Origin: a virus
Taxonomy: Duplodnaviria > Caudoviricetes
Direction: 5' to 3' (one strand)
Virus record (IMG/VR): IMGVR_UViG_3300012680_000001
Location: 1 to 63,427 of that record
Length of the DNA stretch: 63,427 nt
Made by a program: the position numbers and the translations under genes. The notes under the pieces were generated by a model. It did no database searches, had not been told where the DNA came from, and saw only the letters and a program-made list of their open reading frames with translations. Shown here one piece after another: positions 1 to 63,427 of this stretch (within the stretch, counting starts at the first letter, position 1; each line of letters begins with the position of its first letter).

Positions 1-66
1 CTCCCGAGTCCTGCGGTTTCAGCGGCCTGGTCATCGGATCGCCCCGCGCTGCTACCAAGCGCCGCA
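1..66. repeat. Terminal direct repeat, left copy (circular assembly overlap)
   Basis: Bases 1-66 are identical to 63362-63427, and a minus-strand ORF reads through the junction in frame. Confidence 0.95.
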
Positions 67-422
67 ACTGCGGCGCTTGGTAGATTCGCCGCTTTTCGCG
101 TCTTCGCCCGCGCTTGGTACATCGGCAGGAGCGTCTCGGCAAACTTCACGCGCTGATACTCGGTGAGTTCTCGCCCGGTGATGTTCAGCTCAATAGCAAG
201 GATGTCCTCTTCAAGGGGCGTAAGGCCACGGTGGGCGACCGTGGGGTAGGGGATGCCCAGTTCGTCGGCGATGGCTTTGCGATGATGGCCGTCAATGATC
301 GGGCGATACTCACCGACATGGACTGGCGACAGAACGCCGTGCGTCGCGATGCTCTCCCGGAGGCGCACGTATTCCGCGTCAGTCAGTGGCGGCATAGGAT
401 TCGTGACATCAAGTTGTGTCAT
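1..422 (-). CDS. ParB/Spo0J-like N-terminal domain protein, 5' part (continues across the junction to 62596; about 395 aa total)
   Basis: Manual translation from ATG at 422 gives MTQLDVTNPMPPLTDAEYVRLRESIATHGVLSPVHV...IIDGHHRKAIADELG, a ParB-N-like motif. It joins the 62596..63249 ORF in frame. Confidence 0.8.
   Translation of the reverse strand, partial: MTQLDVTNPMPPLTDAEYVRLRESIATHGVLSPVHVGEYRPIIDGHHRKAIADELGIPYPTVAHRGLTPLEEDILAIELNITGRELTEYQRVKFAETLLPMYQARAKTRKAANLPSAAVAALGSSAGRSDDQAAETAGLG
52..83. repeat. Perfect 15-bp inverted repeat inside the ParB-like gene
   Basis: ctaccaagcgccgca-ac-tgcggcgcttggtag. Confidence 0.9.
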
Positions 423-424
423 GT

Positions 425-1078
425 CTACCCTTTCTCGAATGCCGTGAGATACTCGCGGCGCGGTGCATTTTCTAACACCGCCTTGACCGTAGATACTGCC
501 ATCTCCAGCGCGTGCGGTAGGGAGTGCCCAACGATAACAATATCCGGGTGCTCTAGGATGGTCACCTCGACGAGTTCTGGCCCGGCATAGTGGAAGCGCA
601 GCGTGATGTGCACATCCTCCGGAAGTCCCGGCACCTGGGTCGGGCGCTGTGCTTCTTGAATAGCCTCACGCAATGCGTTCCGTGATAACTGCTGTTCTTC
701 GGCGCGTTCGAGCCAAGATTCCTGCTCATCGGGCGGGAGGGCAGCGACGGTGGCATGGTGGTCGAAGCTCAGACGATCACGCCGCGCATGAACATCAATA
801 GCGCCCGCAACCCACTTCATATTGGCTAGCGCGCCGTAGGAGTAGGTCGTCTCGTTGAGCATCTGCGCGTACGTCTCTCCGTAGCGCCGCTCGGCAAAGC
901 GCAGCGTGTCGCCAATCCACCACTGCACACGATTCCCGAGTGTTACGAGACGGCGGTAGGTGTCCTGCACGACCTCATACGGCGCGTCCTCGCGCCAGGT
1001 GGCTCCGGTCGCGGTGAACTGCACGTAGTCATCTCTGGCGACGAGTTCGCCGGTTTCGAGGATGGAGACGTCGATCAT
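425..1078 (-). CDS. LmbU-like DNA-binding protein
   Basis: WWIGD...ERRYGETY...RRDRLSFDHHATVAAL...WLERAEE...SRNALR resembles the LmbU family seen in phages. Confidence 0.65.
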   Translation of the reverse strand: MIDVSILETGELVARDDYVQFTATGATWREDAPYEVVQDTYRRLVTLGNRVQWWIGDTLRFAERRYGETYAQMLNETTYSYGALANMKWVAGAIDVHARRDRLSFDHHATVAALPPDEQESWLERAEEQQLSRNALREAIQEAQRPTQVPGLPEDVHITLRFHYAGPELVEVTILEHPDIVIVGHSLPHALEMAVSTVKAVLENAPRREYLTAFEKG

Positions 1079-1692
1079 GGAGCCACCGCCGGCTGCGCGT
1101 TCTGTAGTCTGGCAATGAGGTTGGACGCATCACTCTTCGTGAGCGCCGAAGGATTCATCCCCGGCTGTTTCGTGATGTAGTCGTCGAGTTGTGATGGACT
1201 CATGCCGGCATCCCGGGCGACGACGTGCAAGTATTTGATCTGGCGTTCCGTGGCGGCCTGGGGATCACTCTCCGGCGATTGCGATTGATTCCTGGGAATC
1301 GGTAGCCGCGTTGGTTCTTGTGAGCGCCCCACCGGCGCATCGACAACGCGTCCAGTCGCAGCTCCGAATTCATGGTCCGGACAGAACTGCGTTCCGAACC
1401 CCAGCGCCGCCAGTGCCCGGCCAATGGCCTTCGTCTCGCTTTTCTCGTAGTGGTCTTTGAAGTCACGGGGCGTTTCGCTGCCGTGCCCCGTCGCGCTCCC
1501 ACCATCGTTGGGAACCCAGACCGTCGCCTTAAACAAGGCGAACGTTTCATCTCCTGCCAGCATTTCGGTTTCAATGCGACCATCAGGATGCTTATCGCGA
1601 AACCAGGCGATTCTCCATTTCACCTCAAGATAGTCGTTGCCACTGACCTTCATCAGGTGAGCACTCGGGTCGAATGGTGTTGTGTCGCTCAT
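1075..1692 (-). CDS. Single-strand annealing recombinase (Rad52/Sak-like)
   Basis: YLEVKWRIAWFR...GRIETE...ATGHGSE...EKSETKAIGRALAALGFG plus a C-terminal ATERQIKYL motif. Confidence 0.7.
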   Translation of the reverse strand: MSDTTPFDPSAHLMKVSGNDYLEVKWRIAWFRDKHPDGRIETEMLAGDETFALFKATVWVPNDGGSATGHGSETPRDFKDHYEKSETKAIGRALAALGFGTQFCPDHEFGAATGRVVDAPVGRSQEPTRLPIPRNQSQSPESDPQAATERQIKYLHVVARDAGMSPSQLDDYITKQPGMNPSALTKSDASNLIARLQNAQPAVAP

Positions 1693-1710
1693 GCCGTTTC
1701 CTTTCTTCTC

Positions 1711-2095
1711 TTGCCCGCCCTGCCGCGCCCAACCCTGCCGGGCCTATCCGGTCCACACCCAGCCAAGCCATGCCCGTCATACCTCGCCACGCCCTACCCT
1801 TCCTGGCCATGCCTTACCCGCCTTACTAGGACTTGCCTTGCCGGACCTTGCCTGGCCTAACCTCTCTGTGCCCGCCTCACCCAGCCAGGCCCCATCGCGC
1901 CTTGCCTCACGACCCAATCCAGTCCATGCCTTACCCGCCCCGCCAGTCCGCGCCATGCCCGCCTTACTGTGCCGTGCCATGCCTAACTCCACCCCACCTG
2001 ACCATGCCATGCCCGCCTCGCCAGTCCGCGCCTCGCCTCGCCAGTCCGCGCCCGCCGAGCCTCACCTTGCCCAGTCTTGTCTTGCCGCGCCCCTG
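1711..2095 (-). ncRNA. Pentamer (GGY-NN) array A, putative guide-RNA array, about 8-9 units
   Basis: The plus strand parses as NN-RCC pentamers with CGCC punctuation (central g at 1717, 1776 variant, 1820, 1874, 1937, 1961, 2015, 2054). It is intergenic. The ncRNA role is inferred. Confidence 0.75.
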
Positions 2096-2099
2096 CATA

Positions 2100-2609
2100 C
2101 TAATCGGCCGCCGTGGTTGTCATCGGCCCATTCCCTTCTGCCTCGGCGATACCGTCTTCAAGGTCGTTGCGCCAGAGCATAATCTCGCTAATGTACTTCT
2201 CCACCGGACTGTCCCATCCCAGCGCCCGTGTAATGTCCGACGCCCGCCGTAGGTTGCCGAGCGCCCGATTGATCTCCTGGATAATGACGCGCCGTTGCCG
2301 TGTCTCGTTCGTCACGCTCTCCAGCGTCACGTACCCCTGCTCCCGGCCAGCATCAGGATCGCGCACGTAGCGCACCACACGGATGATGTCGGTTTTGCTC
2401 CGCACCACCACATGAACTGAGCGGATAACAGTCCGCGCTTGATCGAGTCGGTACGCCTCCGCCGCGCTCGCGTCGTCCCAGTCAAAGAGCGGATGTAGGA
2501 GACTTTCGGGCTTCCGCGCCTCGCCGATGACCGCGCTGGGCGTTAACTGCCCGGCGTCGTGGAGGGCCTGTAACACATTCCGCTGTTCGGGATTGAGCAT
2601 GGTAAGCAT
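2100..2609 (-). CDS. Phage protein adjacent to the Cas7-like gene (accessory)
   Basis: LTPSAVIGEARKPESLLHPLFDWDDASAAEAYRLDQARTVIRSV motif. ATG at 2609 follows an AAGGGG RBS; the longer ORF start lies inside a palindrome. Confidence 0.75.
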   Translation of the reverse strand: MLTMLNPEQRNVLQALHDAGQLTPSAVIGEARKPESLLHPLFDWDDASAAEAYRLDQARTVIRSVHVVVRSKTDIIRVVRYVRDPDAGREQGYVTLESVTNETRQRRVIIQEINRALGNLRRASDITRALGWDSPVEKYISEIMLWRNDLEDGIAEAEGNGPMTTTAAD

Positions 2610-2629
2610 TCGTTGCCCCTTTTGTTGCG

Positions 2630-2663
2630 GCATAGGGGGTGGCGGTACCGCCACCCCCTATGC
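2630..2663. repeat. Perfect 34-bp palindrome between the Cas7-like and accessory genes
   Basis: gcatagggggtggcggt|accgccaccccctatgc. Confidence 0.95.
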
Positions 2664-2666
2664 GCT

Positions 2667-3482
2667 TTAGTCCGCCGCCAACGCCGCGATCTTCTTCACC
2701 GAAGACGGCGATCCTCTCAAGCGCCGTCGTTCCATCTCTTCATCGTGCCAGGCCAAGAGGTCCGCAGTTTCCTCGTCGTAGGCCACGGGCACGCGTAGCG
2801 CTTCGAGTTGCACCTCTCGCCCGCCACTCGCCACGATGGCGCCGAACTCCGCATCATCCTCCTCTTGGATAGGATGGAATAACCCGTAGTTTCCCGAACC
2901 CTTGCCCTGCCTCCACCCGCCCACGCCACAGAGGATGCCCGCACCCGCCAAGAGGTTTGAAATCGTGTTCGGGGTGAGATTCGGCACGACGTATTTGATC
3001 GTGAGTTTCGTCGCCCACGGGGTGATGATGGGACGCGTTCGGATGTCCGGAGTCTTACCGATGTCCGCCGAGCGTACGCCCGACATGAGGAGTCGCGGGA
3101 TACCCCATATCGGAGCCCACTCTCCAACGATATAGGTCATCGCACCGATCTCGGTCTTTTTCGCTCCCGGCGTACGGAGCGCTGCGGCGAGGAGCGCCGC
3201 CTTAAATGATGTGGACGGCATCGCCAGGCGCGTCGGGCCATCAGGTACGACATACGCGGCTTCGGTGTACTCCTCGCGCGGATTATGCTTCTCGTTTTGC
3301 TCCTTCTCTACAGTCGTCATCCGGCCCTTGGGCGCGAGGAGCGCACGCTGCGCTTTGGTTGAAAATCGTTCCATAATGAGCGGCGTGTCGCCGATGATGC
3401 GATACGAAATCTCATTCTGATCAACCCGGATAACGTCAATGGAATATCCGTCCAATGCTGTAGACTTTCTAATCGGTGCCAT
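2667..3482 (-). CDS. Stand-alone RAMP/Cas7-like RNA-binding protein (Vipr-like)
   Basis: N-terminal strand ISYRIIGDTPLIM, LAMPSTSFKAALLAAA (compare RAMP IPGSSLKGALR), and a C-terminal Gly-rich loop GILCGVGGWRQGKGSGNYGLF. Good RBS (AAGGAG). Confidence 0.75.
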   Translation of the reverse strand: MAPIRKSTALDGYSIDVIRVDQNEISYRIIGDTPLIMERFSTKAQRALLAPKGRMTTVEKEQNEKHNPREEYTEAAYVVPDGPTRLAMPSTSFKAALLAAALRTPGAKKTEIGAMTYIVGEWAPIWGIPRLLMSGVRSADIGKTPDIRTRPIITPWATKLTIKYVVPNLTPNTISNLLAGAGILCGVGGWRQGKGSGNYGLFHPIQEEDDAEFGAIVASGGREVQLEALRVPVAYDEETADLLAWHDEEMERRRLRGSPSSVKKIAALAAD

Positions 3483-3574
3483 GTCCTGTCTCTCCTTGTG
3501 TAGATGCCTGAGAGCCGTTTACCTTGCGACGATTCCGGATATGGCACCACCCCCCTTCATTGTGTTCCTACGAT

Positions 3575-4215
3575 GGCCTTACCCGCCATGCCCGGCCTAA
3601 CTACGCCTTGCCTCTCCCTGCCGTGCCCGCCCGTCCGTGCCTCGCCGTGCCAACCCCGGCCGCGCCAGGCCTCGCCCGCCTCTCCATACCGTGCCCGAAC
3701 TCTCCCGCCTATCCTCTCCCGCCTAACCGATCCATGCCTGACCCGACCACGCCCTGCCCGCCTGGCTATGCCATATCATGCCGGTCCTGGCCTCGCCAAA
3801 CCCTGCCCGCCTAACCGAGCCAAGCCCTGCCTCACCAATCCCTGCCCGCCTTGCCAGGACGCACCATTCCGCACCTCGCCCAGACTCGCCCGCCCGGCCA
3901 CGCCATACCCAGTCGCGACTGACCGCGCCATACCCGCCTCACCCAACCTCGCCCAATCCTACCAATCCCCGCCCGCCGCACCAGACCTAGCCCATCCGCG
4001 CCCGTCCTGTCCATGCCCGCCATACCTCTCCATGACTCGCTGCGCCATGCCCTGCCCATCCACGCCCGTCCTATCCGCGCGCCGCCTCACCCGCCGTACC
4101 TTGCCCAGCCGTGCCCAACTAGGCCTCGCCGTGCCCGCCGTACCTTGCCGCGCCGTACCTTGCCGCGCCATGCCACGCCGCGCCATGCCATGCCCGCCGT
4201 ACCGTGCCCAAACCC
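3575..4215 (-). ncRNA. Pentamer (GGY-NN) array B, putative guide-RNA array, about 14-15 units
   Basis: 15 CCCGCC separators with spacings 44,49,29,14,39,49,39,44,44,39,44,74,44,59, all 5n+4. It lies directly upstream of the Cas7-like gene. Confidence 0.8.
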
Positions 4216-4216
4216 T

Positions 4217-4375
4217 CTACCTCTGCCAGTCCCATCGCGGCAGGTGCGCGACGATCAACGCGTGAAGACTCGGATAGTGCTCAACGAAGCGTGCCGCCTT
4301 CTGTCGCCAGCGTTGCCACAACGGCGCGAACCTATGTCGATCATTCGCCACCCGGATATCCCACCGCTCATGCAT
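4217..4375 (-). CDS. Small hypothetical protein (52 aa)
   Basis: ATG overlaps the end of the upstream ORF and follows a purine-rich RBS. Its stop codon abuts array B. Confidence 0.45.
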   Translation of the reverse strand: MHERWDIRVANDRHRFAPLWQRWRQKAARFVEHYPSLHALIVAHLPRWDWQR

Positions 4376-4655
4376 CAGTTCCCCCTTCCTCTTCGTACGC
4401 GTTCCGTTCGAACGCTTGGAGCGCCATCGCCAGGCTGCTCGGGGTGTACGCATGACGATCCAGGAGCAGCGCCAGCATCGTGGACGCGACACGGCCTCGC
4501 GCCCAATTGAGACGGTGGGCGATGTCATCAACGACGGCATACGCCACGGGGCCAATGTCCAAGCGCCGCTCATTGCCGAGCAGGTGATGACGTTGATCGC
4601 GACGGAGCGAACCCTTCCGTGGTCGCTTCGGCGAGAGCGTGAGTCGATTCTCCAT
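4368..4655 (-). CDS. Hypothetical protein, first gene of the leftward operon
   Basis: 95-aa ORF with a GGAGGGG RBS, downstream of a consensus promoter. Confidence 0.65.
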   Translation of the reverse strand: MENRLTLSPKRPRKGSLRRDQRHHLLGNERRLDIGPVAYAVVDDIAHRLNWARGRVASTMLALLLDRHAYTPSSLAMALQAFERNAYEEEGGTDA

Positions 4656-4702
4656 ACCCCTCCCTATCTATCTAATTGATCCTATGAAACGTTGACTCGT
4701 AC

Positions 4703-4731
4703 ACTTTAGCGTCTAGACATCCGCGTGTCAA
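4703..4731 (-). promoter_or_regulatory. Sigma70-like promoter for the array/Cas7-like/Sak operon
   Basis: TTGACA (4726-4731), 17 bp, TAAAGT (4703-4708) on the minus strand. Confidence 0.7.
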
Positions 4732-4784
4732 GGGGATATGATGGCAGTGCGTTACACCAGTTCTCACACGTTTGGAGGTGTTCC

Positions 4785-5414
4785 ATGTCGGACTATGATT
4801 TCGTTCGTCGGTTCCTGAGTGACCGACCTATCGCGTTCCATCCTGAGATGGCGCGCAAACTCGGCGGCATCAACGAGGCGTTGTTCTTCCAGCAGATCGC
4901 CTACTGGTCTGACAAGGGCGCCGATCCCGAATGGATTTACAAAACACGCAGTCAGATCGAGGACGAGACGGCGCTTACACGTGGACAACAGGAGCGAGCG
5001 CGAAAAACTCTACGATCACTTGGCGTGATTTCGGAGGTTAAACGAGGGGTTCCTGCGAAGTTGTATTACCGTATTAATTGGCCGGCTGTGCATACCCATC
5101 TAGAGATTCCCCAGGATGCTCACAATGCGCACCCTAGGGTGCGCGAGGTAGGCAAGGTGAAGGGCGCAAAACGCGCACGCCAGGATGCGCGGAATGCGCA
5201 ATCTATTACAGAGAGTACGTCAGAGAGTACACCAAAGAAGATACGGGAAAAACCATTTTCTGATGTTCAGAATCTAGAATATGACGCCGAATTGTTGACA
5301 CGTATCCAGACGATGACGCCAGAGGAACGGCTCAATGCCTACGAGCAATCGCTCAAACTCGGGCAACTCGCTCGTAACCTAGGCTGTTGCGTGGCGAGTG
5401 ATAGGCGCTCTTGA
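4785..5414 (+). CDS. Phage replication initiator-like winged-helix protein
   Basis: RPIAFHPEMARKLGGINEALFFQQIAYW...WIYKT...EDETALT...RGVPAKLYYRIN. GGAGG RBS before ATG 4785. Internal palindrome at 5127-5144. Confidence 0.7.
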   Translation: MSDYDFVRRFLSDRPIAFHPEMARKLGGINEALFFQQIAYWSDKGADPEWIYKTRSQIEDETALTRGQQERARKTLRSLGVISEVKRGVPAKLYYRINWPAVHTHLEIPQDAHNAHPRVREVGKVKGAKRARQDARNAQSITESTSESTPKKIREKPFSDVQNLEYDAELLTRIQTMTPEERLNAYEQSLKLGQLARNLGCCVASDRRS

Positions 5415-5438
5415 CGGGAACACTGTCGGTGCTAGAAT
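5411..5438 (+). promoter_or_regulatory. Putative promoter of the Cro-like gene
   Basis: TTGACG, 16 bp, TAGAAT with an extended TG. Confidence 0.5.
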
Positions 5439-5478
5439 CTCCAACATGTAACAATGTTTATCACGATTGGAGGAGCAC

Positions 5479-5700
5479 ATGACGGACAGAGTGATTACCC
5501 CCCGGCCACGAAAACCAGCAATGAGCCCGGAAGAGTTGCGGGAGTTTCGTTTGGCGCGCGGATGGAATCAGACGGAACTCGCGAGGCGTATCGGGGTAAG
5601 TAGCGCGGCGGTGTCGCTCTGGGAAGCTGGGCGGCGCGCGATTCCGCAACCGGTGGCACTTGCATTGAAGGGTATTGACAATGTTGAAATGTCATGCTAG
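5479..5700 (+). CDS. XRE/Cro-like HTH regulator
   Basis: LREFRLARGWNQTELARRIGVSSAAVSLWEAGRR; GGAGGAG RBS. Confidence 0.9.
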   Translation: MTDRVITPRPRKPAMSPEELREFRLARGWNQTELARRIGVSSAAVSLWEAGRRAIPQPVALALKGIDNVEMSC

Positions 5701-5707
5701 GATACAT
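5675..5707 (+). promoter_or_regulatory. Promoter overlapped by the CTAGGATACAT motif
   Basis: TTGACA (5675-5680), 17 bp, TAGGAT (5698-5703). The 11-mer recurs at 54567 and 54624. Confidence 0.65.
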
Positions 5708-5751
5708 CCATAGAGCAGTTGGGCTCTACGGACATCGAAAGGGAAACGGCA

Positions 5752-6144
5752 ATGAACACGATCCCCAATGTCGTCAACACACTCTCCCGAGAAACACGGA
5801 ACCGCCTCCTCCACGATTCCATCGCTAAGGGTGATGAGATTCGTCAGGATCGGCGCAACCCGGACGTTTGGCTCGTGAGCTCAGCCACCCACCCCAACGT
5901 TTGGTATCGCGTTCGCAACGGTCGGCATTGTGGATGCCAAGCGTTCGCTCATCGCGGCTATTGCCGGCACCTCGTGCGCCTCAGCTTCGAACTCCACCAG
6001 ATGAAGAACGCCACAGAGACCAATACGCCCGAGTCCATCGCGGACTGCACAGAGTGCTGCGGATGTGGAACCGTCTACTCGCCATCCGGCGGCTGGAAAT
6101 GCGACGCCTGTAGCGGCTCCGGTCGCGTCCTCGCCGCCGTCTAA
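5752..6144 (+). CDS. SWIM zinc-finger protein with C-terminal CxxC pairs
   Basis: HCGCQAF...YCRHL (SWIM), then CTECCGCG...CDACSGSG. Confidence 0.7.
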   Translation: MNTIPNVVNTLSRETRNRLLHDSIAKGDEIRQDRRNPDVWLVSSATHPNVWYRVRNGRHCGCQAFAHRGYCRHLVRLSFELHQMKNATETNTPESIADCTECCGCGTVYSPSGGWKCDACSGSGRVLAAV

Positions 6145-6156
6145 AGAAGGGACAGA

Positions 6157-6393
6157 ATGATGAGCCAGGAAATCACTACCTTCAACGGCGCGCAACTCCG
6201 TACACGTCTCGCGCTTTCCACAACGGCGCGCGGCTGGGACTTCGAATCGAGCGCCGAATACACCGGGCCAATGCCGGACACCGAAGGAGGCACGAGGCAA
6301 ATCGTCAACCAGCTTGACTTCGTGCAGTTGCTCTTGCGAGAGAAAGGAGAGGCTGAGCGTAATCTAAGAAACCAGCGAGACGGCAAGGGATAG
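6157..6393 (+). CDS. Hypothetical protein
   Basis: ORF with an RBS in the rightward operon. Confidence 0.55.
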   Translation: MMSQEITTFNGAQLRTRLALSTTARGWDFESSAEYTGPMPDTEGGTRQIVNQLDFVQLLLREKGEAERNLRNQRDGKG

Positions 6394-6417
6394 TATCGCG
6401 AGAATAGAGGCTCCCAA

Positions 6418-6627
6418 ATGAAGACCATGACCGTTACAGCTCTTTCCCCATCACCGCACGCCACGACGCAGGACGAGCCCTATATGGCCGCCACACGCAA
6501 TGTCCGTGGCACCGAGCACCCAGTCGTCGTTGATCAACGGACAGACCGCGCGGAAATCATTTGTGAAACGCTCAAGTCCGCCGAATCGCTCGCCAGGCGA
6601 CTCAACCGGGATAGGAAGCTACGATGA
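6418..6627 (+). CDS. Hypothetical protein
   Basis: ORF with a GAGG RBS in the rightward operon. Confidence 0.55.
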   Translation: MKTMTVTALSPSPHATTQDEPYMAATRNVRGTEHPVVVDQRTDRAEIICETLKSAESLARRLNRDRKLR

Positions 6628-6868
6628 ATAACGATACCTACTTCCTCGTCGCCTCAGTCATACTGATAGCATTTCTGACCATCTGGGCGTTCTGGCCCGT
6701 AGATGTGAATACCGTGCAGTCAAGAATCACCAGAGGAAGGAACTAGACATGGCTCGTAAGTATCGTGAGGTCACCTATCAAGAGGCCGTCGGTATCGGAT
6801 TTATGGGATGGATTATTCGCATCATCCTCTTCATCATCGTGCTGGCGATCATCGGGGCAATGCTCTAG
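6624..6868 (+). CDS. Two small single-pass membrane proteins (about 6624-6746 and 6749-6868)
   Basis: MNNDTYFLVASVILIAFLTIWAFWP... and MARKYREV...GWIIRIILFIIVLAIIGAML; closely coupled starts. Confidence 0.5.
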
Positions 6869-6904
6869 CGGAGCGCGGATCGCTGGGAATTCAGGGGAAT
6901 ACGC

Positions 6905-6936
6905 GTAAACGCCGGAGTGGGGGCTCCGGCGTTTAC
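6905..6936. terminator. Hairpin between convergent operons, probably a bidirectional terminator
   Basis: 13-bp stem gtaaacgccggag/ctccggcgtttac. Confidence 0.7.
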
Positions 6937-6989
6937 TATGACGGAGAAAAACGGGGCGCTACGGAGGCGGCCTAGCGCCGCAGGTGATA

Positions 6990-7334
6990 TCAGGGAGGTG
7001 GGGAAAGCGTTGGAACGCCCGTCGTGTTCGCGGCATTGCTGACCGCGATCTTGGCTGCCGAACGGGGCGAGAACGCAGAGAGCCGTCCCCAGAGCGCGTT
7101 CACCGCAGAAATGATGATAGGCGCGAGCACGAACAGGGCGACGGTGATGCTGCCGACCTGATCGACAATGATATCTCGCTGATCCTCTGAGATAAGCCCG
7201 AACGCGCCCAGTGCAATACAGATCGATGTGACGATCCCGACTACGGCGGCCTTCGCCACGAGCGGCTCGGTATTGAGAAACGAGTCGTCTCTCGCCTGCG
7301 CGACGACTTCCTGTCCCGTCTTCTGCTCACTCAT
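6990..7334 (-). CDS. Holin
   Basis: Two TM segments (EPLVAKAAVVGIV...; ITVALFVLAPII...) directly after the endolysin. Confidence 0.7.
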   Translation of the reverse strand: MSEQKTGQEVVAQARDDSFLNTEPLVAKAAVVGIVTSICIALGAFGLISEDQRDIIVDQVGSITVALFVLAPIIISAVNALWGRLSAFSPRSAAKIAVSNAANTTGVPTLSPPP

Positions 7335-8812
7335 GAAGCTACCTCCTTCGTTCCTGTCTCCGGTATTCTACTCCCAATGGATGTCACCCAAAACCATACT
7401 CCGTCCGTGCCGAGCGCCTTCGTGCCAGCTTGAAATTTCTCCCCCTTCCTCAGCGGCGCGCGCACCGGGTCCGCCTCGGGATTCGCGTATTGCAGTACCG
7501 GCACACTCTCCGCCACCACCTCCACCCATACTTCTGGATTATCGTCGCTCAGCACGAACGGCTGCCGCTCAGCGTAGATCGTCGGGGCGGAGCCGCCCAT
7601 AGCCTCGATCAGCGCCGGCCCGGGATCAAGCAGCCAGTAGGAACCATTCCTAAGAACACTCACCTCGATATGCACATGAGGACCGTTCATGCCCCCACTC
7701 GTGACGACCGGCTGCCCGGCTGTCACCCGCTGCCCCGGCGTCACCAGCGCTTGGTTGCAATGACCGAGCGTAAGCTTGTGCCCCGAGTCACCAAAAATGG
7801 TGATATTCCCCACCCCGCCGGAAATAGTATCGGCATAGGCGCCGCACCCTTGTCCCCAGCGCGGAGTGCCGCGACTCCCGACACAATCGACTACGCCACT
7901 GATAGGGGTAAAGAGTTTCGTTCCGAGCGGTAGGCTGACATCGTAGCCGGTGTGCTGTGTCGCTCGACTGGTGCCGTGCCCCACCCCATAGGCGTAATAG
8001 TTGAGCCCCGCATCCGCGCCCCACCCATAGTCAACCGGTGGATACGATGCCCCACCCACAATCATGTCGATCACCTGCTTCACCGTGAGAGGTTTTGGTT
8101 TTGGCGGCGGGGTGGGAGCGGTTCCGCCTGCCGCCGCATCAATCTGCCGCATTAGCTCGTGCAGGTCCGAGAGGTACTGCCGTTGGGTGTGCCCGTCCGG
8201 ACCCTTCACATCGAGCCCGCCCGCGATCGGATAGTAGGATGATAGGAAAATATCCTCTGGCGTGCCCGTCTTCCCGCTCTTGCCACCGAGCACGTAGGCG
8301 GCGATAGCGACTTGCCCATCCGCGCTCTTGATCGAGACGCCGAGGTCTTTGGCCACCTGATCCCATGGCGTCCAGTAGCCCGCGCCGAACTCTTGCGAGG
8401 TGAGTTGCATCGGTCCCCAGTTGGGGTATCCGTTGCCGTTCGGAATCAACTGCCCACCCGATTCGATAACCATGATGGCTTTGAGCATCGCCGCAGGAAC
8501 GCCATAGAGGCCTCCCCAGCGCACGAAGGAGGCATCATACGCATTGACCGTCGCCCATGGCCCGCCGCGCCCGTAGGCGATCTGTAGCGGGCCGCCGATC
8601 GTGCCGGTTGGCGCGCCAAGTGTCGCCGTGGATGGTTCGGGTTCTGGCTCTGGTCTAGGCGGTGGGACAGGGTCAATCTTTGGGGGCTTGGGGCGCCTCG
8701 GGGGTTTTACCGGGATGGGGGCAGGTGTAGCGCCCGGGTCCTTCGACGGCTTCTTGCGAATCGTACCCATCATTCGGCCTCGATCTCGGCTTGATAGATT
8801 GGGGCTTTCCAT
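7331..8812 (-). CDS. Endolysin: lysozyme/SLT-like domain + M23 peptidase + C-terminal SH3-like domain
   Basis: LKAIMVIESGG...GPMQL; HTGYD and GPHVHIE M23 motifs; Pro-rich N-terminus. Confidence 0.85.
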   Translation of the reverse strand: MESPNLSSRDRGRMMGTIRKKPSKDPGATPAPIPVKPPRRPKPPKIDPVPPPRPEPEPEPSTATLGAPTGTIGGPLQIAYGRGGPWATVNAYDASFVRWGGLYGVPAAMLKAIMVIESGGQLIPNGNGYPNWGPMQLTSQEFGAGYWTPWDQVAKDLGVSIKSADGQVAIAAYVLGGKSGKTGTPEDIFLSSYYPIAGGLDVKGPDGHTQRQYLSDLHELMRQIDAAAGGTAPTPPPKPKPLTVKQVIDMIVGGASYPPVDYGWGADAGLNYYAYGVGHGTSRATQHTGYDVSLPLGTKLFTPISGVVDCVGSRGTPRWGQGCGAYADTISGGVGNITIFGDSGHKLTLGHCNQALVTPGQRVTAGQPVVTSGGMNGPHVHIEVSVLRNGSYWLLDPGPALIEAMGGSAPTIYAERQPFVLSDDNPEVWVEVVAESVPVLQYANPEADPVRAPLRKGEKFQAGTKALGTDGVWFWVTSIGSRIPETGTKEVAS

Positions 8813-8834
8813 GAACCGAATACCATATCAGCCA

Positions 8835-9158
8835 TCATTCCGACCCCAGCGCTAGACAGTCGCCGACCGACGCATCCTCTAACGCCGCCGTCGCGCTCGT
8901 GGAGAATGTGCCAATCTCTGTACGTACCCCATCCGCGTTGCGCACGAACACAACGAGTGTATCTGTCGTGCTGTCGAGGGTGATGCGGCGTTCGATGACG
9001 CAGGCCGAGAGCGGCTCAATCGCCGGCACCTCGAGCTCGTACTCTCCCCAGTTCACCGTCACTGTCGCCTCTCCGTCGCCGGGGTCAAGCGGCTCCTGCG
9101 CGGAGGCAACTAGCGCGCCCGGGATGAGCAGGGCCGCGAGGGCCAGCAGCCGTATCAT
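8835..9158 (-). CDS. Secreted hypothetical protein
   Basis: Signal peptide MIRLLALAALLIPGALVASAQ. Confidence 0.55.
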   Translation of the reverse strand: MIRLLALAALLIPGALVASAQEPLDPGDGEATVTVNWGEYELEVPAIEPLSACVIERRITLDSTTDTLVVFVRNADGVRTEIGTFSTSATAALEDASVGDCLALGSE

Positions 9159-9282
9159 GCCTTTCTCCTTTTTCCACAATACTCGCACACTTCCCGGCGC
9201 TCTCTTTCGTACGGGTGTTGGTACGACGAGAAGCGGTGCCCAAAGATGCGGCAGAGCAAGCGTTGCAGCATGGAACCCTCGC

Positions 9283-11073
9283 TCAGCGATCGACCACGAC
9301 TGTGGCCTCCCCACCCTCGACGTAGACGAGGTGGTTCAGCGCCTCAAGACTCATGCGCGTCAGATGAGGAAAGCCGGATCCCCAGGAATTGAGGAGTGTC
9401 ACATACCCGGCATCGAGCACGCGCTTCCCCTCACTCACCGGATCAAGACACGCGGCGATCTCTTCGACGGAGCGCGCCCAGCGGTTCGTGGCGATGCCGT
9501 CCTCTGGTCGTATGAGTGGAGATTCGTCTTCGGTGCGCCAGAGGCCACGATTCCGTGCTACGTCGCAACCGGCGCGTACGCTAGTCCCATCGTAGGATTC
9601 ACCAGCCCATTCGTCGATCAGTTGCGCTTCCTTGTAGAGCCATCGCGCGTTGTAGCGGCGGCGGTTCAGGAGCGTCATCATGCGCGAGATGCCGAACCCG
9701 ACACAGTTGTGGACTCCGAAGCCTTCGGATACGTAGGAGTTATCTCCCGAGACAGCGATGTTATAGACAAAGCCCTGCCATTCCTCGTGCTCAATCGAGG
9801 ACACCTTCCTCCACATGGCCGCATCATCAATATCCGGTCGGTGTCCAGCGCCTTCAGGGATCGTGACCTCCCAGCGGTCTTGGCGTGTTGCTGCATGTCG
9901 ATTCATACTCGGCGCCGAACGCGAAATCGTCGGGAAGAGTCCTAGATCGTTAGCAATCGCGTACATTCCGAGCGCCAGATCGTGGGAAATCGAAACGCCC
10001 GCCACCTGAGTACGGCGACGGTGCCCATCTCCCGCAAGCCAACTGTCTAGCGTTGCCCTTTTCACATCATCCGAGGCATTCATGACATGAACAGGGACCG
10101 ACTTTTGCCCCGACCCGGTTCCGCAAAGACCGTGGAACACCCGCACCCAATCTATCCCGTAAAGATTGACGTTAATCGAGCCGTTGGGACGATGTTGAAC
10201 ATGGGCTTCGGCTCCGAGCGCCTCACGAATAAGCATGACGGTTTCCGCCACGAGTGTGTCTTTTTCATGGCCTCCGAATGTCCAGACGACTCTCTGCGCG
10301 GACGCTGCTCCTTCTGCAAGGTAAAGACCAAGCAATCGCCCCATCGACACTGACAAATGAATCGCCTCTGGCACCGGCGTAAAGCGAACACTAACCGCCG
10401 CCCCGCGAGCGCTTTGGTAGTGCCGTGTTCCAGTTACCATGCTGCGCGAAGGGCTACGACGCGGCACGTACGGCGTCGTGTCAATGACGTTGCACGATGC
10501 TTCGTCGTGTGATCGTGTCAGGGCAACACTGTCCCCAATAACCACTTCGGCTGCCGAAACATATCCCCTCTTGGTCAACACGGGATGTTCCGGCGTCATC
10601 CGCACCCCCGCCTGGTGCCCGCGCAAGCGAATGCGAATCAATCCCTCTTGATGCCAACGAACCATCGTCTGAAAAACCGTTCCGGTGTTTCCTTCCGCCG
10701 TTCGCACCGAATCAAGGAGTCGCAGGGATTCGATAGGAACGTACGCGCCGTCCGCTTTCCGCACCCGAGTTCCGGCAGGGAAGCAGGCGCCCTCGTGCCC
10801 CTGGTCGTAGTACTTCCACCATTCAACGTGGTCTCTCAGGGCTGGTGGCTTGAGACAGTAACAATGCCCTCCCCGCACCGGAGAGTCGAGGTCGGCGGTT
10901 GAGCCGATCCAGTAATTGCCCGAGATCTTGCGTGGCGCATCAAATCCACGATGCCACGCGGTACCCAGCACAACCGGCGTAGCCGTCGTCGGCATCGTTT
11001 CTGTCGTGAGGCTAAATCTCCGTACATGGCGCTCATCTGTCGGAGGCCTCATGCCAAGGGGGCGCTCTATCAT
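9283..11073 (-). CDS. Papain-like (C1) cysteine peptidase interrupted by an intein
   Basis: The spliced sequence reads YDQGHEGA-CVGF; C-terminal LLNSWG motif. Confidence 0.85.
   Translation of the reverse strand: MIERPLGMRPPTDERHVRRFSLTTETMPTTATPVVLGTAWHRGFDAPRKISGNYWIGSTADLDSPVRGGHCYCLKPPALRDHVEWWKYYDQGHEGACFPAGTRVRKADGAYVPIESLRLLDSVRTAEGNTGTVFQTMVRWHQEGLIRIRLRGHQAGVRMTPEHPVLTKRGYVSAAEVVIGDSVALTRSHDEASCNVIDTTPYVPRRSPSRSMVTGTRHYQSARGAAVSVRFTPVPEAIHLSVSMGRLLGLYLAEGAASAQRVVWTFGGHEKDTLVAETVMLIREALGAEAHVQHRPNGSINVNLYGIDWVRVFHGLCGTGSGQKSVPVHVMNASDDVKRATLDSWLAGDGHRRRTQVAGVSISHDLALGMYAIANDLGLFPTISRSAPSMNRHAATRQDRWEVTIPEGAGHRPDIDDAAMWRKVSSIEHEEWQGFVYNIAVSGDNSYVSEGFGVHNCVGFGISRMMTLLNRRRYNARWLYKEAQLIDEWAGESYDGTSVRAGCDVARNRGLWRTEDESPLIRPEDGIATNRWARSVEEIAACLDPVSEGKRVLDAGYVTLLNSWGSGFPHLTRMSLEALNHLVYVEGGEATVVVDR
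9706..10785 (-). mobile_element. Intein (360 aa) with a LAGLIDADG homing endonuclease
   Basis: CFPAGTRV start, TPEHPV block B, LLGLYLAEG and SWLAGDG endonuclease motifs, VYNIAV...VHN/C end. Confidence 0.95.
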
Positions 11074-11456
11074 CCCGGACCTCCTGATTCGATAAGGATG
11101 GTTCTGATGTCAACCATAGTTCCATCGGGGCGCACCACCCACACCGTTGCGACATAACGGGCGAATGTCTTGACGCCTTCAACGACGGTCTCGCGGAGCT
11201 TCGACTCAATCCGCAACGGCCACTTCACGGCGGTATTTAGGTGTAAGGCGACGTCAATGCGTTCCATCGCGTCCAGACCACCAGTGGCGTACTTCTCTGG
11301 CGCGGAGTAGTCCAGTAATCGGATATGGGGAAACGCGGCGCCATCGAACCCGACATCCGGGAGCGCAACAAACGTATCGCCGTCAACGACTCGCCACGGA
11401 TAGGCCCGAAACCGGTACAGGTGCGCCCGGTCCCAGCGCTCAACGTCGGTAATCAC
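11070..11456 (-). CDS. Thermonuclease (SNase-like)
   Basis: RVVDGDT...IRLLDYSAPE...FARYVA. Confidence 0.8.
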   Translation of the reverse strand: MITDVERWDRAHLYRFRAYPWRVVDGDTFVALPDVGFDGAAFPHIRLLDYSAPEKYATGGLDAMERIDVALHLNTAVKWPLRIESKLRETVVEGVKTFARYVATVWVVRPDGTMVDIRTILIESGGPG

Positions 11457-11698
11457 TGCTCCACCAATTCTTCTGAAAACGTGAGCGGTGAAACGTTCTG
11501 CTCTTCATACGATGTTCCCTCGATGCCGCCCGGAGAGGTTCCGGCAGGGATGGCTTGCTTAACAAGGACGCGGCGGCAATCGTTCGACACGGCGGTACAT
11601 TCCTCGAGCGTGGCATGGTAGATGGTCACATCAGCGGCTAGCCACTGGGGAGCCAGGAGCCACGCCTGTACAAGGGGGGATTCCCGCTCCTCACCCAT
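11453..11698 (-). CDS. Hypothetical protein
   Basis: Coupled ORF in the operon. Confidence 0.5.
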   Translation of the reverse strand: MGEERESPLVQAWLLAPQWLAADVTIYHATLEECTAVSNDCRRVLVKQAIPAGTSPGGIEGTSYEEQNVSPLTFSEELVEQ

Positions 11699-11903
11699 GC
11701 GTAGCTTCCTCCCTCACGTGGCGCCGTTCCAATCCGAGCGCAACGCCCTGTTCCCACGCGCGTATGAGGTCAGACGCACTGAACACAATGTGCTCATTGT
11801 CGCTGAGCCGTACCTCGCGACAGGCCGAGCACTCGCAGTTTGTCCACGCCCCGACCTGCGTATCTGGGGCGTGGAGCCACTCATCAAACACTGCGACGTT
11901 CAC
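11691..11903 (-). CDS. Hypothetical protein
   Basis: Coupled ORF with CECSAC. Confidence 0.45.
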   Translation of the reverse strand: MNVAVFDEWLHAPDTQVGAWTNCECSACREVRLSDNEHIVFSASDLIRAWEQGVALGLERRHVREEATHG

Positions 11904-11927
11904 CGCCCTACTTCCAGGTGACGCTCA

Positions 11928-12005
11928 TTAGAGATACCTCAGGAGATAGATGACGAGGATGATGACGAGAATAATGATGATGAGCTGCTTCAGAAATGGG
12001 TCCAT
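11928..12005 (-). CDS. 25-aa hydrophobic micro-protein
   Basis: MDPFLKQLIIIILVIILVIYLLRYL with an AGGGAG RBS; below the ORF-track cutoff. Confidence 0.5.
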   Translation of the reverse strand: MDPFLKQLIIIILVIILVIYLLRYL

Positions 12006-12013
12006 CTCGCTCC

Positions 12014-12583
12014 CTAGTTGAAGCACAACTCGCCGGCACACGTGCCGCCGCTCTCATAGCCAGGTCGATTCGATCCGGGACATTCGAAGTCACCCCGGCA
12101 TGGTGCCGGAACGCACTGATTGCAACGACAAACGGTTCCCGGCCGGCAGTCCTCGACGGTTACGCACGCTGGCGCATAGTCGCCCTCAACGAAACAGGTG
12201 TAGTTGATGCACACGCCGTCAATGCCACACTGCCCGTCACATCCTTCACCCCGAAGGTTGCAGCCGCATGTGCGGCAGGCGGGGCCGGGGTTGACGAAGG
12301 GCGGCTCCTCAACAGGTGGCTCTACCGGTCGGTCGGGATAAACATAGAGATCGTCTACCGGGTATTCAGGGTAGACGACCGGTTCCTCTACCGGGCGGTC
12401 GGGATAGACAACGGGTTCGGCGTCGGGTTCGACAACGGGCTCAAACGCGCGCCCAGGAACAACGCCGGGCTTCCGCTTGCGGCGGCGGGCGCTCGCGGTC
12501 TCACTTGTGCGATGCAAGGCGACTTCGGCCAACGCGACCCCAGCCAATGCGAAAAGTCCTCGTCGTCCAATATTTCGGTCCAT
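12014..12583 (-). CDS. Tat-signal, Pro-repeat, Cys-rich secreted protein
   Basis: GRRGLFALAG signal, RRRKRK, PVVYPDRPVE repeats, many Cys in the C-terminal half. Confidence 0.7.
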   Translation of the reverse strand: MDRNIGRRGLFALAGVALAEVALHRTSETASARRRKRKPGVVPGRAFEPVVEPDAEPVVYPDRPVEEPVVYPEYPVDDLYVYPDRPVEPPVEEPPFVNPGPACRTCGCNLRGEGCDGQCGIDGVCINYTCFVEGDYAPACVTVEDCRPGTVCRCNQCVPAPCRGDFECPGSNRPGYESGGTCAGELCFN

Positions 12584-12671
12584 GATGTTCTCCTTCTAGT
12601 TCGCGATACCGGCTCTCTGGCCCGCTCTATCGCGTCTACCTCTCGTGCCCATGGTGATGAGCAGACGTCTC

Positions 12672-13157
12672 TTAGCCGTTCGGTTGCCTAGGGACTGGCG
12701 AGGCAACCGGCGTTCCCATACTATTCCCCCTCCACTCGCACTCGCTCATGGGGATTGGCGTTAGGCAGACGGGGAGCGGGGTCGGCAGTTCGGGTGTCGG
12801 CTGCGGCCATTCGCAGGCGTCCCCAATCCTCGCCCCCATCCCGCAGTAGATCACCGGCACCGTCGGCACAGGTGCGTAGGTTGGAGCCGGGGTCACGACT
12901 GGCGTTGGAGCGAGGGCCGTGGATACCGCCACCGCCATCGTCACGAGTTCGACCGGAAACGCCACGGCGGAGAGGTTCTCGGAAGAGACGGATGCGGGCG
13001 CCGTCGTAGGCGCTATCTCGGGACTCGGTAGCGTCTGGGCGACCCACCAGAGGCCCACGATAGGCACTATGCAGAGCGTGAGTGTTATCAGCCATCGTTG
13101 CGCAGGCGCCACCGTCCACCATCCTATGCGCCGATCTCTGCGCAGTATAGACAGCAT
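12672..13157 (-). CDS. Membrane-anchored Pro/Thr-rich protein
   Basis: N-terminal TM segment, PTP-rich linker, CEW repeats. Confidence 0.6.
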   Translation of the reverse strand: MLSILRRDRRIGWWTVAPAQRWLITLTLCIVPIVGLWWVAQTLPSPEIAPTTAPASVSSENLSAVAFPVELVTMAVAVSTALAPTPVVTPAPTYAPVPTVPVIYCGMGARIGDACEWPQPTPELPTPLPVCLTPIPMSECEWRGNSMGTPVASPVPRQPNG

Positions 13158-13161
13158 AGAT

Positions 13162-13482
13162 CTATCCGCGTTCTAGGTGTTCATCCTCGTGGCAACGGTC
13201 TTGGCGCGGCCCCAGCGCTGACCACGCGTTGTACGCGGCAACGACGCCCATCGAGATAAAGACGTGCACCCAGATTAGCGGCACCCAGAATGAACCCGGG
13301 TCGAGCGGCACGTTGTCGCGCGTGAATAGCCGCACGCCGACCATGATCCACGCCAGCACCATCCAATTGCGCATCCACCGTGGGGCTGGTCTCGTGCAGA
13401 ACGCCGCCGAGGCTAGCATCGAGGTTATGCCGCCGACCGCGATGCCGAGGCCCGCCCACTCGATCACATTTATTGCATTCAT
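13162..13482 (-). CDS. Membrane protein (3 TM)
   Basis: Hydrophobic segments from MNAINVIEW; start overlaps the upstream stop. Confidence 0.55.
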   Translation of the reverse strand: MNAINVIEWAGLGIAVGGITSMLASAAFCTRPAPRWMRNWMVLAWIMVGVRLFTRDNVPLDPGSFWVPLIWVHVFISMGVVAAYNAWSALGPRQDRCHEDEHLERG

Positions 13483-13799
13483 CGCATGCGCTCCCGTGCC
13501 CACGCGAAGAACGCGGCGATGGCGACGATTCCGCAAGCGATCGCATAAAGTACGCCCCACAACGGCGTTCCACTCGGGTCGTGGATCACACCGTAACCGA
13601 GAATCAGGTAGATGCCGGTATCCGCAACCAACAGGAACATGCCCAGCCAGAACGGGAAGTTGCGCGGGATCGGGGCCTGGCGCGTGCTCCACCCCAACAG
13701 GAGTGAGACGACGCCCCAGACGAGCGTAGCGACTCCGGCGACAAGCAGACCGGCGCCCGCAATCGTGTCAGGGACGTCTTGGCTCAACAGTTCGATCAT
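13479..13799 (-). CDS. Membrane protein (3 TM)
   Basis: Three hydrophobic segments; coupled ORF. Confidence 0.6.
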   Translation of the reverse strand: MIELLSQDVPDTIAGAGLLVAGVATLVWGVVSLLLGWSTRQAPIPRNFPFWLGMFLLVADTGIYLILGYGVIHDPSGTPLWGVLYAIACGIVAIAAFFAWARERMR

Positions 13800-14029
13800 G
13801 GCGCGGCGCTCCGATCGCGCGCCGCGCTCAGTACGCTGGACGGGTCACCCCGCCCGCCGAGTATGCGTTTCGCATCCATAATGTCGCGTACGAACTTCGA
13901 CAGCGACGATGCGGCGGCGTTGTTCGCCCGATCCGCATCAACGAACGTCGACTGGGCCACAAACTCGCGGGCGTCGGCCTCTGTACCCATCCCTCCGTCG
14001 TCCCGCTCCTGCTCGTCAGCCATAGTCAT
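13796..14029 (-). CDS. Hypothetical protein
   Basis: Coupled ORF. Confidence 0.5.
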   Translation of the reverse strand: MTMADEQERDDGGMGTEADAREFVAQSTFVDADRANNAAASSLSKFVRDIMDAKRILGGRGDPSSVLSAARDRSAAP

Positions 14030-14571
14030 ACTCCCGGCGGCGACTGGGCACTGCGTGCTAGGCGGATGTAGGTGGCGATCTCCGCCGTATCGCGTCGCAT
14101 GTCGACGATTTCACGCTTCAGCTCGGACGTCTCGCGGAGCGTAACCTCTCGCAGTGTCGCTGCTTCGCGTTTCAATTCGGCGATCTCGCGTACCGACGAA
14201 TCCGAGCGCTCCGCTGTGCGCCTAATCTCCGCAACCGCGTCTTTTAGCACGCCTCCAAAATCCGTGATCGCCCCGGCCATACCAGAGACAAGCGCCGTCG
14301 ATTGGGACAGCCGCTCCAGCGCCGAGTCTTCGCGCACCTCTGCCTTCTCGACACGCTCGCGTTCGCGCTTCTCGCATGCGGACACGTCATCATCGCGCCG
14401 CTTTTCCGCCGACACCCGCGCGGCATCGATCGTCTCGTTCGTCTTTTTAGACGCGGCTAAGAACGCCGCGAATACGCCAGCCGTGCCCGCCGCCACCGTC
14501 GATAGGATCACCAACCAGGCTGTGCCCGACGGGCCAGATGCCTCTTGGAACAGCAGCAAGGAGGCGCTCAC
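14026..14571 (-). CDS. Membrane-anchored coiled-coil protein
   Basis: N-terminal TM segment followed by a heptad-rich region. Confidence 0.6.
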   Translation of the reverse strand: MSASLLLFQEASGPSGTAWLVILSTVAAGTAGVFAAFLAASKKTNETIDAARVSAEKRRDDDVSACEKRERERVEKAEVREDSALERLSQSTALVSGMAGAITDFGGVLKDAVAEIRRTAERSDSSVREIAELKREAATLREVTLRETSELKREIVDMRRDTAEIATYIRLARSAQSPPGV

Positions 14572-14654
14572 GGCGACCAGTTCTCACTCTCTCTTGACCT
14601 CACCATGAGACTGCCTCCTGCGATAAGGAGCTGAGTAGCGCGTCCATCATCGCC

Positions 14655-15305
14655 CTATTCTAGTATCCAGGCCCGTCGTTTGCCCGACACCGAGTCGAAC
14701 GAGAACGTCTGCGAGAACTCAATCCATCCTGGTCGCGTGGTGGTCGTGTTGCCGGCCGTCAGGTCAGTAGCATCGGTGCCGCCACGGCGAATGCCCATTG
14801 TCCCGGCGGAGCCGATACAAAACCCGCCTACCTCAAAGACAATGCGGTCACCACCCTGAATCGAGACGCTCGTGAGTGTACGCGCGCTGCTCTGAGCGCG
14901 ACCGGCAGCGGTAAAGGACATGCCGCTCGTCGCGAGAGACGTGGAGGCGCTACTGGTGTGATACAACTCCCCGCGCACGAGCGTCGTGCTCTCTCCCTGC
15001 GTCACGTACATATAACCATACAAGTCGAATCCGGTCGCGGCGCCAGCGGCATCATCTTCAATCGCGGTAAAAATTACATACGTGAAGGTGCCCGTGAGCG
15101 TAACAGGGGTGTAGATAGGGGGGCTGACAAACCGGTACCCTTCGGCGGAATTCGCTGCGAGGGGAGTGACACTGAGATTTGTGGATACGCCGGCCTTTGT
15201 CGTCGCCATCTTTTTGGTGAGCGATGCGCCCGTTTGATTCCATAGCCCTTTGCTCGTCGGGGCAATGTCCGCAGCGGCCTCGTTTAGAAATAGCCTGGTC
15301 GCCAT
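14655..15305 (-). CDS. Virion tail-associated protein
   Basis: Thr/Gly-rich beta protein directly after the tail fibre gene. Confidence 0.55.
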   Translation of the reverse strand: MATRLFLNEAAADIAPTSKGLWNQTGASLTKKMATTKAGVSTNLSVTPLAANSAEGYRFVSPPIYTPVTLTGTFTYVIFTAIEDDAAGAATGFDLYGYMYVTQGESTTLVRGELYHTSSASTSLATSGMSFTAAGRAQSSARTLTSVSIQGGDRIVFEVGGFCIGSAGTMGIRRGGTDATDLTAGNTTTTRPGWIEFSQTFSFDSVSGKRRAWILE

Positions 15306-15317
15306 TTCGCCCCCTTC

Positions 15318-16394
15318 CTAGACCGCGATCATCGTAAACTCGATGACCAGCAACGCAAATTTAGCGAGGTTATTGGCTTCGACTTCCGCGATCAGCACGT
15401 CGCCGCCAGTGAAGGTGGTCGTCCACCCGGTGAGGGTAGCGGACTCATTCTTGATAACGGCGGTGGTCGATGGCTTCGCTGCCGCCGTGATGGAGTCCGC
15501 GTTCAGCGGTGGATAGTTGACGTAAGAATCTTTCCAGACATCGAACGTCGCCGTTGCGGCTTGGTCAAGAAGAATGCGCCATCGGGTAATCGTACAGGTT
15601 CCCCAACCGACCGGAATAGAAACCATCCTGCGCGCGGTAAGTGGGATGACCGCCCCAAGCGCATCCTCGTCCCCGAACGGGAAGTTCAGCGCCTTCGTGA
15701 CCGTATGCGTATGGTCCGACTTGGACGGCGTTGCCGCCGTTCCGGTTCCTGCGGTGATGACGGCGCCAGAGAGCGAGTTCGCGGCGTCGTTGTACGTCCA
15801 GGTGACGCTGGTCGAGTTGACGTGCAGCGCAGCAACACGGTCGTCAACCAACTCTTCAAAGGTGGCGCCAGGCGCGAGGTAGTCGGTGCCTGAGATAGCC
15901 GCGCTCAGGACCCCAGCCGTCCCCTTGAGAATTCCCGTGGTTGTCGCCCGCTTGGCGGTTTTTCCGAGCGTCCCTGAAAAGAGGATGATTTCACTATCGA
16001 CCGAGACGGCGGTGTTGGATGTCAGGTCCCCCGTGCCGTTTGTTCCCGCTGGCCCAGTTGGTCCCATCGTCCCCGGTGGCGAGGTTGGAATAATGCCGGA
16101 GTAGAACGATCGCAACGACTCCAGGGTTGTGGGCGCGCCACTATCGACGGGGATATAGATCGTAAACGTCTCACCGTCGGGCATCGTCACGCGGTAATAC
16201 GTATTCAGCCCCGACGCGAGCGTCACCGATATCACGCCGAGCGTGTTCGTGTCGGCAATGATGGTATTAATTGGGAACGTCTCGTCCGGCGTCAGGGTAA
16301 ACGTGTCCGCCAAAAGCTGGAACTTCACTTGCCCCGAGGCCCAAGGCGACCCATTCGCCCGGAGAACTTTTGCCGTAACAACTCTCGTACTCAT
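15318..16394 (-). CDS. Tail fibre-like protein
   Basis: N-terminal adaptor, short collagen-like GPTGPAG stretch, SDHTH motif, C-terminal beta domain. Confidence 0.65.
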   Translation of the reverse strand: MSTRVVTAKVLRANGSPWASGQVKFQLLADTFTLTPDETFPINTIIADTNTLGVISVTLASGLNTYYRVTMPDGETFTIYIPVDSGAPTTLESLRSFYSGIIPTSPPGTMGPTGPAGTNGTGDLTSNTAVSVDSEIILFSGTLGKTAKRATTTGILKGTAGVLSAAISGTDYLAPGATFEELVDDRVAALHVNSTSVTWTYNDAANSLSGAVITAGTGTAATPSKSDHTHTVTKALNFPFGDEDALGAVIPLTARRMVSIPVGWGTCTITRWRILLDQAATATFDVWKDSYVNYPPLNADSITAAAKPSTTAVIKNESATLTGWTTTFTGGDVLIAEVEANNLAKFALLVIEFTMIAV

Positions 16395-16562
16395 GCCAAG
16401 ACCCCTAGCGCTGAATCACTTGTTTTTCCGTGCGTTGACGGCGACGCTGTTGGGCGAGGTCGATGAGTCCGACGCGCCGGTCGATGTAGGTGCGCACGCG
16501 CCATAGGGGATCGCTGCGCCGTGGAAGCTCAATCATTTGCCGAACGGTCGCGTGGCTTGCCA

Positions 16563-17645
16563 TCAATCGTCCCCCAGCAGTTCGCCCGCGATATCAAGCG
16601 TACCTGTCACGCTATCGTACCCGCGCGTCATCACCCGGAACCGCCCACACAGTCCGATGCTGCCGAGGTCAACGCGGACGGTATTCCCGAGTTCGAGGTG
16701 CCGCCAGCACCCATCGCGGTTGGCCACCGTGAGTTGCGTTGGCGTCGTTGGGAGTGGCGTGGCGTTATCTGTTGGGATCGCCGGTGTGTTCGTGCCAATC
16801 CCAACCGGTACGCCCATCCACGGCGGAGGCGCGGTTACGGGCCTCGAGGTACGCCACTCAAACGGGGCGGCTTCTTCATAAAACTGTAGAAGTCCCGTTT
16901 GGCTGTCGATATCACCCTCGGCCTGAATCATCGTCCATTGCGGCGCATTGAGCGCGCCGTTGACGGTTGGCTGTTGCGAGAGGGAGAGTTCACTTTGCAA
17001 CCGAAACACGCGCCCCTGTCGCGCGGTCCAGAGGTCGTTATCAGTGCGGTACTCAATGACGTGTCGTCCCTCGGTGAGACGCACGGATTCCGACTTATCT
17101 CGACCGAGCTTGCGCCCAGCATGAAATCTCCGGTCGGCGTCAATGATCCACTCGAGCCCAGTGGATTCGCTAATCTGCGCAAGGGTCTCGGTGCCAACGT
17201 CGCCGGAAATCGAAAAGGATGCCCAACTCCCGCCCTCGTCATACGTGCCATCGAGTAAGAGAAACGTCGGGTCTAGCGTCCCGGCCTCGCGCAGAACCTT
17301 GATCGCTGATCCGGCGCCGGGACCGTTTGCCCCAACACTCTCAGTCGCCACCCGTCCCCGTGCTAAGGCCGCCCACCCCTCGGCGGAAATCTCCGCGATA
17401 TTCCCGGTCGTCGGTCGTCCAGAAATCACGCCGCCCCAGCGGCCAGCCGCCCCGAAGTCAAACTCTAACCAGCGACCACGCAGGTCCTGCCCAAGCCCAG
17501 CGGCGCGCAGATCAGCAATCCGCACAAACCCTGACGCAGAACCGGACCCGTTGATCTCCCATGAGCATTGGATGCCAGCGAGCGGCACGCGCCTTGAATT
17601 GAGCCCGCCACGGTCACTAATGACGCCTTCGCCGTAGTACGCCAC
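16563..17645 (-). CDS. Tail tip/hub (Tal-like) protein
   Basis: Second gene after the tape measure; C-terminal LELGNTVRV...FRVM motif. Confidence 0.6.
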   Translation of the reverse strand: MAYYGEGVISDRGGLNSRRVPLAGIQCSWEINGSGSASGFVRIADLRAAGLGQDLRGRWLEFDFGAAGRWGGVISGRPTTGNIAEISAEGWAALARGRVATESVGANGPGAGSAIKVLREAGTLDPTFLLLDGTYDEGGSWASFSISGDVGTETLAQISESTGLEWIIDADRRFHAGRKLGRDKSESVRLTEGRHVIEYRTDNDLWTARQGRVFRLQSELSLSQQPTVNGALNAPQWTMIQAEGDIDSQTGLLQFYEEAAPFEWRTSRPVTAPPPWMGVPVGIGTNTPAIPTDNATPLPTTPTQLTVANRDGCWRHLELGNTVRVDLGSIGLCGRFRVMTRGYDSVTGTLDIAGELLGDD

Positions 17646-20095
17646 TAGACGACCCGCCCGCGAACGCGCACATCGACGGTAAGGCCGCCCGTTGCAACGT
17701 CGATCACATAGAGGTCGGCATCGTTGAGTGTCACATCATCGAAGTAGGCGTTTCCAACGGCGCTATTCGCGGCGGTTTTGACGAGGCAAGATACGCGGTA
17801 TCGCGTCACCCCAACCGGCACGCGCGCGGCAAAGATGCGCCCATATCCGACGTTCACCAACGTCAACCAGTCCGCCTCGATACTAGAAGAAACAGGCACA
17901 TCGGAGTCATCCTGATACCAGAGGATTTGCAGGAGCGGGCGGATATCCGCGTGACTCGTGCGCACCCAGGCGGCAACCTGGACCTGCTCGCGACCATTGA
18001 CCGGGAAGAAGCGCGTAGCAATCGTCTCGGCGCTCGCGCCAGTCAACGCGGTGTTCGGGGTAATCGCCACCTTCAACGACCCTGCCTGTGCTCCGAAAAT
18101 CGCGGCCTCGTAGGTACGGGTGGCTGTCATACTGGCGGTCACGTTGCCAGCTTCCCACGATCCGATGTTGACTGCAAAATCACCGTTCGTCACGAGTGGT
18201 CGGGCAGGGGCTAGTGGCAACCATTGCGATTCGCGGTACTCAACCGTGCTGCCGAGTTCGTCATGGGCGACGAGGGCGCGCACAGTATGGGTTGAGATCG
18301 TATCTTGCTTGACGTTGAACGCAGCGTCCCAGACAGTATGGGTCCGTGTCTCGGCATCAATCTGTAGACCCTGGGTCATGGCGATGGCCGCATGAGGAAC
18401 TCCGGCGCCACTTTCGTTGCGCGCGTTGCCAATAAGCAAGGACATATACGGCGGTGCGGCGTTGGCCCCGCCTCCTAATCGTAATTCGGTGGCAATTTCG
18501 TAGATTTCGGTTTCCGTTATGATTTCCGAGATTATCAGATTGCTCGTAGCAATGGTGGCTTCCATATCGCTGGTCATTTCGAAGAGGGCGTACGTCTGGT
18601 CTTCCTCCTCCAGGGTAAATCCAAAATAGGGCCACATCGCGACGCCAACGTGTTTTTTATTTGACGTAGCGTAGTCGGCAGCGGCAACAACGTCGGTCTC
18701 AAGCGTATTCTGGAAACGGCTCAACGCGCGCTGCCAGGGCCGTGACGCCGAGTCTCGGTGGATGACGGCCACCTCGGTAAAGTTCTTGGTAAGTGCCACA
18801 TCGACATCGACCGTGGTCGTCTCGCTTACCGGCTGCGCTCCTGCGGCAACCGCGAGTTGGGTCGTGACTTCCTTCGTTGTCTTCTTGATCCCACTCTGGG
18901 TGATATTGAACGCGAAGCGTAATTTCTCGACGCCTAGCGGGTTGTACAGGGAGAAGGTGTCGTGGGGCGCCCAACGATCAATCGTGTCCGACTCCTTAGA
19001 TGAATTGACTTGATCATTCTTAATGCCACGGATAATCGTTCCTGCATAGTTTCGGGTCATCGTCGTCCCGCGATCTGACTGACTGTCGAAGGAGCGCACG
19101 GAGCGCCAGGAACCGGGTACGCCCATATCGATCATCGACGGGAGGTACGAGTTTGTGGAATTTCTTCCTTCGACGTACCACAGAAACTCATTCGGGTAGG
19201 TGTCGGCGTTGGCGATAAGAACATGGTAATACCACAGAGTGTTCGTCGAACTCGTCAGTGAGAATGATGGGATGTCCGGGTAGGTCAGAACGATCGGCGT
19301 GCTCGCGTTCGGGTTGCCGTAGACGATATCGACAATCACGTTCCCGCCATTCGCCTGACATGCCGGGAGGATGATCCAGACGTAGGAGTTCGTGGTATCC
19401 CAGGTAATAAGCGTGCGCGGGTGCTCCAGGCCGCCTATCCAAACACGGAGGTCATCTCCGTTGACGAGCGCCTTGGTCGGCGTGAGCGGCGTTGTATCGC
19501 CGAGAGAGATACGGAGAGGATAGCGAAACATTGGTGAGGTACTGTTATTCGTGATGCGGAAGCGACGGCGATAGCGCCATCCCACCTGCGCCGTCGGCGT
19601 CGTACGCTGCGCAACCGATGTAAGGCGGAACGCGCCGGTCGTCGGCACGGTTCCCGGCACGTCAATATTGATGCGATGGTCGAGGGGGTCGCTAATGTAC
19701 CGGCTAAACGACTTGATATCTTCCGAGAGCCAGACGGAGTCGCTTGCCTCAAAATCGACTTCCAGGTCGAGGTCATTGGCGAGGGTCAGTGAGGTGACGG
19801 CCCCCTCTGCCGTCACCAGGTCCTGGCCGTAGCGATCGCGCTGGACGAGGAGGCGCAATGGCTGGTCACGCGCGACAGCAAGGACACTCATGGCGGCATC
19901 GTTCGCCGCCGCGTCAGGGCATTTGATCACAAAATGCCAGGTAGCTGGTTCCGCGCTGCCGCCGAAGAACGCGCTTCCTCGAATACCAGAGCGGCGGTCA
20001 ACACCAAACCCGAGGTACTGGGATTTATTTGTCAGCATCGCCGGCGGGATGCCGGCGTCACTGAAGATAAAATCGTCGAGCGCAATCAGTTCCAT
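17645..20095 (-). CDS. Distal tail protein with a DUF2341-like segment and a carbohydrate-binding-like domain
   Basis: Follows the tape measure; WRYRRRFRITN...GDDLRV...YGNPNA; LVTNGDF CBM-like C-terminus. Confidence 0.6.
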   Translation of the reverse strand: MELIALDDFIFSDAGIPPAMLTNKSQYLGFGVDRRSGIRGSAFFGGSAEPATWHFVIKCPDAAANDAAMSVLAVARDQPLRLLVQRDRYGQDLVTAEGAVTSLTLANDLDLEVDFEASDSVWLSEDIKSFSRYISDPLDHRINIDVPGTVPTTGAFRLTSVAQRTTPTAQVGWRYRRRFRITNNSTSPMFRYPLRISLGDTTPLTPTKALVNGDDLRVWIGGLEHPRTLITWDTTNSYVWIILPACQANGGNVIVDIVYGNPNASTPIVLTYPDIPSFSLTSSTNTLWYYHVLIANADTYPNEFLWYVEGRNSTNSYLPSMIDMGVPGSWRSVRSFDSQSDRGTTMTRNYAGTIIRGIKNDQVNSSKESDTIDRWAPHDTFSLYNPLGVEKLRFAFNITQSGIKKTTKEVTTQLAVAAGAQPVSETTTVDVDVALTKNFTEVAVIHRDSASRPWQRALSRFQNTLETDVVAAADYATSNKKHVGVAMWPYFGFTLEEEDQTYALFEMTSDMEATIATSNLIISEIITETEIYEIATELRLGGGANAAPPYMSLLIGNARNESGAGVPHAAIAMTQGLQIDAETRTHTVWDAAFNVKQDTISTHTVRALVAHDELGSTVEYRESQWLPLAPARPLVTNGDFAVNIGSWEAGNVTASMTATRTYEAAIFGAQAGSLKVAITPNTALTGASAETIATRFFPVNGREQVQVAAWVRTSHADIRPLLQILWYQDDSDVPVSSSIEADWLTLVNVGYGRIFAARVPVGVTRYRVSCLVKTAANSAVGNAYFDDVTLNDADLYVIDVATGGLTVDVRVRGRVV

Positions 20096-23000
20096 TTATG
20101 ACCCTCGTGATGCGGCCATCTGCGTTTGCCGGCGGTAGTTCTCAAGCGTTTCCACCAACTGCCTGCCGTCACGAACATCAGCATAGACGGTAATCGTCGT
20201 GGTGTTGTTGGTTGCGCCCCGGTCACCCGCACGGCCTCCTACGCCCCCGCCGCCATCTGGGGTGAGTCGCGTGCTCGGGATGTACACCAGGTCTTCCGAT
20301 GCCTCGCTTGCCTCCCGCTTCCGTCCACGGAGCCCGTAGATAAGGCCGAGGCCCATGTCGTCGCCGACTTCCATCATCTTCTGACTTGGCGAGTTCGCCT
20401 TCGCGGCGCCCTTGGCCGCGTTGATCGCATCCTTGACCATCTGCGCGGCGGAGTCGGCGATCCCTTTGGATTTCTCCATCACGCCTTGCTTCATGCCGTC
20501 GCCCATTGCCGAGCCGATGTCCTTGCCACCCTGTGAGGCAATCTGCGTTGAGTCCTTGACCGCATCCCCCACGCCCTTGCCCATCGCCGTCTGAAACTGT
20601 GGTATTTCCGGCCCGGTCTTGATCCGGTTAACAGCCGCATCCCCGAATCCGGTGGCCGTCGCCTTGCCTCCCTGCGTCGCTATCTTCGTCGCGCCGTCAA
20701 CACTCTTGTTCATCCCGTCCAGAATACTCTGGTGGATTTGCGGCAACTGCACACCCAAACCAGTACGCATTTCTTGCCCAAAGGCATTCGCGATTTTCGA
20801 GCCGCCAACGTTTGCTGCCTGTTCGGTCTGGGTCATGCCCTGCTGTACGCCCTGGAGCATCTGCTGTTGCATAGCCGGGGCGTCCTGCCCCATCTTGGCC
20901 GTAATCCCTTGGCCGAGCGCCGTGCCGATCGCGGTACCACCCGTCGCCGCCGTGCCTTTCGTCTGCTCGACCATCGCCGCGAACTTGTCGTTAAACGCCT
21001 GACTGTCGGCGGACATCTTCGTCATAACTTCTTGGTACTTGGCCCCCATGTCATTCATCTTCGTACTGGTCCCGGTCGCCGCCTTCCCGGTCTCACTGAT
21101 GGCCTGCGTCGTTTCTTCCATCGGCGCGGCGGGCACCTCGCCGAGCGCTTTCGCGGCCTTGCCCATCTCGGTCGCGGCAGTTGACATCGCTGTAGCCGCC
21201 TTGCCCAGTTTTTCGGCAATCTCTGTTAAGAGCGCGTTGACATCCACCTCTTGCAACCCAGCAATCGCCGCGTTGAGATACTGGACCTGCGCAGTAGCTT
21301 GCGCGAGTTGCTCCGGTGACTGCGCGTTGGCTTGCTTCTCTAGCGCCAGCGCGAGTTGGTTCGCGAGGTCAATCTTCTGCCGCTCGAGCTCGAGTTCCGC
21401 CTTGAGTTGCGCGGTCTTCTCCGGGTTAGCGTGCTTCTTGAGTTCCTTCTCGATCTGGGCAATGCGCTTCGTGGATTCCTCGATGACGATCTGCGTAAAT
21501 GCCACCTGTGCGGCGTGCTGCTGCTTGAGGAGATCCGCCTGCATCGCCTTCTCTTGGGCAAGTGCTGCCTTCTTCGCTTCGAGATCGGCGGCGACGGCGG
21601 CACGTTTCGCCTGCAATTCTGCTGCTGCCATCGCTTCAGCGGCGGCCGCTCGCATCGCGGATTCTGCAGCGATTGCGGCTTGAATCGCTTTGAGTGAGGC
21701 AATGAGTTCTTGCTCTTTGGCCTGTGAGGCGATCTTGGCAACGTAGGTCGCTTGGGCCTTAGCGAGCTTCGTATCGAAGTCGGCTTTCAGCCCTGCCTCG
21801 CCACCCCCCTGGACCTGCTTGATATTGGCCTGATGCGCGGCGTCGAATTCTGTCTTGAGTTGCGCTTCGAGTTCTTTTGTAATGGCGACCTGGATATCGA
21901 GGAGTGCTTGGGCCGCATCGATCCGCGCCTGATCAGCCTCCTGTTGCGCCTTCGCAGCAGCAGCAGATGCGGCGCCAGCAATTTGCGCATCGATCCCGGC
22001 AAGCTCAGATTCTAGACTCTTAATGTCACCTTCGAGGTTTGAAATCGACTTCCCGACAATCTCAATCTGGGTACCGAGGCCAGCGATAAGCGCCCGAATG
22101 CGCTCGATTGCATTCTCTGCCGCCTTCACCGCCTGATCGGTCACGAACTGGGCGAACTCCATAGAACCGGAGGCATCCAACATCCCGAGCCAGAATTCGC
22201 GCGCGAACGCCTCGCCTAGGAAGCGCATCTCACCCTCACCTTTGAGGAGTTCTTTCAGCGCCTTCTTCCACATACGGCGCGCAGCTCTTTCGAGTTGCTT
22301 GTCTTCACTCTCCATGCCTTCGGCGGTTGCGGTCGCCGCCGCCGCGCCCGCCGCCGTCCCGCCACTCGCTGCCTCGCCCTTAACGCGCGCCATTGCGCTC
22401 TGCATCGACGACTTGACTTTGCCCATCGCTGAAGAGACCGCGCCGGATATCTTGCCCATCGCCTCGCCGAGTCGAGACTTAGCGGAATCCATCATGCCCT
22501 GCGCGAACCCGCCCGTTACGGCGGCGCCGTGGGGGACGAACTTCTGCGCGGGCGATCCCATGCCGATAGCGTTCGCCATGCTGTCCATCGTCATGCCAGC
22601 GAGGGTGTTGCTGCTCTTTTCTACGGAACTCTGACCGCCCGTCATGCCAATCGCGAGGCCCTGAACGATGCTCTCGCCGAACCTGATAAAGACTTTCGAA
22701 GGTGAACCTTCCTCAATTGCATTGCTAAACCCACCGGCGAGCGCCGCTCCAATAGCCGCCCCCGCTGCCCCCGCCGCTGCGGCTATCCCTTGGAGCGAGG
22801 CGATAATCCCGGCAGCAGCGGCCGCGATGGCCCCAGCGGCGGCGCTTACCGCCGCAATCATTGCCTGCATGGCTTCTTCGACAGCTGTCGCTGCATCTGC
22901 CGCTGCCGTGCCGACTTCCTCTGCTGCGGTTACGGCATCGTTTGCTGCCGTTGCCATATCGGCTGCCGCATCTGCAACGGCACTTGCCATATCTGCTACG

Positions 23001-26000
23001 GCGGTTTCGACATCGGCTACGGCGTCCGTAATCGCCGAACTCATGTCTGTGACGGCGGATTCGACATCAGCTGTCGCGTCGCTAATCGCCGATCCCATTT
23101 CCTCCACGGCGTTCGTCACGGCTTCTGTAATCTTCGTCATCGACTCTTCGATTTTGGTGGCAACCTCTTGGATAGCCGTATCGAGTTCCGTGGTGAGTTG
23201 GGTACCCACGGCCTCTCCGACACCCGAGAAGTCCGCGCCTTCGACACCCGTCTGCAGCATCGTGCCGATGCTATCTCCCAGTTGCGTGGAGACATCGCTC
23301 TCGCCCCCACCATCAGCCACGGTCTGCAACGTCTCGCTCAGCTTGGTCGAGAGGCCCGTGCCGACCGTATCCCAGTTCGCTTCTTGGACGCCGCTCAGGA
23401 GCATTTCACCGACCGAGCCGCCAAGTTGCGCCCCGACATCGGTCGCGCCCGATCCGTCACCCTCGCCGACAGCTGTGGTGAGCGCCTCGCTCAACTTTGT
23501 GCCGATTGCGCTACCAACTGGGGTGAAGACTTCGGCCGGGGCGTTCGTAATCGAGTCGGTCAGGCCAGTGGCGAGGTTGCTTACGAGTTGTGTGCCGATA
23601 CCGCCCGCCGCGTCTGAGGACACCTGTCCGGTCTGGCCCTGCGTGGCTGTTTCGGTCATCGCCGTATTCAGCGCGGTGCCGAGTTGGGTGCCGAGGGCCG
23701 CGCCGACCGGGAGAAATAACTCTGGAGGAGCAGCGGTGATGGACTCCGTTAGCCCCGTGGCGAGTCCTTGCACCATCCCGACTCCTGCGCCGGGGACACC
23801 CGTGGGGACTCCGGTTGGTCCGGGGGCCGCCGTCTGTTGCGCCGCCATCGACATAGCTGCCCCGAGCTGGGTGCCGAGCGCGTTGCTTACTGGGATAAAC
23901 ATTTCCGGCGGAGCGGCGATGATCGATTCTGTGAGCCCCGTGGCGAGTCCCTGAACCATTCCCACGCCCGCGCCCGGAACACTTGTTGGGACACCAGTTG
24001 GACCTGGTGCTGCCGTCTGTTGGGACGCAAGACTCATTGCGGCCCCGAGTTGCATGCCGAGCGCGTTGCTGACCGGCACGAACATCTCTGGTGGAGCGGC
24101 GGTGATCGATTCGGTAAGGCCAGTGGCGAGTCCTTGGACCATTCCTACGCCGGCACCAGGGACCGTGGTCGGGACACCTGTTGGTCCTGGAGCCGCCGTC
24201 TGCTGGGATGCCAGCGACATCGCGGCGCCCAACTGGGTGCCAAGCGCGTTGCTGACTGGAATAAACATCGCTGGGTCCGCCGCCGCGATGCCAGTCGCGA
24301 GGCCAGTCGCCAACCCTTGAACCATCGTGTTACCGAGCGGAGTCACCGCAGGTCCCGCTGGCCCAACGCCACCAGGAGCCTGAGTAACCTTCTCTGCCAT
24401 GCTCATCGCCGCGCCGAGTTGGGTGCCAAGCGCTCCGGCGACAGGGGCGAAGAGCTCCGGTGGGGCGGCGGCGACGGACGCGGTGAGGCCGGTAGCAAGG
24501 CCCTTGACAAGATTTATCCCCCCGACCGTCGGCAGAGAAGCTACGCCTTCATCAGAGACTTGCTGTCCGGCGATTGTCTGAAGCGCGGTTCCCAACTGCG
24601 TGCCGAGTGCGCCGGCAACAGGGGTGAAGAGTTCGGCAGGTGCATTGGTGATGGAGTTTGTCAACCCATTGGCAAGGCCCTCGACCATCTTCTGGCCCAT
24701 CGTCTGACCCGCCGAATCTCCCTCTGTAACGGGCTGATCAAGGGCTGTGGTCATCCCACTGGACAACATGCCGAGGAGAGACTTCCCTACGGCGTCGAAC
24801 TTCCCTTCCTCCATAGTTTTAAGACTGTTCTCTATCCCAGTAGCGAACTCAGGTGAGGCAAACGTGTCGGCAATTTCCGTCCCAAGCTTCGCGCCCATCT
24901 CGGCAGGATCGCCGAGCATCTTCGCCGCCTCTCCGGTGGCTGGGTCTTCACCACCGCCAAAGAGCGCTGAGCCAATTGGGCCAAGCCACTCGCCGAGTTT
25001 ATCCTTCACGGCTACGAAAGGGTTATCCATTTCGCCAATTTTTGTGGCGGCTGCTTCTCCCATCCCTTGAAGGCCGGTGGCCATGTTATCGACAAAACCA
25101 CCGATCATGCCGAACATGTCTTCGCTAACCGCGCCACCACTCAGGTCCGCCCCTGGTCCGGTGTACCCCTCTTGCCCTCCACCACCAAAGAGGGATTTGG
25201 TCATATCCTCCCATTGACCACCAAACCAGGTGCCGACCTCCTCAAACGGATTCCCGACGGAGCCGAGTTGTTCTAAGACGCTAGGCCCCAGCTCCTTCAG
25301 CCCCGACACCATCCCCGTTGCAAGGTCATCCAGCACACCCGGTGTTTTGATGGTCCGGCCAGTCCCGCTGAGACTTTCGGATCCAAATAGCGTGTCTCCA
25401 ACATCTCCAAACCAATCGCCAATCTGACTCGTAACTCCCTCGAGGGGATTTCCGATCTCCCCCAACTTATCGACGACGGTGGGTCCGAGATCTTTAAGCC
25501 CCGACACCATGCCATTGGCCAGGTCGTCAAGGACTCCTGGCGTGCGTATCGTCCTACCTGTTCCGCTCAGGGCGTCAGAGCCAAACAACGTATCTCCGAC
25601 GTCCCCAAACCAATCGCCAATCTGGGTTGTGACTTCCTCTAATGGATTGCCAATATCCCCGAGCTTATCAACAACCGTGGGGCCAAGTTCTTTCAGCCCC
25701 GAAACCATCCCCGTCGCGAGTTCATCCAGCACGCCCGGCGTACGTATCGTCCTCCCCGTTCCACTTAAACTATCAGAGCCAAAGAGCGTATCCCCAACGT
25801 CCCCAAACCAATCACCAATTTGGCTTGTGACGCCTTCAAGGGGGTTTCCGATATCTCCGAGTTTATCCAGGACGGTGGGACCGAGGTCTTTCAGTCCCGA
25901 CACCATCCCATTTGCCAGGTCGTCAAGTACTCCGGGTGTTCGGATGGTTCTCCCAGTCCCACTCAGGCTATCTGAGCCAAACAAGGTATCCCCGACATCA

Positions 26001-29000
26001 CCAAACCAATCACCTATTTGGCCCGTCACTCCCTCTAGCGGGTTCCCGATGTCTCCGAGCTTTTCAAGAACGCTAGGCCCCAGCTCCTTCAACCCCGAAA
26101 CCATTCCTGATGCGAGATCGTCAAGTACTCCGGGTGTTCGGATTGTTCTGCCAGTGCCACTCAGGGTATCAGAGCCAAACAGCGTATCTCCAACGTCCCC
26201 AAACCAATCACCTATTTGGGTCGTGACTCCCTCCAGCGGGTTCCCGATATCTCCGAGTTGATCAAGGACCGCAGGACCGAGGTCTTTCAGTCCCGACACC
26301 ATCCCAGTAGCGAGGTCGTCGAGCACACCAGGCGTTCGTATTGTTCTGCCCGTACCACTCAGGCTATCTGAGCCAAACAGGGTATCCCCAACATCTCCAA
26401 ACCAATCACCAATCTGGCTTGTCACGCCCTCCAACGGGTTTCCAATGTCTCCGAGCTTCTCAAGCACGTTAGGGCCGAGGTCTTTCAGCCCTGAGACCAT
26501 CCCAGTGGCCAGGTCGTCAAGTGCGCCAGGTGTTCGTATCGTCCTTCCAGTTCCGCTGAGAGTATCTGCCCCAAACAGCGTATCTCCAACGTCCCCGAAC
26601 CAATCACCTATCTGGCTTGTCACGCCTTCGAGTGGATTGCCGATGTCTCCAAGTTTCTCAAGAACATTAGGACCGAGGTCTTGCAACCCCGACACCATAC
26701 CGGTGGCCAGGTCGTCGAGAATGCCTGAGGTCTTAAATGTCCTCCCCGTCCCACTCAGCTCCTCGCCGCCAAAGAGTGTTTCCCCAATCTCTCCAAACCA
26801 ATCACCAACCTGGTCGCTCACACCCTGGAGTTTTCCACCGAGATCAACTTCCTCAAACTTCTGTCCTATCGCATCTATCCCGCCCTCAAAGCCTTTTGCG
26901 GCACCTTCCCAATCCCCCGAGGTTAGGGCGTCTTTAAAGTCGCCGAGACCATTCGTACCATCACGCAATCCAGCGCCGAGGCTCCCGAAGAACTTCTCGT
27001 AGTTCGGTTGCCCCTCTATGAGTTGCCCCATCGCGTCGCCGATATTTCCACTGGCCAGGGTGTCGGTAAAGTCTTGAATGTCTTTCTGGGCCAAGCTTGC
27101 TTGCATACCCAGGTCATCGAAGAAGGTGGTCAGCTCTTCGTCTTGGCCGGTGAGCGAACCTATCCCTTCGCGCAGTGCGAGCGCTTCGCGATTGAGTTGC
27201 GGCATCTTACCCTCGGACGCTGCCATACTCTGCTGCATGGCATCGGCGGCCTTGGAGAGACGATCCATCTGATCGGCCGTCTCGCCCATGCCGGCAGCGT
27301 CGGCGCCCTTAGCGAGGGCGTCAAAGAAACTGACGATCGGATCGACGCCGCCCGCAATATTCTCTTGCCAAGCATCCCCGAAAGCGTCCACGCCCTTGGC
27401 GATGTTACTCATTTGATCGACGACATCGATGCCGAACGCGGCCTTTAGGCTCTTCCCGACCGCATTGATTCCAGCGGCGAGATCGTTCATTCCCTGAGAT
27501 TTGCCGGCATTGAAGTTTGTGTCAAACGTCTCGCCGAAGGTGTCTAGCGCCTCACCAGCCTTAGCCATCGCCTTATCGACGGTGTCGCGGAAGCCCAGGA
27601 AGTTCGTTTCATACGCGAGGAGTCCGGCCCCAATCGCCAGCCCGGCAAGGCCAATCCCCGCTGCGAACTTACCCAGGCTCAAACCCGCATCAGCAAACGT
27701 CTTCCCGAGTTTGAGCACCTGCCCCGTACCGTAGGCGGCTAACCCACCAGCGGCAAGAAGGCCGCCACTGAGTGTGGCCAACTTCCCGGCAAACCCAAGA
27801 AGCGCTGGGTCGGCTCCCGATGCCGCGTCGGCAATACCTGTAAGCGCGTCTACCCCGGCTTTTATCGGACCAAGGAACGGATCGCCCATCTTCTGTTGCA
27901 GGACATCCACAGCCCCACCAAGCTCTTCTATGGAGCCCAGGAGGTTATCAGTGAGAGCGTCTGATTGCTCCCGTGCAATGCCGGTGTTGTTTTTCATCTC
28001 CTCATTGAGGTCGCGCAACTTATCCGTGTCAGAGAGGATACCCAACCCGGCGGCATCGAAGGCTTCGAGGCCGAATAGACTGGCCAAGGCATTGAGACGC
28101 TGGCTCGTGCTGAGGTCTTTTGTCTTCTCATTAATCATATCAAGGATGTCGGGGAAGTCCCGTAACTCCTCGACGCCCTGTTCGTTGATGTCAAAGAAAT
28201 CTGCGGTCGTGATGCCGAGTTCGTCCATCGCGGCCTGTTGCGTTCCCGTCGGTTTGACCGCTGCCCGGAGCATAGCGGTAAGACTGGTGCCCGCTTCAGC
28301 TGCGCTCAGGCCTTGGTCCTTGAAGAAACCGAGGGTAGCTGCCGTTTCGTCAAAGTCCGCGCCCGCGAGTTTCATCATTGGGGCGACGTTTGCCATGCCT
28401 TTGATAAAATCATCTGAACCCAGGGATGTCGTGTTAAAGACGGTCGTGAGGTCGTCAAGACTCGCCGTCACTTCCTCAGACGACATGCCCCACTGGTTCG
28501 CCATAGTGGCGGCGATTTTTGCTGCCTGAGGGAGTTCAGTAGCGGTGGCCGCCGCGAAGTCGGCGACTCCCTGGATGGCCCCGTCCGAGGAGTCGCCGAC
28601 ATCACCCCACATCGTTTCAAAGTCAACGCCGGCCTTACCCATTTCGATGGCGGCTTCAGAGATGTCATCAGCTCCGAAGATGGTTGACTTCGCCACCTCA
28701 TTGATGGTGTCTTCCATCTCGCGGAATTGGGCGTCCATCTCGGCAGACTTGCCTTCGGTAATGCCGAAAGCTACGCCGACGCGATCCATCGCCTGTTCCA
28801 TCGTGGCGGCGCTCTTCACTGCGCCAACGATGGGTGCAAGCATCGCCGCGCCAGCGGCCATCCCTATCTTGCCGGTGGTGGTGAGCACCTCCCCCGTCTT
28901 CTGAATTGATTTCCCGGCATTGCCCGCCGCGCCCGCGACTTCGTTCAGCTTGCCCGAGGCAGCGCCCATTGCCGCGTCGAAACCGGAAGAATCGGCCGTT

Positions 29001-29035
29001 ATGATTGCCTGCAATTCCGCTACGGTCTGTGCCAT
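20096..29035 (-). CDS. Tape measure protein (2979 aa)
   Basis: TP901-like core (AAEAGTSLTAML), Ala/Gly-rich helical repeats, position after the tail chaperones. Confidence 0.95.
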   Translation of the reverse strand: MAQTVAELQAIITADSSGFDAAMGAASGKLNEVAGAAGNAGKSIQKTGEVLTTTGKIGMAAGAAMLAPIVGAVKSAATMEQAMDRVGVAFGITEGKSAEMDAQFREMEDTINEVAKSTIFGADDISEAAIEMGKAGVDFETMWGDVGDSSDGAIQGVADFAAATATELPQAAKIAATMANQWGMSSEEVTASLDDLTTVFNTTSLGSDDFIKGMANVAPMMKLAGADFDETAATLGFFKDQGLSAAEAGTSLTAMLRAAVKPTGTQQAAMDELGITTADFFDINEQGVEELRDFPDILDMINEKTKDLSTSQRLNALASLFGLEAFDAAGLGILSDTDKLRDLNEEMKNNTGIAREQSDALTDNLLGSIEELGGAVDVLQQKMGDPFLGPIKAGVDALTGIADAASGADPALLGFAGKLATLSGGLLAAGGLAAYGTGQVLKLGKTFADAGLSLGKFAAGIGLAGLAIGAGLLAYETNFLGFRDTVDKAMAKAGEALDTFGETFDTNFNAGKSQGMNDLAAGINAVGKSLKAAFGIDVVDQMSNIAKGVDAFGDAWQENIAGGVDPIVSFFDALAKGADAAGMGETADQMDRLSKAADAMQQSMAASEGKMPQLNREALALREGIGSLTGQDEELTTFFDDLGMQASLAQKDIQDFTDTLASGNIGDAMGQLIEGQPNYEKFFGSLGAGLRDGTNGLGDFKDALTSGDWEGAAKGFEGGIDAIGQKFEEVDLGGKLQGVSDQVGDWFGEIGETLFGGEELSGTGRTFKTSGILDDLATGMVSGLQDLGPNVLEKLGDIGNPLEGVTSQIGDWFGDVGDTLFGADTLSGTGRTIRTPGALDDLATGMVSGLKDLGPNVLEKLGDIGNPLEGVTSQIGDWFGDVGDTLFGSDSLSGTGRTIRTPGVLDDLATGMVSGLKDLGPAVLDQLGDIGNPLEGVTTQIGDWFGDVGDTLFGSDTLSGTGRTIRTPGVLDDLASGMVSGLKELGPSVLEKLGDIGNPLEGVTGQIGDWFGDVGDTLFGSDSLSGTGRTIRTPGVLDDLANGMVSGLKDLGPTVLDKLGDIGNPLEGVTSQIGDWFGDVGDTLFGSDSLSGTGRTIRTPGVLDELATGMVSGLKELGPTVVDKLGDIGNPLEEVTTQIGDWFGDVGDTLFGSDALSGTGRTIRTPGVLDDLANGMVSGLKDLGPTVVDKLGEIGNPLEGVTSQIGDWFGDVGDTLFGSESLSGTGRTIKTPGVLDDLATGMVSGLKELGPSVLEQLGSVGNPFEEVGTWFGGQWEDMTKSLFGGGGQEGYTGPGADLSGGAVSEDMFGMIGGFVDNMATGLQGMGEAAATKIGEMDNPFVAVKDKLGEWLGPIGSALFGGGEDPATGEAAKMLGDPAEMGAKLGTEIADTFASPEFATGIENSLKTMEEGKFDAVGKSLLGMLSSGMTTALDQPVTEGDSAGQTMGQKMVEGLANGLTNSITNAPAELFTPVAGALGTQLGTALQTIAGQQVSDEGVASLPTVGGINLVKGLATGLTASVAAAPPELFAPVAGALGTQLGAAMSMAEKVTQAPGGVGPAGPAVTPLGNTMVQGLATGLATGIAAADPAMFIPVSNALGTQLGAAMSLASQQTAAPGPTGVPTTVPGAGVGMVQGLATGLTESITAAPPEMFVPVSNALGMQLGAAMSLASQQTAAPGPTGVPTSVPGAGVGMVQGLATGLTESIIAAPPEMFIPVSNALGTQLGAAMSMAAQQTAAPGPTGVPTGVPGAGVGMVQGLATGLTESITAAPPELFLPVGAALGTQLGTALNTAMTETATQGQTGQVSSDAAGGIGTQLVSNLATGLTDSITNAPAEVFTPVGSAIGTKLSEALTTAVGEGDGSGATDVGAQLGGSVGEMLLSGVQEANWDTVGTGLSTKLSETLQTVADGGGESDVSTQLGDSIGTMLQTGVEGADFSGVGEAVGTQLTTELDTAIQEVATKIEESMTKITEAVTNAVEEMGSAISDATADVESAVTDMSSAITDAVADVETAVADMASAVADAAADMATAANDAVTAAEEVGTAAADAATAVEEAMQAMIAAVSAAAGAIAAAAAGIIASLQGIAAAAGAAGAAIGAALAGGFSNAIEEGSPSKVFIRFGESIVQGLAIGMTGGQSSVEKSSNTLAGMTMDSMANAIGMGSPAQKFVPHGAAVTGGFAQGMMDSAKSRLGEAMGKISGAVSSAMGKVKSSMQSAMARVKGEAASGGTAAGAAAATATAEGMESEDKQLERAARRMWKKALKELLKGEGEMRFLGEAFAREFWLGMLDASGSMEFAQFVTDQAVKAAENAIERIRALIAGLGTQIEIVGKSISNLEGDIKSLESELAGIDAQIAGAASAAAAKAQQEADQARIDAAQALLDIQVAITKELEAQLKTEFDAAHQANIKQVQGGGEAGLKADFDTKLAKAQATYVAKIASQAKEQELIASLKAIQAAIAAESAMRAAAAEAMAAAELQAKRAAVAADLEAKKAALAQEKAMQADLLKQQHAAQVAFTQIVIEESTKRIAQIEKELKKHANPEKTAQLKAELELERQKIDLANQLALALEKQANAQSPEQLAQATAQVQYLNAAIAGLQEVDVNALLTEIAEKLGKAATAMSTAATEMGKAAKALGEVPAAPMEETTQAISETGKAATGTSTKMNDMGAKYQEVMTKMSADSQAFNDKFAAMVEQTKGTAATGGTAIGTALGQGITAKMGQDAPAMQQQMLQGVQQGMTQTEQAANVGGSKIANAFGQEMRTGLGVQLPQIHQSILDGMNKSVDGATKIATQGGKATATGFGDAAVNRIKTGPEIPQFQTAMGKGVGDAVKDSTQIASQGGKDIGSAMGDGMKQGVMEKSKGIADSAAQMVKDAINAAKGAAKANSPSQKMMEVGDDMGLGLIYGLRGRKREASEASEDLVYIPSTRLTPDGGGGVGGRAGDRGATNNTTTITVYADVRDGRQLVETLENYRRQTQMAASRGS
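23500..24700 (-). repeat. About 60-aa tandem repeats within the tape measure protein
   Basis: GLATGLTESITAAPPE(L/M)FxPVxxALGTQLGAAM repeated about 7 times; boundaries approximate. Confidence 0.85.
25220..26830 (-). repeat. Eight 66-aa (198-bp) tandem repeats within the tape measure protein
   Basis: GDIGNPLEGVTSQIGDWFGDVGDTLFGSDSLSGTGRTIRTPGVLDDLATGMVSGLKDLGP...; boundaries approximate. Confidence 0.9.
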
Positions 29036-29109
29036 TGATTAGATACATCCCCTCACGAAGGAAGGCATAGTCAGTGCGGTGACGCTATACTTCGGAGGAA
29101 ATAGAGATG

Positions 29110-29143
29110 CCGGGCAACGCTCGTAACGTTCCCGGCGTGGCAC
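29110..29143 (+). promoter_or_regulatory. Hairpin leader upstream of the HNH gene (copy 1)
   Basis: ccgggca-acg-ctcgtaa-cgt-tcccggcgtggcac, preceded by TATACT; similar to the motif near 33050. Confidence 0.6.
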
Positions 29144-29161
29144 TAGACGTAGGAGGTCTGA

Positions 29162-30186
29162 ATGCAGTCTAACGATACCCCAATCCGCATTTGCGCCCGA
29201 TGTGGCAATCCCCTCACCGCGAACCAGAACGCGTACTGTTCGTTGCCGTGCTACCGCGCGCGAACTGATGACCAGCGCACCACGTGCGAAACATGTGGCA
29301 TTGTGTTTCACCCTAACCGTAAGGGACAGCGCGTCTGTTCGACAAAGTGCATCACTGGAAGAGGGACGAAGCGCACCCCGGTGATGCTGACGTGCAAAGG
29401 ATGCGGAAACACGTTCGAAGCGGGCACGTACGCCGAGAAGAAAAAGGAGTATTGCTCGCTCGCCTGTTACCACCATTCTATTGAGAACACGATTGCGTGC
29501 GAACGATGCGGTAAGCACTTTCAGGCGCGGAGCGGGAACACACACTTTTGTAGTCGGACGTGCATGCGGAGCGGATGGAACGATGTCCGTGGTTGCCTCT
29601 CTTGTCAGAAGGAGTTCACCCCAACGCGCCAGAATCAAACGTGTTGCTCTCGTGATTGCGCCCTGGCATGGCGCTATGCGGAAGAGCGTCGCCTTGGGAC
29701 GCGCCAGGACCATCCCGAAGTTATCTGCAAAACATGCAGCAAGGTCTTCCAGGTGTTCCCTAGCGCTGCAAAACGCAAAGACCGTCCACGGCTGTATTGC
29801 TCCACTATCTGCAAGCACGCCGCGTCGAGAGTTGACCCAACCGAAATGGGAGAACGGGGTAGGGAGTACATGCGTCGCTGGCGTGCGCAGAATCCACACA
29901 AGGAAAACGAGATTCAGGCACGGCGTCGCGCCCAAAAAGCAGCGTCGGGCTGCGTTGATGGTCTCGACAAACAGACAATCGTTGCGCGAGATGGCGCTAT
30001 TTGCTATCTGTGTCAAATCCCTATTGACCTCGCGTTGACTCGCTATGATCCAATGAGCCTGACCCTCGATCTGTTATTCCGCTCGCGCGTGGAGGAAGTC
30101 ACACTCCTGATAACCTCAAGCCCGCGCACCGCTCGTGCAACGTACGCAAAGGCGCGCTGACGCTTGAAGACTATCGATTGCGGTAA
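29162..30186 (+). pseudogene. Multi-zinc-finger HNH endonuclease with a 1-nt deletion in the catalytic His codon
   Basis: Repeated CxxC...CSxxC units. Adding one base at about 30072 restores LTLDHVIPLARGGSHTPDNLKPAHRSCNVRKG, ending at 30186. Confidence 0.8.
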
Positions 30187-30200
30187 CTCAACCCGTTGAA

Positions 30201-30529
30201 TCAACTTAAGTACCTCGATGCGCGGGCGACTTCTTCGTTCGATTCGAACGCTTCTTGTGTTGCTCTCTCTCCATGAATTCCCATTCGAACATGGTCATCG
30301 CCGCCCCGATCCAGTGCCCGGGAATGTCGCGTATCTCGGTGACTGGAACGCCCAATTCCTTGGCAACGCGGATATGCATAAAGTCGCGGTCGAGGTCTTC
30401 CGAAACGGGCGGTACCCCCTCTTCCCCATCGGTCCGTTCCCAGTGGTCTACACCGCGCTCGTAGGCGATGGGGTTCGAGGATCTTAGCGCGAGCGACGCC
30501 GCTCGTTCCTGGAGGCTTTCGAGTTTGGG
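30201..30529 (-). CDS. Tail assembly chaperone extension (gpT-like), reached by -1 frameshift
   Basis: C CCA AAC heptamer at 30523-30529. The -1 frame is open: PKLESLQERAA...VAKELGVPVTEIRDIPGHWI...RYLS*. Confidence 0.8.
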
Positions 30530-30906
30530 AAGACTTCCTCAGTCAACTGCCGCATGACTTCACCAATAATCAGGGTCGGGACGAACATGGTGACACGCGG
30601 GTCAAGGGGAATCACCTTGCCCTCGCTCACGATGGTTTCACCTTCGTTGTCGTAGAGGGGGCCTTCAACGTCCCAGCTCTTGAGGTAGTGACACATCGTC
30701 GCGGCGGACTCAATGTTCCCGATCTCGGCTTCGCTGAACTGTTCGATGTCTTCTTCGGTCGGGACGAACTTCACCCCAGCGAGGGTGATGCGGTTCCGGT
30801 AGTACTCCACGGGGATTTCCGCTTCGGTAACCCCATGCTCGTTCTTGATCTTGACGCGGAATGAACGAACCTCGTCTCGTGGGGCTATTGACTGAATGCT
30901 TGTCAC
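30484..30906 (-). CDS. Tail assembly chaperone (gpG-like)
   Basis: Lies between the tail tube and tape measure genes, with a slippery site near its 3' end. Confidence 0.85.
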   Translation of the reverse strand: MTSIQSIAPRDEVRSFRVKIKNEHGVTEAEIPVEYYRNRITLAGVKFVPTEEDIEQFSEAEIGNIESAATMCHYLKSWDVEGPLYDNEGETIVSEGKVIPLDPRVTMFVPTLIIGEVMRQLTEEVFPNSKASRNERRRSR

Positions 30907-31017
30907 TGTCTATCTCCGATGGACGTCTAGCGTCTCATGTCGCTCTGGCTCAGGGGACTCGTCACCAGACGAGTCCCACGGGCGTAGGCTTCTGGGGTGA
31001 GCTACTCACCCCGGCTG

Positions 31018-32337
31018 TTACAACGCGGCGATGGTATTCACCAGCGTAATCTTGATCACGTTGCCGGACACCGGGTCAATCGCGAGCCGCCCTGTGTATT
31101 CGCGGGCATGCACGCCGTCAACGTCATCTGGCTCTCCGGCCTCTGAGTAGATGAGGCACGAGTCAAATCGTGCGCGATATGGGTTCGCTCCTGAAATGAT
31201 GTCCCCTTCCCACTCTGCCCGACAGAAGCTCCGGGTACCGTTGCGCAGTTTCGCGAGTTGCGCATCGGCGACCGTATTGCGACCGAGCATCAGTGTAATG
31301 GTGTGCTCCTGGTCGCTCATGTCGACAACACCGTCTGAGGATTTCGATTTATTGATGGGGCGCACGCGCTCCATGCGCTCACCAATATTGATACCCATCT
31401 CGTACGCGTAGAGGAGTTGCGTCGCGCCAAGGCCAGCCCATGTGGTGTCGAGGTAGACGTTGCCCGCGACGGCGCCAGCGGGGACAGCCGCGATGTCGGT
31501 GACAGTATCGGACCCTGGAGTGGTCTGGACGACCGCAATAGTCGGGGTCGTGCCGCCGGTAAACGAGCCGGTAGCCGTGACGTTCACTACGTTCTGCCCG
31601 GCATAGGCGCCGGTGAAGGTAAGGGTGACTGCGGTTCCTGGGAATGGGCCGCCTGCCGCCACAATATCACCGGGCTCAATGCTCGGAAGCGCCTCAAGCG
31701 CCGTCTGAACGGCTGCGGCCGTCGCGTTATAGACAATCGTTGCGGTTGTTTCTCCGTTGAACGTCAGTGTGAATGTGCCGGCCGACGGAGTACCGGTAAT
31801 CGTGACGGTCTCAAGTTCGTTGACGATGCCGCCGAGTGGCTGGCCGGCCGACATCGCCTTGGCGAACCCGTCGCCCGAGACATCGAAGCCGTCGGCACGG
31901 CCACCAGAAATTTCAAGCGTGTTGAAAATGAACCCGGTGGCAATGTCCGCGCTCTCGGCGAACCCGTTATGCATCGTATAGCTAACCGGACGGTTTGGCC
32001 TACGACCGTTCCAGGTCCACTCCCACTGGTAGGCGACTGGAGAACCGCCGAGGTTCGTAATCGTCGGCTGGCCGAGGAGACCGGCGACGACGTAGGCCAG
32101 ACCGTTGTAGTCAACGCGCCCCTCGACCTGACCCTCGGTGAAGTCGTCGTTCACCAGAACGATGGTCGGGACAAGCGCGCCCGGAGGTGCGAACGGGTCG
32201 GTCTCGACCGTAGCGCCAATGGTTACGCCGAATCCGTTAAGCCGAACGTAGGTCGGGGAGCCGGGTGTAACCCCGTAGCTGGTCTCGCGAACGAGTCGTG
32301 TTTCTGCCCCTTGAAAAGGGTAAATATTCGCAGGCAT
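31018..32337 (-). CDS. Major tail (tube) protein with an inserted beta domain
   Basis: ETSYGVTP N-terminal motif; insertion ETVTITGTPSAGTFTLTF...VQTALEAL; position in the tail module. Confidence 0.85.
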   Translation of the reverse strand: MPANIYPFQGAETRLVRETSYGVTPGSPTYVRLNGFGVTIGATVETDPFAPPGALVPTIVLVNDDFTEGQVEGRVDYNGLAYVVAGLLGQPTITNLGGSPVAYQWEWTWNGRRPNRPVSYTMHNGFAESADIATGFIFNTLEISGGRADGFDVSGDGFAKAMSAGQPLGGIVNELETVTITGTPSAGTFTLTFNGETTATIVYNATAAAVQTALEALPSIEPGDIVAAGGPFPGTAVTLTFTGAYAGQNVVNVTATGSFTGGTTPTIAVVQTTPGSDTVTDIAAVPAGAVAGNVYLDTTWAGLGATQLLYAYEMGINIGERMERVRPINKSKSSDGVVDMSDQEHTITLMLGRNTVADAQLAKLRNGTRSFCRAEWEGDIISGANPYRARFDSCLIYSEAGEPDDVDGVHAREYTGRLAIDPVSGNVIKITLVNTIAAL

Positions 32338-32430
32338 AGCCGGAACTCCTTGCTTCTGCAGGGGGCTCCGGGCTCGATGGCCTCCGGCCTCGTCTCGCGT
32401 TCTGCGTAGTCATTCTACGCGAATAGGTCA

Positions 32431-32664
32431 CTATCGAATGATCGGTTGAATTTCCCCCGCTTGGTCAACGATCCATACACCGTCCTCTGATACCCGATTC
32501 ATGGCGCCGCAGCGACGGCATTGAATCCATACAGGGTCGCCGTGCCATGGAACGCGCCGCTGCGCAAGGACGCGGTCGCAGCGCGGATCGGCACATCGGA
32601 CCCAGGGAACAATAGGGACACGACCGATGCGCGGCTGCGGCCTTGGCATCGCGGTCCCCATCAT
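32431..32664 (-). CDS. Mu Com-like zinc-finger protein
   Basis: VRCADPRCDRVLA...IQCRRCGAMN. Confidence 0.65.
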   Translation of the reverse strand: MMGTAMPRPQPRIGRVPIVPWVRCADPRCDRVLAQRRVPWHGDPVWIQCRRCGAMNRVSEDGVWIVDQAGEIQPIIR

Positions 32665-32669
32665 CCTCC

Positions 32670-33011
32670 CTAGAGCGACCCGAAGGCGCCGCTCGCCGCC
32701 GCCGAAATCGCCGAACCAACTTGACCCGCCGCCCCAGTGATGGTCGGTGTCATATACGGCTGAGCGCCCATGTAGCGGGTGCCGAATTCAACATACACGG
32801 CATGATCCGTCCCGGCGTGCAACGTCAGTTGTTTATCCCCCACCGTCGCGGTCTCACTGTTCTGCAGGGCTCCCGTATCGACTGGCGTCTTCCCCTGCAT
32901 CGTGGAGAGGAGTTGCGGTCCAAGCGTGTTGAACGCGGTGCTAATCGCCTTCGTCATCACCCCAGGGCAGGAGGGGAACTTGTTCATGACAATTTTCATT
33001 TGGATCTTCAT
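32670..33011 (-). CDS. HK97 gp10-like tail completion protein
   Basis: TPVDTGALQNS...HAVYVEFGTRYMGAQPYMTP. Confidence 0.9.
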   Translation of the reverse strand: MKIQMKIVMNKFPSCPGVMTKAISTAFNTLGPQLLSTMQGKTPVDTGALQNSETATVGDKQLTLHAGTDHAVYVEFGTRYMGAQPYMTPTITGAAGQVGSAISAAASGAFGSL

Positions 33012-33049
33012 GTTACTCCCCAATGTTGTACACTAGGGCATGAAAAGAA

Positions 33050-33084
33050 CCGGGCACCTGCTGATACAGGTCCCGGCGCGGCAC
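33050..33084 (+). promoter_or_regulatory. Hairpin leader upstream of the HNH gene (copy 2)
   Basis: ccgggca-cct-gctgatac-agg-tcccggcgcggcac, preceded by TACACT. Confidence 0.6.
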
Positions 33085-33112
33085 CCCCAGAGTCGTGGAA
33101 GGACTCCAAGAA

Positions 33113-33685
33113 ATGCCCACCCAGGATAGCAAAATTCCGCGCACGTGCCTTCAGTGTGGCACCTCCTTTTCCGCGTTCCCGTCCGCCCTTCGTCGGGGCG
33201 GCGGGAAATATTGCTCCCCGCAGTGCTACTGGAGCCACCGCATTAAAACGAAAGAAGCGGCGTTCTGGGAGCACGTCATCAAAAGTGACGGGTGCTGGGA
33301 GTGGTCTGGCGTTCGCATGCCCAGAGGATATGGAGTTGTCACCATCACGCGACCGAACCAAAGTTCCCTTGCCCATCGCATCAGTTGGGAAATCCACCAT
33401 GGTCCCATTCCCGGTGACCTGAACGTCTGCCATCACTGCGACAATCCGCCGTGCGTCAATCCCGCTCATCTCTTTCTCGGCAGCAGGGCGGATAACAGCC
33501 AGGACATGGCGGCAAAGGACCGCACATGCAAAGCGCTGATGAAACTGAACGCGGATAGCGTTCGCGAGATTCGGCAGCGACACGAGAGCGGCGAATCGAC
33601 GCGGGGACTGGCGCAGGAATTCGGCGTAACCGATCCCACAATCCGCGAAGCCGTTCATCGTGCCACGTGGAAACTCGTGAACTAA
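33113..33685 (+). CDS. Free-standing HNH homing endonuclease, antisense to the morphogenesis operon
   Basis: CWEWSG...GYG...AHRISWE...VCHHCDNPPCVNPAHL, C-terminal HTH. Confidence 0.9.
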   Translation: MPTQDSKIPRTCLQCGTSFSAFPSALRRGGGKYCSPQCYWSHRIKTKEAAFWEHVIKSDGCWEWSGVRMPRGYGVVTITRPNQSSLAHRISWEIHHGPIPGDLNVCHHCDNPPCVNPAHLFLGSRADNSQDMAAKDRTCKALMKLNADSVREIRQRHESGESTRGLAQEFGVTDPTIREAVHRATWKLVN

Positions 33686-33692
33686 TCCCACA

Positions 33693-34052
33693 TCAGGCCC
33701 CCTTCTTCATCGTCGCATCGGATACGGCAACCGGGGTAATGTCGATGTTCGGGACCTCGGTAACGGACTCCACCTCGTCGTCCATCTCCACGGCATCGCC
33801 CTCATGGCGCGCGGCCTTGTCGGCGTTCTTGTTGGCCTTACTGGCGTCCTTGTCAGCGTCCTTGTTGCCCTTGCGCTCCTCAGCGCGGGCGCGCCCGGTG
33901 GAGTACTCCTCAAACATGCCCTGCCCGAGGGTATCCATCACCAGGCGATGGGTGATGCGCGCGCCCGGATGATCCTTCTTGAGGTCTTCCGCGCCTCGGT
34001 GGTACGCAAACTCTTGCCCGTCGGGGGTGATGATCTTGTACACCTCTGCCAT
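33693..34052 (-). CDS. Hypothetical protein
   Basis: ORF with an RBS in the neck/tail operon. Confidence 0.6.
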   Translation of the reverse strand: MAEVYKIITPDGQEFAYHRGAEDLKKDHPGARITHRLVMDTLGQGMFEEYSTGRARAEERKGNKDADKDASKANKNADKAARHEGDAVEMDDEVESVTEVPNIDITPVAVSDATMKKGA

Positions 34053-34065
34053 GATAATTCCCTTC

Positions 34066-34530
34066 CTACGCGCTCTGTTGGAGCGTCATGCGATAAATCT
34101 CTCGCACCGGCGCCCAGATGCCCGCCGGAGCGATGTCGAGCGGCGCTTTGTCGGGGCCGACATAATCACAGTGCACCTGCCAGACGCGCGCGCCGTCCAC
34201 ATATCGATGCGTCTTGCCGCGCGTTTGGCCCCCAATCAGGACGTTCATCACGGCCTCCATGAGGGGTTCAAGCGCCTGCTGACTCGGGCCGGGTTCCCAG
34301 CCGATAAACGACCAGTTCCACCCGACCATCGTCACGCTAGACCCGAGCGGCTTTGCGACCTCAATGCTGCCGTAGTCCTCATGTACAAGATGCCGCGTCG
34401 TAGCGCCGAGGGAGAAGTTCGGTTTAATCCGATCCGCCCCGCCGACCGCCGCGACGACGGCGGAGTCCGCGATAAGCACACTTCTCACCCAACGCTGAAT
34501 GACGGTAAGGCTCGTGAAGGGCCCGATCAT
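34066..34530 (-). CDS. Tail terminator-like protein
   Basis: LIADSAVVAAVGGADRI N-terminus; position after the head closure gene. Confidence 0.65.
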   Translation of the reverse strand: MIGPFTSLTVIQRWVRSVLIADSAVVAAVGGADRIKPNFSLGATTRHLVHEDYGSIEVAKPLGSSVTMVGWNWSFIGWEPGPSQQALEPLMEAVMNVLIGGQTRGKTHRYVDGARVWQVHCDYVGPDKAPLDIAPAGIWAPVREIYRMTLQQSA

Positions 34531-34910
34531 GTCGTCGCCTTTACCAGGACCATCAGCTCGAATCCGTGGCTGATGGCGTCCCGATCATCAACGACTTCCA
34601 TGACATGGCCATTGGCGACGATGCGGTCATTGCTCACGACGTCCGTGTCGGGCGGGAGAAAAATCTCATAGTCCGCCACGGGAGCAAAGCGACCGCCGCT
34701 TATCCCCTCAACCGGGGTACGCCCCGCCGCACGCACCCTACACGGCACCCCCTCCACAACGGTATACGGCCCGGTGATCACCGCGCCGCCAGCGTCCACC
34801 GTAGACGGAGAGCGCGAGATGACACAGAGGTCGCTTCGCGTCCGCGAGAGCAACCTCGTGATGGTGGTCGCCGCTCCACTGGGTAGGAGCGGATGTGGCG
34901 CAATGGTCAT
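34527..34910 (-). CDS. Head closure (head-tail joining) protein
   Basis: DAGG...VPCRV...YEIFLPPDTDVVSNDRIV. Confidence 0.75.
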   Translation of the reverse strand: MTIAPHPLLPSGAATTITRLLSRTRSDLCVISRSPSTVDAGGAVITGPYTVVEGVPCRVRAAGRTPVEGISGGRFAPVADYEIFLPPDTDVVSNDRIVANGHVMEVVDDRDAISHGFELMVLVKATT

Positions 34911-35353
34911 CCGACAACCTCCAAACGGAAGTCATCCAGGTAATTCGTATCAATGCTCCATACCAGCGAAGCGCCAGCAATCGGCACGATACCAAGCGTC
35001 CCGAATCGTTCGATCATCGCCGCCATCGCGAGTGCGAGGTCTTTCTCGGCGGCGGTACGAACTTGACTCAGCTTGAAGCTATCGCCCACCGAGACATCGA
35101 AATACGTTGCCCCGATGTCGCGCACGACTTGCAGCAACGCCCGGTACATCACCTGCACGCGCAGGTCCTCATCCGCCGTAGCGGTCGTGGTCGTAGCTGT
35201 AGTAAGGCTGGCTTCGAGATACCCCAGGGCGCGAAAGGCATCGTCAATGACTTCTTTCAAACTACCAGTGGTATCCGTGGCGGCGCGTCCCGCCGCACCC
35301 AAATATGCGGAAACGCGCAGACCGACGAAGGTTGCCGCGTCCAGCCGGTTCAT
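34907..35353 (-). CDS. Head-tail adaptor
   Basis: Size, helical character and position after the capsid gene. Confidence 0.55.
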   Translation of the reverse strand: MNRLDAATFVGLRVSAYLGAAGRAATDTTGSLKEVIDDAFRALGYLEASLTTATTTTATADEDLRVQVMYRALLQVVRDIGATYFDVSVGDSFKLSQVRTAAEKDLALAMAAMIERFGTLGIVPIAGASLVWSIDTNYLDDFRLEVVG

Positions 35354-35355
35354 TG

Positions 35356-35643
35356 TTAGCGAGTCTTCCCGCTAACATTCTGCGGCGCGGTATACGCCTT
35401 CTGCTCGTCGTTCACCGGCGCGGTATACGCCTTCTGCTCATCCTTCACCGGCTCGGCGGACGCCTTCTGCTCATCCTTCACCGGCTCTCCGTTGGCGTTC
35501 ACCATCCGCCCATCGACTTCGTACCGCCCACCCTCTACCGTTTCATCGCTGAAGAGCTCGGCGGCGTCTGACTTCGACTGGGCGATCTGCTGCTGCTTAT
35601 AGTCCTCGGTCGAGACGATCATTGGTCGCATGGTTTCATTCAT
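35356..35643 (-). CDS. Hypothetical protein with three 11-aa repeats
   Basis: PV(K/N)DEQKA repeated three times (33-nt repeats). Confidence 0.6.
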   Translation of the reverse strand: MNETMRPMIVSTEDYKQQQIAQSKSDAAELFSDETVEGGRYEVDGRMVNANGEPVKDEQKASAEPVKDEQKAYTAPVNDEQKAYTAPQNVSGKTR

Positions 35644-35663
35644 GGAGACTCTCTCCTTGTCCG

Positions 35664-36740
35664 TTATACGAAGACTGGAGCCGCGTACGTTGCGTTGTTG
35701 GTTCGGAGGACTGCGGCCTGATCGCGACCCCAGACGCTAATGCCGAACTCGCGCTCTGAGGTATCGGCGCGCAGCGGATAGCGCTCATCTTGGGCAACGA
35801 GTTGCAGTTCGCCGTTCCCTGTCGCCAGACGGCGGCGGAAGCGAAGGACTTTCCGGATTGGGTCAATGTCGATGACGAGCAGGTAGGTTGCCGGAATCCA
35901 GGGCTTGACCCAGACCTCAATCGCTCCGTTCCAGACGCCAATTGCTCGGTTGTATAGGCTAAATGGCTCAACGGGTCCGCCTACTGCCTGATTCGCTGTG
36001 CTGCCGCCACCGGGCATGATGAGCGGCTGCGTGTACGCGGTGAAGTTCGCGAATCCTGTAATCGCCGCTTCCTGCGCCCGGTTAATGTAGATGCGTACCT
36101 GCCCGCTCACGCCGTGCTCGATCACCGTGGCGGTGGCGGCCTCGACATCAGCCGCGACGAGCGCGGCGGTGCCCAGGTAGTGCGTATGCGTTGCGCCGTT
36201 GAACGTGTTACTAAACTCATCCTCAGGGATGGGTGATCCATCCGCGTTATAGAGCCGCCGGATCGGCAACGTGGCGTTGTCAATCATGCGGTCCTTATAG
36301 GTGAGGTTGTTGACGGGGTTAAACAGGGCGCGCTGAATCTCACGCCGGACATTGCGCGCGTCGGCCTCGGCTACGGCGTTTGCCGCCGTGGCGAGGTCTG
36401 CCACCGTAGAGACTTGCAGGAACTTACGTGTCCACTGCAACGAAATCTGGAACGGCTCCAAGGGGAAGCCGATGTCTGTGGGCGTCGGCACGGCCTTCTG
36501 CGCGTCGGCCCTCGTGTATTCGTCGGCCTTGATCATTTCCATACGAGCGCCGGTGCCGTAGGTGGTGAGCCGGACCTCGGTAAACTCCACCAGGTCGGCG
36601 GTCATTTGCTCAATGAGGAGGTTCTGCGCGGCCAACCAGTTTTGGAAATCTTCGGCGAGTCGCTCTTCACCGTACTCTGCTGCGGTCTGATTACGGATCA
36701 ACAAAAGTTGATCCAGGACGCCGTGTGTCCCGTATGCCAT
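35664..36740 (-). CDS. Major capsid protein
   Basis: 358 aa, follows the scaffold and decoration genes; REFGISVWGR...YAAP C-terminus. Confidence 0.8.
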   Translation of the reverse strand: MAYGTHGVLDQLLLIRNQTAAEYGEERLAEDFQNWLAAQNLLIEQMTADLVEFTEVRLTTYGTGARMEMIKADEYTRADAQKAVPTPTDIGFPLEPFQISLQWTRKFLQVSTVADLATAANAVAEADARNVRREIQRALFNPVNNLTYKDRMIDNATLPIRRLYNADGSPIPEDEFSNTFNGATHTHYLGTAALVAADVEAATATVIEHGVSGQVRIYINRAQEAAITGFANFTAYTQPLIMPGGGSTANQAVGGPVEPFSLYNRAIGVWNGAIEVWVKPWIPATYLLVIDIDPIRKVLRFRRRLATGNGELQLVAQDERYPLRADTSEREFGISVWGRDQAAVLRTNNATYAAPVFV

Positions 36741-36755
36741 AGTTCAGCGTCCTTT

Positions 36756-37145
36756 CTACAGGTTCTTGAGGAAGATGCGCGTGGCATCAATCGCGTAGGC
36801 AATCTCCACCGTGCCGCCAACCGATGCGGCATCTGCCAACGCGCCTTTGGTTGCTGAGAGAAAATACGACGTTCCAGGCGCCATAGCCGCCGCGTACCGC
36901 ACGACAACGCCACGAAGAACAGTAACACCATCCCCCACCACGGCCGCTTGCAGCACCATGCCGCGCACCTTCGCCTCAGCATCGGCAGCCCCGCCATCGG
37001 CGGTCCACACCTTGCCATCGGCGTTGATATACACGAGATCGCCAGCGGCAATCGCTTCGCCAGCGACAAGGCCGTTTATTTGATGCTCATATCCCGGCTG
37101 AACTGTTGCCAGGCTCGGGGTTCCGCTCTTTGCCAAATCGGGCAT
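36756..37145 (-). CDS. Capsid decoration/cement protein
   Basis: AGEAIAAGDLVYI...PGTSYFLSATKGAL. Confidence 0.75.
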   Translation of the reverse strand: MPDLAKSGTPSLATVQPGYEHQINGLVAGEAIAAGDLVYINADGKVWTADGGAADAEAKVRGMVLQAAVVGDGVTVLRGVVVRYAAAMAPGTSYFLSATKGALADAASVGGTVEIAYAIDATRIFLKNL

Positions 37146-37162
37146 AGGAGTCTCCTAGTCGT

Positions 37163-37804
37163 TTACATCGCATAGCCGCCGTGCTGTCGCAGTGCGGCGG
37201 CTTCTTGCTCGACGGTCGGCTTACTCTCACCACGTCCCTTCGGATCGGGACCGTTGCCGCGCTTCACATCTCTCTGGTCAAGGTTTAGCTTCTTCACCAG
37301 CGCCATCGTGTCCGTGTCGTGCAGGAACTCCCAGCGGCCCAGAACATCGTCGTCGGGGTGTTGCTTCTCACCGATTTTGCGGACCTCATCGGGGAGCGCG
37401 CTCCATCCCGCGTCAAGTCCCGTCTGCATGGCCTGTTTTAGCCGGTCGTTCTCTGCCTTCAAGGACGTGACTTCGTTCTTGGCGCCCTCGAGGTCGGTCT
37501 TGAGTTGAAGCTCGACCTTCTCGAAATCGCCAGCCTTCCTCGCGTCGTCGGCGTCCTTTTGCTTGCGCGCATCCGCATCGGCGGCGTCACGATCCGCCTT
37601 AGCGCGGTCGGCCGCGATGCGGGCGGCATCCTTTCGGGCATCGCCGATCAACTTGTCAATGTGCCGCTGTTGCTCTGAACTGAACGCAACCTTGTCTTCG
37701 CCTCTGCCATCCCCCTGTTCACCGCCGGAGTTCGCGTCACTCTTGGCATTGGTCGTTGTATCGGCATTCTCGGAGTCGCCCGCGCCGCTCTCACCGTCGA
37801 ACAT
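37163..37804 (-). CDS. Capsid scaffolding protein
   Basis: Acidic N-terminus and coiled coil, upstream of the capsid genes. Confidence 0.75.
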   Translation of the reverse strand: MFDGESGAGDSENADTTTNAKSDANSGGEQGDGRGEDKVAFSSEQQRHIDKLIGDARKDAARIAADRAKADRDAADADARKQKDADDARKAGDFEKVELQLKTDLEGAKNEVTSLKAENDRLKQAMQTGLDAGWSALPDEVRKIGEKQHPDDDVLGRWEFLHDTDTMALVKKLNLDQRDVKRGNGPDPKGRGESKPTVEQEAAALRQHGGYAM

Positions 37805-37987
37805 TGTCTTACCCTCCCCGGATTACGGCTCCGGTTGGCCTAGAAAAACGAAAACACCCACTTCCGTCCGGAGTAGGCGCGTGATGCGTGCGACCCCGGG
37901 AAGAAGCGGGTGGGCCCGAACGATTCGGGTGCGACCCTTTATGCGATTGACACGTTGTCTATCTTAGCACCGTTTGTGGGTGTCGCA

Positions 37988-38152
37988 TTAGGAGCGGCGC
38001 GCGCGTAGGCCGTATTTCCCCTCGATATACTCGACGATTAGTAAGAGCGCTCGTCTTAGAACCAAGAGAAAGTCGCGCATACCGTTATCATCTGGGGTGA
38101 CATCTCCTACGGTCGCCATCGTGTGCGGATTAACGCGTGGCCGGGTGGTCAT
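37988..38152 (-). CDS. Small hypothetical protein (54 aa)
   Basis: MTTRPRV...LRRALLLIVEYIEGKYGL with a GAGGAG RBS. Confidence 0.5.
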   Translation of the reverse strand: MTTRPRVNPHTMATVGDVTPDDNGMRDFLLVLRRALLLIVEYIEGKYGLRARRS

Positions 38153-38161
38153 GGCGTCGTG

Positions 38162-38536
38162 CTACTCCTCACAATGGATAAGTAGCCCTGAGCCGCGTCG
38201 ATTCCCCGCTGCCCCGTAGAGTATTTCCAAGCGATAGTAGCGCCCCCGTTCCAGGTTAATGACGCGCTGCAACACGGTGGAGCCGCTCACCTCCACCGCG
38301 CCGGAGAGCATCGTCGCGGTCTTATCGACGTCCACGGTTTCCCCGAATGCGCGTAACTGCCAGAGCTGACACACCACGTTCGTGAGCGCCTCGCCCGTGT
38401 CCAGGCGTGCGCTCAGATCCACGACAACCTTATCATCCGATCCTGCCATCCACGTCCAGACGAGCGGCTGCCCCCGGTCATCGACCACATCGAGTGGGGT
38501 TACCCGTGCTCGCCAATCTGTTGGTGCTACAACCAC
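38162..38536 (-). CDS. Virion fibre-adaptor-like protein
   Basis: Small beta-rich ORF after the fibre genes. Confidence 0.5.
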   Translation of the reverse strand: MVVAPTDWRARVTPLDVVDDRGQPLVWTWMAGSDDKVVVDLSARLDTGEALTNVVCQLWQLRAFGETVDVDKTATMLSGAVEVSGSTVLQRVINLERGRYYRLEILYGAAGNRRGSGLLIHCEE

Positions 38537-38545
38537 AGTATCCTC

Positions 38546-40978
38546 CTAGCCGCGCTTTGCGGTTCCCGTGCCGGGCTTCACTTCGGCCTTCCCGATTAAC
38601 CCTCCGGCGCGCGACGTTCCTTGCGCGCCGTGCCTCGTTGCCGTCCCGACGCGCGACTCCACCCGGGTGGACCCTTGCTCGTCAATGTCTTGTGCGTATC
38701 CCATGAGCGTCGGGACGAATATAACGCCCTCGATCGTAACCGCCGCACTCTGCGATACGGCACGAGAGCCAGTAGCCCGGATTGCCGCATTCTGCCAGAT
38801 GATACGTGCGCCGGCCAGGGAGACTGAGGCCGAAAGCAAGACGGGGCGGAACAGCGCTTCCATCAGCGCGGCAGTTTGTCCCACGGATCGCGCTGAGGCT
38901 ACCGAGAGTGCGGCGCTTGCCGGAACCGCGCGCGATGCGGACACACGGATCGCGACGCTCTTGGGAACTGTACGGACGTTGGTTGTTTGGAGCGCACCGG
39001 ACTGTCCGACCGTCCGCTCCTGATTGACTACTGAGAGGGCGGCGGATTGCGGAACCGCACGGTTCCCTCCCCCTCCCGGTGCGGGGGCGATGACAACCCA
39101 TGCCGTGCCCCAGACCGTCGCCCCGCTCGACGTCGCAGTTACCGCGTTAGCCCCGGTCGCTGCATTCGTGCGATACGCGACGAAGTAGGCTTGGAGGGTG
39201 GATGATCCGCCTACCCCTGCGCCCTGCGTGTATCCGGAAGTCAGCCCCGAGAATGTCTGCGCCGCCGTGCTACTACTCGACGCCCCCACGATAACCGCGC
39301 TCCCTGCCGTGGTGGGGGCGGGCGAACCGAGCGTCATTGTCGTGTCTGATGTGGCGTCGTTCGATCCTGCCGTAGACGATGCCTGCACCGGAGTTGTGGT
39401 GTTATACCCAGTTATCTCGTAGGCGTCCCAACTCGTTGCCCATGCGCCATTGAGGTCAATGGCAATTGCCGTGCCCGCTGTGATGACTTGACCCTGCCAG
39501 AGTTCAACGCGGCTGTTCTGACCCGATACCAGGCCGTTTGTGATAAGTGACCACGTCGCGCCGAGGCCACTGATGCCGACAACGTTGCCCGTAGATCCCC
39601 GCTTGAGGGCAACAACGAGGACCATGAGGCTCCCGACCGCTGCGGTGGTGGGGAGCGTGATATTGACGGGGTCTGCTGCGACGACCTGCTCCCCCGCATG
39701 GCGGGTGATAGTGAGGCCCGCCAGTACGCTGATGTTCGCCGACTGGCCCACTATTCGGGGCGTGCTCGTCAGGAGAACGGCGCTTTGCCCCACGGTGAGG
39801 GGGGAGCTTGTGAGAAGGGCGGCACTCTGAGGGAAGATTCGGCCTTCCGTGGTGAGGACGGCGGCGCTCTTGGGTACTGTCCGCGATGTAGCAACAAGTA
39901 CGACGGAGGATTGCGCAACGGTTCGATCTAACGCGGTAAGGATCGCCGTGCTTTGTGGTATGGCGCGCGCGGTTGTGGATAGGATGGCGGCCGACTGGGG
40001 AACCGGGCGCGCGGTGGTAGAGAGGATCGCTATCGATTGTGGTATGACGCGCGACCCTGTGAAGAGGATGGCAGTTGATTGCGGGACCGTCTTGTTTATG
40101 GCAGTGAGGATCGTGGCCGACTGCGGAACCGTGCGCCCTGCCGTAGAAAGGATCGCTGCCGATTGCGGCGTCGTGCGCGGCGCGGTGATAAGAACGGCGA
40201 CCGATTGTCCCACTGCCCGCGACGATGCGGTAAGGAGCGCCGCGCTTTGTGGAACGTTCCGCGCCCCAGCGACGGTTACCGTAACAGCGGCGCTCTGGCC
40301 AATAGTCCTGGTGAGCGCGGTGAGAATGGATGTGCTTTGCGGCACGGTGCGGGAGAGCGCGGTAAGGAGTGCCCCACTCTGCGGAATCATCCGGGTGAGT
40401 TGCGTGAGAAGCGTCGCCGATTGCGCCACCGTCCGTGACAAGGCCGCAAGGAGCGCGGCGCTCTGGGGGACGGTGCGTCCGGTTGTGGTGCGAATGGCAG
40501 ACGATTGCGGAACCGTGCGGGAGAGTGCGGTAAGTACAGCCGCCGATTGTGGGACCGTGCGGGAGAGCACGGTAAGGAGTGCAGTACTTTGCGGAACCGT
40601 CCGTGCGGTCGTTGTGCGAACAACGGCACTTTCCGGAACCGTGCGCGCGGTCGTCGTGCGAATTGCGGACGATTGCGGTACGGCGCGGGAGAGGGCAGTA
40701 AGGATCGTTGTGGACTGCCCAACGGAGCGCGAGAGCGCGGTAAGGATCGCCGCACTCTGTGGCACAGTTCGGGATGTCGTGGTTCGGATGGTGGACGATT
40801 GCGATACGGCGCGCGACTGCACCGTAAGGACTGCCGCCGATTGTGGAACACTCCTCGTCAGCGCGGTAAGAAGCGCGGCGCTCTGTGGAACCGTGCGCGA
40901 CAGCACCGCACCACCAGCGACAAGAACACCAAACTGCGCGTCCCCGAACCGCGCCTCTCCGAATATCGCGCTCGTCAT
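38546..40978 (-). CDS. Fibre-like protein with 14-aa repeats (28 + 8 copies) around a globular domain
   Basis: Consensus SRTVPQSAAILTAL. Confidence 0.75.
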   Translation of the reverse strand: MTSAIFGEARFGDAQFGVLVAGGAVLSRTVPQSAALLTALTRSVPQSAAVLTVQSRAVSQSSTIRTTTSRTVPQSAAILTALSRSVGQSTTILTALSRAVPQSSAIRTTTARTVPESAVVRTTTARTVPQSTALLTVLSRTVPQSAAVLTALSRTVPQSSAIRTTTGRTVPQSAALLAALSRTVAQSATLLTQLTRMIPQSGALLTALSRTVPQSTSILTALTRTIGQSAAVTVTVAGARNVPQSAALLTASSRAVGQSVAVLITAPRTTPQSAAILSTAGRTVPQSATILTAINKTVPQSTAILFTGSRVIPQSIAILSTTARPVPQSAAILSTTARAIPQSTAILTALDRTVAQSSVVLVATSRTVPKSAAVLTTEGRIFPQSAALLTSSPLTVGQSAVLLTSTPRIVGQSANISVLAGLTITRHAGEQVVAADPVNITLPTTAAVGSLMVLVVALKRGSTGNVVGISGLGATWSLITNGLVSGQNSRVELWQGQVITAGTAIAIDLNGAWATSWDAYEITGYNTTTPVQASSTAGSNDATSDTTMTLGSPAPTTAGSAVIVGASSSSTAAQTFSGLTSGYTQGAGVGGSSTLQAYFVAYRTNAATGANAVTATSSGATVWGTAWVVIAPAPGGGGNRAVPQSAALSVVNQERTVGQSGALQTTNVRTVPKSVAIRVSASRAVPASAALSVASARSVGQTAALMEALFRPVLLSASVSLAGARIIWQNAAIRATGSRAVSQSAAVTIEGVIFVPTLMGYAQDIDEQGSTRVESRVGTATRHGAQGTSRAGGLIGKAEVKPGTGTAKRG

Positions 40979-40990
40979 GGACGCTCCGTG

Positions 40991-43558
40991 CTAGGCGACG
41001 TAGGTGCCCACGTTACCTGACGGGAGACGGCGCACTTTGAAGAGGCTGTTCCTTTGCATTAAGAACGTGCCCGCGCTATTCGTGACACGGATGCGGAAGT
41101 TTCCCGCCGTACCCGCCTCCACGATCCACTTCGCATAGACCCAATGGGTCGTGTTGAGGGTTTGCGTGGCCGTTGCTGGGAACGCGGCGCTCGTGGTCAC
41201 CGATCCCTCGACGCCGGAGATATTGAGGGAGGTTGCCTGCGCGATGCCCGCCGCTGGGGTATTGATGAGAAAGCCGCTGGCACTCGTAAAGGCGGTGGTG
41301 GCGACGAGTGCCCAGATCACTGTGCCCGCTGTAGTGCGCACATAATGCGCCCACATCTCGATCTCGTAGATGCCGTTGGCGACGTACGAAACCCCGGTGT
41401 TGGTTCCGAACGCATCGGAAATCGTGATACCGCGATCTGTACCGTCGGCGGAGAGCCGGAAGATGCGCTCCGACGGAACGTACCCTCGCCCGTTCGTCAC
41501 ATCATTGGTGAAGTAGAGGGCCGCGCCGTCGTACTCCATCGCCCCGACTCCCGCCGTGGTCATCAGCGTACCGCTCACGAACCCTAAAGCCGAGTTCGCA
41601 GAGGCGGAGTGGGCGGAGATGATAGGTGCGGTAAGCGTCTTGGCAGTGAGCGTCTGCGTGTCCGTGGTGCCGACGATGGCCCCTGCCGGAGCCGTGACTG
41701 CGCTCAGCACGCCGGAAGCGAGACTGGCGATCCCCGTGCCCGTTGCCCGCTTTAGCAGTTTGCCGGTAGTGCCGCTGAAGAGCACCACCTCGCTGTCAAC
41801 GGATACGGCGGTATTCGTCGAGGCGTCGCCGCCGCCGCCGCTCCCACCAATGCCGACCTGTACCCAATTTGTACCGTTGTAGACAAACTCTATCGCAGAC
41901 TTGGCATTCGCAGTGGTAGGTGGAGCCTGGTTGACCACGTATCCCGCCGCGAAGGTCACAACCCGCCCCCCCGTGGCATCTTGGGTGAATCCAAACGTGG
42001 TCCGCGCCCCGGTCCAGCTGTTCGCCGCCGCCGGGACGTTGATTGTCATCGCTCCCGTCAGCGCCGCGACGTTGATAAAGCTTCCAATCGTGGGATCAGG
42101 CGTGAGGGTAGCGGCGTACGCGACGTCCTGCTCTCCGTCGTACGCGTTAATGGAAATACGAATGTTGGTGTGCCACCCGTTCTGGACATGACCCGACAGG
42201 TTCCCATCGGAAACGAACTCGGCTTGCAAGTAGGCCGCGCCGCTGGTCATACCCAGCGCGTACTTCTGTTGCCGGACAGCGCCACTGGCAACCAATCCAC
42301 GATCGCGCGATGCCCCGGTGAACTTACCGTAGCTAGAGTTCGTGAACTGTACGCCATTCCCGAGTCGGTCGCTGTCGGCATTGTTGCCGGTGTTGTTTGA
42401 GTCGGCGATGCACCCGACGAGGTGTGTACGATCCGCCGCGTTCGCGAAGAATCCGTGAAATTGATTGTCCTGCGCTTGGCAGTTGATAAGGTTGGTCGTG
42501 TGAGATCCGTCGACATGAAAGCCATGACCTACCGCGCCACTAATGCGACCCGCATAGAACGCTTTACAGTTTGAGTATCGGTTATTGGGGCCCGTGACTT
42601 TAAAGCCTTGCAGTCCCGTGTTTCCTGTGGTGATGAGGTTGAAGTCACAGTCGGCGGCGGAGTTGTTCACGCCGATGCCGTCACTGTCCCGGACATTGAT
42701 GCCGTAGGCTTTGCCTTCGCCCCGGCCCGCGATCACCAGGCCATCGTCTTTCGTATCGATAATGTCTACGTCATGGACGCGCCAGTAGCCGTCCGCGTAC
42801 TCCTGGACTGCTGTGCTGGGGGTATTAATCGAGATACCGTGGCGGAGCGTTCCTGTCGTTTGAGCGGCCTTGTTGCCATTGATGCGAAGGTTGGAGATCG
42901 AGAAGAAGCGATCGCCATCGACGGCGTTCTTGATCACCGCTCCGCCGATATTCGTCTTGGCCTTGAGTTCTGTTGCCCCCGGCCCTTGTCCCATCAAATC
43001 AACATGGTGCTTGATGGAGAGCGTGCCAACGAGCAACTTCCCGGCAGGGAGCTCCACCGTGCCACCCGGGCCCGCACCAGCGACCGCTGCAGCCATGGCG
43101 TCGATCGCCGCTTGGATGATGGTTGTCGCTTCGGTGACGCCGGTAATATCCACGTCGGCGTCAGTAAGGACGCGCCGCTTTGACATCGCGGTGCCGCCCG
43201 TGCCAGCGCCGGCCTTCGTTTCTAGGGCAATGATGGCGCTTCGTAGCACTTCATGATGGGCGCTCATGATGGGGCTGAAATTGATCGTCACGCCAGCGGC
43301 GTAGGCGGCGGCGGTGGTGCCATCGAAGCCGCGCACACAGCCAGTGAAGCTCGTGCCAGTCAATCCGGTGTAGCTGATCGCTTCGGTGCCGACGTAGGCG
43401 ACGCCGGTCGCAGGAGCGCCTGTGGTAGAGGTGATTGGCACCGTCGTAGCGATGGCCGTAACACCACCCGTGCCGATGGTGGAGGAACCGCCGTTGGCCA
43501 CCTCGATAAGTTCAACCGCCGTATCGAGGGATGTTGGGAAATTCGTCTGCCCGATCAA
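40991..43558 (-). CDS. Spike/fibre with a pectate-lyase-like right-handed beta-helix
   Basis: IQAAID...GGTVELPAG...LMGQG...ISNLRINGN followed by beta-helix repeats. Confidence 0.8.
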   Translation of the reverse strand: MIGQTNFPTSLDTAVELIEVANGGSSTIGTGGVTAIATTVPITSTTGAPATGVAYVGTEAISYTGLTGTSFTGCVRGFDGTTAAAYAAGVTINFSPIMSAHHEVLRSAIIALETKAGAGTGGTAMSKRRVLTDADVDITGVTEATTIIQAAIDAMAAAVAGAGPGGTVELPAGKLLVGTLSIKHHVDLMGQGPGATELKAKTNIGGAVIKNAVDGDRFFSISNLRINGNKAAQTTGTLRHGISINTPSTAVQEYADGYWRVHDVDIIDTKDDGLVIAGRGEGKAYGINVRDSDGIGVNNSAADCDFNLITTGNTGLQGFKVTGPNNRYSNCKAFYAGRISGAVGHGFHVDGSHTTNLINCQAQDNQFHGFFANAADRTHLVGCIADSNNTGNNADSDRLGNGVQFTNSSYGKFTGASRDRGLVASGAVRQQKYALGMTSGAAYLQAEFVSDGNLSGHVQNGWHTNIRISINAYDGEQDVAYAATLTPDPTIGSFINVAALTGAMTINVPAAANSWTGARTTFGFTQDATGGRVVTFAAGYVVNQAPPTTANAKSAIEFVYNGTNWVQVGIGGSGGGGDASTNTAVSVDSEVVLFSGTTGKLLKRATGTGIASLASGVLSAVTAPAGAIVGTTDTQTLTAKTLTAPIISAHSASANSALGFVSGTLMTTAGVGAMEYDGAALYFTNDVTNGRGYVPSERIFRLSADGTDRGITISDAFGTNTGVSYVANGIYEIEMWAHYVRTTAGTVIWALVATTAFTSASGFLINTPAAGIAQATSLNISGVEGSVTTSAAFPATATQTLNTTHWVYAKWIVEAGTAGNFRIRVTNSAGTFLMQRNSLFKVRRLPSGNVGTYVA

Positions 43559-43567
43559 AGAACACCC

Positions 43568-43948
43568 CTATTCGGCGATCTCGCCATCCGTCATCAGGAC
43601 GCTCCCGTCCGCGTGACACCAGAGGAGCATCCGTGCGCTATCCCGCTCCCACCCAATGACCGTAATAGCAGAACGCCCTACTTCGTCCCCGGCATCGCCG
43701 TCAGTATTGGCTTCCGCGCGTACCTCGATTGATGTCCGCCAGAAGCATACCGGCGTTGCTCCCTTGGGGATAGCCGCCACCGCGTGCCACTGCGTGGTGT
43801 CGGGATCAGCCGTACCCACAACGGCCAGGCGCGCAATGGGTGTCGGGACCTGTGATATTGAGCCGTAGTCTATCTCCCAGTGCGCGGTCCCGTTGCCATC
43901 AAAGGCGATCCAGGTGTGCGCACGAGTAATGACCCGCTCAGCCGTCAT
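43568..43948 (-). CDS. Hypothetical protein
   Basis: Coupled ORF. Confidence 0.5.
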   Translation of the reverse strand: MTAERVITRAHTWIAFDGNGTAHWEIDYGSISQVPTPIARLAVVGTADPDTTQWHAVAAIPKGATPVCFWRTSIEVRAEANTDGDAGDEVGRSAITVIGWERDSARMLLWCHADGSVLMTDGEIAE

Positions 43949-44186
43949 TCGCACCATCGTCCGCGGCCTGCGCCCGACGCACAGCCTTGACAGCCTTTGC
44001 ATCCGGCGCCGCGACAGGGTCGAACGCTGTACCGCCATCCTCGCTTACCTCAGCCTGCTGCAACGGTACGAACTCTCCGGCCTTCAGTGGACGGTATCCT
44101 GCTGGCTTATACAGCGCGACGTACGTATCCTGATCGGTGATCACCACGGTTCCGGCATCGTTCATGAAGGGCTTCGTCTCGGCCAT
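43938..44186 (-). CDS. Hypothetical protein
   Basis: ORF with an AGGGAG RBS. Confidence 0.55.
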   Translation of the reverse strand: MAETKPFMNDAGTVVITDQDTYVALYKPAGYRPLKAGEFVPLQQAEVSEDGGTAFDPVAAPDAKAVKAVRRAQAADDGANDG

Positions 44187-44225
44187 GGGTTACTCCCTTC
44201 GCACTCACTAGTGCAGTGTGTATCG

Positions 44226-44732
44226 TCACGCTTCATCATAAGTCAAGGTAAGCGTGGGTAGGGCAATGTTGTTCCCCGCACCCCCGACGTACAAATTTGA
44301 AATCCCCAACGCATAGCTGAGGTAGTCCCCTTTGCCGCCTGTGGTGCCCGCGCTATACGATGCCGCATCGTAGACCGCATCCGCCGTGGGCGCCGTGGTA
44401 TAGCCTGCTGGGGTGGCATCATCCGTGCCAGCGTCTGCCGCCGCAACCGCCGTGGAGCGTACGTACGTCGCGGCGTCGTCTTTGAACCAGAGTTTCAGTC
44501 CCGCCGACGGCGCGCTGGCGATGCGATGCCGCAGGTTGGACAAGGATGTGGCCGCGTCAAGTGTCGTTACCTCAAGCCGAAGGACTTTGGGCCAGCTAAA
44601 CGCCGTGCCCGTGGCGGTTGGCTTTGGGATGGGGGCCGTGGTGCCCGCGAGCGTCTCTTCTCTGTTGTACTTCGCTCCGGTCTCTGCGGTTGCAAGCGTT
44701 GGTCCCACTCCCGATGCATAGGATGCGCGCAC
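44226..44732 (-). CDS. Putative virion structural protein
   Basis: Ala/Thr-rich, ends LTLTYDEA; start uncertain. Confidence 0.55.
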   Translation of the reverse strand: MRASYASGVGPTLATAETGAKYNREETLAGTTAPIPKPTATGTAFSWPKVLRLEVTTLDAATSLSNLRHRIASAPSAGLKLWFKDDAATYVRSTAVAAADAGTDDATPAGYTTAPTADAVYDAASYSAGTTGGKGDYLSYALGISNLYVGGAGNNIALPTLTLTYDEA

Positions 44733-44812
44733 GATCGCGGCGATAGCTTTACCCTACCTTTCTTTGTGTCGTCGCGGCGGTCCCGCGTACGTATGGTAGC
44801 TATGTTACCCCT

Positions 44813-45025
44813 TTACTGTTCTTGCGGATTCGGTTGCTCACGGTTCGGGTTGCGCCACCAGGCCTCTTGCAACCGGCAGGTGATTTCCAGCGCCTCTATC
44901 CTCGAAAATCCCACACTTAGCAGGTCAAGGTAGTACCAGCGCAACGCCTCGGCATTATCCGAGCACGTCGTTTTTACCCTGACGGTTTGCGCGCGTGCGA
45001 GCGCTTCTTCGACATCACGTTCCAT
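44813..45025 (-). CDS. Hypothetical protein, paralog of 45701..45913
   Basis: Shared RAQ...NAxAL...LLxVGFS...LQxxWW. Confidence 0.65.
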   Translation of the reverse strand: MERDVEEALARAQTVRVKTTCSDNAEALRWYYLDLLSVGFSRIEALEITCRLQEAWWRNPNREQPNPQEQ

Positions 45026-45381
45026 CAGTACCCGCCTTCCTTACCCTGCCCATTCGCGGTACGAGCGGCAGCAACGATGTCATCCTTCATGGCATCGACG
45101 CCATCCAGGTCATCATCAATGCCCACCACCCGGTTATCGACCGCATCGATGCCCAGCGCGATGGCGTCCATCTTCGTCTGCACTGCCCTCCCGTCACGCA
45201 CGGCGACATGAAGGACCGCGAACAACATCCACACGCTGAGCGCAGAAGCGAAGTCGAGGTTATCAAAGGGGCGATCGGTGATGGCCCAAACGACGACGTA
45301 GGCCGTGACGACGAGCACTGTGAGCCAGTGGGCGGCGACGTTAACGACCGTCGTGATAGCGCGTTGGATAGTTTGGGTCAT
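45025..45381 (-). CDS. Low-affinity iron permease (Fet4-like) family membrane protein
   Basis: Two TM segments then RDGRAVQTKMDAI...DNRVVGID, resembling the family motif RDxxAlqxKLDELI. Confidence 0.6.
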   Translation of the reverse strand: MTQTIQRAITTVVNVAAHWLTVLVVTAYVVVWAITDRPFDNLDFASALSVWMLFAVLHVAVRDGRAVQTKMDAIALGIDAVDNRVVGIDDDLDGVDAMKDDIVAAARTANGQGKEGGY

Positions 45382-45692
45382 TAACGCACCGGGTAATCGT
45401 CAGGATCGAACGTGGCATCAACGTCTTCGCAGGGACTCGACACAAAGATGTCGCCCCGCCGTTCGAGCGCTGCGATAAGCCGGGCGATCGTCTCTTGCAC
45501 CATCGTCAGCTGAAAGGCGACGGCGTGGAGCGCGCCGCTCGGGTTCCCCGTCACGTCCTCACCAGAGATGCTCCCCGCACGCAGACCCCGCTTCTTAGAT
45601 TCTTGGGCGACTCGGTCCACGATCTGATCTACCTCTTCTCTGGTTAGGTTTCGCGGCTCCGCCGTGAGCAGGTTCGTGAGCGCAGTAAGCAT
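45381..45692 (-). CDS. Hypothetical protein
   Basis: Coupled ORF. Confidence 0.55.
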   Translation of the reverse strand: MLTALTNLLTAEPRNLTREEVDQIVDRVAQESKKRGLRAGSISGEDVTGNPSGALHAVAFQLTMVQETIARLIAALERRGDIFVSSPCEDVDATFDPDDYPVR

Positions 45693-45700
45693 CTTTCCCC

Positions 45701-45913
45701 CTACCCTTCTTGCGGATGCGGAGGATTCGGGAGCTTATTGTTCCACCAGGACGATTGCAAGTTGCACAGGAGGACAAGCGTGTCGGCCTCGCTGAACCCT
45801 ACTGCGAGGAGCGCCGCGCGATAGATAAAGAGCGCCTTCGCATTCTCCACAGAGACATTGACGACGTTGGCGATTTGCGCCCGTTCTACGGCTTGCTTGG
45901 CGTCTTTTTCCAT
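45701..45913 (-). CDS. Hypothetical protein, paralog of 44813..45025
   Basis: Same motifs and same length (70 aa) as the paralog. Confidence 0.65.
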   Translation of the reverse strand: MEKDAKQAVERAQIANVVNVSVENAKALFIYRAALLAVGFSEADTLVLLCNLQSSWWNNKLPNPPHPQEG

Positions 45914-45915
45914 TG

Positions 45916-46716
45916 CTAGCGCTCCACCAGAGGTACCGTGCTATAGCTGCACCGACAATTCACATGGATGGGTATCTTCGGGGCGTCACCTGATCGGTAG
46001 ATCCCCCGACCGTAGCCGTTATCGCGTCGCGCGTTATCGCTGCACACGTCTGACTTCGCGTGCGCCGTGCTTACGTGGTATCGCACACCCACCCCATCCC
46101 TCGTTGCCAACCGCAGGATTGTGTTCGAGTGCGCTCGGGTCGCTTCCGTGAGCAGGATTGTTCGCGCATGTTGGGACGCCATGCCGGCGCGCCCCGGCCA
46201 GGATGTGATGGCCCCTACACGATCCGTATGCAGGAGTGCGCCGGTCTTGTCGCGATAGCCTGAGAACCATGGGCTGAAATACTGCTGAATCGTTCTGGTA
46301 ATCGTTCTGGCCGCCGCACCCGCCGCAACCCCGCGCGCCAGAAGCGCCCCGGTCTGACCGATGACACTCGTGCGATCCGTGCCCAATGCGCGATAGATCA
46401 CGCCCCGCGCGGTGTTATTCGCCGCAGTATCGCGCCCAATCGGCGTCGTCTGGATCTGCGCGACGTTCTCTGCCCTTCGCGTGGTATCGAGGATCGCCAG
46501 CGTCAGCGGGATACGCACCGCATCCAGGAGCCGCCCAATCTCGCTCAAGATGAGGAAGCGCGCAAAGAGGCTCAGTCGTGGGATGCCGCGCACATCCGGC
46601 ACGGACCAGCGCATCACCGCATCGGCTATAGCCAGGGCGAGGGGGGCATAGATGGCGTCAATGCGCCGCTGGCCCTGCACCTGGACTTCCGCGAGCCGAC
46701 TCGCCTGCGAGACCAT
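45916..46716 (-). CDS. Minor head protein (Mu gpF/SPP1 gp7-like)
   Basis: RTILLTEATRAH...PIHVNCRCS, directly after the portal gene. Confidence 0.8.
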   Translation of the reverse strand: MVSQASRLAEVQVQGQRRIDAIYAPLALAIADAVMRWSVPDVRGIPRLSLFARFLILSEIGRLLDAVRIPLTLAILDTTRRAENVAQIQTTPIGRDTAANNTARGVIYRALGTDRTSVIGQTGALLARGVAAGAAARTITRTIQQYFSPWFSGYRDKTGALLHTDRVGAITSWPGRAGMASQHARTILLTEATRAHSNTILRLATRDGVGVRYHVSTAHAKSDVCSDNARRDNGYGRGIYRSGDAPKIPIHVNCRCSYSTVPLVER

Positions 46717-48375
46717 CTACTCCCTCACATCCGGTTGGTCGGGCTGATCGCCATCTGGTGGCTCGTCATTGGCCATGTTCGCGCCGGTTACCGAGAATGC
46801 CGATGCCATCTCCGCACGCTGTTTCTCCCGCTCCCCCGTGATGCGAGCAATCTCCTCTTCTGGCACGCCGGCTTCCGCAAGCGCCCATTCACTGGTAAGC
46901 GACTCGATCATCACCAACCGGGCTACCTTCTCGTCCTTGGTTTCGGAGAGGACGGGTCGGTCCGGGATACTGCAATCGAATAAGCCCTGCCCGAAACTGT
47001 CGAGGCCGTAAGGCCGGAACGCTTCATAACGCGCACGGCGTGCTGTCATTAACTCGGCCGGAATGTCGCCGCTGTTCACGCGGAACCCCATGATGGCCGT
47101 ACCCATCTGTAACAGTTTTATGGTCTGCGGGTCCGCATTGGCGCGCGCCGCCTTCACCAGGCCAACGATGGGCGAGAGGGCGCGCTCCATGCCCGGCCCG
47201 GTTATCTGCGTCATCTGCAAAATTTCTTGCCCATAGCGCGCTTCCGGGTTTTCGGCCATGATGGAATCCATCACGAGACCCAGCATCTCGCGCGTTTGGC
47301 CAATATCGAAGTCGATACTCAGGAACTCCGAATCCTTCTGCATCGGGAAGAGGTTAATGTTCTCGGCGGCGATGCGCCGTGAGGATTCCAGTTCATCCGC
47401 CGTCGCGTTGGCGTTGGTGATGCCTCCCGGCATGGTCATGGTAAGCGTTTGGTTACGAGGCAGCGCGGACCCCCCGGTATAGCCGATGGGTGCCGCAAAT
47501 TTTTTCTGTTGGAAGTCCATCGCATGACTAAGGACGCTATTTAGATGCATGGTTTGGGTCAGCGTCTTCTCCGTGGCGGATATGCCGCGGTCGCGCCCCA
47601 CCACGATTTCGTGACGGTCCCAAATGGCCGGGCAGAACCCATACGGGTTGTCCTGGAACGCGCCGCTGCCATTCGGCGTGTCCGTGGTGTAGTCATAGGG
47701 CTTGTCATCGCGGTAAAACCAGAACCCATCGCTCGTGACCTCTTTGCGGAATGTATAGGCATCAGCCTTTTGGACCATGCCGAACGCGGTGCTCTCGGGG
47801 ATCGAAACATGATACTCCACGGCGTACGCCTTGACGTTCCCCACATGGTCTAGCTCCAAGTCCATGATATAGCGCGGATCGATGGTGTTCGGCAGAACGA
47901 TGCCGCGCGGATAATCGTCAACGAGTTCCGTCAGGCAATCTCCGAGGATGGCGCACGTCTTGGGCGGGAGACTCATGTATTGGCGGTATTGCCAGATCGT
48001 GAAGAGTTGCCCGAACGCGACGAGCATCTGCTCATCTGCCGCGTCGTCCCCCGTCTGGGGGTCAATGGGAATGGCCCCGCGCGATCCGTCGGGGAGCAAC
48101 TGTCCGTTCGTAGAGAGATCGCCAATGTAGACGAATTGGGCGTAGAGGTTGACGACGGCGGAGAGTTGACGCCAGAGCTGGACGGTATTGCGATATAGTG
48201 CGGGTTGTCCACCGCGCCACTGCCGAATACGAGGATCGTTCCGCCACGTGCCCATCCACATGGCCTCAAGAAGCGCGTACCGATCCTCATCAGAAAGCGC
48301 GAGAGCCGAGCCGTAACTTCGATATGCGTTCAGCGCGGCCGATCCAGCCATCCTCAACCGCTCCAGAAAGGCCAC
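46717..48375 (-). CDS. Portal protein
   Basis: 552 aa, between the terminase and minor head genes, with an acidic tail. Confidence 0.8.
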   Translation of the reverse strand: MAFLERLRMAGSAALNAYRSYGSALALSDEDRYALLEAMWMGTWRNDPRIRQWRGGQPALYRNTVQLWRQLSAVVNLYAQFVYIGDLSTNGQLLPDGSRGAIPIDPQTGDDAADEQMLVAFGQLFTIWQYRQYMSLPPKTCAILGDCLTELVDDYPRGIVLPNTIDPRYIMDLELDHVGNVKAYAVEYHVSIPESTAFGMVQKADAYTFRKEVTSDGFWFYRDDKPYDYTTDTPNGSGAFQDNPYGFCPAIWDRHEIVVGRDRGISATEKTLTQTMHLNSVLSHAMDFQQKKFAAPIGYTGGSALPRNQTLTMTMPGGITNANATADELESSRRIAAENINLFPMQKDSEFLSIDFDIGQTREMLGLVMDSIMAENPEARYGQEILQMTQITGPGMERALSPIVGLVKAARANADPQTIKLLQMGTAIMGFRVNSGDIPAELMTARRARYEAFRPYGLDSFGQGLFDCSIPDRPVLSETKDEKVARLVMIESLTSEWALAEAGVPEEEIARITGEREKQRAEMASAFSVTGANMANDEPPDGDQPDQPDVRE

Positions 48376-48472
48376 GGGTGCTGCCTCATCATGTACTTAC
48401 CTCTCGCTAGACGCGCGCCAGGATGCTCTATCTCTGCGCCGATGATACCGTATATAGGGGCGAGGCCATGCG

Positions 48473-49933
48473 CTAGCCCGGCAGCCCAGCGAACGCGGCG
48501 AGCAACACGGGGTCGATAGGGCGTATCGCGTTCTCGCGCGCCGCCATCCGAATCATAGCCATCGTAAAAGCGTCGACCTGGTCATCATGCGCCCCCGCAG
48601 GGAAGACCGCCGTCTCTTCGATGAAATCATCACGCCATATCACATCCGCCGGAAGGTGCACACGTCCCCCCTCGACGTAGGGACTTACCGCATTGACCCG
48701 CGCGATCTTGTCGCGGTCTGGTTTGAACGGCACGATAGGGAGCACAACCCCGCCATCCTCGCGTTGCAACTGCTGAATCAATGACTGCCCCGATGCGGCA
48801 TCCTCGACCAGAATCTCATCGGGTAGCCACTTGGCATGTTGGGCGATCACCGCGCGCTCCAATTCCGGGAACTCGACGCGGTCGTGCCATCGGTCCAGCA
48901 CGTAGAACGCGCCGCCAGACACACCAAGGGTGATGCAGGCGGAGAAGTCATTCTCGCGACCTGTCTTGAACGCCGTGTCCCAACTCTGCACAATCCACTC
49001 AAATTCGGGCAGTGGTCCGCGCCAATAACGCCACCATTCGCGCTTGAGGATCGCGCCTTCGGCCGGCGAGGGTCGTTGTTGATACTGTCCCGCATAGCCG
49101 CGAGAGCCCAGCCGTACCTTAAAGTCCGCGACCTCTTTCGGACCAATGCGCTCCGGGGCTAAGAGTTGCCCGGCCTCGGTCCGTGGATCAGGATCGCCGA
49201 ATCCCGTCCACTGCACCGCGTCAGGCTCGTATTCCATCGGCAGGTTCAGATGCGTATATCCGCCCTGCTCCAAGATGTGCCCAGCCAGATCGAGTTCGTG
49301 CAGCCGTTGCATAACGACGATGCGCGCGCCGGTCTTCGGATCATTGAGCCGGGTAGAGAGCACCTGGTCATACCAACGGACAACCGATGCGAGCGCCGCG
49401 TCCGAACTCGCATCAGCGGCAGATAAGGGGTCATCGACAATAACATAGTCACCGCCCTTTCCGGTAACCGTTCCCCCTACGCTCGTGGCCACGCGTGCCC
49501 CACGTTCGGTATTCTCGAATCGCGTCTTGAGGTTCTGGTCTTGCGCCATGACCACCCGATCTCCCCAGCGATCCTGATACCAGTCCGACTCGATCACGCG
49601 CCGAGTGGCCAGGCTATGATCCGTGGCGAGGTCAGAGGAGTAGGACGCGTAGAGGAAGCGCTCACCAGGAGCAGTGATCCAGCGCCAGGCTGGGAAGAAG
49701 ACGCTCACGGTCAGACTCTTCAATGTGCGCGGTGGCATGGTGATCAAAAGGTTACGTATTTGCCCAGCGGCTACGGCTTCGAGGTGCGCGCAGATCGCAT
49801 CAATATGCCAGTTGGGTTGAAACTCGACGGCGGGCTCTACCACCGGCCAGGCATCGCGTACGAAGAAGCGCATCCGGCGCTCCGCCAGTGTGGTAGGAGC
49901 CGCGCGGATCATCTCCGCGTTCTGGGCGACCAT
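48473..49933 (-). CDS. terL: Terminase large subunit
   Basis: ITMPPRTLKS Walker A, VIVDDP Walker B, QSWDTA and HDDQVDA nuclease motifs. Confidence 0.95.
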   Translation of the reverse strand: MVAQNAEMIRAAPTTLAERRMRFFVRDAWPVVEPAVEFQPNWHIDAICAHLEAVAAGQIRNLLITMPPRTLKSLTVSVFFPAWRWITAPGERFLYASYSSDLATDHSLATRRVIESDWYQDRWGDRVVMAQDQNLKTRFENTERGARVATSVGGTVTGKGGDYVIVDDPLSAADASSDAALASVVRWYDQVLSTRLNDPKTGARIVVMQRLHELDLAGHILEQGGYTHLNLPMEYEPDAVQWTGFGDPDPRTEAGQLLAPERIGPKEVADFKVRLGSRGYAGQYQQRPSPAEGAILKREWWRYWRGPLPEFEWIVQSWDTAFKTGRENDFSACITLGVSGGAFYVLDRWHDRVEFPELERAVIAQHAKWLPDEILVEDAASGQSLIQQLQREDGGVVLPIVPFKPDRDKIARVNAVSPYVEGGRVHLPADVIWRDDFIEETAVFPAGAHDDQVDAFTMAMIRMAARENAIRPIDPVLLAAFAGLPG

Positions 49934-50451
49934 TAGAAGGCATGCCCACATTGGGGGCAGGTGGTAAGCGGTTTCTTATCAAAATCTCCCCGATCCTGCA
50001 GATTGGACAACGTAAATTCAGGTGCATCAATACCACGATCCTCGGCGAGATCGGACAGGAACGCACGCACCGCGAGGTTATCGGTATCGATCTCAGCTAA
50101 GAGCTCAGCAAGAAGCTCATCATCCGTGGCGGCCATCGCAGAAATGGGATCGAAGGACGCCAGGATAAGCGCCTCTTCTTGGGGGGTGAGGTTCACGTAC
50201 GTTACCGGGATAGTTGGCTGCCCAGCGCGCATGGCCAACATGACGCGCATGTGGCCATCCACCAGCGTGTTAGTGGATTGATTGACTAACACGTTCTGGA
50301 CTACGCCGACACTCTCTAGGACGCCAGAGAGGGCGTCCTGTTGCTCCCTGGGATGAATACGAACGTTGCGAGGATTCGCTACGAGTTGTGCGGGATCTTC
50401 TTCGCCGTAGCCAACAATGCGATTCTGCCAGACGGTCCCATTTACTGTCAC
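49933..50451 (-). CDS. ParB-like N-terminal domain protein with a C-terminal zinc ribbon
   Basis: ANPRNVRIHP...LVDGHMR...TCPQCGHAF. Confidence 0.75.
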   Translation of the reverse strand: MTVNGTVWQNRIVGYGEEDPAQLVANPRNVRIHPREQQDALSGVLESVGVVQNVLVNQSTNTLVDGHMRVMLAMRAGQPTIPVTYVNLTPQEEALILASFDPISAMAATDDELLAELLAEIDTDNLAVRAFLSDLAEDRGIDAPEFTLSNLQDRGDFDKKPLTTCPQCGHAF

Positions 50452-51967
50452 TAACTCGTCACCTCCACGCCCGCGAAGAGTGGTCCCCAGTCAGTCTCAC
50501 GCTTACCGGTGTAATGAGCTATCCGCTGTTCGGCAATGGCGATATATTCGGCATCTTGTTCAATGCCAATGAAGTTGAATCCCTCCATCACCACTGCACA
50601 TCCCGTACTGCCGCTGCCCATGAACGGGTCAAGGACCGTGCCGTCCGGTGGCGTAACAAGGCGCACGAGGTACCGCATCAGGGCGATGGGCTTCACGGTG
50701 GGGTGATGATTGGCTCGAGGAATGGATGGCGTATCGCCGCGCTCAACACGCGCTCGTTGTCCCCCTCGGTAGTTCAATGGATTACTGGCATCGCGGCCGG
50801 CCGCTTCGAGGTTTCCAACAGACGCCACGCGCTCGTCCATCCCCTCCAGCCCCGCATTCCGCTCAGCACGTGACGCCTTAGCGCAGTAGAAAAATCTCGA
50901 GGGTCCGCCGGAGTCGGAGTACATACTCGCCTGAACCCCACGCCCCCCAAAGTTCGTTACCGTCTCGTTCCCGTTGTCGCCGTGGTCAACTGGTGTATAG
51001 ATGCCGCTACTTCTGCGATGCCCTATCTGAGCATCCAGCATCGCCACCGCGCACTCTACATCATGTTCATCACCGTCGCACGCGCAACCGAGGCTGATGT
51101 TACTCGGCCACCTTCCTTGCGTTACCTGCGACATTCCTCCGTTTCGTCCCTCCCCGGTTTGGAATCCGTAGACGTTCCGGGTGGGGCTATTGAATGCCGG
51201 CTGGGGCTTGCTCGACGGAATGCCATCGATCCGACACCCGTTGATATTCAGCGCCCCTGTCCCATGTGCCTCTACGTTGTGAACCACCGTGCCAATAAGG
51301 GGCTTGCGGGCTAGGCAGATCGGTTCATGGGCGGGCTTGAGCGCAGTCCCCCAACCATCCCACTGGCGGGCGAGGTCGGTGGTTGGGGCGCTTAGGCTCG
51401 TCCCTGACCACTTGCTCTCCAATGCGTTGCTTTTCATTCCCGCACTATTGGGCCGCGTGTTGGGGTTGACGCCGACAATCTCCCGCTCTGCCCCCGCCGC
51501 CTTGTCGAGCGCCTTGCTTACATTCAAGCTTTTTGGCATTCCCGAACCGTACATCCAGATGAGCGAATCCCTGATCTCGAACCCCGCATCCTCGATGGCG
51601 CACACCATACGGTGACTGGTTCGAGTACCGGAGAATGCCAATAAATGCCCACCGGGTTCAAGACGCGGTACGCCGCCGCCCACGTCTCGGGATTGAAGGC
51701 GATGCCGGTTGCATCCCAATCCTTGCCCATGAAGCCGCCGCCCTTAGCTTGGGTGCGTTGGTTATACAACTCTCCCCCACAGCGGGGGCATGCCGGGGGC
51801 TTCCCGTCACTTCCTCCAATCACGCGGTCGCATACTCGGCACTTCTTCACGTCGGGTACGCGATTGGTGAGATCATATGGCGGATCGGTGACAATAGCAT
51901 CAATCGAGTTCGGCTCCATCGCCGCCATAACGTCCCGGCAGTCCCCGTGATGGAGCGCAACGCTCAC
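50451..51967 (-). pseudogene. N6A/N4C DNA methyltransferase (beta class) split by a 1-nt frameshift near 51655
   Basis: The 5' ORF has TDPPY; the 3' ORF has HPTVKP and LDPFMGSGST. One extra base restores YRVLKPGGHLLAF. Confidence 0.8.
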
Positions 51968-52419
51968 CCGCTTACCTCCCCAATCGCCACCTTCTCACTC
52001 AACGCGGACAGGAACTCCAGGTCATCATCAGACAACGCGGAGAGGTCTGGGCGCGCGGCGACATGGCGCACGACAGCTTCCGCCCGGATAGGCGCGTTGA
52101 GTCCCAGCAGTTTGGCGCGCGCGGCGAGAAGTCCTTCAATGCGCTTGACCGCGATCAGATCGCCAGCCATAGCGAGAGGGAACACCACTGTGATGATTTT
52201 CTCTATGCGCTCTAGGTCAATGCCAATGGCGGTGATGATGTCCTGCAGGGCCGCAGCGCGGAACCGCGCGTCTAGTTCCTTCATATCGCGGCAGATCGTG
52301 GGTTGCGCGACGCCCAGCATGGCGGCAATACGGTACTGATCGCCGTAGCCGCGTAGCCGCAACTCAGCGACGCGCAGTTGACGATCGATCTTGTTCCGCG
52401 ATTGATGTGTTGGTGGCAT
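51964..52419 (-). CDS. terS: Terminase small subunit (HTH type)
   Basis: ELRLRGY...IAAMLGVAQPTI...RAKLLGLNAP...DLSALSDDDL. Confidence 0.7.
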   Translation of the reverse strand: MPPTHQSRNKIDRQLRVAELRLRGYGDQYRIAAMLGVAQPTICRDMKELDARFRAAALQDIITAIGIDLERIEKIITVVFPLAMAGDLIAVKRIEGLLAARAKLLGLNAPIRAEAVVRHVAARPDLSALSDDDLEFLSALSEKVAIGEVSG

Positions 52420-52494
52420 GGGTGGAATGCAGCCTATGCAATACCGCGCGGATCGGACGCCTCTCGTCCGTATCGTGGCAATATCGTAGCACTG

Positions 52495-52905
52495 TTACGA
52501 TGATGCAGGGGATGGCAACGAGCGCAGAATAAACGTTGTTGTTTCTTCCCCTCGTGTCTGCCGTACCTCCCCAATCGTCACGTGACTATCCCTGCCTTCC
52601 CACAGGACATCTGCGATCCCATCCCTCGCCGCTTTGCACATCCCTATAGCATTGTCAGAGTCAACGCGCTTACGACCCTTCTCCCATGATATTTCTATGT
52701 CCAGCACCACCGCGCTCATTTGTGCTATTTCTTCACCGCGCGGCGCTCCCCCACTTGCGTTCAGGTAGCATATAGCGGCCCACCCTGCCACATCCCGTAG
52801 CATCTTGACCGCCTTCGCCCGTGCCCGCCAATGACCATGCCAGTTCGGGCTCGTTTCTCGGGGTGGGGTACAGGGAATGACAATAATGACTGCCTGCCTA
52901 TCCAT
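52495..52905 (-). CDS. RusA-like Holliday junction resolvase
   Basis: SPN...HWR...RVDSDNAIGMCKAARDGIAD...DSHV. Confidence 0.75.
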   Translation of the reverse strand: MDRQAVIIVIPCTPPRETSPNWHGHWRARAKAVKMLRDVAGWAAICYLNASGGAPRGEEIAQMSAVVLDIEISWEKGRKRVDSDNAIGMCKAARDGIADVLWEGRDSHVTIGEVRQTRGEETTTFILRSLPSPASS

Positions 52906-53477
52906 GAGCGCCTCCCTCCACGATGCGTCTTGTCACGCGGGCCGTACCGATCCGCGATCCTCTTCCTGTCATGCGCGAGTGGCGTAGTGAGTCCTCGAAA
53001 GCCGGGGGAATTCATGATGGAGTTCTCTCGCCGGTCGTGAGGCAATCCCAGGACATGCCCGAACTCATGCACCATTGTCTCGATCTGAAAAGCGGAGCTG
53101 TAGCCCGATTCATTGAGCGCGGCAAAGATGATCTTCCCGGATACGATCTCCCTGCGTTCGTTCTCCCATGTCGTCGTCTGCCCAGCGAAGTTCTCGATCT
53201 GTTGCGTGCACACAATCACCTCGCCATGCTGCGGTTGATCCGCATTGCACTTCTTCTGCGCCCCGTTCCTGGTGGTAAAGGTGGGGGCGTAGCGCACGGC
53301 AGACCATACCCGCGCGGCATGCTCGACGTAGTTGTAGTACTCGTCAGGACCCACATACGTTACCGCGATGGTCTTGAGTTCCCACCGAGCCGGCCCCTGG
53401 TAGGCAGTAGTGATGCGCTGCCCAGTTGCCGCTACGAGGGCGGCAAGGATGGCGCCGCGCCGCGTGAATGTTCTCAC
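52761..53477 (-). CDS. Secreted matrixin-like (metzincin) zinc metalloprotease
   Basis: TRRG signal, HEFGHVLGLPH, Met-turn SIM. Confidence 0.8.
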   Translation of the reverse strand: MRTFTRRGAILAALVAATGQRITTAYQGPARWELKTIAVTYVGPDEYYNYVEHAARVWSAVRYAPTFTTRNGAQKKCNADQPQHGEVIVCTQQIENFAGQTTTWENERREIVSGKIIFAALNESGYSSAFQIETMVHEFGHVLGLPHDRRENSIMNSPGFRGLTTPLAHDRKRIADRYGPRDKTHRGGRRSWIGRQSLLSFPVPHPEKRARTGMVIGGHGRRRSRCYGMWQGGPLYAT

Positions 53478-53677
53478 GAAGGATTACGCGTGCGCGCGGC
53501 CCGGGCCTCCGCGATCAGGTCATGCACCTGCCGCAACGATAAGGTTTTTTCGGAGGCGACCCATACGTCCCACAGCCGCGCCTGTGCTTTCGTGGCAGTA
53601 AGCTCCGCCTCTTCTTTCGCCTCTGCCGCCATCTCCACGAGGCGTGCAAAGTCTCTCTCCGCATCCGGGGCACTCAT
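53474..53677 (-). CDS. Hypothetical protein
   Basis: Coupled ORF. Confidence 0.55.
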   Translation of the reverse strand: MSAPDAERDFARLVEMAAEAKEEAELTATKAQARLWDVWVASEKTLSLRQVHDLIAEARAARTRNPS

Positions 53678-53683
53678 GATTCG

Positions 53684-53896
53684 TCATCCTCCCGCAAGCT
53701 CAGTCAGCACGTCATAGTCCAGAACCCGAAAACACGATCCCGAATTGTCCTCGCGGTACTCATCCTCGTACCGAGCAATAAATGCCCGGGCGGCAGCCTC
53801 GGTCGTGAAGATCGCCCCCGTCTCACACCCCCATTGGTGGCCGGTTGGATCGCAGTGCTGACAAAACTCCACCACCCATACGGTTTTCATGTCCAC
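53684..53896 (-). CDS. Hypothetical protein
   Basis: Coupled ORF. Confidence 0.55.
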   Translation of the reverse strand: MDMKTVWVVEFCQHCDPTGHQWGCETGAIFTTEAAARAFIARYEDEYREDNSGSCFRVLDYDVLTELAGG

Positions 53897-54093
53897 TCAT
53901 CGCTCCTGTCGTTGAGGAGATCAACGCCGTTGCCGTAGTCCAATCGATCCCCAATCACCACGATATCCTCATCCGTGAACCGATACTCTCCCGCAGCGCA
54001 GTACGCCTCGAATGCCTCTCGCGTCATGCCCGCATTGGCGAAGCCATCCGCCGTGGCCAGGAGCCTCACCTGGCGATCATGGTCTGTCATCAT
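53887..54093 (-). CDS. Hypothetical protein
   Basis: ATGA-coupled to the upstream gene. Confidence 0.5.
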   Translation of the reverse strand: MMTDHDRQVRLLATADGFANAGMTREAFEAYCAAGEYRFTDEDIVVIGDRLDYGNGVDLLNDRSDEWT

Positions 54094-54512
54094 GATGCCC
54101 GCTCGTGCGGCGCGGCGACGAGAGCCCCGTCCAGTTCGGCGCAGACGTTCTTGTATTCGCGCTGCACCTTCGTCCAGAACGATTCCCACTGGCGTCCTTG
54201 CGAGTCATCCGCGCAGTTTGGGCAGAGCGAGACGAGCCCGAAGTCGGTCACACTTTCCGAGAGGTGCTCAACCGGGAATGAGCGCCGGCATCCATGGCAG
54301 GTGGCCTCTGGTGTTTCGTGAGCCTCAGGAAACACGCGCGCCCCATTCTCGATGACACCGAACTCCGCGTACTGTGCGGCAAGTGATTGCGTGGTGATGC
54401 TAGAGGCCGCGTCAAACTCTTCGTGGAGGCAGGTCTGGCAGATTCCGTCGATCACGTCCGTCGCAACCTCCCCGCACATCGTACAAGTGATCGCGGCGTT
54501 TCTCGTTCTCAT
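54090..54512 (-). CDS. Zinc-finger protein
   Basis: Four CxxC pairs; AAGGAG RBS. Confidence 0.65.
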   Translation of the reverse strand: MRTRNAAITCTMCGEVATDVIDGICQTCLHEEFDAASSITTQSLAAQYAEFGVIENGARVFPEAHETPEATCHGCRRSFPVEHLSESVTDFGLVSLCPNCADDSQGRQWESFWTKVQREYKNVCAELDGALVAAPHERAS

Positions 54513-54557
54513 GGGATGCTCCTTCTTCGTGTCCGGTAGACCACTTCCTACATTCCT

Positions 54558-54634
54558 AGAGTAACACTAGGATACATAGATGTCAAGGGGCTTAGGCCAT
54601 AAATATCAACACTACTCAAAATGATGTATCCTAG
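54558..54634. promoter_or_regulatory. Divergent control region with two CTAGGATACAT sites and a leftward promoter
   Basis: Minus-strand TTGACA (54581-54586), 17 bp, TACTCT (54558-54563). Motif at 54567-54577 and inverted at 54624-54634. Confidence 0.65.
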
Positions 54635-54657
54635 CGTCAATCGGCAGGAGGGAATCA

Positions 54658-54870
54658 ATGGACGGCAGCGAGATTAAGCGGCGGCGCATGGCGCTGGGCA
54701 TGAGTGTCATGCAACTGGCAGGGTGCCTCAACGTGACACGGATCACCCTGCACCGCTGGGAGCGCGAGGGCGTCAAGGAGCGCGTGGGAATGTTGCACCT
54801 CGCGCTCACCGCGTTAGAGGATCGCGTGCTCCTCGGCCGCGAACTCCCACCGCTTCACCGCGAGGTGTAA
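54658..54870 (+). CDS. XRE-family HTH regulator
   Basis: IKRRRMALGMSVMQLAGCLNVTRITLHRWE; AGGAGG RBS. Confidence 0.85.
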   Translation: MDGSEIKRRRMALGMSVMQLAGCLNVTRITLHRWEREGVKERVGMLHLALTALEDRVLLGRELPPLHREV

Positions 54871-54883
54871 ATAGGTAACGCCA

Positions 54884-55951
54884 TTAAACGACCTCCACGA
54901 ACATTGGCGCCTCTCCCGATATTCTCTTCCGGGCCATCGCGGCGTAGGCTTCATTCACCTCGACCAGCACCGCATCGCGCCCCAACCGATCTGCGACGAG
55001 GCCGACGGTTCCCGCACCGGCGAAGGGATCAAGGACCACGCATGGTATCGGATAGCTCTCATTGCAAAGACAACCTGGTTGCCATCCGGTCGTGCGGTTC
55101 GTGTAGAGGTGGAGCCCGTCGCCGTGATGGTCGTACTGTCCGTTATCTTTGCCCGGCATGAGCCCGCTATCGGCCAAAGAAATGCCGCGACCTAGTTCAC
55201 GCCTAGCGCCTTCCCGTAAATCTCGTTCAACCACCCGCACCCACGGCGCACCGCACGCGGAACACGCGCCCTTCTCACTCGTGCCTGCCTTCACGCATGG
55301 CTCAACCAGCGCTGGGGGAAAGGCTGCGAAGTGGGCCCCCGCGTAGGGATGTGTGGCGATAGTCCAGACCGAGCGGATATTTCGGGTCGCGCTCACGCCA
55401 ATCATGCCGCCTTCGCTATGGCGAATGGTGTGCCCGTTCGCGCCTCCGATACGGGCACTCCGCTGATGTTTAGACTCAACGCCCGCTTCTTTCACCGCAT
55501 CCGCATCGAAGAAGTACCGCGGCTGCTTCGTCAGTAGGAAGATGTACTCATGCGCCTTCGTTGGCCTGTCCCGCACGTTTTCCGGCATAGAATTCGGCTT
55601 ATGCCAGATGATGTCACTCCTGAGGTAATACCCGTCCTCTTGGAGAGCGAACGCCACGCGCCAGGGAATGCCAAGCTCCTGCTTGCCTTGAAAACTACTT
55701 CCCAGATTTAACCAGAGCGTACCGTCGTCACGCAGCACCCGCCATACGCCGCGAAAGACGGCAACCAGATTGGCCACGTAGGCATCGACGGTTTGCTCGG
55801 CGCCGAGTTCGCGCACCTTCTCGGGATCGCCCCTGTCTAAATAGCTCCGCAAGCCGAAATACGGGGGACTCGTGATACAGGTTTGCACACTGCCCGTATC
55901 GAGTGTAGCGAGTACGTCCCGGCAGTCGCCGGTGATGATATGAACGCTCAC
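54884..55951 (-). CDS. DNA methyltransferase (N4C/N6A, SPPY type)
   Basis: ITSPPYFGLR, DIIWHKPN, HFAAFP, VLDPFAGAGT. Confidence 0.9.
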   Translation of the reverse strand: MSVHIITGDCRDVLATLDTGSVQTCITSPPYFGLRSYLDRGDPEKVRELGAEQTVDAYVANLVAVFRGVWRVLRDDGTLWLNLGSSFQGKQELGIPWRVAFALQEDGYYLRSDIIWHKPNSMPENVRDRPTKAHEYIFLLTKQPRYFFDADAVKEAGVESKHQRSARIGGANGHTIRHSEGGMIGVSATRNIRSVWTIATHPYAGAHFAAFPPALVEPCVKAGTSEKGACSACGAPWVRVVERDLREGARRELGRGISLADSGLMPGKDNGQYDHHGDGLHLYTNRTTGWQPGCLCNESYPIPCVVLDPFAGAGTVGLVADRLGRDAVLVEVNEAYAAMARKRISGEAPMFVEVV

Positions 55952-56301
55952 AACCCCCCCAATACTCCAGACCGCGCGACTCCCCCACTCGCGGTGAGCC
56001 AGGCGTGCACATCCTCACTGTCTCGCAGTAGTTCCGCGAGCACTTCCAGCGCGAAGTCGACGCCGAGGACATCCGCCAGTCGCGCGAGCGCCACGAGGCC
56101 CAGGCCGCGCTCACCAGACTCCACCCGCCCGATATACGTACGGTCGACACGCGACGCGGCGGCCAGTTTTTTTTGTGACAGTCCTCGCGCCGTCCGGTGC
56201 CGGGACAGGACGGCCCCGAGTTTGGCGCTCGCGCGCGGATTCGACCGGTGGGTTTTTGGAACCTCGGTATCCTGCCAATGTTCGTGGATCGCCGTGCTCA
56301 T
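55948..56301 (-). CDS. XRE-family HTH regulator
   Basis: RTARGLSQKKLAAASRVDRTYIGRVESGER. Confidence 0.85.
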   Translation of the reverse strand: MSTAIHEHWQDTEVPKTHRSNPRASAKLGAVLSRHRTARGLSQKKLAAASRVDRTYIGRVESGERGLGLVALARLADVLGVDFALEVLAELLRDSEDVHAWLTASGGVARSGVLGGL

Positions 56302-56675
56302 CGGCGCTGCTCCCACTGCGCGTCATACCGTCCGACGAGGTACACGATCCGCTTTTTGCGCACGAGGTCATCGCCCGCCAAGATATGATTCACAGCCACT
56401 AGGCGCCCCTTCACCGTCTGTGGGGAGATAAAGAGTTGCTCTGCTAACTGAACGACAGTCTGCCCCTCCCCAACAAGACGCACGAGGCGTTGTTGCTCTG
56501 CAGTCATTGACTCAAATGCCCGCGCGAACTCGCGGTCCTCGTCATGCCAGTCCCGAAGTGGTGGTGTTTTCACGCGGCGGGTCACCGAACGGATGCGAGG
56601 GGTTGTCGTCCCGCGCGGATCGATGATGGCATAGATTCTCCCCTTACCCACAGACCACCTCCTGTACCCATTCAT
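56298..56675 (-). CDS. LuxR-type HTH protein
   Basis: MTAEQQRLVRLVGEGQTVVQLAEQLFISPQTVK. Confidence 0.75.
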   Translation of the reverse strand: MNGYRRWSVGKGRIYAIIDPRGTTTPRIRSVTRRVKTPPLRDWHDEDREFARAFESMTAEQQRLVRLVGEGQTVVQLAEQLFISPQTVKGRLVAVNHILAGDDLVRKKRIVYLVGRYDAQWEQRR

Positions 56676-56681
56676 CCCACG

Positions 56682-56891
56682 TCATCGCTTGCCCCCAACG
56701 GACAGCGTCCGCGCCATACCGGACTCGTGATACAACAGCCCCCGCGCCTCTAGTTTTTGCAAACGATACGCCACAACACTGGTGGAACTAACGAGCAGGC
56801 TGTCGCGAATCTCGCGGATCGTTGGGGAGTAGCCGTGTTCGAGAATGAACACGCGCACGAACTCTAGGATGGTATCGTCGGATGGAGGCAT
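56682..56891 (-). CDS. LexA-like DNA-binding domain only (no peptidase domain)
   Basis: ILEFV...HGYSPTIREI...SSTSVVAYRLQKLEARG...ARTL. Confidence 0.85.
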   Translation of the reverse strand: MPPSDDTILEFVRVFILEHGYSPTIREIRDSLLVSSTSVVAYRLQKLEARGLLYHESGMARTLSVGGKR

Positions 56892-56919
56892 AACCGTATC
56901 CTTTCCTGAATCGAGAGCC

Positions 56920-57180
56920 CTACCGCGGCAGCACTACTGCCGGGATGGTCGCGTGAATCATCACCGGCGCAATATCCACCCGATTCCCGGGACGCGTGAA
57001 GAATCCCTTGACCAGAACCTGCACCGTCGCCGTCGTCGGGCTCGTAATCGCCGCCGCAAGCACCTCCACGTAGATCGTTTCGTCAACGGCTGGAAATGCT
57101 GGCGCCGGCATACGTTCGATCGACGCGCCTGTGTCCGCCGTTCCGGTTTGCCATTCCATCGCACCCTGTAATGCGTTCAT
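56920..57180 (-). CDS. Hypothetical protein
   Basis: Coupled ORF. Confidence 0.45.
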   Translation of the reverse strand: MNALQGAMEWQTGTADTGASIERMPAPAFPAVDETIYVEVLAAAITSPTTATVQVLVKGFFTRPGNRVDIAPVMIHATIPAVVLPR

Positions 57181-58934
57181 GCAAAGACTCCAATCCCTGC
57201 GTTCTCGCGCACGCGCCCATTGCTTGACGCCGAGACATCCTCGCGCAATTGGCCGGTGATATCGTCGTAACGAAACTGCGCCACACCAACGCGGCCCGTC
57301 TCGCGAAAGCGAATCTTCTGGATGTGCACGCTCGTCAGACCGTGCTGGTCAGTTGGGTCGCGATGCACCGCGAATCCCACGTCCGCCTTCGCGTAGAAAT
57401 GGGCCGAATCGGAGATGTCATACATCGTCGGCACTGGGTATTTTCCATCCTCCCCCTTCCTGAGCTTCGTTGGGTGCGCCACCAGCCAAACGGCCACCGT
57501 CCGCGAGCGTGCGAAGTTTCGCAACTCGCGCAGGAAGTCACTTGCGAAGTCCGTGATGTTCACCCCCGAAGGACGGTTGTGACTGAGCTCGTTCCACGGG
57601 TCAACAATCAATCCGCGAATACCCTGCCGGTAGACCTGCACGTCCACCAGGTCCAGGATGCGCTCCAGCACCGGTTCGTCCGGGAGGACAAAGCTAATGC
57701 GCTCGCGCGCCCAGGCCTTAGCGGTATCGAGTTCCCGTGGCGACATCCGCGCCGTCGGGCCATCGCTAAACGGCTTACCCATCCGAATGGCGGCGATATT
57801 CGCGAAGTGCCGCGCCAGCGGTTGGTTCTCCGGGCTACAGATTGCGAACGGCCAATCGTGGCGTTCGATGAGACGCACCATGAGATTGTCGAGGAAGAGA
57901 CTTTTTCCGTGGCTGGGAATACCGGTCACGATGGTCAGGAGTCCCTGCCGGGAGCGGCAGAGCGCATCGAAACTCGGCCACCCAGCATCGACCCCACGGT
58001 CGAGGCCATCGCGGTAGAGCGCATCGATATCGTCGGAGAGCTCATTAATGGTCACGATGCCGGTCACCGGCCAGGGCGCGGCAGCAGCGAGGGCCTGCTG
58101 CACCGCCGAGGCTCCGAGTTTCGTGAGCGTCTCGTTGGCGTCCTTACACCCGTCCGGCCAACGCACGCGACGACAGCGCTTGTACCCGAGTCGGCGTGCC
58201 AGTTCGTCGGCCAGTTTGTTACCCGGGGCGTCCATATCCACAGCCAGGACGATGGTCTTTGCCGCCCCTAGGATCGCCTCAGTCGTAGGATCGTCGAGGA
58301 ATGAGAACTTACTGGCGTAGTGCTTGGCGTCTGCACTTGGCGCGCCATCCGGCACCGAGACGCACGGCCAGCCCTGCACGGCATCGATAGTGAGTTTATC
58401 GACTTCACCCTCGGTGATGGCCAGTGTTTCAGCACCGACGACATCATCCAGGCCGTAGAGGATGCGCTCGGAATTCGGTGTCGTCCAGAACGTCTTGCCC
58501 GGGCCACGGAATTTGTAGTGCACGATATCGCCCTGCCGGTGGTAGGGAAAGCGCAGGGCATTCACGCGCTTCTCCAGGCCCGGGCAGAACTCAGGACCAT
58601 CGGTGATGCCGGCATCCTCCAGCACCCAGTCGGGGATACCCCGTTTCGTAAACCAATCGCGTGCCACGTCCGAAAGCGGAGCCACCTCGCGCACCACCGG
58701 CGCGGTGTATGTCTTCGTAAGGGGCGCGCCGTACGCGTTCGGGTCGTGCCCCCCGAGACCGCCGGACCACCCACAATGCATACAAAGCCATGAGCCTTTA
58801 TCGACATTGACGCTCAGGCATTTATCGGTCTTCTTCTTCCTGGTGTGTGAACACTGGGGGCACAGGACATCCTTTTCACCGTGCGCCCCCGATGGCACGT
58901 CAATTCCGAAATCCACGAATGTGCGCGTGTTCAT
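57177..58934 (-). CDS. Primase-helicase (T7 gp4/Twinkle-like)
   Basis: CPQC...CMHC zinc domain, TEGEVD and DMD Toprim motifs, GIPSHGKS Walker A, LVAHP. Confidence 0.92.
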   Translation of the reverse strand: MNTRTFVDFGIDVPSGAHGEKDVLCPQCSHTRKKKTDKCLSVNVDKGSWLCMHCGWSGGLGGHDPNAYGAPLTKTYTAPVVREVAPLSDVARDWFTKRGIPDWVLEDAGITDGPEFCPGLEKRVNALRFPYHRQGDIVHYKFRGPGKTFWTTPNSERILYGLDDVVGAETLAITEGEVDKLTIDAVQGWPCVSVPDGAPSADAKHYASKFSFLDDPTTEAILGAAKTIVLAVDMDAPGNKLADELARRLGYKRCRRVRWPDGCKDANETLTKLGASAVQQALAAAAPWPVTGIVTINELSDDIDALYRDGLDRGVDAGWPSFDALCRSRQGLLTIVTGIPSHGKSLFLDNLMVRLIERHDWPFAICSPENQPLARHFANIAAIRMGKPFSDGPTARMSPRELDTAKAWARERISFVLPDEPVLERILDLVDVQVYRQGIRGLIVDPWNELSHNRPSGVNITDFASDFLRELRNFARSRTVAVWLVAHPTKLRKGEDGKYPVPTMYDISDSAHFYAKADVGFAVHRDPTDQHGLTSVHIQKIRFRETGRVGVAQFRYDDITGQLREDVSASSNGRVRENAGIGVFA

Positions 58935-58943
58935 CGCCGTGCC

Positions 58944-59660
58944 CTAGAGCACGAGCTTCGGACGCCCGTCCGCGTCATACCCCGGCATATTCCAATCATT
59001 GCCAACCTTGCGTGGGGTGTACGTAGGGCGCTTGCGGAAGTCACTCGTCATCCAGTTCCGAAACGCCGCCGTCCAATCGGCATACATGCGTCGATGCGCC
59101 AGCGCCGAGTTTTTAAATTGCTCAAGCTCTGACTCTATGTCCGCGTCCGTAAAGTGTTTTGTTTCCGCCCAGAGGTAGAAACCGTCATCGGGTTGCCAAT
59201 TCTCCGGCAGCGTCGTCTTGCGATTTGGGGGCGCTTTTTTCGTCGTGGCAGAGAGAGTTGGTATATCTAACGGTTCTTTGACGGTTACTGACGGTTTGGG
59301 GGCAACCCATTGCCCCCCTAGCATGCGCTGTTTTGCCCCCCCCTCCTGCGCCATATTGCCCCCTGCAATTTCTGCCGGGGCAAATATTGCCCCCTGGGGA
59401 ATGGGGAGTTTGATGCGGTAGATCGTCGTTCCGCTGGGGTGCTTCCCCTCGGCAATAATCTCCCCGGCATCCTCCAATTCGCGCAAGATGTAACGGGCGT
59501 TTCGCTCACTCATCCGTGCCTTACCGGCGAGTGTCTCGACGGTGGGGTAGGCGTTTGATCCATCCTTGTGGGCGTAATCCGCGAGCGCTAGCATAACGAG
59601 GAGCGCCCCTCCCTTCTGGGTCGAGTGCTCCCAAACGGCGGACAATGCGGCAATGCTCAT
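58944..59660 (-). CDS. Replication initiator (N-terminal HTH, DnaT-like C-terminus)
   Basis: LLVMLALADYA...AYPTVETLA...SERN; LPENWQP...DWTAAFRNW. Confidence 0.8.
   Translation of the reverse strand: MSIAALSAVWEHSTQKGGALLVMLALADYAHKDGSNAYPTVETLAGKARMSERNARYILRELEDAGEIIAEGKHPSGTTIYRIKLPIPQGAIFAPAEIAGGNMAQEGGAKQRMLGGQWVAPKPSVTVKEPLDIPTLSATTKKAPPNRKTTLPENWQPDDGFYLWAETKHFTDADIESELEQFKNSALAHRRMYADWTAAFRNWMTSDFRKRPTYTPRKVGNDWNMPGYDADGRPKLVL
59299..59400. repeat. Iteron-like repeats (putative origin) inside the initiator gene
   Basis: ATTGCCCCCT three times, plus TTTGCCCCCC and inverted GGGGCAA copies. Confidence 0.65.
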
Positions 59661-59965
59661 GACCAATTCTCCTTCTCGAAGAAAAACAAAAACCGCCCAC
59701 GGAGCGCCCATGTGCGGTACATCTCAGCATCGCGAAACTGCTCGAGTGTCAGGTTGGCTTTGCGCTGGTTACAGGTCCGGCAGGATGGCACGGTATTGCG
59801 ACGAGAGCGCTCGCCGCCCAGACTCAGCGGCATCACGTGGTCTATCGTGCGCAGGTCGTCCGGCGTCGCATGGCCGCAATAGGCGCACACCCCGCCGCTC
59901 GCCTCCCATGCCGCTATGCGGTTGGCGCGCAGAAATGCACGCTTAGTCACCCGAGGAGGGATCAT
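59657..59965 (-). CDS. HNH endonuclease
   Basis: CAYCG...TIDHVMPLSLGG...NTVPSCRTCNQRK. Confidence 0.9.
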   Translation of the reverse strand: MIPPRVTKRAFLRANRIAAWEASGGVCAYCGHATPDDLRTIDHVMPLSLGGERSRRNTVPSCRTCNQRKANLTLEQFRDAEMYRTWALRGRFLFFFEKENWS

Positions 59966-60068
59966 GCGTAGTCACGCGCGGAAAATAACCGTTCGGTTGA
60001 GAGTTCTGGGGGTGATGTGCGATACTTCATGTTGCTAACCTTGCTTACTTCAAGGTGCGGCGCCCATT

Positions 60069-60097
60069 GATCCGGCCGTCTGCTCAACGGCCGGATC
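60069..60097. other. Intergenic hairpin
   Basis: gatccggccgt-ctgctca-acggccggatc, followed by a T-rich run on the plus strand. Confidence 0.55.
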
Positions 60098-60118
60098 TTC
60101 TTTTATGGTCTGGATATT

Positions 60119-60541
60119 CTAGCGCATCCCAATGCCAATGTGCGAGGTAAGAGACATGCGCCCCTCGTGTTGTCGCGCCGCGATGCGCAGTCCTTCAATC
60201 CAGTCCGCAGTTTCCTCGAACGTGTGCCGCGCGTCCTTGTAGGATGGCGTCATGTCATCGTAGGGACGCAGAGCATCCCCGTCGTACCAGCCCTCGTAGT
60301 AATTCTCCAGTGCGCCCCAAAACGAATCGGATATATCGTCCTCGGTTACGCCGTCGCAGAAGAGCTTGCCAATCGCGCACCCGCACGGGTGACCGTCGAC
60401 GGTGTAGCTTACGAACGTCTCATGCTCCTCGATCCAGTCGCCCGGATTGCGCAACACGGCGATGGCCGCATCGAGCGTGGCAGATGGAACTTCATAGAGG
60501 GTTCCGAATGCGACAAGAGCTTCTGTTGTATTTATTGACAT
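60119..60541 (-). CDS. Hypothetical protein
   Basis: Acidic ORF from MSINTT with a CGCAIG motif. Confidence 0.55.
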   Translation of the reverse strand: MSINTTEALVAFGTLYEVPSATLDAAIAVLRNPGDWIEEHETFVSYTVDGHPCGCAIGKLFCDGVTEDDISDSFWGALENYYEGWYDGDALRPYDDMTPSYKDARHTFEETADWIEGLRIAARQHEGRMSLTSHIGIGMR

Positions 60542-60870
60542 ACCCACCCATCCGATCGGCCCTGAGAAAACAGTTGGGCCGCCAGCTCGATCTGCTCGTA
60601 GGGTCCGTACCATGCCGCGTACGACCACTCGCCATTGGGATGAAATTGGAACAGTCCGCGCTCGCCTCCGGGTCCGACAGCATAGGGATCGAATCCACTT
60701 TCGCACGCAGCGACCCGCACCAATTGGTCGCCGTTACAGCCGTAGCGTGCGCAGGCGTCGTATATCGCCGCGGTAAAATCTTCCCCGTGCGCGTGGATAT
60801 GCGATATGGTGAGCGAGGCGATAGTCGAAAAAAGGACTAAGGCTGCGGAAATAATGCCCCGTCGGTTCAT
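60532..60870 (-). CDS. Secreted lytic transglycosylase/Rpf-like protein
   Basis: Signal peptide, VAACESG catalytic Glu motif, GLFQF, terminal W-x-C. Confidence 0.7.
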   Translation of the reverse strand: MNRRGIISAALVLFSTIASLTISHIHAHGEDFTAAIYDACARYGCNGDQLVRVAACESGFDPYAVGPGGERGLFQFHPNGEWSYAAWYGPYEQIELAAQLFSQGRSDGWVCQ

Positions 60871-61424
60871 ACGTGCTTCCATCCCTTTCTTAGCGCAATG
60901 ATGCTAATCGTGGATTGATTAACGCCGTATATCGCGGCAAGCTGAACCTGCGTCACTCCCTCCTTATAAGCGTCTCGGATCAACGCAACTTGATCTTCGT
61001 TCAACTTGGCGGTGGCGTTCTCCGACCTATATCTTGACTGAACCTGAAACCCTCGCCCTTTTCCTCTCATATCCCGGAGATTTTCGGCCTGACTCCCGGA
61101 AAATAAATGTTGAGGGTTGACGCATGAGGGATTATCGCAGTGGTGACAAATAGACAGCCCTTGCGGGATGGCCCCATTCGCCATCTCCCACGCCAGTCGA
61201 TGGGCGTACCGCATCCCTGAATGTCCCTCTCTGAGATAGCCATGCCCAAACGGTAGGCAGTTTCCGGTCCATGGCCAACACGCCTCATCACCACCTGAAT
61301 CGTCAACCTTCTCCCAGAACCTATCTCGGATAGGGCGGGTTCTTGTTGCGTATCGACACGACGAGGAGCAATACCTCGCCACGCCCACGCGCTCAAACAT
61401 CGCACCGCAATGAGCACATGTCAT
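60867..61424 (-). CDS. HNH homing endonuclease
   Basis: RFWEKVD...CWPWTG...AHRLAWE...CHHCDNPSCVNPQHL, C-terminal HTH. Confidence 0.9.
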   Translation of the reverse strand: MTCAHCGAMFERVGVARYCSSSCRYATRTRPIRDRFWEKVDDSGGDEACWPWTGNCLPFGHGYLREGHSGMRYAHRLAWEMANGAIPQGLSICHHCDNPSCVNPQHLFSGSQAENLRDMRGKGRGFQVQSRYRSENATAKLNEDQVALIRDAYKEGVTQVQLAAIYGVNQSTISIIALRKGWKHV

Positions 61425-61549
61425 CGGCGCAGTCCTGCCGACTGGCCGGCAACGTAGTCCTCTCCATGCGCGCGCGTTGGCCTGATCAGCGCCGAGAGTC
61501 CGCAGCCCGCGAGCAGCATCGCGATTGCGCGTCGTCCGTAGCGTTGCAT
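61421..61549 (-). pseudogene. Truncated 5' remnant paralogous to the start of 60532..60870
   Basis: Signal peptide + AHGEDY versus signal peptide + AHGEDF; has its own GGAG RBS. Confidence 0.5.
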
Positions 61550-61757
61550 GAATACTCCTGTTCCGTCCGTGCGATGTCGAAAGCGAGGCGGCCAGAACCC
61601 CCGCATGGAAGCCCGCATAAAAACCGCCCCGCTCCGACGTTTGGTTTGTTCGCCAGTTCCCAGCGCCGGTCTCGATTGCTCGATCCTCACCTCACCCATA
61701 CCGCTAGCCGAAGCTGGGAAAGGCCGCTTCCATCTGGCATAGCCCTACGCTCTGGTA

Positions 61758-62582
61758 TTACGCCGCGCGCCCATCACCGAAGAGGTCGGCCAGGATTTCT
61801 TCCTCCAAGGAGCGTATGTCGCGCCCCTGGGCGATGGCGATGCTATGAAGCGTCACCATATCTCCGTCACGAACGGCGTCTTCATGGGATGTCACGTACT
61901 CTTGATAGGTAAGGCGCACCATCGCCGCGTTGTCCAGGCCGCGAGACTCGGCAACCCGGCGGTCGATATCGAGGCCAAGCTCGCCAGGCTCGAGGTCAGA
62001 GAACTTGGCAATGAAGTAGACACGACGAATCGTCATCCGTCCGTCGTACATCAACTCTCGCGATTTTGCGCTCCACACCTGTCCGAAGAATGTATCAGGC
62101 TGCGGACGACTCGTTTTCGCTCGCCGGGTCAGGTGCTCAGCGGCGATGCCAACATTATCCCGACCACGGAGAATCCAGATCGTTGCCGGCATACCATCCC
62201 GCCGCGGCTGTGGCACGCACCAGCCAAGGGGTTCATTGTCATGGCTGAAGACAACCCATAGCGGCACGCTCCCTGTTGTCTTCTCTACCTCCCCACTAGG
62301 GCGGCGATAGAGGAAACGATCCGCAACAGCGTCCAGAATATGGTCACTCCAAATCGTGCTTTCGATGCGCCGTAAATGATCCGGGACGAGGATACCTCCC
62401 TCGTCCCAGTCTTTGATGCGCGCCAGTTTGCGCGCGCCGTCCTGAATAACGTCGGGTCGTGCGAGGAAGAGTCCGTCGCGACCCGTCACATGTTGGGCAT
62501 AGAGTCCGCATTTTTCAATAATGCTGTCACGAATCGGCAGCCATTTTCTCTTCTCGATTGTCGTAAGCCGGTCCTGCTTCAT
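61758..62582 (-). CDS. Hypothetical protein
   Basis: 274-aa ORF with an AAGGA RBS; no motif recognised. Confidence 0.65.
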   Translation of the reverse strand: MKQDRLTTIEKRKWLPIRDSIIEKCGLYAQHVTGRDGLFLARPDVIQDGARKLARIKDWDEGGILVPDHLRRIESTIWSDHILDAVADRFLYRRPSGEVEKTTGSVPLWVVFSHDNEPLGWCVPQPRRDGMPATIWILRGRDNVGIAAEHLTRRAKTSRPQPDTFFGQVWSAKSRELMYDGRMTIRRVYFIAKFSDLEPGELGLDIDRRVAESRGLDNAAMVRLTYQEYVTSHEDAVRDGDMVTLHSIAIAQGRDIRSLEEEILADLFGDGRAA

Positions 62583-62595
62583 GATGGTGTCCTTT

Positions 62596-63427
62596 CTATT
62601 TCACAAGTTTTAGCGTCGTCGCCCCAGCCGACCTGACCTCGGCGGTAAAGGCGCTTATTGCGCTAAGGGTGCCTTCGAGTACTGTCTCTAACGCGTCGCG
62701 ATGCTCGGTATTGCCCCATGCCTCGTGCGCATCATGCGGGGTTACCTTACTGAGGTTGTACACCGCATGGCGCAAATCCTCGATGGGACGCAGGGTAATG
62801 CGGGCGTGAGTTCGTGTCTCAATCGCATCACCAACGCGGGATTTAAGCGGATCACCGATGATGCTGGCAATGGCTTTGTGCGCCTCTGGGGATGGCTGCC
62901 GTTCCGAAAAGATTTCCGCGATTTCAGGATCGAGTCGATACGCGATCTGTGAGAGTTCTGACATCGAAAGAGAGAGGTCTTGCTTCTCGGCCTGTGCCTT
63001 CGCGAGGGAGAAGATATCCGCCCACGCTTCGCGCCGCGCGACCTCGCGTACACCCCCGTTCTCTGTCTCGGCAGCTTCGAGTTTTTCCGTTAGCTCCTGA
63101 TACACCTGATCACGATTCTCGACCATCGTATTGAGATCACGTTCCGCCTCCTTGCGCCGCTCCGTTTCTCGTTTCGTTTTCTCGCGCGCCTCCTCTCGTT
63201 CTTTCACCGCTTTTTGCCGTTCCTCATCCGCTTCGTCAATCCGCTTCACCGCCTGCGCGAGGGTGATGGCCCCCGCCTCAAGGTGTCCTAGCAGCTCTTC
63301 CGCAAGCGGTGAAGCCTTGACCTTTTCGTGTTGGGCCTGTTTGCGACGGAGTGTATCCCCACTCCCGAGTCCTGCGGTTTCAGCGGCCTGGTCATCGGAT
63401 CGCCCCGCGCTGCTACCAAGCGCCGCA
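62596..63427 (-). CDS. ParB-like protein, 3' part with coiled coil
   Basis: The open frame continues from 422 across the circular junction. Confidence 0.8.
   Translation of the reverse strand, partial: AALGSSAGRSDDQAAETAGLGSGDTLRRKQAQHEKVKASPLAEELLGHLEAGAITLAQAVKRIDEADEERQKAVKEREEAREKTKRETERRKEAERDLNTMVENRDQVYQELTEKLEAAETENGGVREVARREAWADIFSLAKAQAEKQDLSLSMSELSQIAYRLDPEIAEIFSERQPSPEAHKAIASIIGDPLKSRVGDAIETRTHARITLRPIEDLRHAVYNLSKVTPHDAHEAWGNTEHRDALETVLEGTLSAISAFTAEVRSAGATTLKLVK
63362..63427. repeat. Terminal direct repeat, right copy
   Basis: Identical to 1-66. Confidence 0.95.

Follow-up and report, generated by a model that had tools for sequence, protein, structure and literature searches.

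The window, i.e., the whole stretch of DNA analyzed here (63,427 bp), corresponds to an entire viral record and represents a tailed phage with a large terminase, a major head protein, tail genes, and a primase/helicase. Its large terminase shares at most 46% identity with those of Roseobacter and Paracoccus phages. Within the first 5 kb, a 4.7-kb operon is encoded on the minus strand, in which a promoter-like site is followed by a repetitive tract (array B), 2 genes, and a second repetitive tract (array A). No terminator-like site was found in positions 1 to 5600 by consensus matching, and the neighboring genes in the operon did not match any Cas family, the operon containing a single RAMP-like gene. 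The designations used in the following list are those of VIPR systems, to which we assign the locus below.

Positions 4703 to 4731, minus strand: promoter-like site (TTGACA-17-TAAAGT, 10/12) that faces the operon and is paired with a divergent plus-strand site, called by consensus match only
Positions 3574 to 4222, minus strand: array B, the putative upstream vrRNA array, with 15 GGCG-closed segments and stubs at its ends
Positions 2667 to 3482, minus strand: vipr (271 aa, phrog_4652), encoding a minimal Cas7-like RAMP protein whose C-terminus is extended by a helical part of about 60 aa
Positions 2100 to 2654, minus strand: vap-like accessory gene (184 aa, phrog_15946), which directly follows vipr
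Positions 1711 to 2091, minus strand: array A, the putative downstream vrRNA array, with 9 closed segments and a stub of 1 unit, its pentamers reading GGH-NN in the sense of the RNA, as delineated by parsing, shuffle controls, and the chain scorer

Array A lies in the noncoding gap 1693–2099 between the minus-strand genes 2100–2654 (184 aa) and 1075–1692 (205 aa). It begins 9 nt past the stop codon of the accessory gene and ends 18 nt short of the ATG at 1692, just before an AAGGAAA ribosome-binding site, so that it fills the gap as had been described from the sequence. The label "Sak-like", which had been attached to gene 1075–1692, found no support, since this gene lacks any PDB or Pfam match; the only lead is the dsRNA-binding-like family Slr1353_N. 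On the plus strand, 197 of the 407 bases of the gap are C (48%), and its self-identity at lags of 5, 10, and 15 nt amounts to 0.52, 0.46, and 0.48, compared to approximately 0.28 inside the adjoining genes. A dynamic-programming parse resolved a unit of 5 nt, reading NNDCC on the plus strand and GGH-NN on the gene strand, and divided the array into 70 pentamers, 9 four-mers, and 1 three-mer. Within the pentamers, C occupies position 4 in 65/70 and position 5 in 66/70 cases. The register is broken by a four-mer, which reads CGCC on the plus strand (GGCG in RNA sense) in 6 of the 9 instances in array A and in 13 of the 17 in array B.

We compared these properties with those of 500 sequences obtained by dinucleotide shuffling of this C-rich tract. 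The lag-5 identity of array A (0.522) exceeded that of the shuffles (0.326 ± 0.021, maximum 0.383), as did its chain score (57.5, while the shuffles averaged 6.0 and did not exceed 16). Since the shuffles never approached the observed values for either measure, a chance origin of array A can be excluded. When the chain scorer was applied to both strands of the 63,427-bp genome, it returned arrays A and B alone, both of them C-rich on the plus strand. Array B, whose tract (3551–4240) is longer and lies upstream of gene 2667–3482, was parsed into 116 pentamers and 17 four-mers and reached a chain score of 106.5 (mean of 6 to 7 and maximum of 16 in 500 dinucleotide-preserving shuffles). The two arrays hence follow the same grammar of NNDCC pentamers and CGCC four-mers, as had been anticipated. 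Over the 186 pooled pentamers, CC is found at positions 4 and 5 in 93% to 95%, and the third base of the unit in the RNA is mostly C (57%), followed by U (25%), A (15%), and G (3%), while the remaining 2 positions are variable. GGY thus makes up 82% of the units in arrays A and B, which are both located on the vipr strand, on either side of vipr-vap. The GC skew of the tracts falls to −0.37 to −0.46. Open reading frames (ORFs) on the plus strand, at 1682–2182 and 3504–4265, overlie arrays A and B, respectively, and yielded no Pfam or PHROG match.

The original prediction had described array A as a series of units delimited by a hexameric separator. The motif CCCG[CT]C indeed starts at 1714, 1773 (CCCGTC), 1817, 1871, 1934, 1939, 1958, 2012, and 2051, confirming the motif together with its CCCGTC variant, although every coordinate previously given was 3 nt too high and the CCCGCC at 1939 had been missed. 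The spacings of 59, 44, 54, 63, 24 (5 + 19), 54, and 39 nt were reproduced exactly, and all of them equal 5k + 4, because runs of pentamers are each closed by a single 4-nt unit. While the delimitation of units by separators therefore stands, the true separator is this register-shifting 4-nt unit rather than the hexamer CCCGCC, which merely combines the four-mer with the preceding CC. The degenerate 4-nt break that had been suspected near 1911 proved to be real and reads TCAC on the plus strand (GTGA in the RNA), closing segment A5 at 1907. The parse yields the following segments, i.e., putative guides, for which the unit counts include the closing 4-nt unit.

Positions 2053 to 2091, minus strand: segment A1, 8 units, the last of which is GGCG
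Positions 2014 to 2052, minus strand: segment A2, 8 units, with GGCGC GGACT GGCGA duplicated internally
Positions 1960 to 2013, minus strand: segment A3, 11 units
Positions 1936 to 1959, minus strand: segment A4, a short segment of 5 units with two CCCGCC motifs 5 nt apart
Positions 1907 to 1935, minus strand: segment A5, 6 units, with the degenerate 4-nt closer GTGA (TCAC on the plus strand)
Positions 1873 to 1906, minus strand: segment A6, 7 units
Positions 1819 to 1872, minus strand: segment A7, 11 units, 3 of which lack the initial GG
Positions 1775 to 1818, minus strand: segment A8, 9 units, with the closer GACG (corresponding to the CCCGTC variant on the plus strand)
Positions 1716 to 1774, minus strand: segment A9, 12 units that are GG-initial throughout, the cleanest long putative guide

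Together with the 15 closed segments of array B, the 9 of array A amount to 24, in line with the 22 to 24 putative guides that had been estimated. Nineteen of these 24 segments comprise at least 7 units and the other 5 comprise 3 to 6. The best similarity between a guide of array A and one of array B is 6/10 variable bases over 5 units, and none exceeds chance; the unit strings of the 2 arrays therefore differ, as had been noted, and array A is not a degenerate copy of array B. At the 23 GGCGGG boundaries, the flanks are weakly conserved: in the unit following the break, the first variable base is a purine in 22/23 cases, and the unit preceding the break is GGU in 11/23. Consecutive segments are separated by one 4-nt unit, which leaves no room for a tail of approximately 40 nt. 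Where GGCG precedes GGCNN, the junction permits the reading GGCG[G]GCNN, corresponding to a formal overlap of 1 nt.

The gene between the arrays provided the link to a described family. A phmmer search of the 271-aa protein against PDB sequences returned a single match, 36pp (36pp_D), the "SUSP1 Vipr protein", with an E-value of 0.0015, and a profile built from 25 array-adjacent homologs aligned to residues 1–189 of the 202 residues of the 36pp chain with an E-value of 2.4e-37. The AlphaFold2 model of the window protein (pLDDT 88.2, pTM 0.81) was best matched in Foldseek by the Csm3/Cas7 chain 6ifn_E (E = 3.6e-5), followed by Cmr4, Cas7-11, and type VII Cas7. All of the Foldseek matches listed are chains from entries of CRISPR effector complexes, and we take those chains that we recognized to be members of the Cas7 family. 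The protein contains the glycine-rich loop GVGGWRQGKGSGNYG, and sequence alignments revealed an invariant Arg (R150 in the window) that aligns with R138 of the SUSP1 thumb. The C-terminal helical extension of approximately 60 aa is common to the protein's own subclade only.

VIPR (Viral Interference Programmable Repeat) systems are related to CRISPR and were first described in 2026 (10.64898/2026.04.26.720920). According to this preprint, they are carried by phages and comprise Vipr, which is a minimal RAMP protein, an accessory gene termed vap, and vrRNAs of 9 to 16 tandem GGY-NN units that are encoded up- and downstream of vipr-vap on the vipr strand. One protomer is reported to bind each unit, and double-stranded DNA is recognized with one base skipped after each NN, resulting in transcriptional silencing of rival phages and satellites; the 1-nt-skip rule is proven for type II systems only (10.64898/2026.04.26.720920). 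The survey by the same authors comprises 7 types and 664 loci, including staggered arrays, for which the legend of fig. S18 describes vrRNAs from positions overlapping by 1 nt (10.64898/2026.04.26.720920). The text of that preprint reports small-RNA sequencing for the ribozyme-interspersed and single-vrRNA forms, not for staggered ones (10.64898/2026.04.26.720920). A further preprint on VIPR is available (10.64898/2026.10.15.759431).

One of the features by which we judged VIPR membership was a region of at least 4 tandem GGY-NN units next to vipr on the same strand. The window combines a GGY-NN region of this kind with homology to Vipr, a minimal RAMP fold, an adjacent accessory gene, and a viral record, and departs from characterized Vipr in the Asp-Trp-Arg triad of the G-loop and in His17 (Gly189 and Glu39, respectively, in the window). 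We conclude that array A very probably constitutes the downstream vrRNA (guide-RNA) array of a VIPR system carried by a phage and that the locus is a staggered, tail-less example of a kind of VIPR system that has already been published. The proposal of a second guide cassette thereby gains support from the family and fold of Vipr, from strand and synteny, and from the comparative behavior of the arrays. We infer the guide function at this locus from its membership in the family.

The departure within the G-loop deserves attention. In SUSP1 Vipr, contacts to the first guanine are made by His17 as well as Asp177, and the substitution D177A is reported to abolish silencing (10.64898/2026.04.26.720927). 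Of the SUSP1 triad (D177, W178, and R179), the window protein retains W190 and R191 but carries Gly189 at the Asp position, which is occupied by Asp in 11/11 aligned relatives and by an acidic residue in 24/24 others of a wider alignment. The Gly189 codon (GGG, 2916–2918) is two base changes away from Asp, and a single sequencing error is therefore unlikely. In addition, Glu39 is found at the position of SUSP1 His17, where most of the subclade has Asn. With regard to the third unit position, the SUSP1 pocket is described to exclude purines, and yet GGA accounts for 15% of the units in the window. This leaves two alternatives, namely a rewired pocket or an impaired protein. The change of a G-loop residue is a departure at the residue level and not a failure of membership in the VIPR family, and the combination of Glu39 and Gly189 might represent a compensated rewiring of the first-guanine pocket, perhaps tied to the looser GGH units.

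An impaired protein would imply that the locus, while of VIPR origin, is decaying or disabled and has lost silencing together with the G-loop Asp, and the search for targets bears on this explanation as well. Applying the published rule, in which each GGY is replaced by one wildcard, we found no self-target with at least 80% identity for guides of at least 9 units (the best matches being 17/24 and 20/30); the VIPR paper likewise reports no self-targeting (10.64898/2026.04.26.720920). Exact 1-nt-skip patterns of A9, B3, A3, A7, and a part of B5 gave 0 matches in IMG/VR, and those of A9 and B3 gave 0 matches in JGI metagenomes. Guide A9 was also without a match in 5 metagenome-assembled genomes (MAGs) when up to 3 mismatches were allowed and, at a limit of 2 mismatches, in 401 genomes that belong to the same class as one Rhodobacteraceae MAG, while its 16-nt seed returned 10 matches, the flanking units of which were at chance level. 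Varying the skip length from 0 to 3 over 491 kb, including the fetched loci, yielded matches at the level of shuffled guides, except for A9 in the loci that had been selected by its seed. These absent external targets say little, since few mismatches were tolerated and the skip rule is proven for type II systems only.

The reading as a disabled locus can thus draw on the replacement of an Asp that is present in 11/11 relatives and whose exchange for Ala inactivates SUSP1 Vipr, on tested guides for which no target was found, and on the presence of segments that are short or contain units that are not GG-initial. However, the reading frames of vipr and vap are intact, and the CC positions conform to the grammar in 93% to 95% over 186 units, whereas a neutral tract would lose such conformity. 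Moreover, the two-base change to Gly is accompanied by Glu39 at the other guanine contact, which could indicate a compensating swap, and the target searches behind the null results were of low sensitivity. We therefore consider a disabled locus unlikely.

The family of the accessory protein shares the conserved motif LH..F.WDD.EAA..YR..QAR.LIR and did not match any PDB or Pfam entry by sequence. The structural model (pLDDT 85.5) has an alpha/beta architecture in its N-terminal part and ends in a helical hairpin; Foldseek returned nothing at E ≤ 0.001, and VIA-align found generic matches to the C-terminal helical hairpin (residues 115–184) alone. Judged by the order of its elements, the modeled N-terminal part, with helices and a beta-hairpin, looks winged-helix-like. 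The window family is not homologous to vap1 of wV8, with an hhalign probability of 0.1%.

Among the known architectures, the locus most closely resembles the staggered VIPR arrays, which likewise combine a phage-borne vipr and accessory gene with GGY-NN pentamers on the vipr strand, have no long tail, and in which consecutive guides overlap by 1 nt, just as the GGCG units would produce. It differs from staggered VIPR systems as published in having 15% GGA units and Gly in place of the G-loop Asp. Type II systems (SUSP1, FelixO1-like; wV8, L140 in our set) share with the window the arrangement of guide(s), vipr, a small accessory gene, and downstream guides, and SUSP1 Vipr is homologous to the window Vipr, as established by the profile match described above (E = 2.4e-37). 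However, SUSP1-type guides are GGU-rich and each carry a pseudoknot tail of approximately 40 nt, with 4 such guides in SUSP1 compared to 24 tail-less segments in the window, and the wV8 locus displayed this type II layout, with GGU-rich units and each run followed by a tail. Furthermore, the type II accessory gene is vap1, to which the window accessory is unrelated (hhalign 0.1%), and the window Vipr has an additional C-terminal helical domain relative to SUSP1. The hallmarks of type II, i.e., the structured 3′ tail of about 40 nt and vap1, are hence absent from the window locus. An E-value scan of positions 1–8000 against Rfam identified no ribozyme, including the hammerhead ribozymes that lie between guides in ribozyme-interspersed VIPR, its sole match being sub-threshold and unrelated.

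With the class 1 CRISPR-Cas proteins Cas7, Csm3, and Cmr4, VIPR shares the RAMP fold, the binding of one protomer per fixed guide step, and a thumb that periodically interrupts the pairing between guide and target, while the VIPR step measures 5 nt with 2 pairing bases compared to 6 nt with 5 pairing bases in class 1 CRISPR. In contrast to class 1 CRISPR-Cas, the window locus is carried by a phage and has neither long direct repeats nor captured spacers: instead of the long identical repeats and unique spacers of a CRISPR array, its sole recurring element is a motif of 4 to 6 nt.

Similar arrays were found in further phages. A blastn search with settings for distant matches of positions 1–5500 against cultured phages matched array A alone, in 11 Mycobacterium phage records with 66% to 68% identity. 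The matching tract of BobaPhett is likewise an array of pentamers, with TGCC as its four-mer, and part of it is annotated as a 55-aa "hypothetical protein", and in the 4 records from cultured Mycobacterium and Gordonia phages that we examined, the arrays lie partly or wholly under short CDSs with that annotation. The 12-bp repeat of Tweety gp54 was considered as a possible counterpart and rejected, as it is described as a coding repeat and is unlike these arrays; the literature on pentanucleotides in mycobacteriophages, as far as searched, contained nothing relevant. Scanning IMG/VR with the bare DNA pattern (GCCNN)x6GCC retrieved at least 138 stretches, many of which contain arrays of 150 to 1,550 nt with TGCC or CGCC 4-nt units. 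Among the matches listed by tblastn, homologs of the 271-aa protein occur in 33 of the 80 pattern-fetched loci with 2-kb flanks, as well as in L001, L104, and L113, and homologs of the 184-aa protein in 17 pattern-fetched loci, while none was listed for the other 10 proteins queried from the first 8.8 kb of the window. In 28/28 loci with a scored array and a vipr homolog among the matches listed, a set that includes two pairs overlapping within one contig, the G-rich strand is the coding strand of vipr. Due to this shared recurrence and strand agreement, we regard the array and the genes for the 271-aa and 184-aa proteins as one module on one strand.

The emergence of this gene linkage and of the Vipr match led us to replace earlier ideas with the assignment to VIPR. 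Candidates that were dropped on these grounds include an R-loop/Ig-switch-like tract, a two-tier G-quadruplex, an antisense Rho rut site, a TRAP-like attenuator, a partition centromere, an iteron replication origin, and low-complexity coding. In its general form, the structural explanation holds that the tracts lack a guide function and serve as an R-loop or two-tier G-quadruplex tract, as a Rho-resistant spacer, or as low-complexity coding sequence on the plus strand. It could account for the GC skew of −0.37 to −0.46, for GG-N3 repeats, which could stack in principle, and for the plus-strand ORFs that cover both arrays. However, it requires neither 4-nt punctuation of fixed sequence nor a linked Cas7-like gene in the orientation of the array, as was found in 28/28 loci among the matches listed. 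The plus-strand ORFs are devoid of Pfam and PHROG matches and the CC dinucleotide is kept in all three codon phases, while open frames are expected by chance at 48% C, as we estimate rather than compute. Since, moreover, the predicted RNA folding is only slightly better than that of shuffles (z = −1.8), we consider a purely structural role exceedingly improbable.

The survey of segments was based on 41 nonredundant arrays, i.e., the two arrays of the window and those of loci with a score of at least 40. Their 202 inner segments have a median length of 10 units and a mode of 8 to 13. Most loci use the four-mer GGCA and the window uses GGCG; several of the 41 arrays lack any four-mer, including a run of 141 units in L011. 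As the surveyed arrays had been fetched by a GCC pattern, their base preferences are biased towards GGC.

A search of IMG/VR with the window Vipr revealed no close relative. The nearest relatives share 37% to 48% identity and are found in MAG contigs from several phyla, labeled as Anaerolineales, Betaproteobacteria, Sphingobium, Planctomycetaceae, Hyphomonas, and three Rhodobacteraceae. At the threshold of the scorer, 4/9 of these nearest-relative loci contain arrays on the vipr strand, and in 3 of those 4, GGCG is followed by GUC.

The comparison of array content in related genomes that had originally been suggested was performed on 4 cluster F mycobacteriophages, whose annotated vipr homologs are equally long (747 nt), and uncovered differences of a whole segment, a whole pentamer, and a single NN. 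The array of ByChance lacks one whole segment together with its GGCA unit, that of Saal differs by one whole pentamer, and that of Mattes by one NN substitution; all three changes respect the grammar. In cluster F mycobacteriophages, the array is flanked by the vipr homolog on one side and, on the other, by the gene that lies downstream of the Rha-like gene. A pattern of whole-cassette gain or loss was observed between ByChance and BobaPhett.

These differences are also relevant to the explanation that the arrays encode a periodic protein-binding RNA, which would regulate its own operon through TRAP-like titration or nucleation of Vipr without any guiding to DNA. The period of 5 nt and the fixed GG would suit an RNA-binding protein that forms a ring or filament, and the arrays are predicted to lie within the operon transcript. 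However, the variable dinucleotides differ between segments and between arrays, whole segments are gained or lost among related phages, and the characterized family member uses the NN positions as a programmable code. An autoregulatory RNA is thus very improbable, and we retain the interpretation of the arrays as VIPR guide cassettes.

The analysis shows the grammar and strand of these cassettes, their gene neighborhood, and the family and fold of Vipr; from these we infer that the cassettes are transcribed and cut at the 4-nt units, as well as their targeting rule and biological targets. By analogy with SUSP1, transcription of a leftward early operon would run from array B over vipr and vap into array A, and the resulting G-rich transcript would carry runs of GG(C/U/a)-NN pentamers. 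Each pentamer could then be bound by one Vipr protomer, with the fixed GGY held by the protein and the two variable bases left on display. Double-stranded DNA with one skipped base after each NN pair would be recognized by the filament, which may block transcription of a rival mobile element. In place of a structured 3′ tail, the end of a guide would be set by the GGCG unit, which shifts the register by one base. Such a phase break may act as punctuation at which one Vipr filament ends and the next one starts.

We therefore tentatively propose that, in tail-less staggered arrays, the boundary between guides may be purely a phase shift, brought about by GGCG here and by GGCA in most other loci. 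As the next GG would be out of register, the filament would stop and a new one would nucleate, so that the protein coat itself could set the guide ends, with neither a structured handle nor a dedicated nuclease, and guides might be gained and lost as phase-delimited cassettes. While plausible, this proposal is put forward with less than even confidence.

The experiments described in the VIPR preprints are limited to SUSP1, P. fulva, and a few type III and type V loci. The locus described here does not change the kind of system but adds a well-preserved case of the least-studied VIPR architecture, with 24 tail-less putative guides in two cassettes that are delimited by one-base register slips. 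New comparative points are the recurrence of punctuation and segment size in 41 arrays and the grammar-respecting changes among mycobacteriophages. Furthermore, the window Vipr flags a natural variant at a residue that has been reported to be essential, and the locus provides material for studying how staggered arrays are processed.

Short annotations of hypothetical proteins cover, partly or wholly, the arrays of GG-starting pentamers in cultured phages, as in the following comparison loci.

Pentamer arrays lying under annotated hypothetical proteins
L001, 3051-3215: BobaPhett gene 51
L162, 533-691: ByChance gene 39
L163, 2111-2380: Gordonia phage Pipp gene 43

Likewise, the label "hypothetical protein" is attached to every vipr homologue across 33 records from Mycobacterium phages, Gordonia phages, and cyanophages. 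When the ByChance array was compared with those of BobaPhett and 2 further cluster F mycobacteriophages (L160 and L161), it was found to lack exactly one 11-pentamer segment together with its GGCA unit. The Saal array was short of 1 pentamer, and the Mattes array differed by a single variable (NN) base.

One Sphingobium MAG contig encodes 2 vipr homologues (L143 and L145) separated by approximately 34 kb, the L143 copy containing an in-frame stop, and no array was detected within 3.5 kb of either homologue at the scorer threshold. Furthermore, locus L011 harbors 141 pentamers in a row (1961-2665) without a 4-nt break, and the 1.5-kb array of locus L050 (1864-3411) has very few breaks.

The window as a whole contains 78 copies of CCCGCC on the + strand versus 16 on the - strand. 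Arrays A and B, the downstream and upstream guide arrays, explain only about 28 of the 78 + strand occurrences, and the strand bias therefore persists outside the arrays.

The gene downstream of array A (1075-1692, - strand) was termed "Sak-like" in the original prediction, a label left without support, as the gene has no PDB or Pfam match. Based on protein-language-model features, the gene was instead grouped (score 0.97) with clusters carrying Slr1353_N, a dsRNA-binding-domain-like family; this Slr1353_N-like nature is regarded as a lead only. The leftward operon of array A also includes, approximately 1.3 kb beyond the array, a gene whose N-terminal domain is ParB-like. Among the other loci fetched, homologues of neither gene were found beside arrays.

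Additional genes of the window
3-422, - strand: gene with ParB-like N-terminal domain (PHROG matches down to 1e-12)
4725-5414, + strand: replication initiator O- or DnaD-like gene
20096-29035: 2,979-aa ORF
50451-51719: DNA methyltransferase gene
54884-55951: second DNA methyltransferase gene
58944-59711, - strand: separate second replication initiator O- or DnaD-like gene

Within Vipr itself, the G-loop of the window protein reads GVGGWRQ, and residue 189 (2916-2918) is Gly, while all 11 aligned relatives have Asp at this position. The aligned Asp of the Escherichia phage SUSP1 Vipr, D177, is described as essential in the corresponding study, according to which D177 and His17 contact one and the same guanine (10.64898/2026.04.26.720927). 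At the position of His17, the window Vipr has Glu (residue 39; 3366-3368). Since both SUSP1 counterparts contact the same guanine, the two residues of the Glu39/Gly189 combination may compensate for each other, or the combination may instead be disabling.

Follow-up and report, generated by a model that had tools for sequence, protein, structure and literature searches.

A probable VIPR system with two staggered vrRNA arrays in a complete tailed-phage genome

Two arrays of GGYNN pentamers on the minus strand of an IMG/VR virus record are, with a probability that we put at about 0.93, staggered vrRNA arrays of a VIPR (Viral Interference Programmable Repeat) system in a complete tailed-phage genome. 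The stretch of DNA that was analysed, hereafter called the window, is the whole record IMGVR_UViG_3300012680_000001 of 63,427 bases, which has terminal repeats and is rated complete. The locus was assigned to VIPR because a protein that appears from its family profile and structural model to be a Vipr homologue with the RAMP fold sits between the two arrays. In a preliminary description of one of the arrays, each unit bounded by a 4-nt separator had been proposed to be a separate guide; this idea is essentially the published VIPR mechanism, and the kind of system is already known. With this locus, VIPR gains a complete phage whose two staggered arrays comprise 26 units, and no principle is changed by it. 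The half of the Vipr tree to which staggered arrays map is well supported, and these arrays go with one family of accessory genes; the same architecture is present, unannotated, in tractable phages of Mycobacterium smegmatis and Gordonia.

Background

According to the available portions of the preprints, VIPR consists of a minimal RAMP protein, Vipr, and of vrRNAs with 9–16 YNNGG repeats (10.64898/2026.04.26.720920). Vipr is described there as having an RRM core, a G-loop, and a thumb. The NN pairs read double-stranded DNA with one base skipped (xNN) and without a PAM, and the natural targets given in the same portions are competing phages, prophages, and satellites (10.64898/2026.04.26.720920). 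In the usual locus, as described there, vipr is accompanied by one accessory gene and long intergenic regions lie on either side; the systems are classed into types I–VII, and the accessory genes are numbered vap1–6 (10.64898/2026.04.26.720920). The system, as far as these texts describe it, was characterised in Escherichia phage SUSP1 and in a prophage of Pseudomonas fulva, both of type II (10.64898/2026.04.26.720920; 10.64898/2026.04.26.720927). In the accessible part of the second preprint, one Vipr protomer is assigned to each repeat, the GGY is clamped by two neighbouring protomers via H17, D177, R138, W178, and R179, and the NN bases pair with the target strand, the skipped base being displaced by the thumb (10.64898/2026.04.26.720927). 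VIPR has been proposed in the accessible text as a forerunner of CRISPR, with gapped-code, RNA-guided recognition of double-stranded DNA. Its arrays are reported, in the part of a further preprint that is available, to be recoverable from 5-nt entropy periodicity (10.64898/2026.10.21.760802), and a literature search on VIPR also returned another preprint from 2026, again available in part (10.64898/2026.10.15.759431).

Genome and Organization of the Locus

Matches to PHROG families identified the window as a tailed phage, with a large terminase, a major head protein, tail proteins, and a primase/helicase; further matches were obtained for two replication initiators, two DNA methyltransferases, and ParB-like proteins. 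The terminase was closest to those of Roseobacter and Paracoccus phages (46% identity), a match that does not decide the host. Nearly all genes are carried by the minus strand. The features of the proposed VIPR locus are collected in Table 1.

Table 1. Features of the proposed VIPR locus and of its upstream region in the window.
Feature	Position	Strand	Description
Proposed vrRNA array A	1712..2071	-	10 units, grammar as in array B; directly downstream of the accessory gene; pentamers per unit: 3, 7, 10, 4, 4, 7, 10, 8, 11, 1
Candidate vipr-accessory gene (vap), 184 aa	2100..2654	-	phrog_15946, E 3.8e-20
vipr (putative), 271 aa	2667..3482	-	between the arrays; RAMP-fold protein by prediction, predicted to polymerise on GGY motifs
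Proposed vrRNA array B	3574..4208	-	16 units of GGYNN pentamers with 4-nt GGCG steps between them; upstream of vipr with respect to transcription; pentamers per unit: 2, 11, 8, 14, 8, 7, 8, 8, 7, 9, 7, 2, 5, 9, 8, 2
First ORF of the operon, 95 aa	4368..4655	-	context; from the ORF list and GC3 ranking; membership in VIPR is not claimed
Promoter-like site	4703..4731	-	TTGACA, 17-nt spacer, TAAAGT; 10/12 consensus matches; consensus scan only

The promoter-like site faces an operon that comprises a small ORF, array B, vipr, vap, and array A, in this order, and a divergent promoter-like site on the plus strand, likewise from the consensus scan, adjoins it. A search of positions 1–5000 for terminator-like sites found none. 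Among sequencing runs, the stretch was found in a single DNA run, which may be the source of the record, and no RNA run was listed as containing it. The 95-aa ORF at the head of the operon had no match in Pfam or PHROG.

Several other features of the genome were recorded. The two replication-initiator-like genes, which match O-like/DnaD-like PHROGs, are located at 4725–5414 (plus) and 58947–59711 (minus), and one of them diverges from the VIPR operon. The window further carries two genes for HNH endonucleases and two for ParB-like proteins. An ORF of 2,979 aa at 20096–29035 (minus), situated among the tail genes, contains a tandem repeat at 25271–26813 with a period of 198/396, 3.9–7.3 copies, and 77–78% matches.

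Grammar of the Arrays

The lag-5 self-identity of the DNA reached 0.43–0.55 at approximately 1600–2150 and 3600–4300, compared with 0.26–0.31 at other lags, and these two stretches were the only ones with lag-5 peaks in the whole 63-kb record. Both consist of consecutive GGYNN pentamers when read on the minus strand, and within the record, array B matched nothing else but array A (71% identity). The base frequencies on that strand were 0.94 for G at the first position, 0.94 for G at the second, and 0.84 for C/T at the third, and the two last positions were near even. All 16 kinds of NN dinucleotide were present among the 180 pentamers of the two arrays.

The arrays were parsed by dynamic programming with equal penalties on steps of 3, 4, 6, and 7 bases. 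Array B was resolved into 115 pentamers and 15 steps, all of them four bases long; array A yielded 65 pentamers, eight four-base steps, and one three-base step. The four-base step was GGCG in 21 of the 23 cases in both arrays, and in the pentamer that follows the step, N4 was a purine in all 23. The units mostly consist of 7–9 pentamers; 8 of the 26 have five or fewer, and 18 have at least seven NN pairs.

This parse agrees with the preliminary description of array B, which had placed a CCCGCC separator at 15 positions of the plus strand and had given all separator spacings as 5n+4. The motif was present at each of the 15 positions, and the 14 spacings between them (44, 49, 29, 14, 39, 49, 39, 44, 44, 39, 44, 74, 44, and 59) were without exception equal to 4 modulo 5, an outcome with a chance of (1/5)^14 = 1.6e-10 if the separators were random. 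The 5n+4 rule arises from a 1-nt overlap, a single G being common to GGCGG and the GGYNN that follows. A sixteenth CCCGCC, at 3971, was absent from that description and corresponds to GGCGG, the pentamer that directly follows the step at 3975. The seven dinucleotide strings that had been listed proved, on comparison by hand, to be the reverse complements of units B15, B14, B10, B9, B8, B7, and B5.

A scan of positions 1–9000 against Rfam found no family inside the arrays, and its one sub-threshold match was located outside them. With 38 copies of the heptamer GGCGGGC in the window and 27.6 expected, the excess is unremarkable alone, and 15 of the 38 are inside the arrays.

Vipr Homologue and Candidate Accessory Protein

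The 271-aa protein encoded between the arrays matched phrog_4652 (E 1.9e-15), and a Pfam search with it gave no match. The protein alone matched the PDB chain 36pp_D, "SUSP1 Vipr protein," weakly (E 0.0015). The profile of its family, built from those 52 of the 62 cluster members that are 180–285 aa long and begin at a start codon, matched the same chain with an E value of 1.1e-35 over residues 2–189 of 202. The AlphaFold (AF2) model of the protein had a pLDDT of 90.4, and a Foldseek search with this model returned 83 matches at E ≤ 0.001, with Cas7-11, Csm3, and type VII Cas7 at the top and E values of 6e-6 to 4e-4 for the best of them; the Foldseek library was older than the release of the Vipr PDB entry. 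Judged by profile and predicted structure, the protein is a Vipr homologue with the Cas7/Csm3 RAMP fold.

Three of the SUSP1 residues that contact the GGY, namely R138, W178, and R179, have kept equivalents in the window (R150, W190, and R191), and two residues that contact G1 are changed, H17 to E38 and D177 to G189. An acidic residue occupies the H17-equivalent site in 5 of the 52 family proteins, and none of these five has D or E at the D177-equivalent site; in the remaining 47, that site is D or E. In our own reading of the alignment, E38/G189 looks like a relocated acidic contact to G1. The particular pair of E38 and G189 was seen among the 52 proteins in that of the window alone, and a search of IMG/VR yielded no close relative of this protein.

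The 184-aa protein of the candidate accessory gene gave no match in Pfam or among PDB sequences and no significant fold match. With its model, the best Foldseek result had an E value of 0.49 and consisted of winged-helix regulators, and VIA-align matched the C-terminal helical hairpin and nothing more. In the model, an alpha/beta domain at the N terminus is combined with a long helical hairpin. Among the IMG/VR matches listed, members of the phrog_15946 family lie beside vipr in 22–23 loci and are present in 18 of the 37 loci with staggered arrays vs. 5 of the 46 others (Fisher p 1.8e-4).

Distribution of the Arrays and Phylogeny of Vipr

A scan of IMG/VR with a pattern of seven consecutive GGCNN yielded at least 120 stretches. 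The parse of the listed loci comprised 6399 pentamers, 297 four-base steps, 89 seven-base steps, 63 six-base steps, and 57 three-base steps, and the commonest 4-mer across these loci was GGCA (186), followed by GGCG (23). Among the matches listed, the number of pentamers between two steps had its peak at 8–11, and the G-rich strand had the direction of the adjoining genes in 74 of 88 flanks upstream and in 71 of 84 downstream, as judged by a crude GC3-based choice of ORFs.

Sense-strand ORFs located within 2.5 kb of the arrays were clustered for the matches listed. The first family obtained in this way occurred in 60 of these loci and the second in 22, and the window genes at 2667–3482 and 2100–2654 are members of the first and the second family, respectively. 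Of the 83 listed matches whose array has 20 tokens or more, 60 had a protein that fits the Vipr profile within 2.5 kb; the other 23 include cut contigs and loci that lost the gene to the ORF filter, of which BobaPhett is an example.

On the phylogenetic tree of 52 Vipr proteins, a branch with a support of 99/99 separated 26 rows, 22 of them staggered and the window among these, from 26 others, of which 22 were plain; loci with at least three four-base steps were classed as staggered and those with fewer as plain. The staggered label required 8 changes on this tree vs. 17.6 for shuffled labels, and none of the 500 shuffles did as well. The staggered architecture tracks the phylogeny of Vipr.

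Individual loci of the survey differed in their organization. At L084:1933-3586 (minus), an array of 1.6 kb with 30 GGCA steps contains five interruptions, each of them by one and the same non-repeat element of ~40 nt. Conserved non-repeat elements also lie between the array blocks of loci L094 and L110, and those of L110 are T-rich. The elements in these three loci could be promoters, terminators, or processing elements. Long arrays almost without 4-nt steps were observed in loci L012, L048, L088, L090, and L094, with up to 304 pentamers (L048). The Vipr proteins of these five loci are placed in the other half of the tree, and the limits of the guides in them are not obvious from the sequence.

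Related Arrays in Phages of Mycobacterium and Gordonia

When the first 8 kb of the window were compared with phage records by a distant blastn search, only array A matched, in 11 records of Mycobacterium phages with 66–68% identity. The matching stretch of phage BobaPhett is a GCCNN array with 4-nt steps, located in the early operon. A tblastn search with the window's Vipr recovered records of phages of Mycobacterium (27 records) and Gordonia (5) and one record of a cyanophage, and the Vipr homologues in all of them are labelled "hypothetical protein." The same grammar, with GGCA steps, was found in Cheoctovirus mycobacteriophages (BobaPhett, Saal, Donkeykong, and others) and in the Gordonia phages Pipp and ODay, where the array is adjoined by a Vipr homologue with 30–33% identity to that of the window. 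In GenBank, the arrays and the protein of these phages both appear as "hypothetical protein." The arrays are drawn as small CDS in BobaPhett (L001:2937-3218), Donkeykong (gp48, L195:980-1366), Pippy (gp47, L198:1093-1281), and ByChance (gp39, L199:1133-1291). In most Cheoctovirus records, the start of Vipr is drawn upstream, into the array, at locus position 1333, vs. 1480 in Quico.

Seven mycobacteriophages with a related Vipr, including BobaPhett, have a common leader and trailer and differing sets of 16 distinct units bounded by GGCA. Whole units are gained or lost among them exactly at the 4-mers; the array of ByChance consists of three units, and that of BobaPhett of the same three and one more. 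The 4-mer-bounded units behave as cassettes in these seven phages, and this turnover supports the view that each unit is a separate guide.

Target Searches and Alternative Explanations

The preliminary description had expected that the NN strings, joined with 0–3 skipped bases, would match possible targets more often than shuffled controls, and that the NN positions would vary more than GGY among related phages. As to the first expectation, no enrichment at skips of 0–3 was obtained in the searches run. The second agrees with the mycobacteriophage arrays, where the point differences between near-identical units fell on N4 in 4 of 4 cases and never in GGY, a count that comes from three non-independent pairs. 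The reading of the units as guides is favoured by the Vipr homologue, the phylogeny, and the cassettes, and it has against it that no target excess over the controls run was seen at any gap size.

In the first local scan, each guide matched its own DNA only. A search of 512 guides, all against all, in 2.2 Mb of fetched loci revealed no excess over NN-order shuffles at any skip; matches of at least 90% at skips 0, 1, 2, and 3 numbered 10, 5, 14, and 7, vs. shuffled means of 6.8, 9.4, 5.8, and 9.4. In the search for self-targets with the arrays masked, none of the 18 guides scored above the NN-order shuffles at skips of 0, 1, or 2. The scans of large collections covered exact matches of 5 of the 18 usable guides, and with their low power, they are weak evidence either way. 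At an exact 1-base skip, B2, A9, and B14 had no matches in IMG/VR and A9 had none in metagenomes. Guide B5 had 4 matches in IMG/VR, two of them in homologous portal genes, one in a terminase gene, and one in a small ORF; the single control run, at a 2-base skip, had 6. Guide A8 had 29 matches, all in contigs of 27–52% GC, and B14 had 30 in metagenomes, of which 11 belonged to one homologous chromosomal gene and the remainder were scattered. A second guide match was not found at any of the fetched loci, and the matches did not converge.

Some of the individual matches can be described further. B14 matched with 18/18 bases in ten to eleven near-identical contigs of ~62% GC (L129, L134-L136, L140, L144, L149, L152, L153, and L158). 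The matched gene encodes 445 aa, with the skipped base at codon position 1, and its product, from our own reading of the sequence, resembles deoxyhypusine synthase. A single 22/22 match of B2 at a 1-base skip (L124:4385-4416) was found in a Negativicutes MAG, in the signal peptide of a chaperone-like gene that adjoins an lpxD-like gene, with the skipped bases on wobble positions. By our own estimate, it is probably a chance match, which is plausible because the pattern encodes a common hydrophobic peptide. B7 matched at 49024 (plus), in the terminase gene of the window, with 15/16 bases at a 3-base skip, which is the array-like spacing; this score was reached by 1 of 100 shuffles and, over 72 tests, is close to the chance expectation.

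The absence of targets in the searches run would also be in line with a G-rich non-coding RNA or DNA element that has no guide role, such as an R-loop, a G-quadruplex, or a sponge for a GG-reading protein, with Vipr as a mere binder. Such an element would fit the identity of the G-rich strand with the sense strand and the occurrence of GG every 5 nt, and TRAP, which binds GAG repeats, provides an analogy for a sponge with one GG per 5 nt. However, near-even NN positions with all 16 dinucleotides and a turnover of cassettes in close relatives are unexpected of a scaffold or sponge, and the adjoining protein appears to be homologous, over its full length, to one for which guidance by such RNA was shown. 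We therefore regard a role without guides as improbable. An R-loop/G-quadruplex element, a TRAP-like ring binder, a Rho site on the antisense strand, and a Chi-like motif were also considered and were dropped once the Vipr match explained the array.

Local duplications are present inside array B (TRF periods 10 and 15 at 4132-4208), as would be expected of a decaying pentanucleotide microsatellite without function. In such a sequence, random indels would go in both directions, whereas the steps of array B are all four-base, and GG is kept at 94% next to NN positions that are near even. Moreover, the same grammar recurs together with the same gene family in dozens of unrelated viral contigs, and the linkage to vipr already contradicts this explanation, which we consider very unlikely.

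It is hardly credible that the region encodes a low-complexity protein, either in the 253-aa plus-strand ORF at 3504–4265, which covers the whole of array B, or in short minus-strand ORFs, even with the equivalent mycobacteriophage arrays labelled as hypothetical proteins in GenBank: stop codons are rare by composition, token shuffles being as open (1 of 64 arrays with p < 0.05 on each strand; array B open over 633 nt, the mean of its shuffles being 483 and 11% of them reaching that length), the 4-nt steps shift the relation between pentamers and codons at each unit, and the plus-strand ORF opposes all neighbouring genes, has no GC3 excess (0.01), and has no match in Pfam.

Proposed Mechanism and Guide Boundaries

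If the arrays belong to a VIPR system, as we prefer to read them, transcription of the minus strand would start in the early promoter region near 4700 and would cross array B, vipr, and the accessory gene before it reaches array A. As in the model of the preprints, Vipr protomers, one per pentamer, would clamp each GGY and leave the two variable bases exposed, and the exposed NN would pair with a DNA target as NN-x-NN-x, in keeping with the rule of a 1-nt skip given there. The gapped R-loop formed in this way would block transcription of a competing phage, prophage, or satellite; silencing of this kind is described in the preprints, and the targets are those that we infer for the window. The 4-nt GGCG step would break the pentamer register, with one guide ending and the next beginning at that point. 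Because the step resets the register, each unit would be a separate guide.

We also suggest, tentatively and with considerable doubt, that a one-base slip in the pentamer register (GGC-R-GGY-R) is itself the delimiter of the guides, with no handle, tail, or ribozyme, and that the boundaries may be set by the Vipr filament or by the phrog_15946 protein. If this were true, the arrays would be the most compact guide arrays known, with ~45 nt per guide and zero repeat overhead. An array might then act as one long multi-filament RNP and not as a source of cut guides, and the E38/G189 swap would mark an alternative reading of G1.

Comparison with Known Systems

The backbones of class 1 CRISPR systems (Cas7, Csm3, and Cmr4 on crRNA) resemble VIPR in the RAMP fold, in a filament that forms on the guide, and in periodic flipped bases, and the two also have a cassette-like turnover of guides in common. 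They differ in the period, which is 5 in VIPR and 6 in class 1 CRISPR, and three of every five guide bases are sequestered in VIPR. No cas-like PHROG was found among the 49 window ORFs scanned, and nothing else CRISPR-like was found in 41 of these. With its 5-nt period and without a repeat-spacer array or cas1/cas2, the window has the RAMP fold alone in common with CRISPR-Cas.

The arrays of the Cheoctovirus and Gordonia phages differ from those of the window in number and in their ends: these phages have one array, upstream of vipr, whereas the window has two, and their conserved leader and trailer are a further difference.

In comparison with type II VIPR, as represented by SUSP1 and the P. 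fulva prophage, the window has the Vipr homologue, the phage location, and the absence of self-targeting in common, as well as arrays of GGY/NN pentamers on both sides of the vipr-accessory pair. Unlike type II, it has no conserved 3' tail or pseudoknot, and its units abut via the 4-nt step. The units are mostly of 7–9 pentamers, compared with the 9–16 reported for VIPR in the available part of the preprint, and E38 and G189 of the window stand in place of H17 and D177 of SUSP1.

Among the array architectures of VIPR, the ribozyme-interspersed and single-vrRNA types were confirmed by small-RNA sequencing, and the staggered type is not named in this connection in the accessible portion of the preprint (10.64898/2026.04.26.720920). 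"Staggered vrRNA arrays" are defined in the legend to fig. S18 as neighbouring vrRNAs with a 1-nt overlap (10.64898/2026.04.26.720920), and it is with this legend and one further sentence of the partly available source that the window was compared. The agreement lies in the 4-nt steps, which account for 15 of the 15 steps in array B and 8 of the 9 in array A, with units that follow one another directly, without a tail or ribozyme between them.
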